Source: Laetmonice hystrix (taxonomy: Eukaryota). From it: 64,000 nucleotides of DNA. The number at the start of each line of letters is the position of its first letter. The stretch's first letter is position 1. Where the stretch lies: positions 12,338,001 to 12,402,000 of the forward strand of contig OZ249439.1 in assembly GCA_965235115.1 (NCBI GenBank). Reading direction: 5' to 3'. Shown piece after piece: positions 1 through 64,000 of this stretch. A program made the position numbers and the translations under genes. The notes below the pieces were generated by a model. The model did no database searches and was not told the origin of the DNA. It saw only the letters and a program-made list of their open reading frames with translations.

Positions 1-101
1 TCCTCGCTGGGGCCACGCCCACTGTCCGTGTTCGAGCCATCACCGGAGTAAGCACTATCGGCATCAGGATCCTGTTTCAACATCTGCAGTAACTGGTGAA
101 C
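1..101 (-). CDS. Coding exon (truncated by window start), protocadherin-like cytoplasmic segment VHQLLQMLKQDPDADSAYSGDGSNTDSGRGPSE
   Basis: Acceptor tgtattgtacttgcAG at 102-103 (minus), 33 stop-free codons in phase 0, matching the phase-0 donor of exon 7393-7623. DSGRGPSE resembles the DSGxGxSE/D (CM1-like) motif of protocadherin tails. Exon is well supported; family assignment is recalled, roughly 0.5. Confidence 0.7.
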
Positions 102-408
102 CTGCAAGTACAATACAATCAAAGTCAAATTATGATAGAAATGATATCCACAGGTTCATCAGTGGTAGGAGTAAACAGAATATCCAGGGGCCAGTGTTCA
201 GTCAACAGCCGCTCTATATAAACAGCGGCGATAATCACCAAGTAAGTTTTTTAGGAAGACATTATTTTATCGTATGTCAACAGTTTCTCATTGCTGTAAA
301 ACATACTAATCGTTTAATTCGGGTGTGACTATCTCGTTATATCTAAGCCGGCTTTCTATCCTACTACTCGTCATATAAATGGATGAACATTATCCTTGTA
401 TTTAGGTT

Positions 409-518
409 TTCTCTACATACAGAATACATCTACTGTCCACACTTCTGTCATATGACAATACACTTCTCTACATACAGAATACATCTACTGTCCACACTTC
501 TGTCATATGACAATACAC
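409..518. repeat. 55-bp perfect tandem duplication
   Basis: ttctctacatacagaatacatctactgtccacacttctgtcatatgacaatacac x2; contains the palindrome TGTCATATGACA. Confidence 0.9.
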
Positions 519-3342
519 GTTAATACATACAGTTGTCTTTTTATCTTGCATAATTCAGACATTAAGACTGGCCTAATATTCTTTGCCTAAATCTTGCCGA
601 GTAATGTGAACTGAAAGATAAGCTCTCGGTTTCTGTTTATTGACACGTTATTCATTAAGGATTTCTTACCGACTGTCTCAGACCCTAATGTATAATTCTG
701 AGCGTGCTCAAACCAATGGAATAGTTATCTCTTTGCAAGTATGATTTCCTATCCGCATTAGACTAATGAATTCGAGTGAAGTTTCTCTCTGCACCGATAT
801 CTCTTGTGAATATAGTTTTTCCCCTTCAAAAATTGGTTATTCCAGATGGGTTATTTTTTATTCTTCGGTTGATGTTCCATACATGAGACTTATATGGTCC
901 ACACAAATGAACCATATACATGGAGCTGTGAAATAAACCATTCGCCAGGGGGCGCTGCCCGCCATCAATTAACATAATAACCTAACAATTCAATAACACG
1001 TCACAATCGGCTGCGCCCTGAGCGCCATAAACTAGCTGGGTATCCTTTGTGTCACATGTCCTCGGCGTTTCATTTGGCCAGCATTTACACAAAATCCCCA
1101 GCAGCATAATGTCACGTGAAGCAATTTACATGAGAGGTTTTCACATGGAGAAATCGCACACCGATTGAGGCCGACTCCACCCGACCCACTCTCCGACAGA
1201 CGACTTGTTTATCATTGGTCACCGACTGGCTGGTGGCATATGGTAAACCAGGAGAGATGGCCCGGGCGTGGGACAGACACCCTGCCCACCCAGACCGACA
1301 GGTGGCCCAGCCTTACCCCACACACCCCCACACCCGGTGTGGCCAGGCCCCCAGAGACTGCTACAACCGATCCAACCACACACAGTTTACACGTGTCACG
1401 CTGTCGACACAATTAAAACCACCAGACGAGCTTTAATCCCATATTGTTCCCCCGCTGAATTAGCCAGCCTGATTAAACATTAAAGCACGAGTTCCCAGAC
1501 CCCCCTACCTCCAGTCCCTACCCCAACATATCCCACAATGGATCTCTTTCAAACACCTCAATGTGCCCAGTCCACCGCATATTGCTACATTGAAAACCGC
1601 ACCTTATTTCATTAAATCAGAAAATTAATTAACAGATCTCCACTTGAATCAATTTGTTTGCAATTGCCCGATCCGTACGCGATTGGAGAAGACAACGCGG
1701 GCGAAAGTCTTTGTTTGTTGGGCCTTTTGATATGCCATCATTGAGAGCTGATGCAATTTTATCAGTCATTAAGCCATATTATATGTCATTACCTTAATTT
1801 GTAGGACAAGGGCTGGCTTAACAAGGCTACAATATGATTATGGGAATCATTCAGACTTTGTCGGAGTGCTCTTGATCCAATTTAAGCAACGTTTTCACAC
1901 AGGCCTTTGCTAAATCAAGTGTCTCTAATCATTTTAAACGAATGGAGTTCAGTGAGAAAAAAGATTTAAATTCTTGATGACTTCAGATAGTTACCAGAGG
2001 CATGTGAAGTATGAAAATTCTTCACAAGAAGAATGTTGTCCTTGCAAATTACATCTGTGTTGATGCGTCAAAATAAAGAAATCAAATGCAACTAATATCA
2101 ATCAGCTGTGAAGGAGTATTTTTGTGTACGTCCATAACGTCGATATGAGGTTAAGGTTATTTCACTCAGTAAACACCTGACTCATTCAGTGGTATTAATT
2201 CATCCCTGGCGTCGTGCTGGTTGACTGAGACCAGAGAATGAGAGTACCCCCCGGGGTGGACGACACAGATAACCCAGCTAACATCGTGTTAACTTATTCA
2301 CGTGACCGTCATTAATTAACTCTAATCCAATTGGACAGAAACTAATGTTTAACATTTGCAAATAATGACACTCAGACGAACCCGTACAGATCGCACTTTT
2401 GATCAGATGTTCCCACGACTGAATATTCATACCCACTATTACGTTATCCAGCCATACTTTCACCATTTTTCCTAACTGTTTTGTAGACTTGCATGACGGA
2501 TGCATTAAGTTCCGTCAAAATTTTCGCATCCATTTCATCACCCTTTGTCTGGGCGCCACCCACTTTGCTGGTACTCGTTGGGGTGAGCCCCCCTAACTGT
2601 GCCCGATAACCCCATTACAATACCCTACTGTCATTACAAGGGCCGACAAATTCACGACAACTTGGCAGCTCATTAGAATATCACGTTGGTCAACGTTATA
2701 GATGACAACCTCTTCGCTAATCTCTGCCCGCTGTTAATCTGGTTACCACGGGTACAATCAGCCCATCTGTCCAAGTGCCAAAACAATGACCGCCTACTCG
2801 CGTCAAACGGGCCACTTGTGAAAACTTTCCATCTGGGCTGGGGTCATTTACTTGCCGATCCGCTAAGAAAGATTACCTAAACTGACAAGCTGTGATCGTG
2901 GTGGAAGCCTCCTGGCTTAGAGTGGGCCAGGATCTATGGCTATCTCATTGTCTCTAGCTCTACCCCCGTCGGCTATCTTAGTGTGAAATCATTCAACTGT
3001 GTAAAAAAAAACCCAACGGGTCCGAGTGGTTCACAGGATTCTGGGCACAGGATGTCCGAGCTTTGTACCTGATTAAAGCTTTTGTTCTTTCTCTCTCACC
3101 AGTTCCTGAATGGGAAAAACTAGATAACCAAGTCAATCGATAATGATGACGGGGAGGGACCCTACAACCTGACAGAAACATCGCCAGCAGGAATCGTTTC
3201 ATTGAATACAAAACGTGAACCCAACTACCGCCAGGTTTCCTCCACGCAGCCAGGCCTAGACTTCTAACGTCAGGAGCGCCATCCTTCACGTGCATCACTC
3301 ACATCAATATAAGTCAGTCGTATCGGTAGACTTATGGAGCAG

Positions 3343-4083
3343 TCAGGATGAAACGACTGTTCGTATCCGTCAACGTCCGAGCTCTCCCAACGTCAGGACG
3401 GAACGACTGTTCGTATCCGTCAACGTCCGAGCTCTCCCAACGTCAGGATGGAACGACTGTTCGTATCCGTCAACGTCCGAGCTCTCCCAACGTCAGGACG
3501 GAACGACTGTTCGTATCCGTCAACGTCCGAGCTCTACCAACGTCAGGACGGAACGACTGTTCGTATCCGTCAACGTCCGAGCTCTACCAACGTCAGGAAC
3601 GACTGTTCGTATCCGTCAACGTCCGAGCTCTACCAACGTCAGGACGGAACGACTGTTCGTATCCGTCAACGTCCGAGCTCTACCAACGTCAGGACGGAAC
3701 GACTGTTCGTATCCGTCAACGTCCGAGCTCTACCAACGTCAGGACGGAACGACTGTTCGTATCCGTCAACGTCCGAGCTCTACCAACGTCAGGAACGACT
3801 GTTCGTATCCGTCAACGTCCGAGCTCTACCAACGTCAGGACGGAACGACTGTTCGTATCCGTCAACGTCCGAGCTCTACCAACGTCAGGACGGAACGACT
3901 GTTCGTATCCGTCAACGTCCGAGCTCTACCAACGTCAGGACGGAACGACTGTTCGTATCCGTCAACGTCCGAGCTCTACCAACGTCAGGACGGAACGACT
4001 GTTCGTATCCGTCAACGTCCGAGCTCTACCAACGGCAGGACGGAACGACTGTTCGTATCCGTCAACGTCCGAGCTCTACCAAC
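3343..4083. repeat. 50-bp minisatellite, ~15 copies
   Basis: Unit aggacggaacgactgttcgtatccgtcaacgtccgagctctaccaacgtc; some 46-bp units lack acgg. Confidence 0.95.
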
Positions 4084-5568
4084 CGATGCGGACATAGTAC
4101 ATCCAACCACAGGTCTGCTTGTATGAACAAGGTGCGATGTGCCACGCAAATCCTCTCAGTGGATAATCCTCTAGTTTGATCCTAGCCGCCGTTTGAGTGG
4201 GATTAATGACACTTCTGTTGTTTATGCCTGGATTAGAACGTGGCCAGATTTACCGTTTCATGCCTGACCTTGGCGAGTAGGCAGAAATATTACAAACGAG
4301 ATGAGTGTTCATTTTACATGACAGCCCACTTCCTATTGCGTGTTTTAACACAGTAAAGACTGCGCCACAATCAGCTTTCGGGCTGAAATTTATCAATGCT
4401 TAATGGCCCGCAAATTTATGAAACATCTATTTGCCTCGGGTCGGAAAAAGTGGGAAACTAGAATGAATTCCTTCCTTAACAACTGATGAAAAAACAATTT
4501 GAGGAGCATTCCTGCTGATTAATTGTGTGCTAAATTTGTTTTATTGGCCATTTGATGTATCATCGGTGTGCGAGAGTGGTGAACGCTGGTTGTAATGACG
4601 TGGTCTGGGGGTTATTGGTCCGGCACTGAGAGCAGCGGAGTAGGCTTGCATGTCATGGTCGGGGGTTCTTCACCAGTCACCCCCACCCGTCACACAGTGT
4701 GACGCCGCCCGGTTTATCTGGCAGTCTCCATGCGCGCTGCCCAGCCTCGTGTCCCAGGGCACTCCTCCAAGGGAGCACGCTACCAGGCAAAAACCAACGC
4801 CGCAAAATGGTGTGTGAGAAATCAATGGTCGCTTGGCGGATCACTTTCCTGTCGGTCTCAAACCACCAGCTACTGGTGCTGCCATCTATGTACCTGCCTT
4901 TATGACGTCACAACTAGACCAACCTCCAACCTCCTTGTGCATCTTTAATGCAGAAGTTATGAAGCTGCAGAGTCACATGACGCTATCATAATACATCCAG
5001 CCCGACCAAGACCTACAATAGCGACTGTAACTGATATGACCATCTCATCGCCAGGCCTTTGGCACGACTGGCCTTACCAATCTCGAGCCAATTTCCCCTT
5101 TTCCTCGATGGGGCCATAATGGGAGTTATTGGTCAGTTGGTTGTGTTCACAGCGCGTGGAAGAGGAGCTCAGCATGGCAAGGCGATCACTTGCAATGATC
5201 TGGTGGTGTCACTGTGTTAGCGTCACGCCTCAGGATCGGCCTGCAACCATTACTGTCCCAGGGGACGAATCGTATGGGGCTGACGGGGTGAGAGATCTTT
5301 TCTATCTGTCGCACCCAATCCAACAGTTCAAACCGGACAGGTTTGGAGAAACACCCTGACCGCCTACTGACGCCAACCTCCCCATGCTCCCACACCCCAC
5401 CCTTGTCACCTCTCCATACGACAGACTGACCCCAGCCACCATTATCACACACTGAGGGAGGGGAGGGGATGATGGGGGCAGAGGGGGGGGGTGTTGTCCA
5501 GCAACACAAACTTTGCAATGTGGTTCATACAGAGCGGAGTGAATTGAATGCGACCAGTATCGAGGTTA

Positions 5569-5836
5569 CGATAGTTACACACAGAACGGTCCCACTGTGT
5601 AGGACGCGATAGTTACACACAGAACGGTCCCACTGTGTAGGACGCGATAGTTACACACAGAACAGTCCCACTGTGTAGGACGCGATAGTTACACACAGAA
5701 CGGTCCCACTGTGTAGGACGCGATAGTTACACACAGAACAGTCCCACTGTGTAGGACGCGATAGTTACACACAGAACGGTCCCACTGTGTAGGACGCGAT
5801 AGTTACACACAGAACGGTCCCACTGTGTAGGACGCG
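5569..5836. repeat. 38-bp minisatellite, ~7 copies
   Basis: Unit gcgatagttacacacagaacggtcccactgtgtaggac. Confidence 0.95.
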
Positions 5837-5986
5837 TGGTCTGACCCAATAAATCATACAGATCCGAGAAGAGCCAGTGGGGGATTCAACCAAACAAAAC
5901 AGGTTAACTCGAGAACTGATAACGTTTACTATCCTGCTTTACCTAACTATAGAAACTCACTTTACGACCACACAGTGGACATGTGA

Positions 5987-6128
5987 TAAACTCTATACTC
6001 CTCATCTAAACTCTATACTCCTCATCTAAACTCTATACTCCTCATCTAAACTCTATACTCCTCATCTAAACTCTATACTCCTCATCTAAACTCTATACTC
6101 CTCATCTAAACTCTATACTCCTCATCTA
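5987..6128. repeat. 20-bp minisatellite, ~7 copies
   Basis: Unit taaactctatactcctcatc. Confidence 0.95.
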
Positions 6129-7392
6129 GTTAACTGTTACATCACTGTTTGCTACAAATACACATGTCTAATCTCACAATCATACAATCTCGTCTTTTTC
6201 TTCCTCTGAGACAAGGATGACATTTTCCTGTTTACCTTTCAACAACCATAAATCAACCACTTCACTACGGCTGGACAGAGACATGACAATAAATCCCGTT
6301 GAAGGTATGATACGCGAGTCAGCCAAATCCTCACGACTTCTTATGCCCATTTCTATATACTACTTATTATGGTACAGGGGCACCAGTTTGCGATCCAAAT
6401 ATATAGTCTGGCTGTCAACTGTTTTGTTAGATATATGAGCCGTTCAGACCTTAGCTTATTAAATGTTCCAATGTTATAGTCAACTAATTATTCTTTTGAT
6501 TGTTCCATGTACAATGGTCGGATCCGTGATACAGTTGGAAACATAGTACTGTTACATGATACTACTGTGCACAGAAACAGAACTGAACTTCTGACTCTAA
6601 CTAGGATTATTTTTACTATTACTTACGACTATTGCCTTTGATAATCTGACGCTTTGCATGAGGCAGTCCCAGCGCAACTTCAAATGGTGAATATCGTTCA
6701 AATAAAAATACTGAAAAATTATAGCTGTTTACTGTACTTCTAGCACACAAACAATCGACTGTTCCCTCTCCTTTGCTATTACCATTCTTTTTTGTAACAT
6801 GTTCTACCCGTTTACCGGGAGTATTCCTGAAACATAACCACCAACAACCAAAAATCACTGCACACTGCCATTGATTAAAGGTCAACCATCTCCTATAACT
6901 AACATTCCATTCGTCAGAGATCCGATTTTTACTAACAATCACACAATGAACCTGGTCTTGTTGGAATCAAGTCGAGGAAGGTCGACACTGAGGTTTATTC
7001 GTACCCAAATCTCTATTGGAGACCACCAGATAGGCAGCAATGCTGAAGATTGGCAATGAATGATTTCCCTTCCATCTATGCCAGTGCGGGAAAGCCTAGT
7101 GATATTACCAGGACGGCCGTTTTGTCTGCATTACCCACCGATAGAGTTTTCGTGGTATTGATCAGAGTAGCCAACTAGGTCATGTGCTGTCAGCTGACAA
7201 ACTACGTGCCGCCAACATGTGCGAATCTGGTCGGTATTCCTATCACGTTTATTCTATGGTTCACACAGCCCATATAAAACACTGGCAGAATTAATGTGAA
7301 TCTAGCTGTGTGAATGTGCCTACATTAAGTAATCTGGTAACCCTCTTTCACCAGCAGATGCTGCTGAGAAGTGTGAAGAAAACATGCCGTAC

Positions 7393-7623
7393 CTCAAGTT
7401 CTCGTTGTGTAAGTGCCCAGGGTTGACCACGTGGGTTGGCTTGTGGGCTGGGCTGGTGCAGCGCCCCTGGTGGCGGTGGGGGCGGGGTGGCGGGTAACTG
7501 GTGGGGGCTACCGACCCCTGTGTGGCCCGGGGTGGTTGGTCGTACCCCCGGGGGAGGTGGGGGTGGAGGTGGGGGTGGGGATGCCGTGGTGTTGTTCAGC
7601 ATGGAGCTGCAGGCTTGTGGATG
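7393..7623 (-). CDS. 231-bp phase 0-0 coding exon, proline-rich (HPQACSSMLNNTTAS-P10-GVRPTT...ATP6GALHQPSPQANPRGQPWALTQRELE), same gene as exon 1-101
   Basis: Acceptor tttttatcctattgcAG|CAT and donor GAG|GTacgg. 77 codons with no stop. Polyproline uses mixed CCA/CCC/CCT/CCG codons. Splicing to 1-101 gives a continuous frame. Confidence 0.8.
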
Positions 7624-10600
7624 CTGCAATAGGATAAAAATACACATCCAATCACTTAATGCCAGTACAGACCTCCCACACAATATTGGCAAAGATATTC
7701 ACGACATCAACATTAAAGAAAGTTAGGGGGAAAAACAATATAAAAACATCGGTTGATCCATCGTAGCGAGTGGCCTATCATTCAGTTTACAAAAAACACT
7801 GATCATCTAATGTACGATGCTATCGTGAATATCTAAAACTCCCTCATACCATGATCTGGATTGTTGCCCCCATCAAGTTAGTTACCCGAAGGTTCCTTCA
7901 GGTTTCGAGAAGACTATTCAGGACCTCACAAACTGAGCTTCATCCAATATCAATTACATAGAGTCGAATTGTCTACACAGACAATAACACACCAAGTAAA
8001 TTAATGATTTCTTTAACAATACTTAGCAATGATAGTGATTCCATAGAATGCTTTAAAAAATAGCAAGTATTTATAACTCCTATCAAGTAATGTGATTTAC
8101 TGAGAACGCGATGTCTACATTCATCCTACACTGCATGTCCATAATTGCTGCAACCATGATATCAAATAAAAGGACCTAATATAGTTGCCATGCCTTTATT
8201 TGTACTTTGGTCAGCGAGAGATAACCTATACAAGAAGAAATCGTAGCATTATCAAGATGTTGAGAAAGTACTGATATTATGCGGGTGGCCTTATTGCCTT
8301 CATACCGAAAAGGTCATGTGCCCTCAGGTGAACTAAGTTCCACGTTTTGTTCGGTCCGAGTTATTGACTGTAAACAACGTTACTGGCACTCCCGTGTCAA
8401 CCCTCGCAATATTTCCGCCGATATTCATTGAAGAAACAGCAAAACGAAGATGGGCACCATTTATTGGTCCAGTCTGTACCGTAATTTGGTACAATCAGAT
8501 TCACCAGCAGAAAACCAACGTAATGTAGTCCTTTTAAAAGTCTTCCAAATGTCTTGTATGAGATATAAAGGTCGGGGAGTTTCAAGTGAGCTCAGCGCTG
8601 GTTTCCCTTTGTTAGTATATACACATGCTTCAAGATGACGACTGGTGAGTACCAGTCGTTGGTGGCAAAGTTTATTCACAATATCAACTTCTTTCTGGCT
8701 GTAGCGGATGTTCCAAAGAAATGTCTCAGTTCATTGAGGCTGTGTCCGGGAGCCCTTCGGGGTCATGGGGTGGGGGTCGTGGCCTCCTCAGACTTTAATG
8801 GTGCCCGCTCCTGTTTAAGGCGATGTCTTTGCCTGCTTTCCTTATTCACACATCTTCAAGGCAGTTTGACTACTTTGTATGGGGAGGTAAAAGCGATGGG
8901 AGTACAGTGTTCTCTGTCCATCAACAGAGAACCTTTTTCCTTTCAGCAGGCCCCGTGTCCTTACGGCGACACGTCCTGGCGATATTTCCTGTTCTAAGAG
9001 GGGGCTTGAGTCGGGCTGTGAAACACAATGGTACATGGACTCATCACATGCGGCTGTGTGGTCGTTAGCATGGTGGAAATCCCGGTGGTCATCAATTACT
9101 AGCTGTCTTACATTGTTGGTAGCCGCCGTCGCCACACGCAGCAATATTCCTTACGACTCCAGACCGACATGCGATCTCTTAATCATTCTCCAGTGCCGGC
9201 GAGTGGCGACACCAATCGGTCAGCTTGCCTTCACGTGTCACAGTGGGAGAGTTGATCACCCTGAATGGTAACTCTCTCTCTAGACTTCCACCAGACTTCG
9301 ACAGCACCTGAAGCTCTTTCACGTCGGCTGCTACTTGGAATTCTAAGGGCTCAAAATTTGCAAGTCTGCGATATCCCGTCATGATTGGAATTAACTGCAG
9401 TGACTATGGCCCCACACTGTGGGCGTGATGTCCCTAACATCACTGTGGGTGTGCTTGCATAGCCAAGAGGGGCATAGCCAAGAATCTACTACCCCAGACA
9501 TTTCACAACGTCTTAAAACTGAATTAGTCTGGACCAGAGTGTGAGCGAGGGAATCATGGCCTCAGTAGAATGTGGGCAGTGTGGTAGCACTGAGTGAGCA
9601 TGGTCAGCTTGCCAACTGACTCTGTGTGTATCATGTGACGTGCTGTATGTTATTCCCTGTATCCCTTCTCCTGAAATATCATACCACAGTATCAACATTC
9701 CTGGCATATTGTAGGAAAACAGATGTACCAAATGGAGGAGTGCAATGCTCAAGTAGTAGCAGTGCTGCTGTATGATACACAACAGCACCTAAACATCCAA
9801 GGCATTGAAATATAAGCAAGAGAAAAAACCCTGACGACTGCCATTGGCAATGGTGCCCACTTTCGCTGTCAGAAACTTAATTTATTCCATTAAGATTTCA
9901 AAAACGACCATGAGACAGCTTGGTTTTTTAAACCCTATCTGTACGTAAGCATTTCATCACCGTATTTTTAAGCTTCTGATTCGTTTATCACATCTTGAGA
10001 CAACATTGGTGTGAGTCAGTTCGATGGGATGATGCATTATACTCAATGTATTATAATCAGTCCAAAGTGATATTTATGCATAACTCGGAACGCCCCGGAG
10101 CCACCATGTATAAATACATAAAATATTACGGTAGTTTTACATTCAGCAACAGACAGTATCAACAGAAACCGCCGTTAAATCGGGCCAAGTAATTGTCACA
10201 CCGAGGCCAATCTTTGAAAGGCCTAGTATATTGTATGCTACTCGATTCCTGTTGTGAACGCGAGCTGACCATCACCTGGCGGGCCTTTCAACCTTATCCC
10301 GTGACGCAATACGACCGTAATCACTGAGTAACAAAACACCAACCGACAATCATGCGGCAAACTTTACAAACTGGCAAAGTGTTGATGACAACCACTTTGA
10401 CGGTAACCTTAGATAAGATATGGGTGAACGCCACCTCCCGCACGCACCTGATGGAAGCTGCCATACTCTGAGAGCTAGTCGCAGTAATTGACTCTCACCC
10501 ACAACCTGGTAAATTTGAGCAGCTCTCAGCAATGGGCCTCTGTCCGGCCGTTAGTGGCCTTCTGTAATGAGAGACTCGGCGGCCTTCGTATGTACCTGTT

Positions 10601-12050
10601 TACACCATCTAATAGTCGGTTTCGTTCTCAGCCTGTTGACGCCTTGTTTGAAGGAGTTGCCCCTCATTACGTAACCCGAGATGAGAATTCAAGACGGGAT
10701 TACCAGCTGAGGTAAGACGGATTCACTCGTCACGTGGGACAGACAGCCCTAGTTCAGACATGATCCGTTAAAAGCTTTGAGCTTTGCATATCGGAGAGAA
10801 TGCGATTCACTGCTTGTTGCGATAGCTCCAGTCTATCGGTTACACCGAACGACTTTAAATAATTCTACGGCCTGTGGTCGATCGCTATAGATAATAACCA
10901 TCCTTTCCAATCCAGACAACTTCCGAAAGATCTTTTCCGTCTCTAAACTTACGCATAGTGTTTAGAAAGCTTCTCATGTTATTAATATTCAAATAATATG
11001 CATCTGTCTGGATTGGCGCAAGTGTGTTTTGCTGCAGACGGCGTGCCTTGTCCTTACGACATGTTGCGGCCACCAAACATCAGTGAAGATCACGCAGTCA
11101 GGAACGCATGACCTTGGAACATGAACGACATCTACAGAGTCAAGCCTCACTCAGTACTATAGATAACACCCTGCCAGTTGCAGGTGTCCTAACGGTGATG
11201 GCTCCCCCTATGCACCCACCTATAGTATACACCATGGGGACAAGTTTCTTCCAGTCCAAGAAATTCTGCCACAGAATTGTTTTTCACAGAACCCAAGAGA
11301 AGATCGGGGATTCTGGAAAAAAGAGGGCGTGTCCAAAGGGAAGAAACTTGAGTACAAGAAGGATCACCGAGAGATTGCATTTTATTGTAAGGGGAAAAAA
11401 ATCAAATTGACAGGGTTCCCTCTCCGGTCTGTGGTGGAGCCTCATGACACTGTAGATTATAACTGAACCTCGTTCCGTTCACAACATGAGCCCACTGAGC
11501 GCGGGACCACACATTGTCGGTTCGTCTCTGGTCCTCCAGGGGAGACCCGTACCCGGCCCGCACATGGCCTGCAGGTCCAACACCTCCAGTGTTTACCCAC
11601 CACCACCACTGATAAATCAAGGCTGACAGCAAGAAAATTGGACAGCCACTCAGAGCCTGCCTTGAATTTCCTTGTCACGGGAAATAAAGTAGTTCTGACG
11701 TTCACCTGTTTCAGTAATAGGTCCCCTGATATGGACTCGGCTTGGCACGAGTCCCTGTAGATACACGGTTCTAACGTTTCAGCTTTGCATACATACGAGG
11801 TCATATGTAGGGCTTTTGTTCCCACAGCTGACAACCTGCTAGGTGTTTCTTTATAAACCACGAAGGTCCGGAAATTCAACTTTTCATGAAACTTTTGTTT
11901 AAAATCACTGACCGGTAGATGTCCTAACGGTTACCTTGCTGCCAGTCCTCGAAATCATCTTTAATCATTCGATTATGATGACATTGTAGATTATAACTGA
12001 ACACGTCATGTTGTAAACCTATAGCATGTGCTTACAGGTAATCCGTAACA

Positions 12051-12398
12051 TTTGACTATTCTGACTGGTAATCCATGCCCTATTACTTGACCATTCTGAC
12101 TGGTAATCCATGCCCTAACATTTGACCATTCTGACTGGTAATCCGTGCCCTAACATTTGACCATTCTGACTGGTAATCCATGCCCTATTACTTGACCATT
12201 CTGACTGGTAATCCATGTCCTATCACTTGACCATTCTGACTGGTAATCCATGCCCTAATATGTGACCATTCTGACTGGTAATCCATGCCCTATTACTTGA
12301 CCATTCTGACTGGTAATCCATGCCCTATTACTTGACCATTCTGACTGGTAATCCATGCCCTATTACTTGACCATTCTGACTGGTAATCTGTGCCCTAA
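12051..12398. repeat. 35-bp minisatellite, ~10 copies
   Basis: Unit cttgaccattctgactggtaatccatgccctatta with variants. Confidence 0.95.
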
Positions 12399-13449
12399 AC
12401 CTATCATAACGACGTTTATACCTGCATTAACACGGAAAATTCCGAGAGATATGCTTAGGGTAACCGTAGAAATAACTACAACCTTCCGCCCCCGATTCTA
12501 GACATTCTATCACTCTGTTTAGTCATAGGCACAGGTTGGAGATCCACTTTTAAAACCCACGTCTGTATTCTGTCAGGAAACAACATACAATTAGAATTTT
12601 GCTATAGTTAAGGTCCAGTTTTTATACTCATTACCCAAAGTCTCTTCTTCATTAAATTCATGGGGTTATAGACCTCGCGTAGTGTCTTAATACTACAACC
12701 TTTGTAAGGCGCAAGCCCCGATGCCCTAGTCTAAACCAGCCCATTAAAGAAGACGCCCATTCCCCGAATAAACGGTTACGTTGTCAGTTCTGCTTGATTT
12801 CATACCGGAAGTTCAACTCTACTTTAGCCTTTCTGTGGGTCATTCGTTGGTCATGCATGCAAAATAAACCGGCAGGACCCAAAAAAATCATCCGATTCTA
12901 AATGGGCCCAGCTTTGGAAGAGCCACAAAAGGTCATCAGCATTATACTGGGGTCCCGTCCGCCATCAGTACCGTTGGGTTCACAAGTCTATTCTTACGCT
13001 ACATGGGGTTCAGCCGCAATCTGGGCTGACAAAATCAAACCGTTGTAAGGGATGCATGCTACAATGCCTTCAGTCTGCCTCACAATCCATAGAGGCGACC
13101 TTCGAGGTCAGTTATTGGCATTTCTGGTGGCAGGAGCCTGGGGTGCTGGCACCCTGAAACCATCACGGCCGACCAGCCAACACTGCCGGGCCTGGGCCTG
13201 GTAAAAAGACAATCGTTCGCCTGCCACATACCCTTAAAAATCAGGCCTCCTCGCAGCATTCCCCCATTCCGTGATTTACCCTTTTAGGCTTTGAACCTCA
13301 CCTCAGAGACGAATTTCACCTTGAATTTTTATTTTATGTAGAACTGAATGTCTCCAGCACAGGCATCCTGCGAGCAGTCGGACTTCCTTGTCCGCTTATC
13401 TGGAGAATCTGATGAATTGTACCAGTGGTGTCTCTTATCAGATCCATGC

Positions 13450-14450
13450 CAGAGGACATGTCAAGATACCATCAGCCTCAGGAGACAATTCAGTAGGACG
13501 TCTTCTCTATGAATTGTATTTCTGAACACGGGCATTCATCAAATTGATGGTGCTCACTTGCTTAGCGTAGATTAAGAACCATATGTCCTTTTTTGGCCTA
13601 TCATCATGGGATTTGGGGATTGGTAATAGGTTCTGGGCCTTTGCCGTTCTGGATTCTTTGCACTCTTCCAGGAACATGTAATCATGGTAATTATGTCATG
13701 GGATTGCTGTTCCTCTGATCCAGTTCTAGCCCCTTATCTTGTGCACCCAACGTTTGAATCAGACATCATGGACATTGACCTATTAATTATACTCTCATCT
13801 CCCAGATATTCAATTCGGCCTGGCTTTATCTGCGCTGCAGGTTGGCATCTGTCCTATGTATTACATGGTAATAAAGCTAGCAGCAGCAAGCCACCGCCGG
13901 GGTAGCAGTGAGTGCCACGTTTCTTGGTCGGAATGCCGTGTGGATAATGCAGCGGTATGAAATAAGACCAGGGCTACGCCCTTGCATGTCCGACGGCATG
14001 CTGCTCCTTGGATATGGTTCAAAAATAAAATATGACTTCGATAATTTAAGAGCTGTTCCTATCGGTGCAATATGACAACTCCAACAAAAACCGAGTCCAC
14101 ATTGTAACCGTTGGGATTTTATGACCCTAGCCCAATTAATTCCGAGAGTGGACTTTGACCGTGGCTAGATTAATACAGAAACTGTGTGAATCCTTTGGGA
14201 GGACATAAGACGAGAGAGGGGAGTGGAGCATGCCATGGCGGAAGTAGTGGAGGAGAATCTGAAGGTTCGTGAAGGGTCTGATGAAGGGAGCCCTCTCTCC
14301 TGTCTGTCTCACATGTGTTCGCGCCCGGAGATGGAGAGAGATTCTAGACACTAATCTGCAAGGCCAACGCTAACCCTCGGCGCTTCCACCCCAAATGCAC
14401 ATATAAAAAGCCTCCTGATCTTTGCATAATTCTATCTAATGCTGCCACAT
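13450..14450 (-). mobile_element. Probable decayed non-LTR retrotransposon (CR1/L2-like ORF2 endonuclease and linker remnant)
   Basis: Frameshifted minus-strand fragments in the expected order: DRIMQRSGGFLYV (cf. DR..GGGV.IYV), LESLSI, ELIGLG-x-N (cf. LIVLGDFN), TLSKxAPS (cf. LDKHAP). Heavily degenerate. Confidence 0.35.
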
Positions 14451-15668
14451 GAATAATCTATGGAAGTGCATTTCTGCAGGTGTACGGGACTTAAATGTGC
14501 TGCTGTCCCCGGAAAAAGGTCTCCTGGGAGACTGCGCAAGGGAGGTTTCTGGTTATCTTGGTGTCACAGCAAATACTCCACCAAGCTCTCAACCCAGACT
14601 TTCATCGTTTGCTTGTCTTTGTGTCTTAAAGATAAGCTGACCACTGAAGGATGGCAATCTGCAATTTTATCGTATAAAAGAAAAGGATGCAACATTTTCT
14701 TTAAAATCTGGCGGCAGCCGAGACACTAATGCCAGTAGTGTAAGTGTTAATTCCTCACAAATAATCTATTCAGCTTGCGCACCTGGGACAAAGCGAGTTC
14801 CCTTTGATTATACACCTTATACAAATCCTAAGTAGATGGCTTGGCAAAAAAAACTATGTACAAAAATAAAAAAATAAATCTATGACGATGGTAAGTATTG
14901 ATTTGAATAAAGATTTTGCACTGGGGACGCACTTCCTTTATTGAAGATTACAAGGCAGGAAATGGTAGAATGCACTTTCTAACCCCAGCTCTGCATTCAG
15001 CCTTTTGACGGAAGAGTCCTGCTGTACCTAACACCTAGTTCTCCCATCACCCTCTCAAAAATCATTACATGTCAACTAGATCAGATGTTACAGAACTTAG
15101 GATATTTTTAATAAAATCAACAAAATACTCCCCCCTGTAACCTTGAGGAAAGTGTGTCGTGATATTCTCTCAATACACATAGTTTTCCCTAGAGGCAATG
15201 GCATGCAGCCAAACTTGATTTAACTGGAAACGAGTCCGTTAAACGTTCCGTGTTTTCTTTGGCTCAATGATAATGTCCTTAAATCAGCTAACGACCGGCC
15301 GATTATTCCTACAGTTGGGCAAATCCACGATAAAATACTATGTAGCGGGACTGTTAGGGGTTGCCTTTACCGGGGAGTCTCACTCCCTGCTACAAACCAC
15401 GGCTTTAATTACACTGCTCTACTAAATCAACAACGGAGAACACACTGACAATGGTCGTTTAAAACAATGAGGGACAGAGATGGCCAGACGGACAGACAGA
15501 CAAACAGGGGAGGTCGATATGATACGTACTGAAACAACGCCTGTCAGATCTAAAGTTGCTGATAAATAACCGGAATGACTAACTGCATGGTGGAGGGTGA
15601 CTTATATAACATACGTATATGTTACACTTATACTACACGTATATTGGTAGAATTATGATTTTATGAGA

Positions 15669-15906
15669 GTAGAATTATGATTTTACCCAGGACAACGCGT
15701 AGTGTTGTAGGGAATAGATAAGAAGGAGAGCGCATGCGCGGGAAGACGGCAGACTTGAACCAAGTGCGAGTGAAAGAAGCAAAGGATCTCCCTTTTTACG
15801 TGACTAACCTTATCTAAAAGGTAACCGCACAAAATTCTAAAGGGCGGGGCAGGGCATCTATTCCCTACAACACCACGTGTTGTCCTCGGTAAAATCATAA
15901 TTCTAC
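15669..15906. mobile_element. MITE-like element, 238 bp, with 50-bp terminal inverted repeats
   Basis: 15669-15718 gtagaattatgattttacccaggacaacgcgtagtgttgtagggaataga versus reverse complement of 15857-15906: 47/50 identical. No clear TSD; superfamily not assigned. Confidence 0.8.
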
Positions 15907-16119
15907 TTCAACTTTTACCAAGGTACGTCTTGTATAATTGTAACATTTTACCTCGGACAACACTTGAGTGTTCATCGACGAGATGTTTAGAGCTTCTTTA
16001 CATCTTTACCTTCCGGACATATTTCAGGACTTCATCATGTTATTATGAAGACCTTTATTAATTCTGTCTTCTGTCTCCATTACATTAGTTCATCAAACCG
16101 TCGCTCATTCAACAATCTC

Positions 16120-16600
16120 TCCGCCACATCATTATGGCCTTCCTCAATGTCCTTTCTTAATCAAACTAAATACGATACCTTATTCACATCCCCAAATGAC
16201 GACTAATTTAATCAATCTACAAACCAACGGGTGTTGTCCAACCCAAGAGCCCTCAAATACCGGCAGTGTAACAGCTAGGACTGATCTGGCAGGGTTTAAG
16301 GCTCCGCAACCTTATCCTATCACTATAAAAACCATCGTGATCGAGTTCCTTTTCTTCCCCGTCCAGTTCCAAATGTCCCTGGCGATCAGATTACATTGTT
16401 GGGATCCAACCTCCCCCCGCCCTATATGTTGTACATCCGTCAACAATGTATTGTCCGTCAGTCTACCCTAACATGCACACCTTCTTCCGGGCACAAACTT
16501 TGTAAGCCAAACAATATGGCTGTCAACGCAAGGACGTTGGTATGCTCTTGTCTCCTGCCGTCTTCCGATCCATGCGTGATCAAAAGACATGTCATGTAGA
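16120..16600 (-). mobile_element. Decayed DIRS1-type tyrosine-recombinase retrotransposon fragment (RNase H plus YR N-terminus)
   Basis: Minus strand reads EHTNVLALTAILFGLQSLC...HVR, then LTDNT...GSQQCNLIARDIWNW (DIRS RNase H motifs), then GALNPARSVL...VGQHPLVCRLIK..WDVNKV (DIRS YR N-terminal motifs), with frameshifts and stops. Confidence 0.75.
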
Positions 16601-16866
16601 AAGCCGAGGTACGTTTGATGTGAACAGGTCACAAAGGGTGTTATTACCTGGCAACATTTATCAGATATGTGGGGGAGGATTATTGACAGCTGGTGCCCCT
16701 CAGCCTACCCTCACACGTCAACACCCACCCTGGTGAGGAACGCTGATATGTAAACACCTGTACAGGTAAATCGGTGGGATGAGGACCTAGCACTGTTCGG
16801 GCACTGTGTATCTGGGGCCTTATAGGCCCGACATTGGCAGGAGCGGAGATTGTATGCAGAGGGCCT

Positions 16867-18610
16867 TGGCTGAGGGCGGGGGCCTGGTACTCAGGACCTT
16901 AGAACTGACATTGGCTGGGGGCGGTTGGTTGGGGGCGGGGGCCTGGTACTCAGGACCTTAGAACTGACATTGGCTGGGGGCGGGGGCCGTGTACTCAGGA
17001 CCTTAGAACTGACATTGGCTGGGGGCGGGGGCCGTGTACTCAGAACCTTAGAACTGACATTGGCTGGGGGCGGGGGCCGTGTACTCAGGACCTTAAAACT
17101 GACATTGGCTGGGAACGGGGGCCTGGTACTCAGGACCTTAGAACTGACATTGGCTGGGGGCGGGGGTCGGGGGCCGTGTACTCAGGACCTTAGAACTGAC
17201 ATTGGCTGGGGGCGGTGGCCCGTGTACTCAGGACCTTAGAACTGGCATTGGCTGGGGGCGGGGGCCCGTGTACTCAGGACCTTAGAACTGACATTGGCTG
17301 GGTGCGGGGGCCGTGTACTCAGGACCTTAGAACTGGCATTGGCTGGGGGCGGGGGCCGTGTACTCAGGACCTTAGAACTGGCATTGGCTGGGGCCGTGTA
17401 CTCAGGACCTTAGAACTGACATTGGCTGGGTGCGGGGGCCGTGTACTCAGGACCTTAGAACTGACATTGGCTGGGGGCGGGGGCCGTGTTCTCAGGGCCT
17501 TAGAACTGACACTGACTGGGGTCGGGGGCCGTGTACTCAGAACCTTAGAACTGACATTGGCTGGGGGCGGGGGCCGTGTACTCAGGACCTTAGAACTGAC
17601 ACTGACTGGGGTCGGGGGCCGTGTACTCAGAACCTTAGAACTGACATTGGCTGGGGGCGGGGGCCGTGTACTCAGGACCTTAGAACTGGCATTGGCTGGG
17701 GGCGGGGGCCGTGTACTCAGGACCTTAGAACTGACATTGGCTGGGGGCGGGGCCGTGTACTCAGGACCTTAGAACTGACACTGACTAGGGGCGGGGGTCG
17801 TGGGCCGTGTACTCAGGACCTTAGAACTGACACTGACTAGGGGCGGGGGTCGTGGGCCGTGTACTCAGGACCTTAGAACTGACATTGGCTGGGGGCGGGG
17901 GCCGTGTACTCAGGACCTTAGAACTGGCATTGGCTGGGGGCGGGGGTCGGGGGCCGTGTACTCAGGACCTTAGAACTGACATTGGCTGGGGGCGGTGGCC
18001 CGTGTACTCAGGACCTTAGAACTGGCATTGGCTGGGGGCGGGGGCCGTGTACTCAGGGCCTTAGAACTGACATTGACTGGGGGTGGGGGCCGTGTACTAA
18101 GGGCCTTAGAACTGACATTGGCTGGGGGCGGGGGCTGTGTACTCAGGACCCTAGAACTGACAATGGCTGGGGGCGGGGGCCATGTACTCAGGACCTTAGA
18201 GCCGACACTGATTAGGGGCGGGGGTCGGGGGTCGGGGGCCGTGTACTTAGGACCTTAGAACTGACATTGGCTGGGGGTGGGGGCCGTGTACTCAGGACCT
18301 TAGAACTGACATTGGCTGGGGGCGGGGGCCGTGTACTAAGGGCTTTAGAACTGACATTGGCTGGGGGCGGGGGCCGTGTACTCAGGACCTTAGAACTGAC
18401 ACTGACTAGGGGCGGGGGTCGGGGGCCGTGTACTCAGGACTTTAGAACTGACATTGACTGGGGGTGGGGGCCGTGACCTTAGAACTGACATTGGCTGGGG
18501 CGGGGGCTGTGTACTCAGGACCTTAGAACTGACATTGGCTGGGGGTGGGGGCCGTGTACTCAGGACCTTAGAACTGACATTGGCTGGGGGCGGGGGCCGT
18601 GTACTCAGGG
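16867..18610. repeat. G-rich ~45-bp minisatellite, ~38 copies
   Basis: Unit gggggcgggggccgtgtactcaggaccttagaactgacattggct with indel variants. Confidence 0.95.
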
Positions 18611-21421
18611 CATAAGGTCTAACATTGCCCCGGTTCCTGTACATGGACATGTACAAAAGAATCCAAGGTTTCCGGTTGTTCTTTACATACTGCATAATTA
18701 TGTCGGAACAGTTGTATCTGATTTTAAATCCTCGCATATTGGTTTTTATCTGTTTTGACAGCTCCATATTCAATCTGTCACTGAAAGCGTTGTCGAGACG
18801 GACAAAACTTTTTTTGGAAGGTGAGCCAAGACAGGTGAGAAACGGGTAGCCTACAGCGAGTTTTGTGCATCTCGCCTTACTATTCAGTGTCACCGACTCC
18901 ATTTTGATGACATCCGTTACCACAAACCAGAAACCCTGACACTTTATTACAATCAGTATTCTGAAAGACTGTTCTTCAAAATGACAACCGGTTACGGTGA
19001 CGGTCCGATGTCGGGTCAATCCTAGTCGCAGTGATACACTTCTTGCCAAGCCTCATATAGCCTTATTCTGAGAATCAGTAATAGTACCCTCCGGTGTCTC
19101 CATAAACGTAACCATGGTAACATATACTCTTTGCCATTGATAAAAACGATATTTGCAAGTGGAGTACAATGGATCACATTGAAACGCTTCCACTGCCTCA
19201 AATTGATACAATACACAAAGTTCGATCACGACTTAAGTCGTACTCAGCACTTAACACTGCATCTGCCATGTCTCCAAGTCCTTGCACTGCTTCAGGACAG
19301 AACAAAGGCAATAAACAGTGCCACAACCCAACTCTTGTCGAGTGTTATATAATCAGCCCCAGCTCAGATGAGTTTCACGAGCGACGTCTGAAATCTCTTG
19401 AATGCGGTCGGTTGGCTGGTTGTGACGTAAAGTATGAGTCCCATCAGTCATTGAAAGTTGAGCTCGTTTGGGCCGATCCTGGTGGTGGTGGTGGTTCAAG
19501 GTTATTTTATGATACAGGAGAAAGGTGAAGGTAAGCGAGGAGCACCATCAGCAGGGTGGACATGGCAGGCGGCGATAGATGTATTTATGTATGGCGTTCC
19601 ATCTTTGTAACTAGGGAAGCAGTCACCATGGAGATGTATCATGGCCTCTACTGCTGACAGTATATCCCCTCTGTAAGATTGATTACGTGGTGAGCCACCT
19701 ATGGTCGATGTCAGCCAAGTTGGAGTAGCGCTCTAGAAGACAGCCCCCGACCCACTCTATGGAATAGGCTGCGCTGCATCATTCCTTTAATGAAATCCTT
19801 CCTTAATTCAATTCCTGTTCCTTTCTGCTACCCTTGTTATGATAATCCAATAGAATCTCAAGATGATCCAGGGCCAGGCCTCGTTATTTGTTCCGTGTCG
19901 AGGTATTAAAGTGAAATGTTGTAGTTCAGTCTCCAGCATTACCGAAATGAATGCCAACACAGAGCGTCAATATTACCCATTAAATGATAAAAAATCACTT
20001 GAATGTTACGATTGCCTGCAAACCTCTGTTAGAATGATGGTGATTTCTACTGCAAGCAATCAGCCATTTAATTAATTAAAACTGAATAGCACAGTATGGC
20101 CATCTATTGTCACCCATCTCATCTGAATACGTAACCCATTACTACAAGTGAAGCAGGTCTCAAACTCTGACGGCGACATTCATCACTACACCACTTTTAT
20201 TTGGATTCCAATTAATAACCTTAACTTCTAATAATAAGGCCAATAACATTAGCATTGTCATGCTGCCGCCTGGCAGACTGTGGAATTCCTGGTGATAATC
20301 TCTCCAAGGTGCTTTGCTCAGTCTTTGTACATTGTTTGAGAGGGAGAAAAATCTGTCAAAAGTGACGTCGATCATTGCTCTGGGTGACGTTTACTGTTTC
20401 CTAAATCATCCGATCGGAGATAGTTAAATAAGATCTGTGATATTACGATTTGAAAAGGAAGAAAATGTGGAAAGATAGAGCATGCACTCTTGATAAATGT
20501 CATTGTGACTTAAAGATAGACAATGCTGCAAGAACATGTGATTTGGTGACAATGTGTGTTTGCGATAACACGAAACAGATGCATGTAGTGTTGAAGTATT
20601 AGCATATGATCTCCAATAATCGTTCTAATAGAGACTGACTCACGGTGCGCCACAAGCCCGCAAACCGCACCCACGTAACAGGTGCCCCTGTATTTGGGCG
20701 ATTCAACCCGACAACCAACAATAGCTTGGAGAAATCGGCTAAGACCCATCTTGAATCTTTAATGTAGCATTGCGACGCTTGAAATACTAGTAGTTTGAGA
20801 GAAAGCTAGGCTAATTACAAGAAATCAGGAACATTGGTGGAATGACACATGAAAATGCCATTCATATGGGTCCATCTGTATGCTACAGAAGGAACCTGAA
20901 ATCATGATAAACTTGCTGGGTGTTTTTCTAAATCAAATCGTAAGTAATATAAGTAAGAACTGTACGATATCTTGAATAACGACAGTAGGGCTTGTTTCAA
21001 AAAGACTCTTTGGACAGAATACCGTGCCAGAATTCAAATCCATCACATTAAAACAGCAATACTTGATTGTTATATGCACTGTCGTGCTGCGACTCCTTTT
21101 TCCATTGCATTAAAAACCACTGCTGACAGTAAAACAAAAATAACCCAAACGTTCACACACCTTGTAGGAAAAAAAATAACAGCAACAGAATGGATTTTTT
21201 CATTTACCGTTCTTTCTTACTGAGGAAAACGTAAATCAGGAAGTACATGCCATCCCAATTTCTATATACATGTATATTCAATCATGCTGGGCCGTTTTGG
21301 CAGGTGTCATCAGGAGGATGTACAGCACTGATTTCAGAAAAATTCAGTTTGAATTCAACCCTTGTATTTCAACGCTGTCACATGTTCCCAGTGCTGTGGT
21401 TAAATATGTCGTTCGTCTTAC

Positions 21422-21528
21422 CAAAAACATGTGCTGCAGCTGCTCGGCAAGGACAGTAAAAATGGAGAACTTTTTTATGAATCCAGTCTCGTCTGATGGA
21501 TCGGATCTGCCCCTGCCCCTGTCTCCGT
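21422..21528 (-). CDS. Possible 107-bp exon (DGDRGRGRSDPSDETGFIKKFSIFTVLAEQLQHMFL)
   Basis: Acceptor gtattgtttgcAG, donor TTG|GTAAGA, open frame ending in phase 0 compatible with exon 7623. No recognisable motif; could be chance. Confidence 0.2.
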
Positions 21529-23324
21529 CTGCAAACAATACTTGGGAATGGACATTATTAAAATCTTCACTCCAGGCATCTTTTTCTGGATCTTATATTA
21601 ACGTCCATATCCAGCCAGGTCGTCTGAACTTTCATTCCTTTGCAACATGCTCTTTCTGCAGTTTCCGATCCGAAAGGCTTTCCTGATCTTTCACTTGCAC
21701 ATCACAAATAAATGATAGATTATCACGCACAAAGCGGGCGAGTCCCGCTGTCAGTCAGAGTGTTGGATTGAATCAATGTGTACATTTATTATAAAAGCTG
21801 TCCCTGTAGTCTACAAAGTTTTCAATTATTTTGCCCACTTTGCCCACTTTTTTCGCTGAGAGGGCAGAATCCCTTGCATATCTAAAAGCAAAATTAGTAG
21901 GCCTATCATCAAGGGTCTACGTAATGTATGTCTTCCTAATGCTGTTTAATTCCTTGCCAAGCCATACAGTGTGCGTTGATGGAATGGAAACGTTGCACAA
22001 AGTGTATAAAATCAAAAAATACCAAACTTATAACGTGTTCACTCCATCTAAGTGTGGATTTACTGTCAACTACATCAAACTCCCAATGGCAGTCTCCACT
22101 TGGTGTATGTTTAAAACGTCAAGCTGGGGTGTAAACAATACTACCGGTAATGTGTAAACTGCTGTGGGTTTATGCGTGGCTAGCTCCAGCCACTAGAAAC
22201 AAATCGCCTGGGGCTTGGAGTCGGACTGCAAGTGCTCCCATTATCGGTATGATCGGTCAACTAAAGGCCCGATAAGGGAGTCAATGACCAGTGTAAATGA
22301 TGACCGAGTCGCGACGTGTCCAGCCCGGGGCTGGGGGCGCTGGGAGCCGGCCAGTGGTTGCCGGTGAAGGAGGTGAGTGGCTGGTAATGACTGGCCGCAT
22401 GGAGTACAGCCTAACAACACGGCACAGGACGACGACACCCCACGGCGGCCCATAAACAGGCCGCCGCCGTCACCGCCGCCGACTCAGGGGCGACACCGGC
22501 AACGGGCCAGCCTGGCCCCCACAATGACACTCTTTATTGGCCTTTTTATCTGCCAAGTTAAGGTCTTTGAGCCAAAACAATGATAGTTTGGGCCTGATTA
22601 CAACCGCCTTCAGGACAAGCCACTTGGCAAAGGCATCTGTCTGCCAATGAATGGCCATAATAGATCTCAGTGCGGCGTATTGATGGAAACAAAATTATCT
22701 GTAGCCAACCCTTCTCGTGAAGACATTCATCATAATGACCTATTCTAGATCGTGACTGATGTCAACCTCGCCAATCAATGCCCGCCCCTCGTGCACACCT
22801 CAACCACTATATAGCCAGGGTGAAATTACAACCCCTAATTTACTAGTCAAGACGTGTAGAAAACAAGCTGTCTATACCGTAAATGACAATCCGTCAATAT
22901 ATATTGCAGTCGTTAACTCTACAGTAGTCGGATTATTTATGCAACAAGGAAAGCCAGTGCAATTACTCCAATTTGGTAGGGAATAAAATCATGAATTATC
23001 CAAAGAAACTAAATGCCAGTCAAGTGGAATTGTATGGGGAGAAGCTTTAGGGGGCCACTAAATAAACAGATCTGTATGAGAAAAGGCCCATGATGAGATA
23101 AACATCCTGGGGTCAGATTGGTGACTCTACTTATCTGTGTTGTCTGTCTCGGGTGAACCATGTTCTATCAGGTCTATAGACATTGGAGAATTACTAAATC
23201 CATGATCCATTTCGATGTCTACGTTTCAAAAACACATGTCTAAATAGAATCGGAGTGGAGTGGTTTGCTTTCAGCGAGTGTTTGTTAATGATATTTAGGC
23301 AGGAGGTTGGACGCAGGGCTGCCA

Positions 23325-23478
23325 CGCCGTACATCGCCCGTGAAACACACAATTGGTCGAAAGTAAAGATATCCCTGACCTAATCCCTCACTCCGGCCCC
23401 AAAACATATCCATATCCTATCCCTGACCGTAAACCCCAACCCCTGTCCAAAAATATTGTGGGGAAGTTAGCATGGGGG
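23325..23478 (+). repeat. Interspersed repeat fragment, copy 1 (CCCTAA-like motifs)
   Basis: Aligns with 56135-56315: gtacatcgccc, ggtcgaa-gtaaagat, ccctgacc, aaaacatatcc, ccaaaaat, aagtta..atggggg. Confidence 0.7.
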
Positions 23479-23539
23479 AACAACCTCCCACGCATTGCGC
23501 GTGTCGTTGAGCAGCGGGAGCCGTGTGGCACAGCGACTG

Positions 23540-23553
23540 CCGCTAGGGGGCGC
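23540..23553 (+). promoter_or_regulatory. CTCF-like motif CCGCTAGGGGGCGC
   Basis: Matches the CTCF core consensus; binding untested. Confidence 0.4.
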
Positions 23554-24638
23554 CACGCTGCCACCACCACGAACAGACAGACGCATCTGCGCATGTCAAA
23601 ACCTAATGACGTGTTGTGTCCTCCTTGGAATTGCTTTTGTACTTTCTGATTTACTCCTTTGAAGGATGACTGCAGAAGTTGGCATCAAGAAATGCGTTCA
23701 TTGAAATGAGTTTTTTAAACTCCCAATCTGCCCGGTATACATCTTACAAGTTAAATGACTTGGTTCATACATCAAAATCACTTTGAATTGCTCACACGCT
23801 GAATTTCATGCTAATTCTGGTGACTAAAATGGCTTAGCTTTATCTCTCCTGGCCTGTCATCAATTTACTATTCTGACTTATTGACTACATCGTGGACGTC
23901 AGTCGCACCATCAGGCTTCTGATAAATCACCCACAGTCAAACAGCTTGACTGCCACTCCCAATACAATTACTGTTTTTCACAGCAGGTCACTCAGGCATA
24001 AATTTAGAGTCAAAATCTATAATTCATTGCTATCAATACCCGCACACTGTACACTTTACCGTCCAGGTTAGGCAGAAACAATTCCTTAAAACCGTGCCCT
24101 TATACACACATATAACTCGGGACAACCCTGATGGTGATGTATGTCATCATGTTGGGAAGTAATAAATTGCTCCATTTACTGGGTCCAATGCCGGATCTAC
24201 ACTAATCTAGACTATCACATTAAACTGCTTTATCTTTAGCTTAAAATAACATATTGAAAAGAATCCCCATGACGTATTCCTTTGTCTAACCTCAAAATGC
24301 CTTCAACAGTTTTGCCATTACTATTGATTATTATTCTATTTAAAAAAACAACACGTGAGAATCTAGTGTTGCGATAACAGCAGAGCTCCTCTCACGATAA
24401 TCCATCAGCCCCCGTCCAGAGATTCTCCAGCCAAGCAGTGTAGATGGTGACTTTCATTAAGGTTGCGGGGCCGAGTGTCTCCCATCTGTGTGTATCCGTG
24501 GTCACGTACACCAACCCCCAAGGCACATGTCACCTGATGTGTCACCCCGCCCACACATACGTCACGCTACGACACCTACTCTACAACCCAGACTGAACCA
24601 ACACCTACCTCTCCTGTCCTCCATATCTCTCCCCCTCC

Positions 24639-26293
24639 ACCTGTCCCTCTCCACTACACCGCCTCGGCTCTATCCCCTCAACCTGTCCCTCTCCACTACA
24701 CCGCCTCGCCTCTATTCCCCAACCTGTTCCTCTCCACTACACCTCCTGTCATAGCCTCTATCCCCCAACCTGTTCCTCTCCACTACACCTCCTGTCATAG
24801 CCTCTATCCCCCAACCTGTTCCTCTCCACTACACCTCCTATAGGCTCTATCCCCCAACCTGTTCCTCTCCACTACACCTCCTGTCCTAGCCTCTATCCCC
24901 CCAACCTGTTCCTCTCCACTACACCTCCTGTCCTAGCCTCTATCCCCCCAACCTGTTCCTCTCCACTACACCTCCTGTCCTAGCCTCTATCCCCCCAACC
25001 TGTTCCTCTCCACTACACCTCCTGTCCTAGCCTCTACCCACCAACCTGTTCCTCTCCACTACACCTCCTGTCCTAGCCTCTATCCCTCCAACCTGTTCCT
25101 CTCCACTACACCTCCTGTCCTAGCCTCTACCCACCAACCTGTTCCTCTCCACTACACCTCCTGTCCTAGCCTCTATCTCCCCAACCTGTTCCTCTCCACT
25201 ACACCTCCTGTCCTAGCCTCTACCCACCAACCTGTTCCTCTCCACTACACCTCCTAGCATCTATCACCCAACCTGTTCCTCTCCACTACACCTCCTGTCC
25301 TAGCCTCTATCCCCCCAACCTGTTCCTCTCCACTACACCTCCGGTCCTAGCCTCTACCCACCAACCTGTTCCTCTCCACTACACCGCCTCGGCTCTATCC
25401 CCCAACCTGTTCCTCTCCACTACACCTCCTATAGGCTCTATCCCCCAACCTGTTCCTCTCCACTACACCTCCTATAGGCTCTATCCCCCAACCTGTTCCT
25501 CTCCACTACACCTCCTGTCCTAGCCTCTATCTCCCCAACCTGTTCCTCTCCACAACACCTCCTATAGGCTCTATCCCCCAACCTGTTCCTCTCCACTACA
25601 CCTCCTGTTCTATCCTCTATCTCCCCAACCTGTCCCTCTCCACTACACCTCCTGTCCTAGCCTCTACCCACCAACCTGTCCCTCTCCACTACACCTCCTG
25701 TCCTAGCCTCTATCTCCCCAACCTGTTCCTCTCCACTACACCTCCTGTCCTAGCCTCTATCCCCCAACCTGTTCCTCTCCACTACACCTCCTGTTCTATC
25801 CTCTATCCCCCAACCTGTTCCTCTCCACAACACCTCCTGTAGCCTCTATCCCCCAACCTGTTCCTCTCCACTACACCTCCTATAGGCTCTATCCCCCAAC
25901 CTGTTCCTCTCCACTATACCTCCTATAGGCTCTATCCCCCAACCTGTTCCTCTCCACTATACCTCCTATAGGCTCTATCCCCCAACCTGTTCATCTCCAC
26001 TACACCTCCTGTCCTAGCCTCTACCCACCAACCTGTCCCTCTCCACTACACCTCCTGTCCTAGCCTCTACCCACCAACCTGTCCCTCTCCACTACACCTC
26101 CTGTCCTAGCCTCTACCCACCAACCTGTTCCTCTCCACTACACCTCCTGTCCTAGCCTCTACCCACCAACCTGTTCCTCTCCACTACACCTCCTGTCCTA
26201 GCCTCTACCCACCCACCTGTCCCTATCCACTACACCTCCTGGCCTCTATCCCCCAACCTGTCCCTCTCCACTACACCTCATAGGCTCTATCCC
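24639..26293. repeat. Pyrimidine-rich ~46-bp minisatellite, ~36 copies
   Basis: Unit cctctatcccccaacctgttcctctccactacacctcctgtcctag; plus strand almost G-free. Confidence 0.95.
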
Positions 26294-29200
26294 ACCTCTA
26301 CTCTTCCGGCCCTTCGTAACTTCCCTTTTCTTCCACCCTACTTCCCTTCCCCTCCTCCCCCTCTTCCCTAATCTCATTTAACTTCTATTTTTTTGTTACC
26401 TGAAGGATTACATTCTTATCTTAAACTCATCTTTGCTTCCTCAATTAACAATTGATTTAAACAAACGCAGTTATCTTGATTCCTTTTTTGTTTTTCCCTT
26501 TTCTTGCCCCTTGGTGGGGACTTTTTTAGTGGCCAGGAAAGAAATAGTTCAGTAATCGTGAATGATGTCGGTGCTGGGGTTGTTGGTGACAGGCGGGCCT
26601 ATTGGCAGCGGTGGTGAAGCAGCAGTTTGACAGGGTCTGGGGTGGAGGGCCCGGGGCAGCCTCCCCAGACCATTACCAATGTTAGATGTGGCAGGATGGG
26701 CCACATTGTTAGGTGTAACCACTCATCTCGTTACACTAATCACCTCAACCTTTCATTACCCACACCTGAATGACCACCAAAGCATCCCCAAAAGCTGCCA
26801 TTATTCTCTGCTCACACCTTGCAACCCCTCCGTGGTCAATGCTGTCAATAAAACCCATGTGACAATTGACAAATCCCATGAACTTCAGGCATTTCATCCC
26901 TATTCAAGCCCTCCATTGTGGGAAATTGATCACCTGCAGAATGCCGGCAGCCACACGATTAAATATATTGATTGCTCTGCGCATTAACTTATTATTCCGT
27001 ATTACACTATTACAGTATCCATGCCGACTCGAAATGCGCAGTTCGTGAATGTCTGCAGTGAACAACCGGAATAATAAAAGCTACACACGGTCCTGATTTC
27101 CTCTTCTACTTAAAGCATTAGAAACGTCTAAAAAATTACCTTTTATTCTTTAAAGGAAATCACTTCTCTCTGCAGCATGACACAATTGCTGTGTAACAAA
27201 GGTGCCCACTACAGATGTCTTTCCGACAAAATGAAATAACTTGGACACCTCAGCCATTGACAAAGACAACATTTCGGGACATGATTACTCGTAACGAACA
27301 GACAGCCCCCGTTGTCCTTTGGATTAATGCCCTATTTCTCTGCTTATACCAACTTCTTGCACTCTGCACACCACTGACGTGTAATCAGTCGTCACATATT
27401 CAAGAGACATGACTAGAAATCAGATGTGGTTTTGGGCACCCACAACTAGCGGCGGGAAAACGTGAAGTAATTTTCCAACGGCCATCTTGGACAGGAGGTC
27501 AGACTGACTGGTCTATTAAATAAGGGGGGGGGGGGGGGGTCAGACCGAAGAATTTGCCCACGTGTGCAGTGGGTGGCATGACTACCAGGTCCACTTAAGG
27601 CGCAGTCCACACCTTACTTGGGGCCAAAGTGGCTTCATTTGGCATACCTCTTTGATAGAAGTCTCATTTCGGCTCATCCGCAACATGAATCAACCCCACC
27701 CACATCTCAGCCACTACGAGTGGTTATGGGGCAAATAAATGAATGAGGGACATGAATAAATGAAAGACTCAGTCAATCTGGCACTGATTATTCTGACATG
27801 ATGTGACCCAATCGTTTTTATTAAATCTTTCTCGTTGAAAATCCCGCACATATCCGCATAATGCTGTGAACCTGTGAAATTGACAAACACGTGGGGGAAT
27901 TGACGACAATGTAAATATTCAAATAATGCCAATTAAAACTAATTGGCAACACAAAAAGACATCCCAAAAATCCAAATGACCCTTAGGTAGAGATAATAAT
28001 AGCACAATACTACGCCAGCGCGAGTGTCCAAATCAATTTAGGGGTTCTGTTCCTTTTCATTGTCACATAATATTCCTATAGAAATGGCATAATTAACTTG
28101 GGCTTCTGTATAGGACAAACGAAGGCAATTGTCAGCAGTTCATTTGGCATTCACTCTTCCTCGTCTACCAAAAAAAAGCAACCTTTGTAGCAGCTGCAAG
28201 GAATGACATATAATGGTTGGGCATCGCTGGAGGAGCTCAGTCCATGTGAAATCTATTTAGAAGTGTCTATATTCTCTGAAAATGGATGCAATTTTCCTGC
28301 TGAAAGGCCGCTAGGAAAAAATGTCTCGACAGAAAGCTGCTTTTGAGATGGAATACAAGATGAGGCGACAATCTATCCATGCATACAGCAAGATTTAATC
28401 AAATTGCCAATGAATATACAAGAGATGTACAACATGTCGCTGCTGCATTGGCAATATCAGTGTGGCATACATGAGGGTGTATGAGACGCAAACAGTATGA
28501 GACGCGCCGGGCGGTGGTTGGTTATCTGTGGGGCCTGTCTTCTCCACACCAACGGCCACCTCCAGGGTGTCCATCAAAAACTTCTACCAGCCAACCACTG
28601 GAGCAGCCAAACGCATCAACTATAGACCACCATCATGGGTATGATTTCTCCATTCTACATAGCTCGGTCCTACCGCTTGTCTGATTCCCAACATACATCT
28701 TTTATAACCGATCATTTTGCCGTGGGAAAGAGCTAGAGTGGCGTGATTTCCAATCCCCTTAATTATTGGCACGACTCAATCCTAGCCAGCCCGAACTGTA
28801 AGCGTCACTTCACGGTATTTTCTCTATGTGTGACCAGACCCGGTAGCCACAATGAGTTCCAATCAAGCCATTCAACCTATTCCTCAGTGGCACAATCCCC
28901 GCCAAGCCTCTTGTTTTCCATCAGCTCTAGAAGCCTCTTCTGTTTAGACCCTGGAAGGTCTCGATGTTCTTTGCATGTCCTATCTATTTCTGGAGCACTC
29001 GCCGGCACGCAAGATCCTCGGCCCCCATTCCCAGGGTAGAAAATTCCAACAGGTACTGTCCAATCCGTGTACTCCAACAGTTCCCGGAGTGCACTGAGTG
29101 CAGATATGGAGTGGTGTCCCACTAATAACACAGGACAGTCAGCATCAGGGTGCCCTGGTAGCTGGGAATCGTAGCCTGCTTTAACACTCATAGGATACCT

Positions 29201-29440
29201 CCCCAAGCCAAGATAGACACGGGGTTCCAAATTGAATTGGCTCACACCACGGAGAAAGGAGTACACCCGCCACATGACCGGACATGGAATCAGGCATGCC
29301 AACCACCCCTACTGCAATCAAATCACTTCAACATTTCCCTTCACGTTCAAAATGGAAACTCCTGCACATATCAAATACATGATAGAATTTCACTTTCCAT
29401 TTTCGCCTCAATCTTTCAAGGTTTTCCACGCGATACCAAA

Positions 29441-30058
29441 GCCCCAAGCCGTTACCTGGTTGTGTGGGTATGTGAGTTAGGCACACATCTCCGCAGGTAG
29501 CCGAGGATAACGCCCCAAGCTGTTGCCTGGTTGTATGGGTATGTGAGTTAGGCACACAGCTCCGCAGGTAGCCGAGGATAACGCCCCAAGCCGTTACCTG
29601 GTTGTATGGGTATGTGAGTTAGGCACACATCTCCGCAGGTAGCCGGGGATAACGCCCCAAGCCGTTACCTGGTTGTGTGGGTATGTGAGTTAGGCACACA
29701 GCTCCGCCGGTAGCCGTGGATAACGCCCCAAGCCGTTACCTGGTTGTGTGGGTATGTGAGTTAGGCACACAGCTCCGCCGGTAGCCGAGGATAACGCCCC
29801 AAGCTGTTGCCTGGTTGTATGGGTATGTGAGTTAGGCACACAGCTCCGCCGGTAGCCGGGGATAACGCCCCAAGCCGTTACCTGGTTGTATGGGTATGTG
29901 AGTTAGGCACACAGCTCCGCAGGTAGCCGGGGATAACGCCCCAAGCCGTTACCTGGTTGTGTGGGTATGTGAGTTAGGCACACATCTCCGCAGGTAGCCG
30001 TTACCTGGTTGTGTGGGTATGTGAGTTAGGCACACAGCTCCGCAGGTAGCCGGGGATA
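29441..30058. repeat. 71-bp minisatellite, ~9 copies
   Basis: Unit gccccaagccgttacctggttgtgtgggtatgtgagttaggcacacagctccgcaggtagccggggataac. Confidence 0.95.
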
Positions 30059-32115
30059 TGCATCACTGTCCCCTCACCTGTTATGTTTAATGAAGCATGC
30101 AGGGGCCATGCCCGTCAGCAGCAAATGGCTGCCATCAGTCAGGACGAAAAGCCCTACGCGGTCACCTAAAAGCACACAGGCTGACAGCGAACGTTTATGG
30201 CCCCGACTTACATATGAATCCATCCGTCATAACTTCATGCGACGTTAGCCGTGCAAGGACGGGCACGTTTTGACGATCAATGCCGGTCTACGTGGTAAGG
30301 TTTTCCTACAGACGAGGCTGGCTGCTATCTCCCTCGCTGCATATTTCATTGTCACCTTTGAGAGAATGGTGTAGTTGAGCGTGGATGAGTTGAGCGTGTG
30401 TAGTAGGGCTCAGTAATCAATGCAGGAACATGGAGGAGGGCCAGCTCATGCATAATGGAGACCCAACATGATGAACACCCAGCCACGCTCCGACCACCCT
30501 ATTTAAATCACATCATTTATAAAAATAACAGACACCTGTAGCCTTATTAACATTCCCCTGAATAATATGACGCCATACTGGCAATTCGTCAGATGTATTC
30601 GGGCAGAGCGAAGGGAAACTAGCCAGTTGGAAGTGACGCCATCTCCAGCGAGTAAGATGAGACTGGCCCTCCTCCTCCTGCCGGCCGCTACCGCCACCAG
30701 GACGGCCAAGTCCTGACACCAAGGCCAGCCTTAATCAAATGCTAATCTCCGTTAGCTGTGATGAATCACACCCAACCTTTGGCACAGCCTTTAATCCACC
30801 TAATCTATTTTAATTTGGATCAACTCCATATTACCTGCATCGATTGGTTTGTGTGAAGTGATCAATGAGGGCACACCATGCGCCTCCCAACATCACTCTC
30901 TCCCCGGTTCCAGAGGCATCACCTCCAATGATGCCTCCCGACACTGCTCACGGCAAAAGGCGACATCAGCAAGATTATACACCCAGCCATCGGTTTGAAA
31001 GAACCTTAATTTGCATGCAGATAAGGAATCGCCTCTTGCTCTTAGGCTTGGGCATAAGAAATCTGAAATTAAGGAGATAGAAATTGACATCTCCAGGTAG
31101 TTTTTAGTTGGAAAGAACTTATGTGCTGAAAACCAGAGTCGTAGCATGCGCCAACTTTACCGATATTGTTCTGCATAATGCATCATGCATGATAAAGTGT
31201 TCCGTTTTGAAATGAATGGGGTTTCCTTATAGAATATACATGGGAGTGCACTTGGTTGACAAATGGCCTGGTTTAAGCTGATCACTGTCAACGCTGACTA
31301 ATGTTGACAGCTTATGAAACAAACAAGAATGACTTGACGGGCTCTGCTGCCTGCCAACCTTCCCAACTTTGATGAATGCTACGTTGATGAGGTCCCCACA
31401 GGTTTATACATATACAAGTGGACCCAGCTTCACACTAGGTACATCGGAGTTTGTGATGGATGGCGCAACCCCCAGGGGCTGGAGACTAACAATTACACCA
31501 TGCCCCCAATATATGTATTCATCCCTTTCATGCTGCTGCCTGACGGACCCGTCAATACATCTGAATATTGACCTCTTCACATCGGTCAGTCACATTGAAT
31601 TCTGGTGCAGCTCGGCCGTTTTGCCAGTTTCTGAGGTTTTGGAGTGTGGCTCGATTACTCATCCCTAACTGTGATCGATGTACGTACAAAAGCTGCCTGC
31701 TACAAGCCGAATTTCAAGAAGCATGCACGTACTTAGACAACAACTACCAGCACCCACTGCCAGCCTTAAAAAACCCCACACATTTACCATCAGGCTTCTC
31801 AACGGCTGCCTTGCCTCATCCAATTTGAAATTGTTAAAAATGAGAATTGCCTCCATCATCTGCTGTTTTTGATGCTTAATTTAACAATTAGTAATAAGGA
31901 GTACAGCCATTATCCTATTAATTGATACTGTAATTGTGTAATGGAACAATCTCAGGATTGGAACATAGTTACTAATTACAGCTAGAAATATGCAAGTCGG
32001 GCAATAAAAGGTAGAGCCATATCATGATGAACGATGATCAAATGCCATCACCTGGTAAGATATATCTGGCTCTTGTCACCAATAATTTGTCAACCCATCT
32101 CATGGATATGTGCAC

Positions 32116-32184
32116 ACAGAACACCCACCCGACATACAGAACACCCACCCGACATACAGAACACCCACCCGACATACAGAACAC
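32116..32184. repeat. 20-bp tandem repeat, ~3.5 copies
   Basis: Unit acagaacacccacccgacat. Confidence 0.9.
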
Positions 32185-33497
32185 TGGCTGTTACTTTCAA
32201 TTACCCTCCCATCAAAAATATCCTTAAACAGCAAAATCTCTGAAACTCCTGTACTGTAACATCTTGGTGCTCGACTCGCTGATTGCCTTTCGTCAGCTCA
32301 ATGCTTACACACGACAAATCGGCAATCAGATTTTGTTTTTGTTCTGTGTTTCAGTGAAACTCATATGTGCTTATTTAAATTTTCTAGAAATCGCTATTGT
32401 TTACGGAGTGCTAGGTAATTGGACCATTGTCTTTTCCCCTACTCCTACCTGTTTACCAAAGCAACTGAGATGCAGAGAACAAAGGTTTTTTTACCATTAC
32501 CAAGGCTGTATTCTGAATTTACAGGGTGACTATGCTCTAGCCCCATTACTTGTCTCCATAACTTTAGTTTCCTGGTTTTAGTACAGACCACCGCCAGGAG
32601 TGCGACGAACACCCACCAGTCGACACACAACCTGCCCTAAACTCCACACCACGTCACGGCGAGGGTCATGCCGATTTCTTCCTCCTCCACCCAATAAAAC
32701 AACCCAACAAGATCCTCAGTGCCACCGTTCTAGGGAATACAACATGTGGAGAGACCTTTTTCCATCGGCGTCCTCTCCAGCCTCCTTCCTTGCCCCAGGA
32801 ACAAACACCCTGGTGCCCTCTATGGATGACTAACCCCTAAATCAATACCTCAAACAGCTTGCAAACTCACACAAATTCTACTGTCCGAGCGGAAGACATC
32901 AGGACTTAATGAAAATCTCTGCCCTGATTGGCTGCTGCCCTAGTCGACCTGTCGTCTGCGTTTGCTCGGCACTGACCCGGGCCCGACCCCACTGTCACAC
33001 ACAGACGCCGATTTCAAAGCTCAACAACGCACGTCAACCCCGACGTCACTCCATGTCTCGCCATGTTTATTTCCAATTATGTCATCCGAGTGTGAGTCAA
33101 AGAAACCGAGAGGCTGGAGAGGTTGTGAATTATTCGTGTCGGGGAGAACTGCTAAAGTGGCGGTAGTCTCTGGTTGACAGCCAGATCATGAGGTAACTGG
33201 GTTGACAGAGCCCCCAGTCTTTGATAGGGATCCTATCTTCACGTCAATCTCAGCCTATCAATACTGCATCACCAGTGACGACCAAAAACTAATTAACCAC
33301 TTAAAAAGGGACGTGTTTTGGGGCGTTTCCATTCCAAAGATAAAAATTTCCAATGTTTTGGTCAGTGATTCATTGCCGGAAACTTCAACCCAAAGGGTGC
33401 TGAATCAGTGTAGTTAACACCTCTCCAAAGTGCATCCTGACTGAAGCGTTTGATGTTCTTACTTCCCAGATAAAACGCACCCAAAACGTACTTTTAA

Positions 33498-33868
33498 AGC
33501 GGAGGTAAAGATTAAAGGTACTTCGCAGCGCCATCTGTTTTCCACCTACTTTCAGTATCCGCAAGTAGGCCGGAAGCAGTCTTAGCACCAATCAGATGAC
33601 AGCACTGCCTGAGGCGCGATTCATAAAAATTAACGTGTATTTCTGATTAGCCAATAGGAACATCCCCAGTAAAGTTATTGTTGTCGAACCAATATGGCGA
33701 AGCCAACGATAGCAGGAACGCATAGGCATTTAATCTATAGTGACAGTGGGAGGAACAACTTTGACATGGCTGCAAAAACACACACCATATATATATAACT
33801 ATATAACCAGGTGGTCATTTCATAGGAGGTACATTATTATTCTATATTATACGTATTTTACCTCCGCT
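33498..33868. mobile_element. 371-bp non-autonomous Kolobok-like DNA transposon
   Basis: TTAA|AGCGGAGGTAAA ... TTTACCTCCGCT|TTAA: perfect 12-bp TIR, TTAA on both sides, purine-purine (AG) terminus as in Kolobok rather than piggyBac (CC). Confidence 0.8.
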
Positions 33869-34619
33869 TTAAACAGAACGGCTACTCGCTGATCGTCAGT
33901 AAAGCACCCGTTTTGACCATCCTTGTATCTTTGACCATCCTTGTATCTTTATCAGTAAGATTCCAAGGGGAGGAATCCCCTTTTTGCTCATAAGTCATGA
34001 CTTGGATCTAAACACACTTCGGTCTTCGTTATTCTAGCCGAATATTTCAATTTTATTAGTACTCTGCCATGTGACAAAATGAGGCTTCGACAATTTACAA
34101 AAGTTTGTGCGCAAGCCATAATAAACAAAAGTTGAAGCAGTTTTTTACGCGGCAGGTTCAACCACTGCTGGGACTAGAGACATAAAACACACTACATTAT
34201 CTTAAGTCATTGCCTGCTGCATGGCCACATAACAAATAACTATTTCATCCAACTGACACATTTTACAGGCAGCTATATAAAGAGCCACATAAAGGTGTAT
34301 TTCCTCTACTACACGTGCCACTGGCGGCAGGCCGTAGCTCAACTCGAGCTGTTCTTCGAGCGCAGGGAAGGGACCATTTAACACATTCAAAATGGCAGGA
34401 TTTACGACCGCCGATCGTAGCTAGTCTCAGGCGGATCTGGAGCTTTTGGTTGGCAGTGTCTGAGGATGGACTGTGTGTATGACAGCCTGGAGGCGGCTTG
34501 GGGACGCTGGAGGAGCCAGCCGGTTCCCAGCTAGCCGCGCCAGGCCCATGATGAATGACCCACGCCTCCCCAACTACGGCCAGCCATGATGACCAACGTA
34601 AGCCTGTTGACTCGGCCAC

Positions 34620-34765
34620 CACAGCTAACTGGGCTGGAGAAAAACAGCTAACTAGGCTACAGAAAAAAAACCCCAGCTAACTGGGCCACAGAAAAACCTC
34701 CCAGCAAACTTGGCTATAGATATCCGACCTACCCGGCCTCAGAAAAACAGCTAATTGGGACACGG
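34620..34765. repeat. Degenerate short tandem repeat
   Basis: Recurrent cagctaactgggc...agaaaaac units, about 5 diverged copies. Confidence 0.6.
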
Positions 34766-37012
34766 AAATCTGGCCCACTTACTTGGCAAAAAAATTTCTA
34801 GTCGGTCTGACCCTCATCATCGGCACCTTACATATTGACTACTCAGAACACCACGTTCTCTTCACGAGTAAAATCACTCAGCAACTATCTCAGAGAAATT
34901 ACTCACTTCTCGAGCTAACTTGAATGTCTGCTACGATTTTCTTAAAAATATCCTATTCAGATATTGGATCTATTCCCTCATATGGATCAGGTACCCGGGG
35001 GTATGAAGGCCCACACAGTGTTTTTCCCTCCTGGGGGTACACTTTTCACCCCAGGAACCCCAGCTATCAGTGGGTGCCACCAAACCATTGTGGATCCATC
35101 GTTGGCACCCCAGGGATGCACCCCTCGATCAACTCCCTTCAAACCGATGGGAGATCACCCACCAGCGTTCCGCTGGGAAATTACGATCTTGTGTTGGCTC
35201 AAATTGCAGCATTAAGAGTTCACAGGTCAGCCACGCTACAGATCACACCACTTGTAACACGACTCGCCACATGCTTCCTCAGCTCTTTAAATTAATCATA
35301 CTAACAGCACGCCATCTTTTTTTAAAAAAAGGATACCAGAGTTTACAGTCTGTGTTAAATGCACTCAGTTCATTTTCTTTACTTTACATCGCCTTCTCTT
35401 GCCCTGACAACATGAAAGTCAGAACATCTTGCAAGTTTTCCAGGTATGATGAGGGTTTTTTTTAACGACAAGTAAAAACGGCTTAAGTTACAATTGCTAT
35501 GAGGGATATACTAAATTCTATGCACAATTACATTTTGCTCAGACCTGAGATAATGCTGACTCTAGCCTCCCTTTGGGCTTATTTCCATGCTTAGCCAGTC
35601 CTCACGAGAGAAATTAATTTTCTGCTTGCTCTAAGCGGTAGGAACGTCGCACTAGTCTGTCGAGCAATCATGACGATGTATTGTATTTAATCTGGCTTAC
35701 GATGGGGACATTTCTTCTAAAGTCATTTTTGATCTGCTCATCAAGTTTCTAGCCGGGAAGAACTTTGAATAATGCCTTGGAATAATTATGCTGTACTGAT
35801 AGGTGCTGTGCCTTGAAGTAGGCCGACAGGCCCATGTTACGGAAACTTCATTAGAAAACAAATTAAAATTTAAACCTGTGCTTATCCCGAGAGGCCCACG
35901 GAGTTTATCATAGGATGCATACAACAGCCATAGCCCAATCAGGCACCTTGTCTATACTATGAATAAAGTACAACCTTCATTACCAGAGCTAATATTGTAA
36001 ATTAAGACCACCATCTCTCCGGAGTGTGTGTTTAAACACACCGCCCCTTCCCTCACTACAATTCTCTTCACCTTGTAACGTTAGTGCGAGTATTGGCCGC
36101 CAGGGCTAACCGGTCACAAACCTTTGGTGGTTTGGTAAATGAGGTACCTCTGTCAATTAGCGAATAAAAATTTTAGCATGTTTTATAATTAATCTGCCCA
36201 ATTACCTTCATGATTACTGCCGGAAGCTTCCGACTCTGATTGACTGATCATTATGCATTGCCAGTTTAATAACATTTGTATCTACATTTGAAGCAAACCT
36301 TCGTGTCAGAATATTAGCTACTGTTTTTGTACAATGTGGGGAATTTCTCGCTATCGCTCTGGGTAACCTAATACACGGCTCCTGCTGACGACTTCTGTAG
36401 AACCTGATATTCATTATGAAGCCTTTGAACACTGGCTACTCCAAACACTATCCACTCTTCAAAGAAACGTTTATTTCTAGTGCAAATACCAGAGTGTCAT
36501 TCAGAAGGTTTAACTACAAGTTTGCACAGTCACTCTGTCATTTTCTAATCATAAACGAAATAACGGTGACCATTTAATAATCCAGAATATGAGGCTGACG
36601 TTCTTTTTATATCAGCAAAAGGATTTTTCACAATCTCCAAATTGCTTCGAAACCAATGAAGTCATAGATTAATACATGTACACATATCAAGCGCCATTGA
36701 TCAATGAAGATACCATTGATATTCATGTTAAGTATTCATGTCATACCGTGAAACTAATACAGACTCAAAACGTGTACAGTAAAACATGTAAAATTTTAAC
36801 GATATTAGCAAAGTTCGTTGGTGTCTGAATTCCTTTCAACTCATTGTTATTCATGCATTTTCTGTTTTTGTTTTCATTGACTTCCTTACTTTTTTTTAGA
36901 TCCTTGTCGTCTGCGGAGGCATGTTTTAAAACAAAGACACCGCTGGAATAAGGTCATAACTAATAAGGATGTTGGCCTTTGTAAAACCATAGTGAGGCTG
37001 ACACCTTGGTCT

Positions 37013-37026
37013 GCGCCCCCTGGCGG
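37013..37026 (-). promoter_or_regulatory. CTCF-like motif CCGCCAGGGGGCGC
   Basis: Matches the CTCF core consensus; binding untested. Confidence 0.4.
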
Positions 37027-39623
37027 GTACTTCTAAAACGGACGCCTCCAGTTTAAACTCGGGCCACTCGGGGCTGTGGTTGGCCTGGCGGTAAGTAGAC
37101 GAGTCGCGTGTTAATTGTTGTGATTATAACGGTGCACAGGAACCACTTGTGAGGGCTTTGAGAAAAACATGCAAAGAAGCTGGCAGATTGATCGCCTTCA
37201 CGTAATCAGGGACGAAGTCAGAACAATGGGCAAAAATAGCAGCTTGGTCGGGTTCAGACGGCTGGTAGATCAATCACGCCAGGGCCAGCTGTCTGTGGGG
37301 ACAGCCGTACCTACTGACAGATACAGATTACACGGTCCCACAGCTTTCAGACATCCTCGATTGGTTCACACAGAGACCAATAGACGTGAAATATTCCGTT
37401 TAATTCACGCTCCGGTCATCAGGTATCGGCAGTAATACGTCTTCGGTTCGCAGTTTGCCATATGATTCTATGTGTCATTGGATGACGCGGAGTGGCCAGG
37501 CCTCCCCTTCCACCTGATATGTGTCATGTTTTACCCAAACTTTATCAATCACCGCTTCCAGGGGGGACCTGACCCCCCCCCCCCCAACCCGGCTCCTTTC
37601 CTCTGCCCAGCGGAGCTCCCACTGCTGTCTGGCTGACATGCGCAGTCTCTTCCTGCCAGTCTTCCGGTCCATCGTTCAAACCCATGCCCTCATCAAGTGT
37701 GACACCAATATAACAACTAAATAAAAAAAGTTTAACAACCATATTGAGTAACAGGCTGGCACTTCACTGGAGTATCATGCAAAACTGTTGGGAATTCAAT
37801 GAGACATGGGGTTTTTTTCTTCGCTATTCCATTCCATTTTCCATAGGTCATTAGATATTCATTGGCTGTTCCATTCATCTCTTATCTTTCAAGACAGAAA
37901 TTTAATGACAACTCCAAACCTCCTCGAGAACAGGATCTGCTCCATCAACCCACTTGTGTCTTCTTCCTACCAGAACTACACCCTTTCATGCTTGTGTCCA
38001 GAAATACTCGATAAAAACGCAAATTGGCCACAAATTGTGAATGAGTATAGATCACAGGAGAGCAAGGCAATCTCAGCCCACATCAAACCGTGATCCGTTC
38101 GATCACCGAGGCAATCCGGCCAGTGGCACCACACCGTAGGCCCCACGCCATGAGCTATGACGCTCAATAACTGCTGATCATCAGGCGTCACCTAGCGCCA
38201 ATACTCTGCACTAGTCATGACGAGAGCGACGCCACGTCAGGCCACGTCACGCCACGTCACAACGTTCTACACCACACGTCAGAAACCCACCCGCACATTG
38301 CAGTTGGCATTCCCAAAGGGGAATGCCTCTAAATGGAGATGCTTATCATGCATTGGCGATGCCCCTTGGCTATGAGCGCCACACCCGTATAGCTTATACC
38401 TCTCCCCCTGCCCCCTCCCTGCACCCAGCTCTCACCTCTGGGATAACGGTTGGGACCACCACCACGACTGACGGCCCCGTACTTCCTAACCATCGGCACC
38501 AGGCATCAGCTGGCCAGAGACGCCTACACCATTACCCGGCCCCATTTATTCACACACCATCTCTGATGCCAGAATACATGGATAGTGGCAGCATGTATTG
38601 TAATGGAGCCAGTGTAATTACAAGAGAAAATGTACCGTCAGATAAAAGTATTGACCGTGACGACGTCTTTTAATGTTAATCTAGTAGAAAGTGTATGCCG
38701 AGATGATGCCGCCAAGAATATTATAACAAAGGTTTTTACCTGTGTAGGGATAATAACAGCGCCTTAGTCCTCTTACCTGCAGATTGTACGTCAAGAAATG
38801 CCAAGAATACAGCATCCATTGCCTCCACTCTACCCGTTACTTTGTACTTTACAGAGGGTATCTCAGATCACTGGGCGACACTGAGCCCCCTAGTTTTTTA
38901 TTATCAAAGAAAGATTAATTAACCCATGATGGCGGGCCAGGGCGAGCGTCTCGTGAGGCCGACTGAACACCTCCACAATACCTGGTATAATCAGGCGTTC
39001 ACACGTGATAAGTACCATACATTTTTCATGACGTGTTAGGAGCAGTCCCCGTACACAGGACCTCGTGCACTTAGCTTCATACACCTAAAAACATCAACTG
39101 GCCCCTCTTATGTTGATAGCATTATTCCATTATCTCATCAGATTTCACGAGTGAAATGTTCAGTAAACCTTTGAGTTGTTATGGGGCAGTATTATACAGA
39201 GAAGTATATAGCTGGGATTTATAAACTCTACGTTGCCGGCCCACCTCATACAAATGCACTAATTTTTAAGCGATTTTCTTTCCGTACCTCTCGGTTCTAC
39301 TGCAACATTTATAAGACTGCCAGGAGACTTATTACCACCCAACGTTTTTATCTCCCGTGAATGGTTCTATTGGCAATCAAAAGCCGTTATAAATCAGCAT
39401 AAAAAAGTGCACAGCATTATACATAATACATGTAACCAAGTACGGTAATACTGACACCAGAATATGCTTCTTGACAATTGGGGTTCATTGTTGTTAGACC
39501 CTACAAATACGCCGGTTCAAGTGTGACACCACGCTTCCATCCAATCAAATTATCATTTGAATCCACTTCACATGTGTGCAATAAAATTATCACATCTCGG
39601 TGGAGTGTATAAATAAATCTCCA

Positions 39624-41067
39624 ACACTGCCAGCGCCTTGGAACACCGTCCATTATCCGAGGACTACCAATGAGGCGGTAACACCCAGAGTTGTCACTGC
39701 CAGCGCCTTGGAACACCGTCCATTATCCGAGGACTACCAATGAGGCGGTAACACACACAGTACACTGTCAGCGCCTTGGAACACCGTCCATTATCCGTGG
39801 ACTACCAATGAGGCGGTAACACCCAGAGTACACTGCCAGCGCCTTGGAACACCGTCCATTATCCGAGGACTACCAATGAGGCGGTAAAACCCACAGTACA
39901 CTGTCAGCGCCTTGGAACACCGTCCATTATCCGAGGACTACCAATGAGGCGGTAACACCCACAATACACTGCCAGCGCCTTGGAACACTGTTCATTATCC
40001 GAGGACTACCAATGAGGCGGTAACACACACAGTACACTCTCAGCGCCTTGGAACACCGTCCATTATCCGTGGACTACCAATGAGGCGGTAACACCCAGAG
40101 TACACTGCCAGCGCCTTGGAACACCGTCCATTATCCGAGGACTACCAATGAGGCGGTAACACCCACAATACACTGCCAGCGCCTTGGAACACCGTCCATT
40201 ATCCGAGCGGTAACACCCAGAGTACACTGTCAGCGCCTTAGAACACTGTTCATTATCCGAGGACTACCAATGAGGCGGTAACACCCACAGTACACTGTCA
40301 GCGCCTTGGAACACTGTTCATTATCCGAGGACTACCAATGAGGCGGTAACACCCAGAGTTGTCACTGTCAGGGCCTTGGAACACTGTTCATTATCCGAGG
40401 CTACTAATGAGGCGGTAACACCCAGAGTACACTGTCAGCGCCTTGGAACACCGTTCATTATCCGAGGCTACTAATGAGGCGGTAACACCCAGAGTTGTCA
40501 CTGTCAGGGCCTTGGAACACTTCATTTTCCGAGGACTACTCATGAGGCGGTAACACCCACAGTACACTGTCAGCGCCTTGGAACACTGTTCATTATCCGA
40601 GGACTACTCATGAGGCGGTAACACCCAGAGTACACTCTCAGCGCCTTGGAACACTGTTCATTATCTGAGGACTACTAATGAGGCGGTAACACCCAGAGTT
40701 GTCACTGTCAGGGCCTTGGAACACTTCATTTTCCGAGGACTACTCATGAGGCGGTAACACCCACAGTACACTGTCAGCGCCTTGGAACACTGTTCATTAT
40801 CCGAGCGGTAACACCCAGAGTACACTGTCAGCGCCTTGGAACACCGTTCATTATCCGAGGCTACTAATGAGGCGGTAACACCCAGAGTACACTGTCAGCG
40901 CCTTGGAACACCGTTCATTATCCGAGGCTACTAATGAGGCGGTAACACCCAGAGTACACTGTCAGCGCCTTGGAACATTATCCGAGGCTACTAATGAGGC
41001 GGTAACACCCAGAGTATACAGTCAGCGCCTTTGAACACCGTTCATTATCCGAGGACTACCAATGAGG
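39624..41067. repeat. ~68-bp minisatellite, ~21 copies
   Basis: Unit acactgtcagcgccttggaacaccgtccattatccgaggactaccaatgaggcggtaacacccagagt with variants. Confidence 0.95.
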
Positions 41068-41624
41068 ATTGAACGAGCTTGTTATCAAAATTTCACCTCA
41101 CATTCCTTCATTCCCCAGTATTTCATGCATGCATCTCCTAGAAATCTAGCACTCTTTGAAACATTGAGAAGGTGTTTTAGCCATGCAGTAGTATTAAATT
41201 CCTATTTATTTATAAAAAGAAAATGCATTAAAACCTTTTTTGAAAATTAATTCACCAATTTACCATATTATTAATGGCGTCACTTAACAAGCCTGGCACG
41301 TCCTCTGGATTCAGAGCATTAACAACTGTAGCAAGCTACTTGAAAATCAAACAATGTTGACCTAAATGACAGTCTTACGTGGTATGAATGATTAATGTGC
41401 CTCAGGCCAGCTGTACAAGAGCTTTGTTATGGTGTGCGGCCGACTCCACACGGCAGACTTCTGGCTGGCCACCCAGATCACGCACTGGTTTGTTTGGAGG
41501 AGAGAGTGGCGGGACAGCCCGTCACAACTGGTCGCTCTTTATGAAGAACACATAGTGACGTTGATGCAGAACTACATTCGCCATGACAAATGATGCCAGA
41601 TGGCGTGAGTCGGCGCCCATATCA

Positions 41625-42561
41625 CGCATTCCACCTGAGTGGTACTGCCTGCTCCTGACGGCACTCTCACCTACCACTAGTGGTGACACGCGTTCCCACA
41701 GACTACCTGAGTGGTGCTGCCTGCTTCTGACGGCACTCTCACCTACTACTAGCGGTGACACGCGTTCCCACAGACCATCTGAGTGGTGCTGCCTGCTCCT
41801 GACGGCACTCTCACCTACTACTAGTGGTGACACGCGTTCCCACAGACCACCTGAGTGGTGCTGCCTGCTCCTGACGGCACTCTCACCTACTACTAGTGGT
41901 GACACGCGTTCCCACAGACCACCTGAGTGGTGCTGCCTGCTCCTGACGGCACTCCCACCTACTACTAGTGGTGACACGCGTTCCCGCATTCCATCTGAGT
42001 GGTGCTGCCTGCTCCTGACGGCACTCCCACCTACTACTAGTGGTGACACGCGTTCCCGCATTCCATCTGAGTGGTGCTGCCTGCTCCTGACGGCACTCTG
42101 ACCTACTACTAGTGGTGACACGCGTTCCCACAGACCACCTGAGTGGTGCTGCCTGCTCCTGACGGCACTCTCACCTACTACTAGTGGTGACACGCGTTCC
42201 CACAGACCACCTGAGTGGTGCTGCCTGCTCCTGACGGCACTCTCACCTACTACTAGTGGTGACACGCGTTCCCACAGACCACCTGAGTGGTGCTGCCTGC
42301 TCCTGACGGCACTCCCACCTACTACTAGTGGTGACACGCGTTCCCGCATTCCATCTGAGTGGTGCTGCCTGCTCCTGACGGCACTCCCACCTACTACTAG
42401 TGGTGACACGCGTTCCCGCATTCCATCTGAGTGGTGCTGCCTGCTCCTGACGGCACTCTGACCTACTACTAGTGGTGACACGCGTTCCCACAGACCAACT
42501 GAGTGGTGCTGCCTGCTCCTGACGGCACTCCCACCTACTACTAGCGGTGACACGCGTTCCC
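41625..42561. repeat. 72-bp minisatellite, ~13 copies, with a 360-bp higher-order repeat
   Basis: Unit ctgagtggtgctgcctgctcctgacggcactctcacctactactagtggtgacacgcgttcccacagaccac; lines 41821-42120 are identical to 42181-42480. Confidence 0.95.
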
Positions 42562-42951
42562 TTGATGGCGCTGTGAAAGTGCACTCATTGCAATACCGTG
42601 CGAACTTTGACCTGGTAGGATCCTTGCCACACGAAAATGGGCAAGCTCGGGCATGAGCAAGGCTTCTGATCTATACCATCCAAAAACTTTGGCTCAAACC
42701 TTGGGTGACAGATCAGCCCAAAACTTCTGGGGCATAACTTGGCTCGGCAGACAGGGCTACTGAGAGGAAGACGTGAGATTGAGTGTACATTATAGCAAAA
42801 ACTCCTGACAGAGACCACAGTTATAGACAACGTTAAGTTTGGTCTACATATACATGTAAGTCAAAACCTCTGGGGCAGGGGAACTCAAGTGGCGATGTCA
42901 TCTCAAGGCAAGCCCGGCTGTATTGGGAAGACCGTCAGGTGTAAGGAATGC

Positions 42952-42965
42952 CCGGCAGGGGGCGA
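42952..42965 (+). promoter_or_regulatory. CTCF-like motif CCGGCAGGGGGCGA
   Basis: Matches the CTCF core consensus; binding untested. Confidence 0.35.
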
Positions 42966-44357
42966 CAACCGGTGCCGGAGGGCAGGGTTGGCATGTCCGG
43001 CCTGCACCGCCTGAAATCTTCTGGGAAATGTTGAGAAACAGAAAGCTTTCCTACCCTGGCCAACACCACCAGCATTCCGACGCGCAACTTTATACCACTG
43101 CTTATCAAACAAAAACTAGAACGCTTTCATCAACTTGTAATGTATACTCCGTTCCTCTTAGCCATCCATTAAATACAGATAAATCTCCTTTTCACTGAAA
43201 TTTAAATATACAATTTTCTCAAGCATTCAACAATTATATGCTGGTACCCAGAATTACCAAGGCAATAAAACTAAATGCATACTGATACAACACATTCCGG
43301 TAAGGTTTATAGTACATGTAATTTAAAAAGTTAAATCTGCATTCGCTTAAAACTGAAACAGGCATTAACTTTCAATGAAGATACATTAGTTATTTGTCAG
43401 GAGGTTGAAAGTTACTACATACATTAATGGTAAAACAAGCATGTATGTGGTTTGGGGGATGAAAGGAATACAATAATAATCTAATAATGTGGTGTTAAAA
43501 ATAACAGGATGAACTGCATTCCATGTCCAAGAACTTCTCAACTACACGAATCCTAAGCCAGTGCTCCGCAAACCTAAGCGTCAACCACCAGTAAATAATA
43601 AAAGAAACGACAGTAATAACGAACATGATGGGAGTGTGGCGGGGAGCTAAGGCAAGCGAGGAGCCACCTATACTGTACCTTGGGACTAGCACTTATTGGG
43701 GAGGATGGCAGGCCTACAATTGAAACAGTGATCAACAAATCAAAACTTTGGACAAATCATACAACTGTTAAATCATACCATATAATCATAATTTAAGAAA
43801 AGGCGTTTAAATCATAGAACGCACAGAAGGAATCCATCCTGCAACTAGAAACTCGCATTAACCGTGAGGAAAATGACAGAAAAACACTGAAATATGACAC
43901 TTTAAATAGGGAAAATACTGTTTCTGTTTTGCAGGTGACCTGATATATGGATGGTGGAATGTATTTAAAATCGTCGAAGGGTTTTTTCCTCAATAGCAAA
44001 CTTACTAGTCAATCGATATTATACTGACATAATAATAAGGCTTTAATTCATTTGTTGGTGAGGTTAACTGTGTGGCAGACATTGTTGTGAATGAGATCTG
44101 ATGACGGGTGTGAGGAGTAGGTAGTGAGATGGAGAGATGGCAGACCAACATATTGGCAGTCTGATCTAATCGTCCGATACGTGCCGTTCACAGCCGACGG
44201 CAGGCTGTGCTTGCTGGCCCCAGCCCGACAGCCAGGCCTAGCCTGCTCATGTATCTAACCTTACCATTTCATATCGCCTGCATTATGACATTCAACATGA
44301 TTTTTATATCTGCTTCGAGTCACCTCTGCTACAGAAAACATTGCTCATCGCTCTAAA

Positions 44358-44660
44358 AGGGCCGCTCCCCGGCGCGTGGCGTGGCCTCCCTATGACAGAT
44401 GCCCTGCCCTCCTTGATAGATGCAGTAAAAATCCCCTCTCCTGGCATCTCACCTCCTGTGACAGACCCGTGGCGGGGCTGTCCCGCTCGCTACCATCCTG
44501 CTCCAATCAGCGCCCTGATTGGCTGGCCCTCTCAGCCTCACTAACTGGATCCTGCCGCCCTCTCCCGGCCTAGGCCGGCCCCGGCCCGGCACCCTCATAC
44601 CGACACGACCCTTCCCCGGGCGGCCCTCGCCGGCCCTCAGCGCGCCTCCTCCGCTCAACC
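44358..44660. promoter_or_regulatory. GC/CpG-rich island with an inverted pair of CCAAT boxes (promoter-like)
   Basis: CCAATCAG-cgcc-CTGATTGG at 44503-44522 inside a strongly GC-rich stretch with GGCGGG/CCGCCC boxes. Function is inferred only. Confidence 0.35.
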
Positions 44661-47600
44661 TTGTCCAAAGACAGGTCTCCCCGGATTTCATTTTCAAATT
44701 GATCTTATTTGTAGCGCTTGAGGCTAAGTTTGGGCCAAATCGTGGCATACGTGGCCCATACACCCCCCACGTCTGCGTTCCATCATGGTATAAGCTGCTG
44801 GTCTCCTTGCTGAATCAATCCAGCTAATACTATTGCTATATCGCTGTAGTTGCACCCTGCTGTATGGATCGGGAATATTTCTGATGGTGTGCCTTCAAAG
44901 TGGCTGGGAGGGTGGGGTAGACAGGGGAAGGGGAAATGTTGATATTGTTCAGACTCCCAAGTGACTATCCCGTCGTAATGAACTGTCAGTCATATGTTAT
45001 TCCAATCCAAAGGAAATGGCCTCGTCATGCTGATAATAGGCCAGAGGCAGTGCTAAATATCAGATCATTCAAATCTTATTACACACAAAGGCAGCCAATT
45101 GAAACATTTCAACCCGTATAAGGCAAAGTAGCTTTCTTATGCTTGTCTCTCTTGACAGGGATAACGCCTGCAGTGGAACCTTACCCTAGTCTGTACAAAA
45201 CTGAGATAGCTTTACCCTATCGACGGAAAGGCTTAGGGCAGTCGGAAATAGTGAAAGAACTACATTCTTTAAAAGACAGCAACAATGCACAGTAGGTATG
45301 TATTACAAATGATTTACTGAAATAACAACGGGTTCGCATTATAAAAAGGTCGCTCATATCATACTTTGCCATGCATCCTAGGAAATCAGCTAAGCTCAGA
45401 TCAAATCCTGACAGAAAGTGGAGAAGAAAGCAAAAGGTTCTCGTAGACCTCAGTAAATGGATCCGGTCAGTTTTACAAAAAGGTCATGGTTTGTCAGAAA
45501 TGGATATCTACTTAACTCTGCAACATGGACACGGACACATTTACAGCAGCTATCGTTGTAGTTCGGGTGTCATGATATCGAAATTGACAAGTAACGGACA
45601 ATACCAACGGGCAGAGAAAGAGGGCGGACGAGAAATTTGATTCTCACCTACCTTCACCATACTTCAGTCTATGAAAGCATTGGGAGAAAATCAAACCGGA
45701 ACTTAGGATTTGGTAAAAAATACTTTACCTTTTGAGGAGAATAAATTTCCTTTGTTATACCAAACTTAAACCATAAAAAGCATGTATTTTTCGCAATGGG
45801 CAATTAAGATTTGGACCTACGTTTAGTGATCCTTTCTTTACCGAATCTTTACACAACAGTATCATAAATAGCGATGTCGTAAAATTCCTTTCCAATGGGG
45901 TATTCAAATTAACTACTGATAAAACGAAAAGGATTAAAAGAGAAATTGGAAATGATGACATATATCAAACTTTACCACGAATAGAATACGAAATTAATGT
46001 TTGCATTCGAAGACATCCCTTCAATAAATTATACTACGTTAATAAGCCAAGTTTCTGCAAAACGATAGGAAATAAGAAATTACAAAATGGCACCCGAAAA
46101 GCTAAAGAAAGAGATTTTATACCGTCTAAATGCATAACCCCCTTACATTAAATACGAATTCAACATTTATACTTGCACATGGTAAAACTTACGCTGGCTT
46201 ACCATTTACCATGACCAAACGTTTTTTAGAAGTAAAATGGAAGCCCATCTTTTCCACTCCTTTCCAATTCTTGGTGTCACACCAACTTCTGCAGCGCTTT
46301 CAACATGCTGATTTGATCTACTCCACATGGCAAGCTTAGCCTTAATCCATCAGCCATGCGAAAATACACTTTCTTCGCTTTCTAAAGCAATCAGTCTTTA
46401 CAGTCACAGAGTCAGACCACCAGAAACACCGTCCTTTTTCAGCCTCTACCATTACTTGAAACACTGACATAGAATAACAACAGGGAACAAAAAATTGTGT
46501 CGTCTGTGGTGGAATTCATATCAAGAAGCAATCCTAATCAGAATATCAGTCGCTACTAAACAGTTTTTCTGAATTTAATCAGGACAATCCAATTCTGGAT
46601 GAATTCAATCAGGACAAAAAGATTTGATTTAAAACTAGCATAAATCAGCATACCATTTGTGTAATTTTAGTATTGACACATGACTAAATCTGCTTCCGAC
46701 AACTGGTTTACATTCAAAACCTGAAGAATTCATGCCACAATCGCGCTACCGCAGTCACTTTGGGCACTGTCTGAGTCAAATAATAACACCAAAATTGGTT
46801 TCCCACTTAATTTAGAATTTAGTGTGTCTTTCTATGTAATTCTTTGAATTAGCATTCATATTTCACCTCTGAAGTATCTTCGAAACTCAGATTCCTAATG
46901 TTTCAGCACTCTATTGGAAACTACAGATGGTCCATTCGTTAATCATTGTCCCATCTGCGATGTCACACGGGGGGGGGATCACATGATTCATATACCAAAG
47001 GCATTATCCATTCCCAACTTCTGTTCACTGCAGTAACAAAAATAAAAAAAGCTGAAATAAATGCGAATCGTGAGAAGGTTTCACTATTTCGAACAGCATC
47101 TGGTAACGGAGTGAATTGGTTCGTTACTTCACAGAGACCGTATCACTTCCTAATTATCAATGATACGGAAAGTCCAATTTAAGGAATGCACAGCAAAATT
47201 AAACAAATTAAACAGACTGAGTTAGCTGGCTGATAATGAAAAGCATGGTAGAATTTTGAGGTTCAGTCAGAGAAAAGATGTGCATCAAAATTTAATAAGG
47301 CCGTACAGTGAAGTGCCTTTTCCGATAATGATATTTTTCATGATTCATGGGTCAATATTTCAATGAGTCTAAAAATCCAGTCATGCAAAAATGATTAGCT
47401 TCATTTGATGAATGTTTGGCAGTCATTTGCATGCAAATGAGATCATGCCACCTAGCCATATCTCCTCTGCAGATGGACTTATTAGAAAATGGTGACCACA
47501 GCACCTGTCCCAGGGGACTCGTCACAGTGACCACCCAGTGCCGAGTACTCCCCGGTGGTCAGTCACTTGACCGCTCAGTTAACAAGGCCAAATCGGCTCA

Positions 47601-48533
47601 TTGAAGGCTGATTGGTCTATTTGTCATCGGATCCTCCACCCCAGTTTCTCATTGTCTGTATGAAATTGGCAGATCACACCAAAGCCTGTCGTAAACTTCA
47701 CACCCGGTCAATGGCAACACGTCAAAGTCTCTAACCTCTGCCAACTATTGCTGCTGACCTCGACGGCTGGTAGTTACACAACCCGCCTGTCTAACGGTCA
47801 CACCTGCTGGGCAGACACCATATGGTTGTGGTGGTGCTGAGAGCGGCGTGTTGCGGGGTGTCTGGAGCTGGATGATTGTGGCTAACTCATCACGCAAGTC
47901 ACTGCCAGGCCGGCAGCCACACCATATCATTATCCTTTGCTTTCCACTAAGATAAAATAAAATAGATTAAAATAAACAAGGGAAAGACATTATTTGACAG
48001 GCCAGGGAAAAACATTATTTTGGCAGGCCAAATTGCAAGATTTGTTTTGGACGGGGAAACTAAAAAGAAGCACCCTGCCCCTACTAAAATGTTGGCCTCT
48101 GCGATTACAAGTTTTTACATGTTGGATAACCTTAATTCAGGGCCTTGAGCTGCCACATTATACCGCCAGCTGGGATGCAGACAAAGACTCATATTTAACA
48201 ACACTCCTAACTCGAGCCTCTGCAGCAGATCACCGCCTGTAATGCCAGGTAATTTGGCTCTCACCTGCGTCAGGAAGACAGGAAAACCTTCCTTTGTGGA
48301 AAGTGACTGAAAAAGAAGCCAGGATCATCAATCTACTTGAATAATAAGTGGGCTGCATTTTGTCCTTTTCCTCTGAACTAGTTTTAATCAAATTTTAAAT
48401 CCACAAAGTTTTTTTTTCCGAGGAAATGACGAAGTATTTCGAGGGAAGAAGCCATTATGGGCGGAACCTCTCAGGCTCTGGTGTGGATTGCTCTAAAAAG
48501 ACAGCCACAACGGTGCCGCCCTCAAAACTCGTG

Positions 48534-48547
48534 GTGCCACCTGGTGG
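48534..48547 (-). promoter_or_regulatory. CTCF-like motif CCACCAGGTGGCAC
   Basis: Matches the CTCF core consensus; may lie within a transposon remnant. Confidence 0.4.
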
Positions 48548-50133
48548 TATATGCCTACACTATTCCTGCCGCTGTCACCCTAGCGGTAACTGGCCGAAAC
48601 ACGGCCATCATTCAACAACCGTTAGGGCTTACGTTCGTCGTCCGGTCAATATTTTCTATAATTGGTTTAAATATTTTATGGAGAAAACATTATTATGGTT
48701 TATTAGAAACAACTTTACTTTAATACACTTGGTTTATCGAAAAACATGGCGAGTGTCCGTTGCCCTTAAGGAGCTACCTCACTCGGCAGTCTATGTCTAG
48801 TTTAAACACATTCGCTGGTTGAGCATTTTCAAGACGGTCTTGGAGACCCTACAGACAATGGCTTGGTCCAGCACTGGTGGTTTGAATCTAATGAAGACTC
48901 AAGATTATCCAGGATAACCCTCTGGATTACCACCCAATGTGTCTCAAGTCCAGCAGATAGTGTCAGAACAAGGCAGGTTCCATATGCCAACAGGGACGGG
49001 TCTGAATCCCCACCGCCACGCCAGCTTGCTATGCAGACACACACCACACAGCTTGTATAATACAGGGTCAATTTCCCCGCCAAGCCTTGTCCGACCGAGG
49101 CTCATGATTGCCACGTCAGAATACTAATACTGTCAGACTTTCCCATCGGCTGCACACACAACCTCAGATTTACACAGATTAGCATTCAACTCACATCCAA
49201 GGAAACTCGGTAAGCAAGTGGTGTGATATTCTATCTCCAATCTGGCCATCCCACACATATAAACTTTCGCAAGGCTATATTTGTCTTCACGGGAACATCA
49301 TCGGAAACTTGTGATTCCCAGCCAAACCAGGACTCCAACAATCTTCATTAATTCATATGCACACTGAATTACGTTAAACACTTACATTCATTCAGGACTA
49401 AAACATTGAAAGTTCCCTTGTCATCAAGACTATCTCATTGGTTCTAATTCTAATCTCCTTACCAGAGCTGTACGCTCTCCGATTACACTCATCTAGGCCC
49501 CTTCAATGTTCCTCTGCAACCACATCATTTTAATATTTACAAGTTTTAATGGCATCAATCTACCCGATCGTTTATCAAAACAGCTCTTAGTTTCTAAATT
49601 CCCTGACGAAGAAACATTCCAGAGCCACGTTCATGAGCGAAGATACATTGGTGCTTCAAAATAATTGCCTGCAGACTGACAAGAAGTTGTCGGAAAACAT
49701 AAACCATCCAAACTTCCGTCCCTGCAAACTGTTTCAGACAGAAGGCCTAGGGGGCACGAGTGTCCTTGCGACTAAACCCCTCATGCAAGGTTTCACCGGA
49801 TTAATATAATTTGCTCCTCTTACGTTTAGAAAATCTCACATGAATGCCGTTTGCATCTTGGTCGAGGAACCATTGCGGAGGTAGTGACTTATTTATCATT
49901 TTTTGATTCATACCAGTCTATACCTACGAAAGTCATTCCGAGATATAACAAAGGCACCTTTTTCAGTTAGATCTACAAATTTAACTTGTCAAAATCAACC
50001 GATGCAGCTCTCGGTCTCGGAGGGGCAAGAAGGAAACCTCTGATGGCAAACTGGGACGCCAAGACAGGAACAAAGCCGAGTCACGGAGAACACAGTCAAT
50101 GGTGTGAAGATCAGATCTCCACGGCACAGAGAT

Positions 50134-50626
50134 CCCGCTTCCTGTGGTGTCAGCGCCCTGCCGCTTCCTGTGGTGTCAGCGCCCTGCCGCTTCCTGTGGT
50201 GTCAGCGCCCTGCCGCTTCCTGTGGTGTCAGCGCCCTCCCGCTTCCTGTGGTGTCAGCGCCCTCCCGCTTCCTGTGGTGTCAGCGCCCTCCCGCTTTCTG
50301 TTGTGTCAGCGCCCTCCCGCTTCCTGTGGTGTCAGCGCCCTGCCGCTTCCTGTGGTGTCAGCGCCCTGCCGCTTCCTGTGGTGTCAGCGCCCTCCCGCTT
50401 CCTGTGGTGTCAGCGCCCTCCCGCTTCCTGTGGTGTCAGCGCCCTGCCGCTTCCTGTGGTGTCAGCGCCCTGCCGCTTCCTGTGGTGTCAGCGCCCTCCC
50501 GCTTCATGTGGTGTCAGCGCCCTCCCGCTTCCTGTGGTGTCAGCGCCCTCCCGCTTCCTGTGGTGTCAGCGCCCTCCCGCTTTCTGTGGTGTCAGCGCCC
50601 TCCCGCTTCCTGTGGTGTCAGCGCCC
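50134..50626. repeat. 26-bp minisatellite, ~19 copies
   Basis: Unit cttcctgtggtgtcagcgccct(g/c)ccg. Confidence 0.95.
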
Positions 50627-51320
50627 AGATCAGCTTAGAGATTGTTTGGGGGCGGAGGGTGAAAGAAGGGGGAGAAGGAGGCGGCTTGGGATGCAGGGAT
50701 TCGGTCACTACTACCAATATGTTATAATCCTAACCATCAATTCGAATTCAGAGAGCCTTCACAAGCACGTTACACGATGCCGACACTCGCTTGGCGCCTT
50801 CATGATCTGGTCATGTGGCCGGCGTTCCAATGCTGGAAACTACCCCACTCTCCTTCCTATACATCTCCAACAGTCACATCACGCTTGAGCCAATTATTTA
50901 GCAGTTACTGCACAAATCGTTTTCCCCACCCGACAGATTTTGTACAGAAAAATCAGAAATAACAATTTTTATATTGATACCCCATGAAAGGAAAGGGCCC
51001 CTCTGGGTTGGTAATGAGAGGGTGAGAGTCTGACGGTGTAGTCTGTACCAGTGTCACATTCACTCCAATGTTCTTTAGGCAGTCTTGTATTCTAACAAGA
51101 TCAGCAGACTCCTCCAGCCTGAAGCACTATGAGACGCCTACAGAAAGCCCGTCATCATGCTGTACGATGTCGAAGATTACAGCCAGGATTGTGTGTGTGT
51201 GAGGGGGGGGCTGTGGGACATAGCTGTCCTCAGCTCGAGGTCTACAGCGCCCCGCCTGAAGTAGGCTGCCCGTCCCGTGATCCACTGGAGAGCGTGCTTC
51301 GGGGTTACTTCCGGCCATAG

Positions 51321-51334
51321 CCTCCAGGTGGCGA
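51321..51334 (+). promoter_or_regulatory. CTCF-like motif CCTCCAGGTGGCGA
   Basis: Matches the CTCF core consensus; binding untested. Confidence 0.35.
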
Positions 51335-54300
51335 CAGCAGCAGCTCGACTCTCCGCCGTGCTGAGATTAGCTGGTCGTTTGGAGAGCTGTTATATAAAGG
51401 AGGCCAAGTTGGTCAATCGTGGCTCCCCACCGTGGCGAATTACCGGGTACGGTGCCTGAAAGGGTTGCTCTTAGATGACTATTACCTCTATCATACCGCT
51501 CCAACATAGCTACCTGCCGCAGGTAGGACATAATGGCTACTGAACACTTCATTCACCGCGGATAAATATTCCCACAAAGGTAGACAACCAACCCGCTTTG
51601 ATCGTGGCGATCTGCCGACTGATCAATAAAGATCAAATGACTCCAATTCCCTTCAAGGCAATCGATCCTCTTCCCTGAGAACAATGGTCTGGTGGTCGTC
51701 CAGCGCGCCACGGAGCCCTCAACTACTTGTACCGGTGGTGAGAGAGCCCAGAGTTATCAACGCCATCATAATTACGTGGAGATGAAGGCCCACTGAGAGA
51801 CGAGCACCTCTACACTTTGACACATTAACATCTAAGACCATCAAAGTCCTCTCTCTCTGAAATTAAGCCGCAAGCCCTCTCACTGGCGTTCACGTAATGA
51901 GCACGGTCTTAATTCCCTATCAGGGTCATCATTTTTATGATGCTCCATCAGATGGGATCCAAAGATTACATCTCTGGAGAGACAATTTAGTGGTACTGGC
52001 ATCGAAATGATGGTACATTTTATATGACAAGATATCTAAGTTTGAAGCATTTTGTTTGATTATTTGGCTTTTTCGTGACAGCGTTTTTGTGTGTTACAGC
52101 TAGTTGACTGTTCTGTACTTCTGTGCTGAAGTAATCCATTTACAGATTGCCATGTGTGGTGCTACATTTCAGATACGTGCATGACAATCAGGAATACTTA
52201 TACTCTAACAGCATTAGTAATATTAAAGATCTCAAAGTTTCATTAGTGTAATTTTCTACATTATTCATTCGTGTATAGTTTACAAGGTTCGCGTTTCTTC
52301 CCATGCACTTAAAGAGATTCTATATCAGAACCAGTTTCATTAACTAGAAACGGTATGAACTGTATGCAGCACTTTGCTCAAAGCGTGTTGATTGCATGAG
52401 ACTGGGCCTACTTGCTGAAGTCGCGCCCCCAAATACTGCCAGAGATGGCGCCACCTGTCGCGGGCGCGGGGAACGTTTGTGTCCCCCAAGATTTCCGTAA
52501 TGAACCGGTTGACGTGTGTACCTGTCAGCTTGGCCTGGTAGACTTCCACAGACACCATGTTTCTTCTAGGGACTGTCTCCAACGTTTCACGACGGCACCA
52601 ATCTTACACGGCCCTCCTCCTGAGAACGAGTTTAAAAGTTAGCCACTAAAACACCTTAGTGGCCTACACTAGACAGCCCCCGCCTGGCTACCCCGCTCTC
52701 CATCAGCCCACTGGCCATGTACCTGTTGCGGGTCTGTCGCAAATTGACCAATTAGATTGATCATCCGTCTAAAAGTGATCGCGGGGTGAGAGTGGCTGTG
52801 ACATGGATGCCCACCTGAATGTGGGAAGGCCGGCCGGGTGATGTTGGACTACCGGCCTGAGTTAGTCCGCCCCTAGATGATCCAGTGCCCCTGGGGCAAT
52901 TAGGTCCGCCCCCGGGCCTGCCCATCCCGTGTACCTCCAGCACGACAAGCACCTACTGGAAGAGGTTACCTCAAGCCAACCGGCCTCACATCCCATTCTG
53001 GTGCACATTGGGAGGTTCTACACCAACCATTACCGCTATCGGTCTCTTCCACTTGTTGGCCCCCGCCCCCGACAACATCCACCGACCGTAGAACAAAACG
53101 GGGCAGTCAGAGCATCCTTTCTAAATTAGCTTTTACTTTTAATGGTGTTTTCGAAACAAACCCCCCCCCCCCCCCCAGATTGACATTCTAATTTCTAATT
53201 AAGACGAAATACCTCGGTGTACATCAAACGTTCATGGGTACATCGAGGTGTAGCTAGATCTACCTATACTTCCAGCGTAAACTCCCGAATGATGCCAAGC
53301 AGATGTACCTAATTTCAGTCACCCCTCACGTTTCTTTCCATTAGGGTAATCAAATCTGAGATTTCCATATGGCTGACACCTTCACGTGAGGTGTCGAGAT
53401 TGCAGCGTTCATTTCGGAACGCGATCCCTCCGCCCGGTTTCTTCATGTCGGACATGGCCGCCAGATGGCACGGTCAGCGCCCCACCGTAAGGAGCGTTCT
53501 AGTGGAAGTGGCACGCTCAATCAGTCAGCAGACACGGTCACGTTTTTTTCACCTCACTGCGCGGCTATTGGGCTGCTGCAATGCTGGACAAGACTGGTAC
53601 TGTGGCGTAGAAGCACAGTCCATACACTGACTAAAGTTACCTTATAGCTATAGGCGCCCAGATTTGACTTCTGCGGTCATACACGTTATTGTCTCTTTTT
53701 GTCATAATCGTTACTCGTCCCTAATTCTACATGGAATAATTTCTCCTGTCCAGTTATAGGTCCCTATTTATCTTCAAGACGAACCCAGGTAAATAAGTAC
53801 GTCTCCAATGTTATAGGTTGAGAAAGAAATAAAGGTGTATATGCCTATTCAGTGCAGAAGCGAACTCTTACGGGAGAAATTACATTGTGCTAGTCCAAAA
53901 GACTTTTTCCTTTTGGGCCACAGTAGGTTGATCCGTGTGGCCAGCAAGCCCGCCCCCTGCTGGACCCTTATTAAAATGCCAATATGGTCGCGCTGACCAG
54001 CGCCGCTCAATGGATGCCGGATTGTGCACATCAAAGCTGCTACTCAACACTGTAATCATAGAGCATTTCATACAGGTTCTACGCTACCGCACACATATTT
54101 AGGTGCTACCTCGCCCGCTCTGAGACATTAACACCTTGTCCTGTCATCTGCCACTTGCAGCCACCTCCCACACCAATATTACAGCCTTAAGACCATAATA
54201 AGGAGGTTAACAACAGATTTCTTACCCATTGCTGCCTTTCAACCTTTCAAAGCGGGTTTTCTATAGGCTGGCTGCATCAATCAATGCACCATACGTTGAA

Positions 54301-56134
54301 AAACTAGATAATGTAGGCATAAATCCTGTTCACCTGGCAGAAATTATAAACTACAGACATCGGCTGTAATAGCCGCAGTGAGGGTTCCGCGTGTATCACA
54401 CCAACGGTGAAGGTGGTGAAATACGGAGCATCATTCAATACGCCTTCACAGCATCAGGCCTTTCCCCCTGACTGCCGACACGGACGTAGTGCTTCAACAA
54501 GTCGCTAGGTGACGCTGCTGGCCACCTGCTGGCGGCACCGTCTGGGGCAGTGACACCGATAGGTGAGAGGACAACAGCGAAGATTTGTCTCTCAGTGGGA
54601 GCCCTTCAGAAAGCGTGGACCCTTCGACACTCTTTAAATCTGGCTCCCTGCGCTGAAACCATCCACCTTGATTGAAACCCCTGTTATTTAGGTCACGTTT
54701 TTAACCTGAGCTTCAAACTGCCAAACTCTGGTGACCAGGGCCCACCTGGCAAACACCTGATGACTTGTAATCACTTCTCGGACGCTGGTGTAATTAGTGT
54801 ACCTTTAATATTTCTCCATGATTGATTACACATGCCCCACCGTGTCAAACAGTATTGCGTATTTTCACACAATCGTTTTCCAGGCACCGTGTGAGTTTAA
54901 AAAAACGATTTAATCTGCGATGGTTTCAGTCCTTACACTTGGCTACAAATCTGCATGTATGACACAGAACTTTCAACTGTATTGCCAACCTTTTACTTAG
55001 CCAATTTCTGCACCAATAAAATCATAAATGTACTACAGAATTCTGAGAGAAAAGTTGATTTCTTAAGTTACATACAGGTTAGTGATCCGAATCCTGTGTA
55101 TCCAATCATCGCCTACAAACTGCGCCGTCAACAGTTACAATCGTCGCCCCTACACTCGCACACACATAACTTATCTTCATACGTTTTTTGTCATTCACAA
55201 CCATGCGTTACTCAAAATGCATGACTGCCTTCCCAGCAGGAAAGTTGACTGGTGTAAATTGGGGTGACTTCTGACAACCTTCACCCCCACCCCCCACCGT
55301 ACAGACGGTTGGTGACACTGACATTGTGGGGTAATAACCTGAACATGAAACCACAACGTTCAACACACCACAGCGAGAAAACACAGAAAATGTTGAAACA
55401 GGATTCGTATTCATTGGTCCAACAATTTCCCTGACATATTGCGGTACTCAAAAATGACACCAAAAGACAGATTAAAAATCAGGTCTGACTACGTCCTATA
55501 TCTAGGGCCCTCTTTTGAAATTTGCAGTGCCGTCCTAAAAATCAAGTAATTAAAAGGAGATCCTAAAAGGATTCACAAAACCTAAACATGAGAACATTTC
55601 CTCTGGGTAAAGTGCTGAGGGGGTGATCAATTCCGAGCCATCACAATCTAAGATAAATTGGAGAGGGTACCTGACATTCTATGGTTGTGAATACCATGTC
55701 TGCACTTTGTGCTGAAGTGCCTCATTGGTCGTAAAGATCAACACGAGGTAGGACGTGTTGTAGATGAGGCCGGTTATATTGACAGCCATTGTTTTCTATG
55801 TTACCAAGGTTACTGTGTGAATGTGGTCACTAACCCAGATATGGGCCGATTTATGGTTTCGGTCTCGTGACATCACGGCCACGCGAGATATAGTGGCGTA
55901 GAAAATAGGATTAACGAAACAACGCCTGGGGTTGGGGGTAGGTATTATACGGCGGGACCCCTCGTCAATGAGAGCTAAAACGTATCCTTGGTATGCCGAT
56001 CGATCCCATTACTCGAGTTGTACCAAGTCTTCGTGCACAGATCTCACAGACAATGACTTCACATGGAATGTCGTAAGCTGAGCACAAACTAGGTTTGCCT
56101 TATATTTAAGGTCTTCATGCGTTCTGTCAGCCAA

Positions 56135-56315
56135 CAGCCGGTACATCGCCCATGATAACTTAAACCCCACGAAATCTGGTCGAACGTAAAGATCCATGGC
56201 CCTGACCTTATCCCTAACCCCTAACCCCAGTCCCTACACCTCCCAAAAACATATCCCTATCCCTGACCTTAACCCTAACCCTTGCCCAAAAATTTCGTGC
56301 GAAAGTTATAATGGG
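56135..56315 (+). repeat. Interspersed repeat fragment, copy 2 (CCCTAA-like motifs)
   Basis: Same anchors in the same order as 23325-23478; contains ccctaacccctaacccc and ccttaaccctaaccc. Confidence 0.7.
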
Positions 56316-58347
56316 GGTACGTATAATAACCCAACAGCCAGACCTCTCGGTACAAACCGTTTGATATTTTCAAATTCATGCTGTACCTGTCAGGTACGTA
56401 TCGATATGATATATTATGATACACGTACATATTTCATACGATTGAGTTTGATTTCATTGTGGAAACCTGCAGGCTATACTAATCACTGTAAGTACTGACC
56501 ACGAGGGGGAGCCACCATCTGCCGGGGGGAGAGATTGGCCAGCAGTTAACGTAAGCCATGTTATGTAAGTACAGCGGATATCCCCCCCCCCGCCCCCGAA
56601 TGTATGTTTTACCATCATGGAACCAATCATGCCATGATGGCTCGACTTCCTGGTTTGTGACAACAATTAATGTAACAAGCACAACTGGTTGACAGGTATC
56701 TAATCAAACTAATTCCTGCAGGTATAATCAAATGCAATAATTTTACTAGATAAAACCAGGGAAGGGCGATTGTGATCTGATTAAGTAATCACATTCATGA
56801 TTAATTTCAATCCCTCTAATAATGATAAAGATCGTTTTATATCATCAAATCTCTATTACAGTTTACTGAAATACGAGTTCGGTATTCAACAATTTACAGG
56901 CCACTTCTGATGAAGGATGACGTTTAGAACAAGAACGTACTTAGGCTGGAGATTAACCCAATCCGTGGATTTACGCCTATTTCCAGTCACCAGAAAGTCA
57001 GAATTTTCTAGACTTTTCTCCATTTTGGAGAATGGCCCTTATTTCGTTGGCCAAGCAGAATAAAATTCAACGTACCCAGCCTTAAATCTATGCTAGGTAG
57101 TAAGTTAAGCCATTCTTGGGATTAACTTCATAAAATGTTCTTGCATACGGCCAAATGTAACTTGTAAGTAACTGGTTGTGTCAACCCTCGAATATATTAC
57201 ATTGCCTTCAATGTAATGAGAATGAAAATGATTTATATGTAAAATTATGAATAACAGGAAAGATCACTTTGACACCAGAAACGACGACCTTCAAAGGATT
57301 CCAAATAGCACTGAGAAAATGTAAAACCATAATTCATGTACACAGATAAATAATAAGTAACAAGATGGTGCAGCGTTCCGATTAAAACCGACCGTTTCTG
57401 TGAACGTTTTATAGAGAACCTAACGAAATGTGACCAGTTAATACCAGTACAATCTGTCTGGTCGACAAGGTAATGAAGACCCTGCCCGAGCCGTGTGACA
57501 TTCCCCTGCGAGTGACTTCACAAAGTCCACTGTCTCCCTGGATCCCCTCGAGATGGCGCTAATGATGAGCACTATCCCGTGTGTCATTGTGTTCACGACC
57601 ACCCACCGGGAGGTCTTATTTCAGCCCCATCAGCGGGCACGGCCGCACTCTATAAGTCTGTTGCACAATAATAAGTAACTTGACATCGGCCGACATTAGG
57701 CTGACTTTATATGCTGTCTGTATTGTGCCGTCTGGCGTAGATTACGCTGCTGTGGCGGTCACTTTCAGCCTCACCTCAGCCAATGCCTCAGGGCAGGGTA
57801 TTAGTCTGGTGGCCATCACACACCACAATCAGAGGGCTGTTTTCACTCTGCTTGCAAAGTTAATCTCAGATTGTAAAGATTATCAGGCAGTGTGAAAAGC
57901 CGATTTTACACTCTCATAGTTACATTTGAAATATTTGTGAACCGTTCAAATTCAATGTGATTAACTCAGGAGGTTTGATGTAACAGAGGTGACTTCTTCT
58001 GTCAGATACTGTGTCTGATTGTGTTCTTGGATTCCAGAGAATAATGTCCTCTGTACAACACCTTTCATTGACAATTCTATGGCATTATGTGGCATCTTGA
58101 TGTCTGTCCTCTTCATTACTGAGGTATGTAACATCACATAACTATTCAGTCATTGCGTGCACCTTTCTCTCTGGAAATCAGCAGTGCAAGAACCTGTCAT
58201 CTGTCCCTACATTTTGTGTGGAAAACGTCTGAATCTGTATGCTTTCAAACATACATTGCCGTCCCCACCACACAATAACAGCCTGCGTAACCACAACATT
58301 TACAAAGCCACAATGTAATCCGACAAATGGAACATTCTTTCCTCCGC

Positions 58348-58462
58348 TTTCTTCAAAGTCACCCTGCAGCCCGACGTGAGAAAGTAGCCTTAATCTTACA
58401 CTAATACACGCTAGGATTTCTTCAAAGTCACCCTGCAGCCCGATGTGAGAAAGTAGCCTTAA
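58348..58462. repeat. Left fragment (~1.7 units) of the 69-bp minisatellite
   Basis: Same unit and orientation as 60253-61800; ends at TTAA. Confidence 0.9.
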
Positions 58463-60252
58463 AGGAACACTCTTCTCCTGCTTATTGAGTTATCAGATGT
58501 TAACTTGATAGTACTAGAGCCCGTCTATACCATATTCATATTTTTAGGCTGCCCTTGTAATTAATGATTATTAATTAAAAACGGGACTTTGTAGTTGATA
58601 GTCTTTTCGCCATCTTGCAAAAAGGACACATGCTGACGCCTTGCGGAAATCTACAGAACTATAGCTGCCACCTGGCAAAATGCTGGTAGTGACGTCACGA
58701 AGGGACAACAACTTTGGTAGGCCTAGGCCTACAGCGTAGACTGAAGGCGTAGACTAGCTAAACTTACCGCGAGTTTGGCCCACAACAAGGAGTATTCCAG
58801 AACTTTGTGCGGCAGTGGGGTTGTAACAACCGAAACTGGATTAAGAATTTGGATCAACAAAGGAGCTTTCATGCTTTCCCCTCTAAAATAAAACCTGTAG
58901 CAGTGTAGGCTGTATAATTCTGAAGAGGTGGGTGCACAACAATACATGCGTCGAGGTAGGCCTAAGGCTAAGCTAAGGCTAAGCTAAAGTAAAGTGGATT
59001 TGTTCCAACAGCGATCCACCCGCATAGTGTGAATGTCTCGATTTTTTTCTGTGACTAACTAAACTTGTCAGTCTTAAACTTCTACCTAACTGATTAGGCC
59101 TAGGCCTAGACTCCGTTTCTGCTGTGACTAGGGTCGAGAGTGCAGTCTAGTGACTAGTCTAGGCCCCGTAGATCTAATCTCATTCTAGTATTTCTACTGT
59201 CCAGTCACCAGTGCAGTGGCAGTGATTAGTATATTGGCAGAAGGAGGGGGCAAACGGCCCAATATACCACCAATTTACACTTTGAAAATTCTGAGGGGTG
59301 GGGGAGTATTTACCAAAGACCGGTTTTCCAAGACAACCCGTGGGCGTGACCGGCCTGTAGCAGGCCTACTGTCAAGCCGCCCCCGCCAACTCCGTCGCCA
59401 AGCTGCACGCCGGGCTCAGGCACTGAGTGAGCCGAGGACAGACACCCATACTAAGGCCATTGGGGGGGGGGGGGGGTGATCCAGGATTTTGCATAAAAAA
59501 ATAATTTTGCAAGGGGGGGGGGGGGGCTTGACCTAGCTAGGTGCGCCGTAGTCTGACATAGATACACTGCAAAATGATAACCCTCAGCCTGGACTGGCTG
59601 GAGTCAGCCGGGGGGGGGGGGGGTTAGCCTTAGGCAGGGCCTACTACTAGTAGCCTACTGCTACTGCTGCCCCCCCCCCCTCAGAAATTTCTAGATACGG
59701 CCCTACATACGTGTAGGGCCTACCTCCATAGCTTATATTATCTTGGAAACCGGCTAGGGCATATTTTCGACCTACTTCCTTAGGCTAATGCTATGGGTAT
59801 GGCTATGTCTATGGATGATGGATGTAGCCGGGGGAGGGGGCGGGGGTTCCGAGGGTTCTGACGAACCCCTCTCACTTTTGTGGGCCACTATTAAAATAAA
59901 TACACTATAGAACTATAGATATCATTGCCGAAACTTATTTAACAGGTCCCTATTTAAACTATCAGGTCGCTACATGAGCAGACCGCCTACTTGTCAACAC
60001 TTGTTTAACGAGGGCCGAGGCATATCCAGGGCTGAGTGAGTCCCTTCGTGACGTAGTCAAAGATGTAGCCAAGTAATTGCTATTATTGCCGCAAGAGGGC
60101 GCGCGGTGCGCCAATGGCGGCGACTATGAATCTGCATTAAAGTTCTTTTTGACAATATAATATAAACTGTTTGATGTTAAAAAAATAACATGGGTTGTAG
60201 AATTATGCCTTCTTCAATTCTAAATATGATTTAGCTCGAGAAAAGCATTCCT
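58463..60252. mobile_element. 1.79-kb non-autonomous Kolobok-like DNA transposon inserted in the 69-bp array
   Basis: TTAA|AGGAACACTCTTCTC ... GAGAAAAGCATTCCT|TTAA, TIR 12/15 identical; array units continue on both sides of the TTAA; no transposase ORF seen. Confidence 0.8.
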
Positions 60253-61800
60253 TTAAATCTTACACGAATACACGCTAGGATTTCTTCAAAGTCACCCTGC
60301 AGCCCGATGTGAGAAAGTAGCCTTAATCTTACATTTATACACGCTAGGATTTCTTTAAAGTCACCCTGCAGCCCTATGTGAGAAAGTAGCCTTAATCTTA
60401 CACTAATACACGCTAGGATTTCTTCAAAGTCACCCTGCAGCCCGATGTGAGAAAGTAGCCTTAATCTTACACTAATACACGCTAGGATTTCTTCAAAGTC
60501 ACCCTGCAGCCCGATGTGAGAAAGTATCCTTAATCTTACACTAATACACGCTAGGATTTCTTCAAAGTCACCCTGCAGCCCGATGTGAGAAAGTAGCCTT
60601 AATCTTACACTAATACACGCTAGGATTTCTTCAAAGTCACCCTGCAGCCCGATGTGAGAAAGTAGCCTTAATCTTACACTAATACACGCTAGGATTTCTT
60701 CAAAGTCACCCTGCAGCCCGATGTGAGAAAGTAGCCTTAATCTTACACTAATACACGCTAGGATTTCTTCAAAGTCACCCTGCAGCCCGATGTGAGAAAG
60801 TAGCCTTAATCTTACACTAATACACGCTAGGATTTCTTCAAAGTCACCCTGCAGCCCGATGTGAGAAAGTAGCCTTAATCTTACACTAATACATGCTAGG
60901 ATTTCTTCAAAGTCACCCTGCAGCCCGATGTGAGAAAGTAGCCTTAATCTTACACTAATACACGCTAGGATTTCTTCAAAGTCACCCTGCAGCCCTATGT
61001 GAGAAAGTAGCCTTAATCTTACACTAATACACGCTAGGATTTCTTCAAAGTCACCCTGCAGCCCGATGTGAGAAAGTAGCCTTAATCTTACACTAATACA
61101 CGCTAGGATTTCTTCAAAGTCACCCTGCAGCCCGATGTGAGAAAGTAGCCTTAATCTTACACTAATACACGCTAGGATTTATTCAAAGTCACCCTGCAGC
61201 CCGATGTGAGAAAGTAGCCTTAATCTTACACTAATACACGCTAGGATTTCTTCAAAGTCACCCTGCAGCCCTATGTGAGAAAGTAGCCTTAATCTTACAC
61301 TAATACACGCTAGGATTTCTTCAAAGTCACCCTGCAGCCCGATGTGAGAAAGTAGCCTTAATCTTACACTAATACACGCTAGGATTTCTTCAAAGTCACC
61401 CTGCAGCCCGATGTGAGAAAGTAGCCTTAATCTTACACTAATACACGCTAGGATTTCTTCAAAGTCACCCTGCAGCCCTATGTGAGAAAGTAGCCTTAAT
61501 CTTACACTAATACATGCTAGGATTTCTTCAAAGTCACCCTGCAGCCCGATGTGAGAAAGTAGCCTTAATCGTACACTAATACACGCTAGGATTTCTTCAA
61601 AGTCACCCTGCAGCCCGATGTGAGAAAGTAGCCTTAATCTTACACTAATACACGCTAGGATTTCTTCAAAGTCACCCTGCAGCCCGATGTAAGAAAGTAG
61701 CCTTAATCTTACACTCATACACGCTAGGATTTCTTCAAAGTCACCCTGCAGCCCGATGTGAGAAAGTAGCCTTAATCTTACACTCATACACGCTAGGATT
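60253..61800. repeat. 69-bp minisatellite, ~22 copies
   Basis: Unit tacacgctaggatttcttcaaagtcaccctgcagcccgatgtgagaaagtagccttaatcttacactaa, highly homogeneous. Confidence 0.95.
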
Positions 61801-64000
61801 TGGGGCCTCAAGAGTGTGAGTACAACGTCAAGGACCGTCTCCCATAGACTTCCCATAGAACCGTTCTAAAACTGACGCAATATCTCATACTCAGTTCACT
61901 ATGGAAGAACCCGTCCTATACAAATTAACGTTAAGCTGCCGGATCACCTTAAATACCCGGTTAGCCTCAAACTGAACGAAGCTCTCACACATCATTTAGC
62001 TCAAACAACTAGAACCCTCACTCAAAATAAGCCTGGTGGAGCCCTTCCCCTTCAAAAACTGTATGGACGACCCCTAACACTCCATCCCCATACATTGGAA
62101 TCCCTCAGATATAGTACAGTTTGGAAAGTCACTAATTTGTCTGCACACAATAAGCATTGTCTTCTCAGACTTTTGAAGCCTTATACAAATATTAGGGACT
62201 GCTTCACCTCTTAACTTCTCATCCTTTTGCGAAATGCGAACCAGATTATAGGTGATTTATCATCATGCCTCGGGGGCCCTTATTTTCCCTCTTTAGCAGA
62301 TAAAACGGCGTTTCTGGTATATAGTCGCCTGGTAAATAGGTAACTAGACCCCAGGTAACCAAAGACAGGATCCGTATTACCAACGTCCGTAAAGTTCTCG
62401 AGGTGTTTCTTACAGACACTCCCATAGACGGGTACGAGGTGTCGAGGACGGCCATTCGTACTAAATACACTAAGAACACAGTGCAGCAATATAAACCGCA
62501 CAGATTCACCACAGGAAACGCAAATGTTTCCAATATTTCACGCTTTCTTTTTTTTTCTTCTTCTTTTCTTTCTCCCCTCGTTCTCATTTTTATTGCAAAG
62601 CTCGCCGATTGAAAGGGAGAATTTAATGGCACTGGAGAAGTGAAATGTTGTCCACTAATTAACGGAAATCGATTGCCAGTAAACCTAATCTGAAATGCCT
62701 ACAATTTAATGAACCCATTGTAGTAACAACAAAACAGGCACGACCAGCATGTATACACTGTGTTTATCTTTTGTCCATCAACTTTGGTTTGTATTTTCAC
62801 GGCTTTGCGAGTTTGCTGTCGGCAGTAAACAAACGTGAGATGGTGGTGGCCGGTTAGGCCGCGGGTGGGCGGAGGGGGGGGGGGATTCCTGGTTGTCGGT
62901 CTCTCAGCCATGGTGATAACAATTAACAAGCCACACTCCAAGCAAGGTGTCTGCAATCCAGACAAGGGACCCATCTCACACAAACAGTCGGCCGTGATGA
63001 TGGCACCTGCCAGTAATGACCGTTAACACATCAAAGGCTGCTGCTAATACCTGGCAGATTATACCTTTGAAGGCGCCTCTATGAATCCAACAGATCGTCA
63101 TGGTTATTGTGAATAGGGGATTATAGAGTCTATCTGCCCTAATCCTCATCTCGTGACTTGATAATAGAAGCAATGATACGGTTCTTGGAGCGCAACAATC
63201 AAACATACCCAAGCTGTCCATCCAACATCTAATTGCAGTTTACTGTTAAATCTCTAATTCTACGTTCTTCCTATTTCTTTCCTACCCTTCCACAGAAACG
63301 ATTTGTCTCTATCGCCCTTACAGACATATATGTGGAGAATATGCTTTATCAAAAAAATCCCATTATGCACTATATTATCCTAGCGGTTATTATGGCGGGA
63401 CTTGAACCCTGAGTGATCTACACTGCCCAAAGACTTACCTGTCATCTTCTTATCATTGGACATTACGGCAACATAAACACAATGTACTCAGAAAAACAAA
63501 GGACTGTTTAGTACGTGTATGTGGAAATTATCTTCCAATCTTTATGTTGTGGCATAATAAATAAATTACACAAACACATGTACAGCATGGTAAAACAAAA
63601 TTATTAGTAACTGATTATCAGCACTGGAGAAAAAATAGACACCAGCCTCTGAAATAGGGTTTCTCTGAATTGCCTTGCAACCTAAAGTTGCTCTGAACAC
63701 CGAGTTATTTACACGCTGGAGTTAGACATTCACGTAAATATACAGTGTTAATCTGTGGATGTCATAACTCTATCCTTACATTTGTCTCCTCTCCGCTGTT
63801 TGATGGATTTCTCATGTTTTATTCGGCAATGCACAGCTTTCCTTATTTCAGACGCTGTATATGTACACGACAGAAGGGCAAAAATGGGGTCAGGAGTAGT
63901 ATGAAGGAAGAGCCGGTAATGGTTTGTCGAGGCCATGGCCCGGAAACATGTGTGTGTATGTTAGTTCAGCACTGGGACATGCTCGAATCGGTGGTAGTTT

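Follow-up and report, generated by a model that had tools for sequence, protein, structure and literature searches.

A four-exon, non-clustered protocadherin gene of Laetmonice hystrix with a conserved cytoplasmic tail

A characteristic feature of protocadherins is that the whole ectodomain and the transmembrane (TM) helix are encoded in one long exon (PMC10084454). In vertebrate non-clustered protocadherins, this first exon also encodes the first ~110-138 cytoplasmic residues, and a short isoform can arise via exon 1 extension (PMC9040349). The conserved tail motifs of delta-protocadherins, such as mouse Pcdh10 and the delta-1 proteins PCDH1/7/9/11X, are encoded in small downstream exons. Non-clustered (delta) proteins are characterized by the cytoplasmic motifs CM1 and CM2. 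RRVTF (CM3) of delta-1 proteins binds PP1-alpha (PMC6339937), and a WIRS motif (WAVE-regulatory-complex interacting sequence) has been reported in the delta-2 proteins Pcdh10/17/18b/19 (PMC7339444). The WIRS consensus is Phi-x-T/S-F-x-x, and HSV-1 gE is at least one case in which a match to it has been shown to be non-functional (PMC8209697). The DSR domain found in Xenopus PAPC and in other delta-2 proteins is a conserved cytoplasmic D/S-rich stretch of ~25 residues with S-x-x-x-S spacing, which in PAPC is phosphorylated by GSK3 and then recognized by beta-TrCP (PMC4291225).

The window analysed here (the whole stretch of 64,000 nucleotides) consists almost wholly of introns 1 and 2 of a gene that follows the same plan, because exon 1 lies just outside and only exon 2 and most of exon 3 lie inside. 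These two tail exons belong to a four-exon, ~85-kb gene on the minus strand of chromosome C4 (C4:12404730-12319745), which encodes a type I membrane protein of 1,238 residues that belongs with the non-clustered protocadherins. The spliced coding sequence of the four exons (3,717 nt, 1,238 codons for amino acids) has a single terminal stop, and all six splice sites are canonical. The reading that combines this gene model with the tail anatomy and the docking-tail mechanism described below is the best overall explanation of the data, with a probability of roughly 0.88. The coordinates of the features are collected in Table 1.

Table 1. Features of the protocadherin gene in and around the window (window positions unless marked C4; ^ marks a splice site here and in the text)
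Feature	Position	Strand	Details
Exon 1	ends C4:12402007, 7 nt past window end	minus	908 codons; donor CTCGAG^gtaagg, phase 0
Exon 1 read-through	63890..64000	minus	38 codons past donor, stop at 63890-63892
Intron 1	7624..64000 in window, to window-equivalent 64006	minus	56,383 nt in total
Coding exon 2 ("exon A")	7393..7623	minus	231 nt, 77 codons, phase 0/0
Intron 2	102..7392	minus	7,291 nt, GT...AG
Coding exon 3 ("exon B"), window part	1..101	minus	first 101 nt of 142
Exon 3/exon 4 junction in model	C4:12337960 -> 12320364	minus	

The splice sites of the two tail exons were read directly on the minus strand. Exon 2 starts at 7623 behind the acceptor ...ttgcag^CATCCACAAGCC and ends at 7393 with the donor ...GAACTTGAG^gtacgg, whereas exon 3 starts at 101 behind ...cttgcag^GTTCACCAG, extends 41 nt beyond the window start to C4:12337960, where the donor is ACAG^gtcggt, and thus occupies C4:12338101-12337960 (142 nt, ending in phase 1). 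The canonical AG/GT sites and the in-frame, phase-0 join of these exons, as well as their absence as such from the list of open reading frames (which has a 114-aa frame at 7348-7692 and lacks exon 3), had been described in an initial sequence-only reading, and its joined peptide is identical to our fresh translations of both exons. Paralogous copies of exon 3, splice sites kept in a sister species and orthologues that carry the joined sequence place these exons beyond chance, so that both can be regarded as confirmed at the level of sequence. Exon 2 is a phase-0/0 cassette and could therefore be skipped without a frameshift.

The cadherin-repeat exon that the same reading had predicted upstream is present. 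Including the read-through, it forms an open frame of 951 codons (C4:12404745-12401890, minus strand) located 56.4 kb upstream of exon 2, and its phase-0 donor is compatible with the phase-0 acceptor of that exon. As expected of a protocadherin gene of this type, the small cytoplasmic exons come after a single large ectodomain exon; exon 4, the last one, is located 17.6 kb downstream of exon 3. The tail exons sit 56 kb and 64 kb from the only large exon of the gene, and the gene model mends what an ORF-based or window-based reading breaks into pieces. That the window is nearly all intron also bears on any reading of its repeats or motif excesses: many minisatellites are found in intron 1, and intron 2 contains minisatellite arrays at 3342-4083 and 5569-5836. 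No cadherin ORF, tRNA or Rfam match was detected in intron 1 in the ORF list, by tblastn or in RNA scans of the window. Matches of paralogues to window positions 16914-17764 in tblastn are translations of minisatellites rather than exons. The exon 1 read-through is usable only if intron 1 is retained and might yield a putative short isoform, possibly analogous to that of the vertebrate non-clustered protocadherins; gene predictors cut the sister-species copy (P0001) short at this read-through.

The exon 1 product contains a signal peptide, seven cadherin (EC) repeats, a TM helix and ~110 cytoplasmic residues. In Pfam, it matches PF00028 in seven stretches (E 2e-111) and the protocadherin-type N-terminal repeat PF08266 (Cadherin_2) at 33-115, and an EC7-like domain is located at residues 673-763. 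No classical-cadherin cytoplasmic family appears among the Pfam matches of the tail or of the orthologue tails, even at E<=5; the protein accordingly combines an ectodomain and TM helix encoded in one long exon with a tail devoid of the catenin-binding classical domain, as is typical of protocadherins. The closest solved structures are protocadherin ectodomains, with PCDH10 EC1-6 aligning to residues 33-674 and with gamma-B4, PCDH18/19/17 and others also among the matches. The seven EC repeats are shared with delta-0 and delta-1 (PMC7339444) and distinguish the protein from the six-repeat delta-2 type, but in the PDB EC1-4 are closer to structures of delta-2 (247-274 bits) and of clustered proteins (215-242 bits) than to delta-1 PCDH1 (198-206 bits), so the delta-1 label given to relatives by other annotators is not supported by the ectodomain. 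The "delta-type" label rests on the architecture (seven EC, non-clustered, exon plan) and on the names given by these annotators. The Pfam "Protocadherin" family PF08374 scores 16.9-21.3 bits against a cut-off of 26.3 bits, with the match on the TM-proximal part.

The locus is collinear with that of the sister species, where both tail exons and their splice sites are kept and intron 2 is collinear as well, at 72-79% identity in blocks. This comparison bears on the explanation, which we consider improbable, that the locus is not expressed or has died recently as a gene copy, with real and conserved exons but no protein. The family has many paralogues, and the sequencing runs on record for the organism are DNA only: three runs from one sample contain the locus (with exon 1 as the query), and over window positions 5500-9500 their contigs run across both intron and exon and show neither joints nor loose ends, which identifies them as genomic DNA. 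Against a dead copy, however, stand the intact coding sequence with its canonical splice sites and the signature of purifying selection: in the 47 codons of exon 3, 24 are identical, 20 carry synonymous and only 3 non-synonymous changes. In exon 2, codon changes are 15 synonymous versus 10 non-synonymous, and each of its indels (15, 12 and 6 nt) preserves the reading frame; the exon 1 protein is 92% identical to P0001.

Even less probable is that several alternative "variable" ectodomain exons are spliced to the tail exons as their common constant exons, the arrangement of the vertebrate clustered protocadherins, which share the plan of a large ectodomain exon and small 3' exons; three paralogues do lie within 310 kb. 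However, chromosome C4 carries 13 exon-3-like exons, each paired one-to-one with its own ~950-aa cadherin ORF located 8-64 kb upstream on the same strand. Since each copy of exon 3 stands behind its own ectodomain exon, we conclude that the gene is non-clustered and that its exons are not a shared constant region. In line with this conclusion, a tblastn search with the spliced protein over the 270 kb of C4:12238001-12508000 finds two ectodomain exons, only one of which (exon 1) is on the minus strand; neither the 56-kb intron 1 nor the 100 kb upstream of this exon contains any. The paralogue next to this gene is encoded on the opposite strand, in convergent orientation. Thus, instead of tandem variable first exons with shared constant exons, we observe a lone gene with its own cytoplasmic exons, as in the non-clustered (delta) arrangement. 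Among the paralogous exons, an exon 3 copy 214 kb away is 76% identical, with the similarity ending at the splice acceptor, and an exon 2 copy at C4:~12118520 ends with ...AWALAQKELE^gtaatt.

Comparison with other species indicates that this non-clustered gene is the apparent counterpart (orthologue or co-orthologue) of Platynereis dumerilii Pcd11x (UniProt A0A2H5BFB8; P0003), a protein of nearly the same length (1,241 versus 1,238 aa) from a different annelid lineage; the source genome of the present gene encodes at least 13 relatives. The exon 1 regions are 56% identical, the first 37 residues of the exon-3 motif 92% identical, the tail motifs follow in identical order, the same residues flank the three splice junctions, and the C-termini share SGSYVVDPxDLCxEIDxLFFRDxVV. 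Pcd11x differs in the middle of the exon-2 equivalent, which lacks long poly-Pro runs. A sequence from another worm, P0020, is intronless on a 5.8-kb JGI contig and a 3.8-kb Logan contig and hence is a transcript-level sequence. In both P0003 and P0020, the segments of the four exons follow one another as in this gene, and no residue is inserted where they join, giving the consensus ...STID(H/T)xxx(E/Q)^xPQACSSML...PWxLTQRELE^VHQLLQMLK and, downstream, ...DSGRGPSEEGE...SYVVDPxxLCxEI(D/N)xxFFxDxxV.

The tail profile, which finds 203 representatives, recovers the same tail module in Lingula anatina "protocadherin-1" (XP_013413109; P0175) and in unnamed proteins of Owenia, Helobdella, Solemya and Capitella. 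The Lingula tail is far more diverged (E 2e-9) and contains NPQAxSSxL, PWxLSQKEKE-AQELLDILK, SNTDSGRGHSEE and the C-terminal VDPNQLCLDIDQMFFQDMVV; some relatives have lost part of the tail, one being a Capitella protein (P0091) that lacks the C-terminal helix. The seven named proteins among ten matches looked up are from annelids, molluscs or brachiopods. Vertebrate proteins are absent from the 150 tail-profile matches listed, ten of which were looked up by name. Word-indexed searches confined to the tail (P0003 917-1020; Owenia P0250 950-1020) brought up nothing beyond the query and one relative, vertebrates being unreachable by this route.

The claim that the joined peptide is part of a protocadherin is borne out by these comparisons: it matches full-length protocadherins (Pcd11x, a JGI "protocadherin delta 1" and Lingula "protocadherin-1") and no other family. 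A chance resemblance of a proline-rich peptide from a formin, WASP/WAVE or Ig-receptor gene might be suggested by two poly-Pro stretches in exon 2 (10 and 7 Pro), which resemble formin FH1 or WASP segments, and by the failure of either exon peptide to match any Pfam family at E<=10. It is refuted by the orthologue alignments: the poly-Pro stretches are a lineage-specific feature that Platynereis, P0020 and Lingula lack, whereas exon 3 and both conserved ends of exon 2 recur in full-length proteins with cadherin ectodomains. We regard it as the least credible alternative.

As judged by conservation and modelling, the cytoplasmic tail is a mostly disordered region of ~420 residues, all of which beyond the first ~110 is encoded by exons 2-4. 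The AlphaFold2 model of the tail (mean pLDDT 52.6) has only two helices. The exon 2 product begins with the conserved motif (H/N/T)PQACSSML and ends with the conserved motif PWALTQRELE, the proline-rich segment between them being variable. The first helix, which is conserved and predicted with confidence, has the junction of exons 2 and 3 at its middle, QRELE^VHQLLQMLK (block pLDDT 76-90). In the exon 3 product, VHQLLQMLK is followed by an Asp/Ser-rich stretch and then by SNTDSGRGPSEEGE; the Asp/Ser-rich stretch of the tail ends with SNTDSGRGxSEE. Exon 4 encodes a conserved Phi-x-T-F-x-P motif and ends with the conserved C-terminal motif VDPxxLCxEIDxLFF, which is predicted to form the second helix (block pLDDT about 81), and a hydrophobic terminus -(M/L)VV. 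We informally define a lophotrochozoan Pcd11x-like group by the tail profile A2 and by the motifs xPQAxSSxL; PWxLxQxExE-xHxLLxxLK; SNxDSG(R/K)GxSE; Phi-x-T-F; and C-terminal VDPxxLxxEIDxxFF. The spliced product contains all five, in the order seen in the relatives, and they align with P0003, P0020, P0175 and P0250. Together, exons 2-4 appear to form a cytoplasmic module that is represented in no protein-family library and is conserved across annelids, molluscs and brachiopods: no Pfam family spans the tail (whole-tail scans give only sub-threshold, TM-driven matches), a PDB profile search with the tail yields nothing at E<=10, and a feature search of the ESM Atlas gives no usable match.

The exon 4 motif, M-R-T-F-A-P in this gene, fits the consensus of the delta-2 WIRS motifs of Pcdh10/17/18b/19 and may be a site of this type; of 42 representatives of the family, 29 show the pattern [FMWYIL]x[TS]F at the column aligned with it. 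The stretch DSAYSGDGSNTDSGRGPSEE, which includes SGDGS and SNTDS, is DSR-like in composition and spacing only. DSGKGDS as a delta-2 motif was not relied on, given that a literature search for the literal motif returned no protocadherin paper. The WIRS and DSR readings are at the level of motifs, and the mechanism that we infer is as follows. The ectodomain would mediate calcium-dependent homophilic contact, as in other protocadherins, while the disordered tail would act as a string of short docking motifs, among which the WIRS-like site might recruit the WAVE regulatory complex and so link adhesion to actin remodelling.

In other respects, the tail departs from those of vertebrate delta-protocadherins. 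There is no significant tail match to PF08374 or PF16492, nor to vertebrates in the listed matches, so that descent linking these motifs to the vertebrate CM1/CM2, in either direction, would be hypothetical. The GHSDxCW motif, which the sequence-only reading had anticipated downstream, occurs neither in this gene nor in any of the relatives examined. Instead of the delta-1 CM3 motif RRVTF, this gene has MRTF: the aligned site, TSMRTFAPNY, does not fit the RVxF-type pattern [RK]x(0,1)[VI]x[FW], which at this column is found only in Capitella P0091 (HKLVTF). It is conceivable, albeit doubtful, that the module, made up of the helix across the exon 2/3 junction, a putative acidic, Ser-rich switch with DSGRG, a candidate Phi-x-T-F docking site of the WAVE-complex type and the C-terminal helix, is the ancestral bilaterian signalling tail of protocadherins, with the WIRS and DSR motifs of vertebrate delta-2 proteins, and perhaps RRVTF of delta-1, being its diverged remnants.

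The gene is biologically unexceptional within the protocadherin repertoire of lophotrochozoans. What it adds is modest, namely a defined tail module without a Pfam family and with a conserved WIRS-like site, which provides a handle on the question whether invertebrate protocadherins signal to actin as the vertebrate delta-2 and alpha proteins do. As a side observation, RRVTF of delta-1 and Phi-x-T-F of this gene have the same ..TF core at the same relative position.

The window corresponds to C4:12338001-12402000 and, except for two small exons, consists entirely of introns of a four-exon, minus-strand gene, the counterpart of Platynereis dumerilii Pcd11x. The splice sites of both exons were read directly, and the translations are identical to those of the sequence-only reading, in which the mechanical ORF track was also rightly said to list an unspliced ORF (7348-7692) and to miss the exon at 1-101. 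Exon 3 continues for 41 nt beyond the window start to a phase-1 donor, which gives it a total length of 142 nt. The cadherin-repeat exon that had been predicted upstream is present: a genome scan with the Pfam Cadherin family (PF00028) detected five repeats (C4:12402409-12403974, minus strand) in a 956-aa open frame located just past the window end. The exon 1 product matches PF00028 in 7 stretches (E 2e-111), Cadherin_2 at 33-115 and an EC7-like domain at 673-763, and its phase-0 donor (CTCGAG/gtaagg, at 2007/2006 of the exon 1 locus L003, 7 nt outside the window) is compatible with the phase-0 acceptor at 7623. Exon 4, located by tblastn with orthologue tails, takes up phase 1 after a strong polypyrimidine tract and ends with TAA. 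The four joined exons (2,724 + 231 + 142 + 620 = 3,717 nt) comprise 1,238 codons with a single terminal stop, and with introns of 56,383, 7,291 and 17,595 nt, the gene spans approximately 85 kb. No tRNA and no Rfam family were detected within the window, the introns of which contain a dense set of at least eleven minisatellite arrays (periods of 26-72 bp, up to 37 copies, 85-98% matches). Most of the long "ORFs" listed mechanically derive from these arrays.

Coordinates of the gene, its exons, the minisatellite arrays and the paralogues (exon/intron borders marked by a slash)
Feature	Position	Strand	Remarks
Our gene	C4:12404730-12319745	minus	convergent with plus-strand paralogue
Exon 1 ORF	L003 1890-4745	minus	signal peptide, cadherin repeats, transmembrane helix, ~110 cytoplasmic residues
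Exon 2	window 7623-7393	minus	acceptor tttttatcctattgcag/CATCCACAAGCC; donor GAACTTGAG/gtacgg
Exon 3	window 101 to 41 nt beyond window start	minus	acceptor gtacttgcag/GTTCACCAG; donor CATACAG/gtcggt
Exon 4	C4:12320364-12319745	minus	acceptor tcccttctgtctccag/GG
Minisatellite arrays	window 3342-4083, 5569-5836, 12052-12397, 16925-18609, 24626-26279		
Minisatellite arrays	window 29441-30000, 39624-41067, 41631-42561, 50133-50626, 60256-61801		
Convergent (tail-to-tail) paralogue	C4:12247117-12279015	plus	ectodomain 12247117-12249630; own exon-3-like exon at 12278932
Third paralogue	C4:12094478-12124517	plus	exon-2-like exon ending AWALAQKELE/gt at ~12118520

That these exons form a spliced invertebrate protocadherin tail behind a large ectodomain exon, as had been proposed, is supported by exon 1 itself and by matching joins in relatives. 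Among named proteins, Pcd11x (P0003, 1,241 aa, 56% identity) is the best match to exon 1, and further matches come from annelid proteins of Ridgeia, Paralvinella and Capitella, pointing to an annelid-like genome. Pcd11x reads ...RSWPSTIDHKTLE TPQACSSML ... PPWPLTQRELE VHQLLQMLK DQDADSAYSGDGSNTDSGRGPSEEGE ... SGSYVVDPQDLCQEIDDLFFRDMVV and the spliced product reads ...RSWPSTIDHRTLE/HPQACSSML ... QPWALTQRELE/VHQLLQMLKQDPDADSAYSGDGSNTDSGRGPSEEGE ... SGSYVVDPNDLCEEIDELFFRDLVV, with no insertion or gap at any predicted junction. The same segment order is found in P0020 (JGI label "protocadherin delta 1"), which is uninterrupted on a 5.8-kb JGI contig and a 3.8-kb Logan contig and is thus a transcript-level sequence of a gene that occupies 85 kb in the genome analyzed here. 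In P0010, a JGI transcript-length contig (1,142 aa), the end of exon 1 is joined straight to VHQLL without an equivalent of exon 2; this arrangement would be expected if exon 2 is a phase-0/0 cassette that can be skipped, or if that paralogue has lost it.

In a closely related species, the ENA contig_356, which also encodes a protein (P0001) 92% identical to the exon 1 product, is collinear with the region and contains both exons 2 and 3 with the same acceptor and donor dinucleotides. Among the 47 codons of exon 3, 24 are identical, 20 differ synonymously and 3 non-synonymously; the 65 alignable codons of exon 2 show 15 synonymous and 10 non-synonymous changes, along with three indels (15, 12 and 6 nt) that all keep the frame. 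This pattern is the signature of sequence translated in exactly the frame originally proposed.

The runs on record with the locus (X1-X3, one sample) are genomic DNA only. Over window 5500-9500, their contigs differ from one another at about 28 single bases and by 4 small indels, all intronic, including 7630 T>G in the polypyrimidine tract of the exon 2 acceptor; none falls inside exon 2, the 231 nt of which are too short for this to be statistically meaningful. Contigs from these DNA runs are broken at 7547-7589, inside the proline region of exon 2 (7460-7590), where runs of 10 and 7 prolines represent lineage-specific low-complexity expansions; the sister species retains them, with length changes that keep the frame, and Platynereis, P0020 and Lingula lack them.

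A six-frame genome search with the exon 3 peptide identified 13 copies, on chromosome C4 only, and positions 1-107 of the window recur at 76% identity on the opposite strand, 214 kb away, with the similarity stopping at the acceptor AG. The evidence is against exons 2 and 3 being constant regions of a protocadherin cluster: all 13 exon-3-like exons have their own ~950-aa cadherin ORF 8-64 kb upstream on the same strand, a tblastn search of C4:12238001-12508000 with the spliced protein recovered only the four exons and one convergent plus-strand paralogue, and neither intron 1 nor the 100 kb lying upstream of exon 1 contained an ectodomain exon by tblastn. The gene is stand-alone and non-clustered. 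The ectodomain exon of the convergent paralogue is 56% identical to that of our gene, and its exon-3-like exon lies about 40 kb from our stop codon. In the PF00028 scan, nearly all single-exon cadherin ORFs of ~900-1,170 aa (~25 loci) are on the 40.6-Mb chromosome C4, dispersed over 1.0-27.4 Mb rather than in one tandem array, and 13 of these loci have a recognizable VHQLL...DSGRG exon downstream; cadherin matches on C1, C7, C13 and C30 have different ORF sizes.

An exhaustive search of 1.84 billion representatives with the profile of the tail alignment (A2) retrieved 203 proteins, mostly single-exon fragments. Seven of the ten matches looked up are named, from Lingula ("protocadherin-1"), Solemya, Helobdella, Owenia, Plakobranchus, Paralvinella and Capitella, indicating that the tail module is conserved across lophotrochozoan phyla; searches of Pfam, PDB and the Atlas clusters yielded no entry describing it. 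In the AlphaFold2 model of A2, most of the chain is disordered (mean pLDDT 52.6); two helices are predicted, QRELEVHQLLQMLKDQDA (block pLDDT 76-90), which straddles the exon 2/3 junction so that the joined sequence forms one structural element, and PQDLCQEIDDLFF near the C-terminus (block pLDDT ~81). The Asp/Ser-rich stretch between the helices, which ends with SNTDSGRGxSEE and contains S-x-x-x-S spacings (SGDGS, SNTDS) and an SEE site, is similar in composition to the ~25-residue DSR domain of Xenopus PAPC and other delta-2 protocadherins, in which GSK3 phosphorylates an S-x-x-x-S pair, thereby licensing ubiquitination by beta-TrCP and controlling localization at the membrane (PMC4291225). 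The exon 4 hexamer M-R-T-F-A-P conforms to the consensus Phi-x-T/S-F-x-x (PMC8209697) of WAVE-regulatory-complex interacting sequences (WIRS), which link vertebrate Pcdh10/17/18b/19 and alpha-protocadherins to the WAVE complex (PMC7339444); 29 of 42 family representatives match the pattern at that alignment column, against a chance expectation below 1% per sequence by our rough estimate. The C-terminus, with its conserved hydrophobic ending -(M/L)(V/I/L)V, is a putative class II PDZ ligand. From the DSR-like stretch, the WIRS-like site and the predicted disorder, we propose an adhesion receptor whose tail would couple contact to actin remodeling and might undergo phosphorylation-controlled turnover. 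The conserved tail module, outside every family library and with a WIRS-like site, is the only mildly new element.

The exon plan, the EC repeats, the nearest structures and the absence of a catenin-binding domain firmly place the gene among the protocadherins. It is non-clustered and has seven EC repeats, as do vertebrate delta-0 and delta-1 protocadherins, and its relatives are named after delta-1 genes by three annotation sources. A firm delta label is nevertheless doubtful because EC1-4 score 247-274 bits against delta-2, 215-242 bits against clustered and 198-206 bits against PCDH1 structures, the delta-1 CM3 motif RRVTF was not encountered in the gene, and the GHSDxCW motif expected by the sequence-only reading is absent from all relatives. 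The finer "delta-type/CM2" assignment is unproven; for octopus Ov-PCDHs, the literature reports that CM1-3 are absent (PMC6339937). The gene plan closely matches that of mouse Pcdh10, where exon 1 encodes the ectodomain and TM helix plus 138 cytoplasmic residues, small exons further downstream contain the motifs, and extension of exon 1 generates a short isoform (PMC9040349). Comparable read-through here, over window 63890-64000 and on to C4:12402006, would add 38 codons before a stop at 63890-63892, so that retention of intron 1 might produce a short isoform that lacks the conserved motifs of the tail. Gene predictions of related species (P0001, P0006) end in such exon 1 read-throughs.
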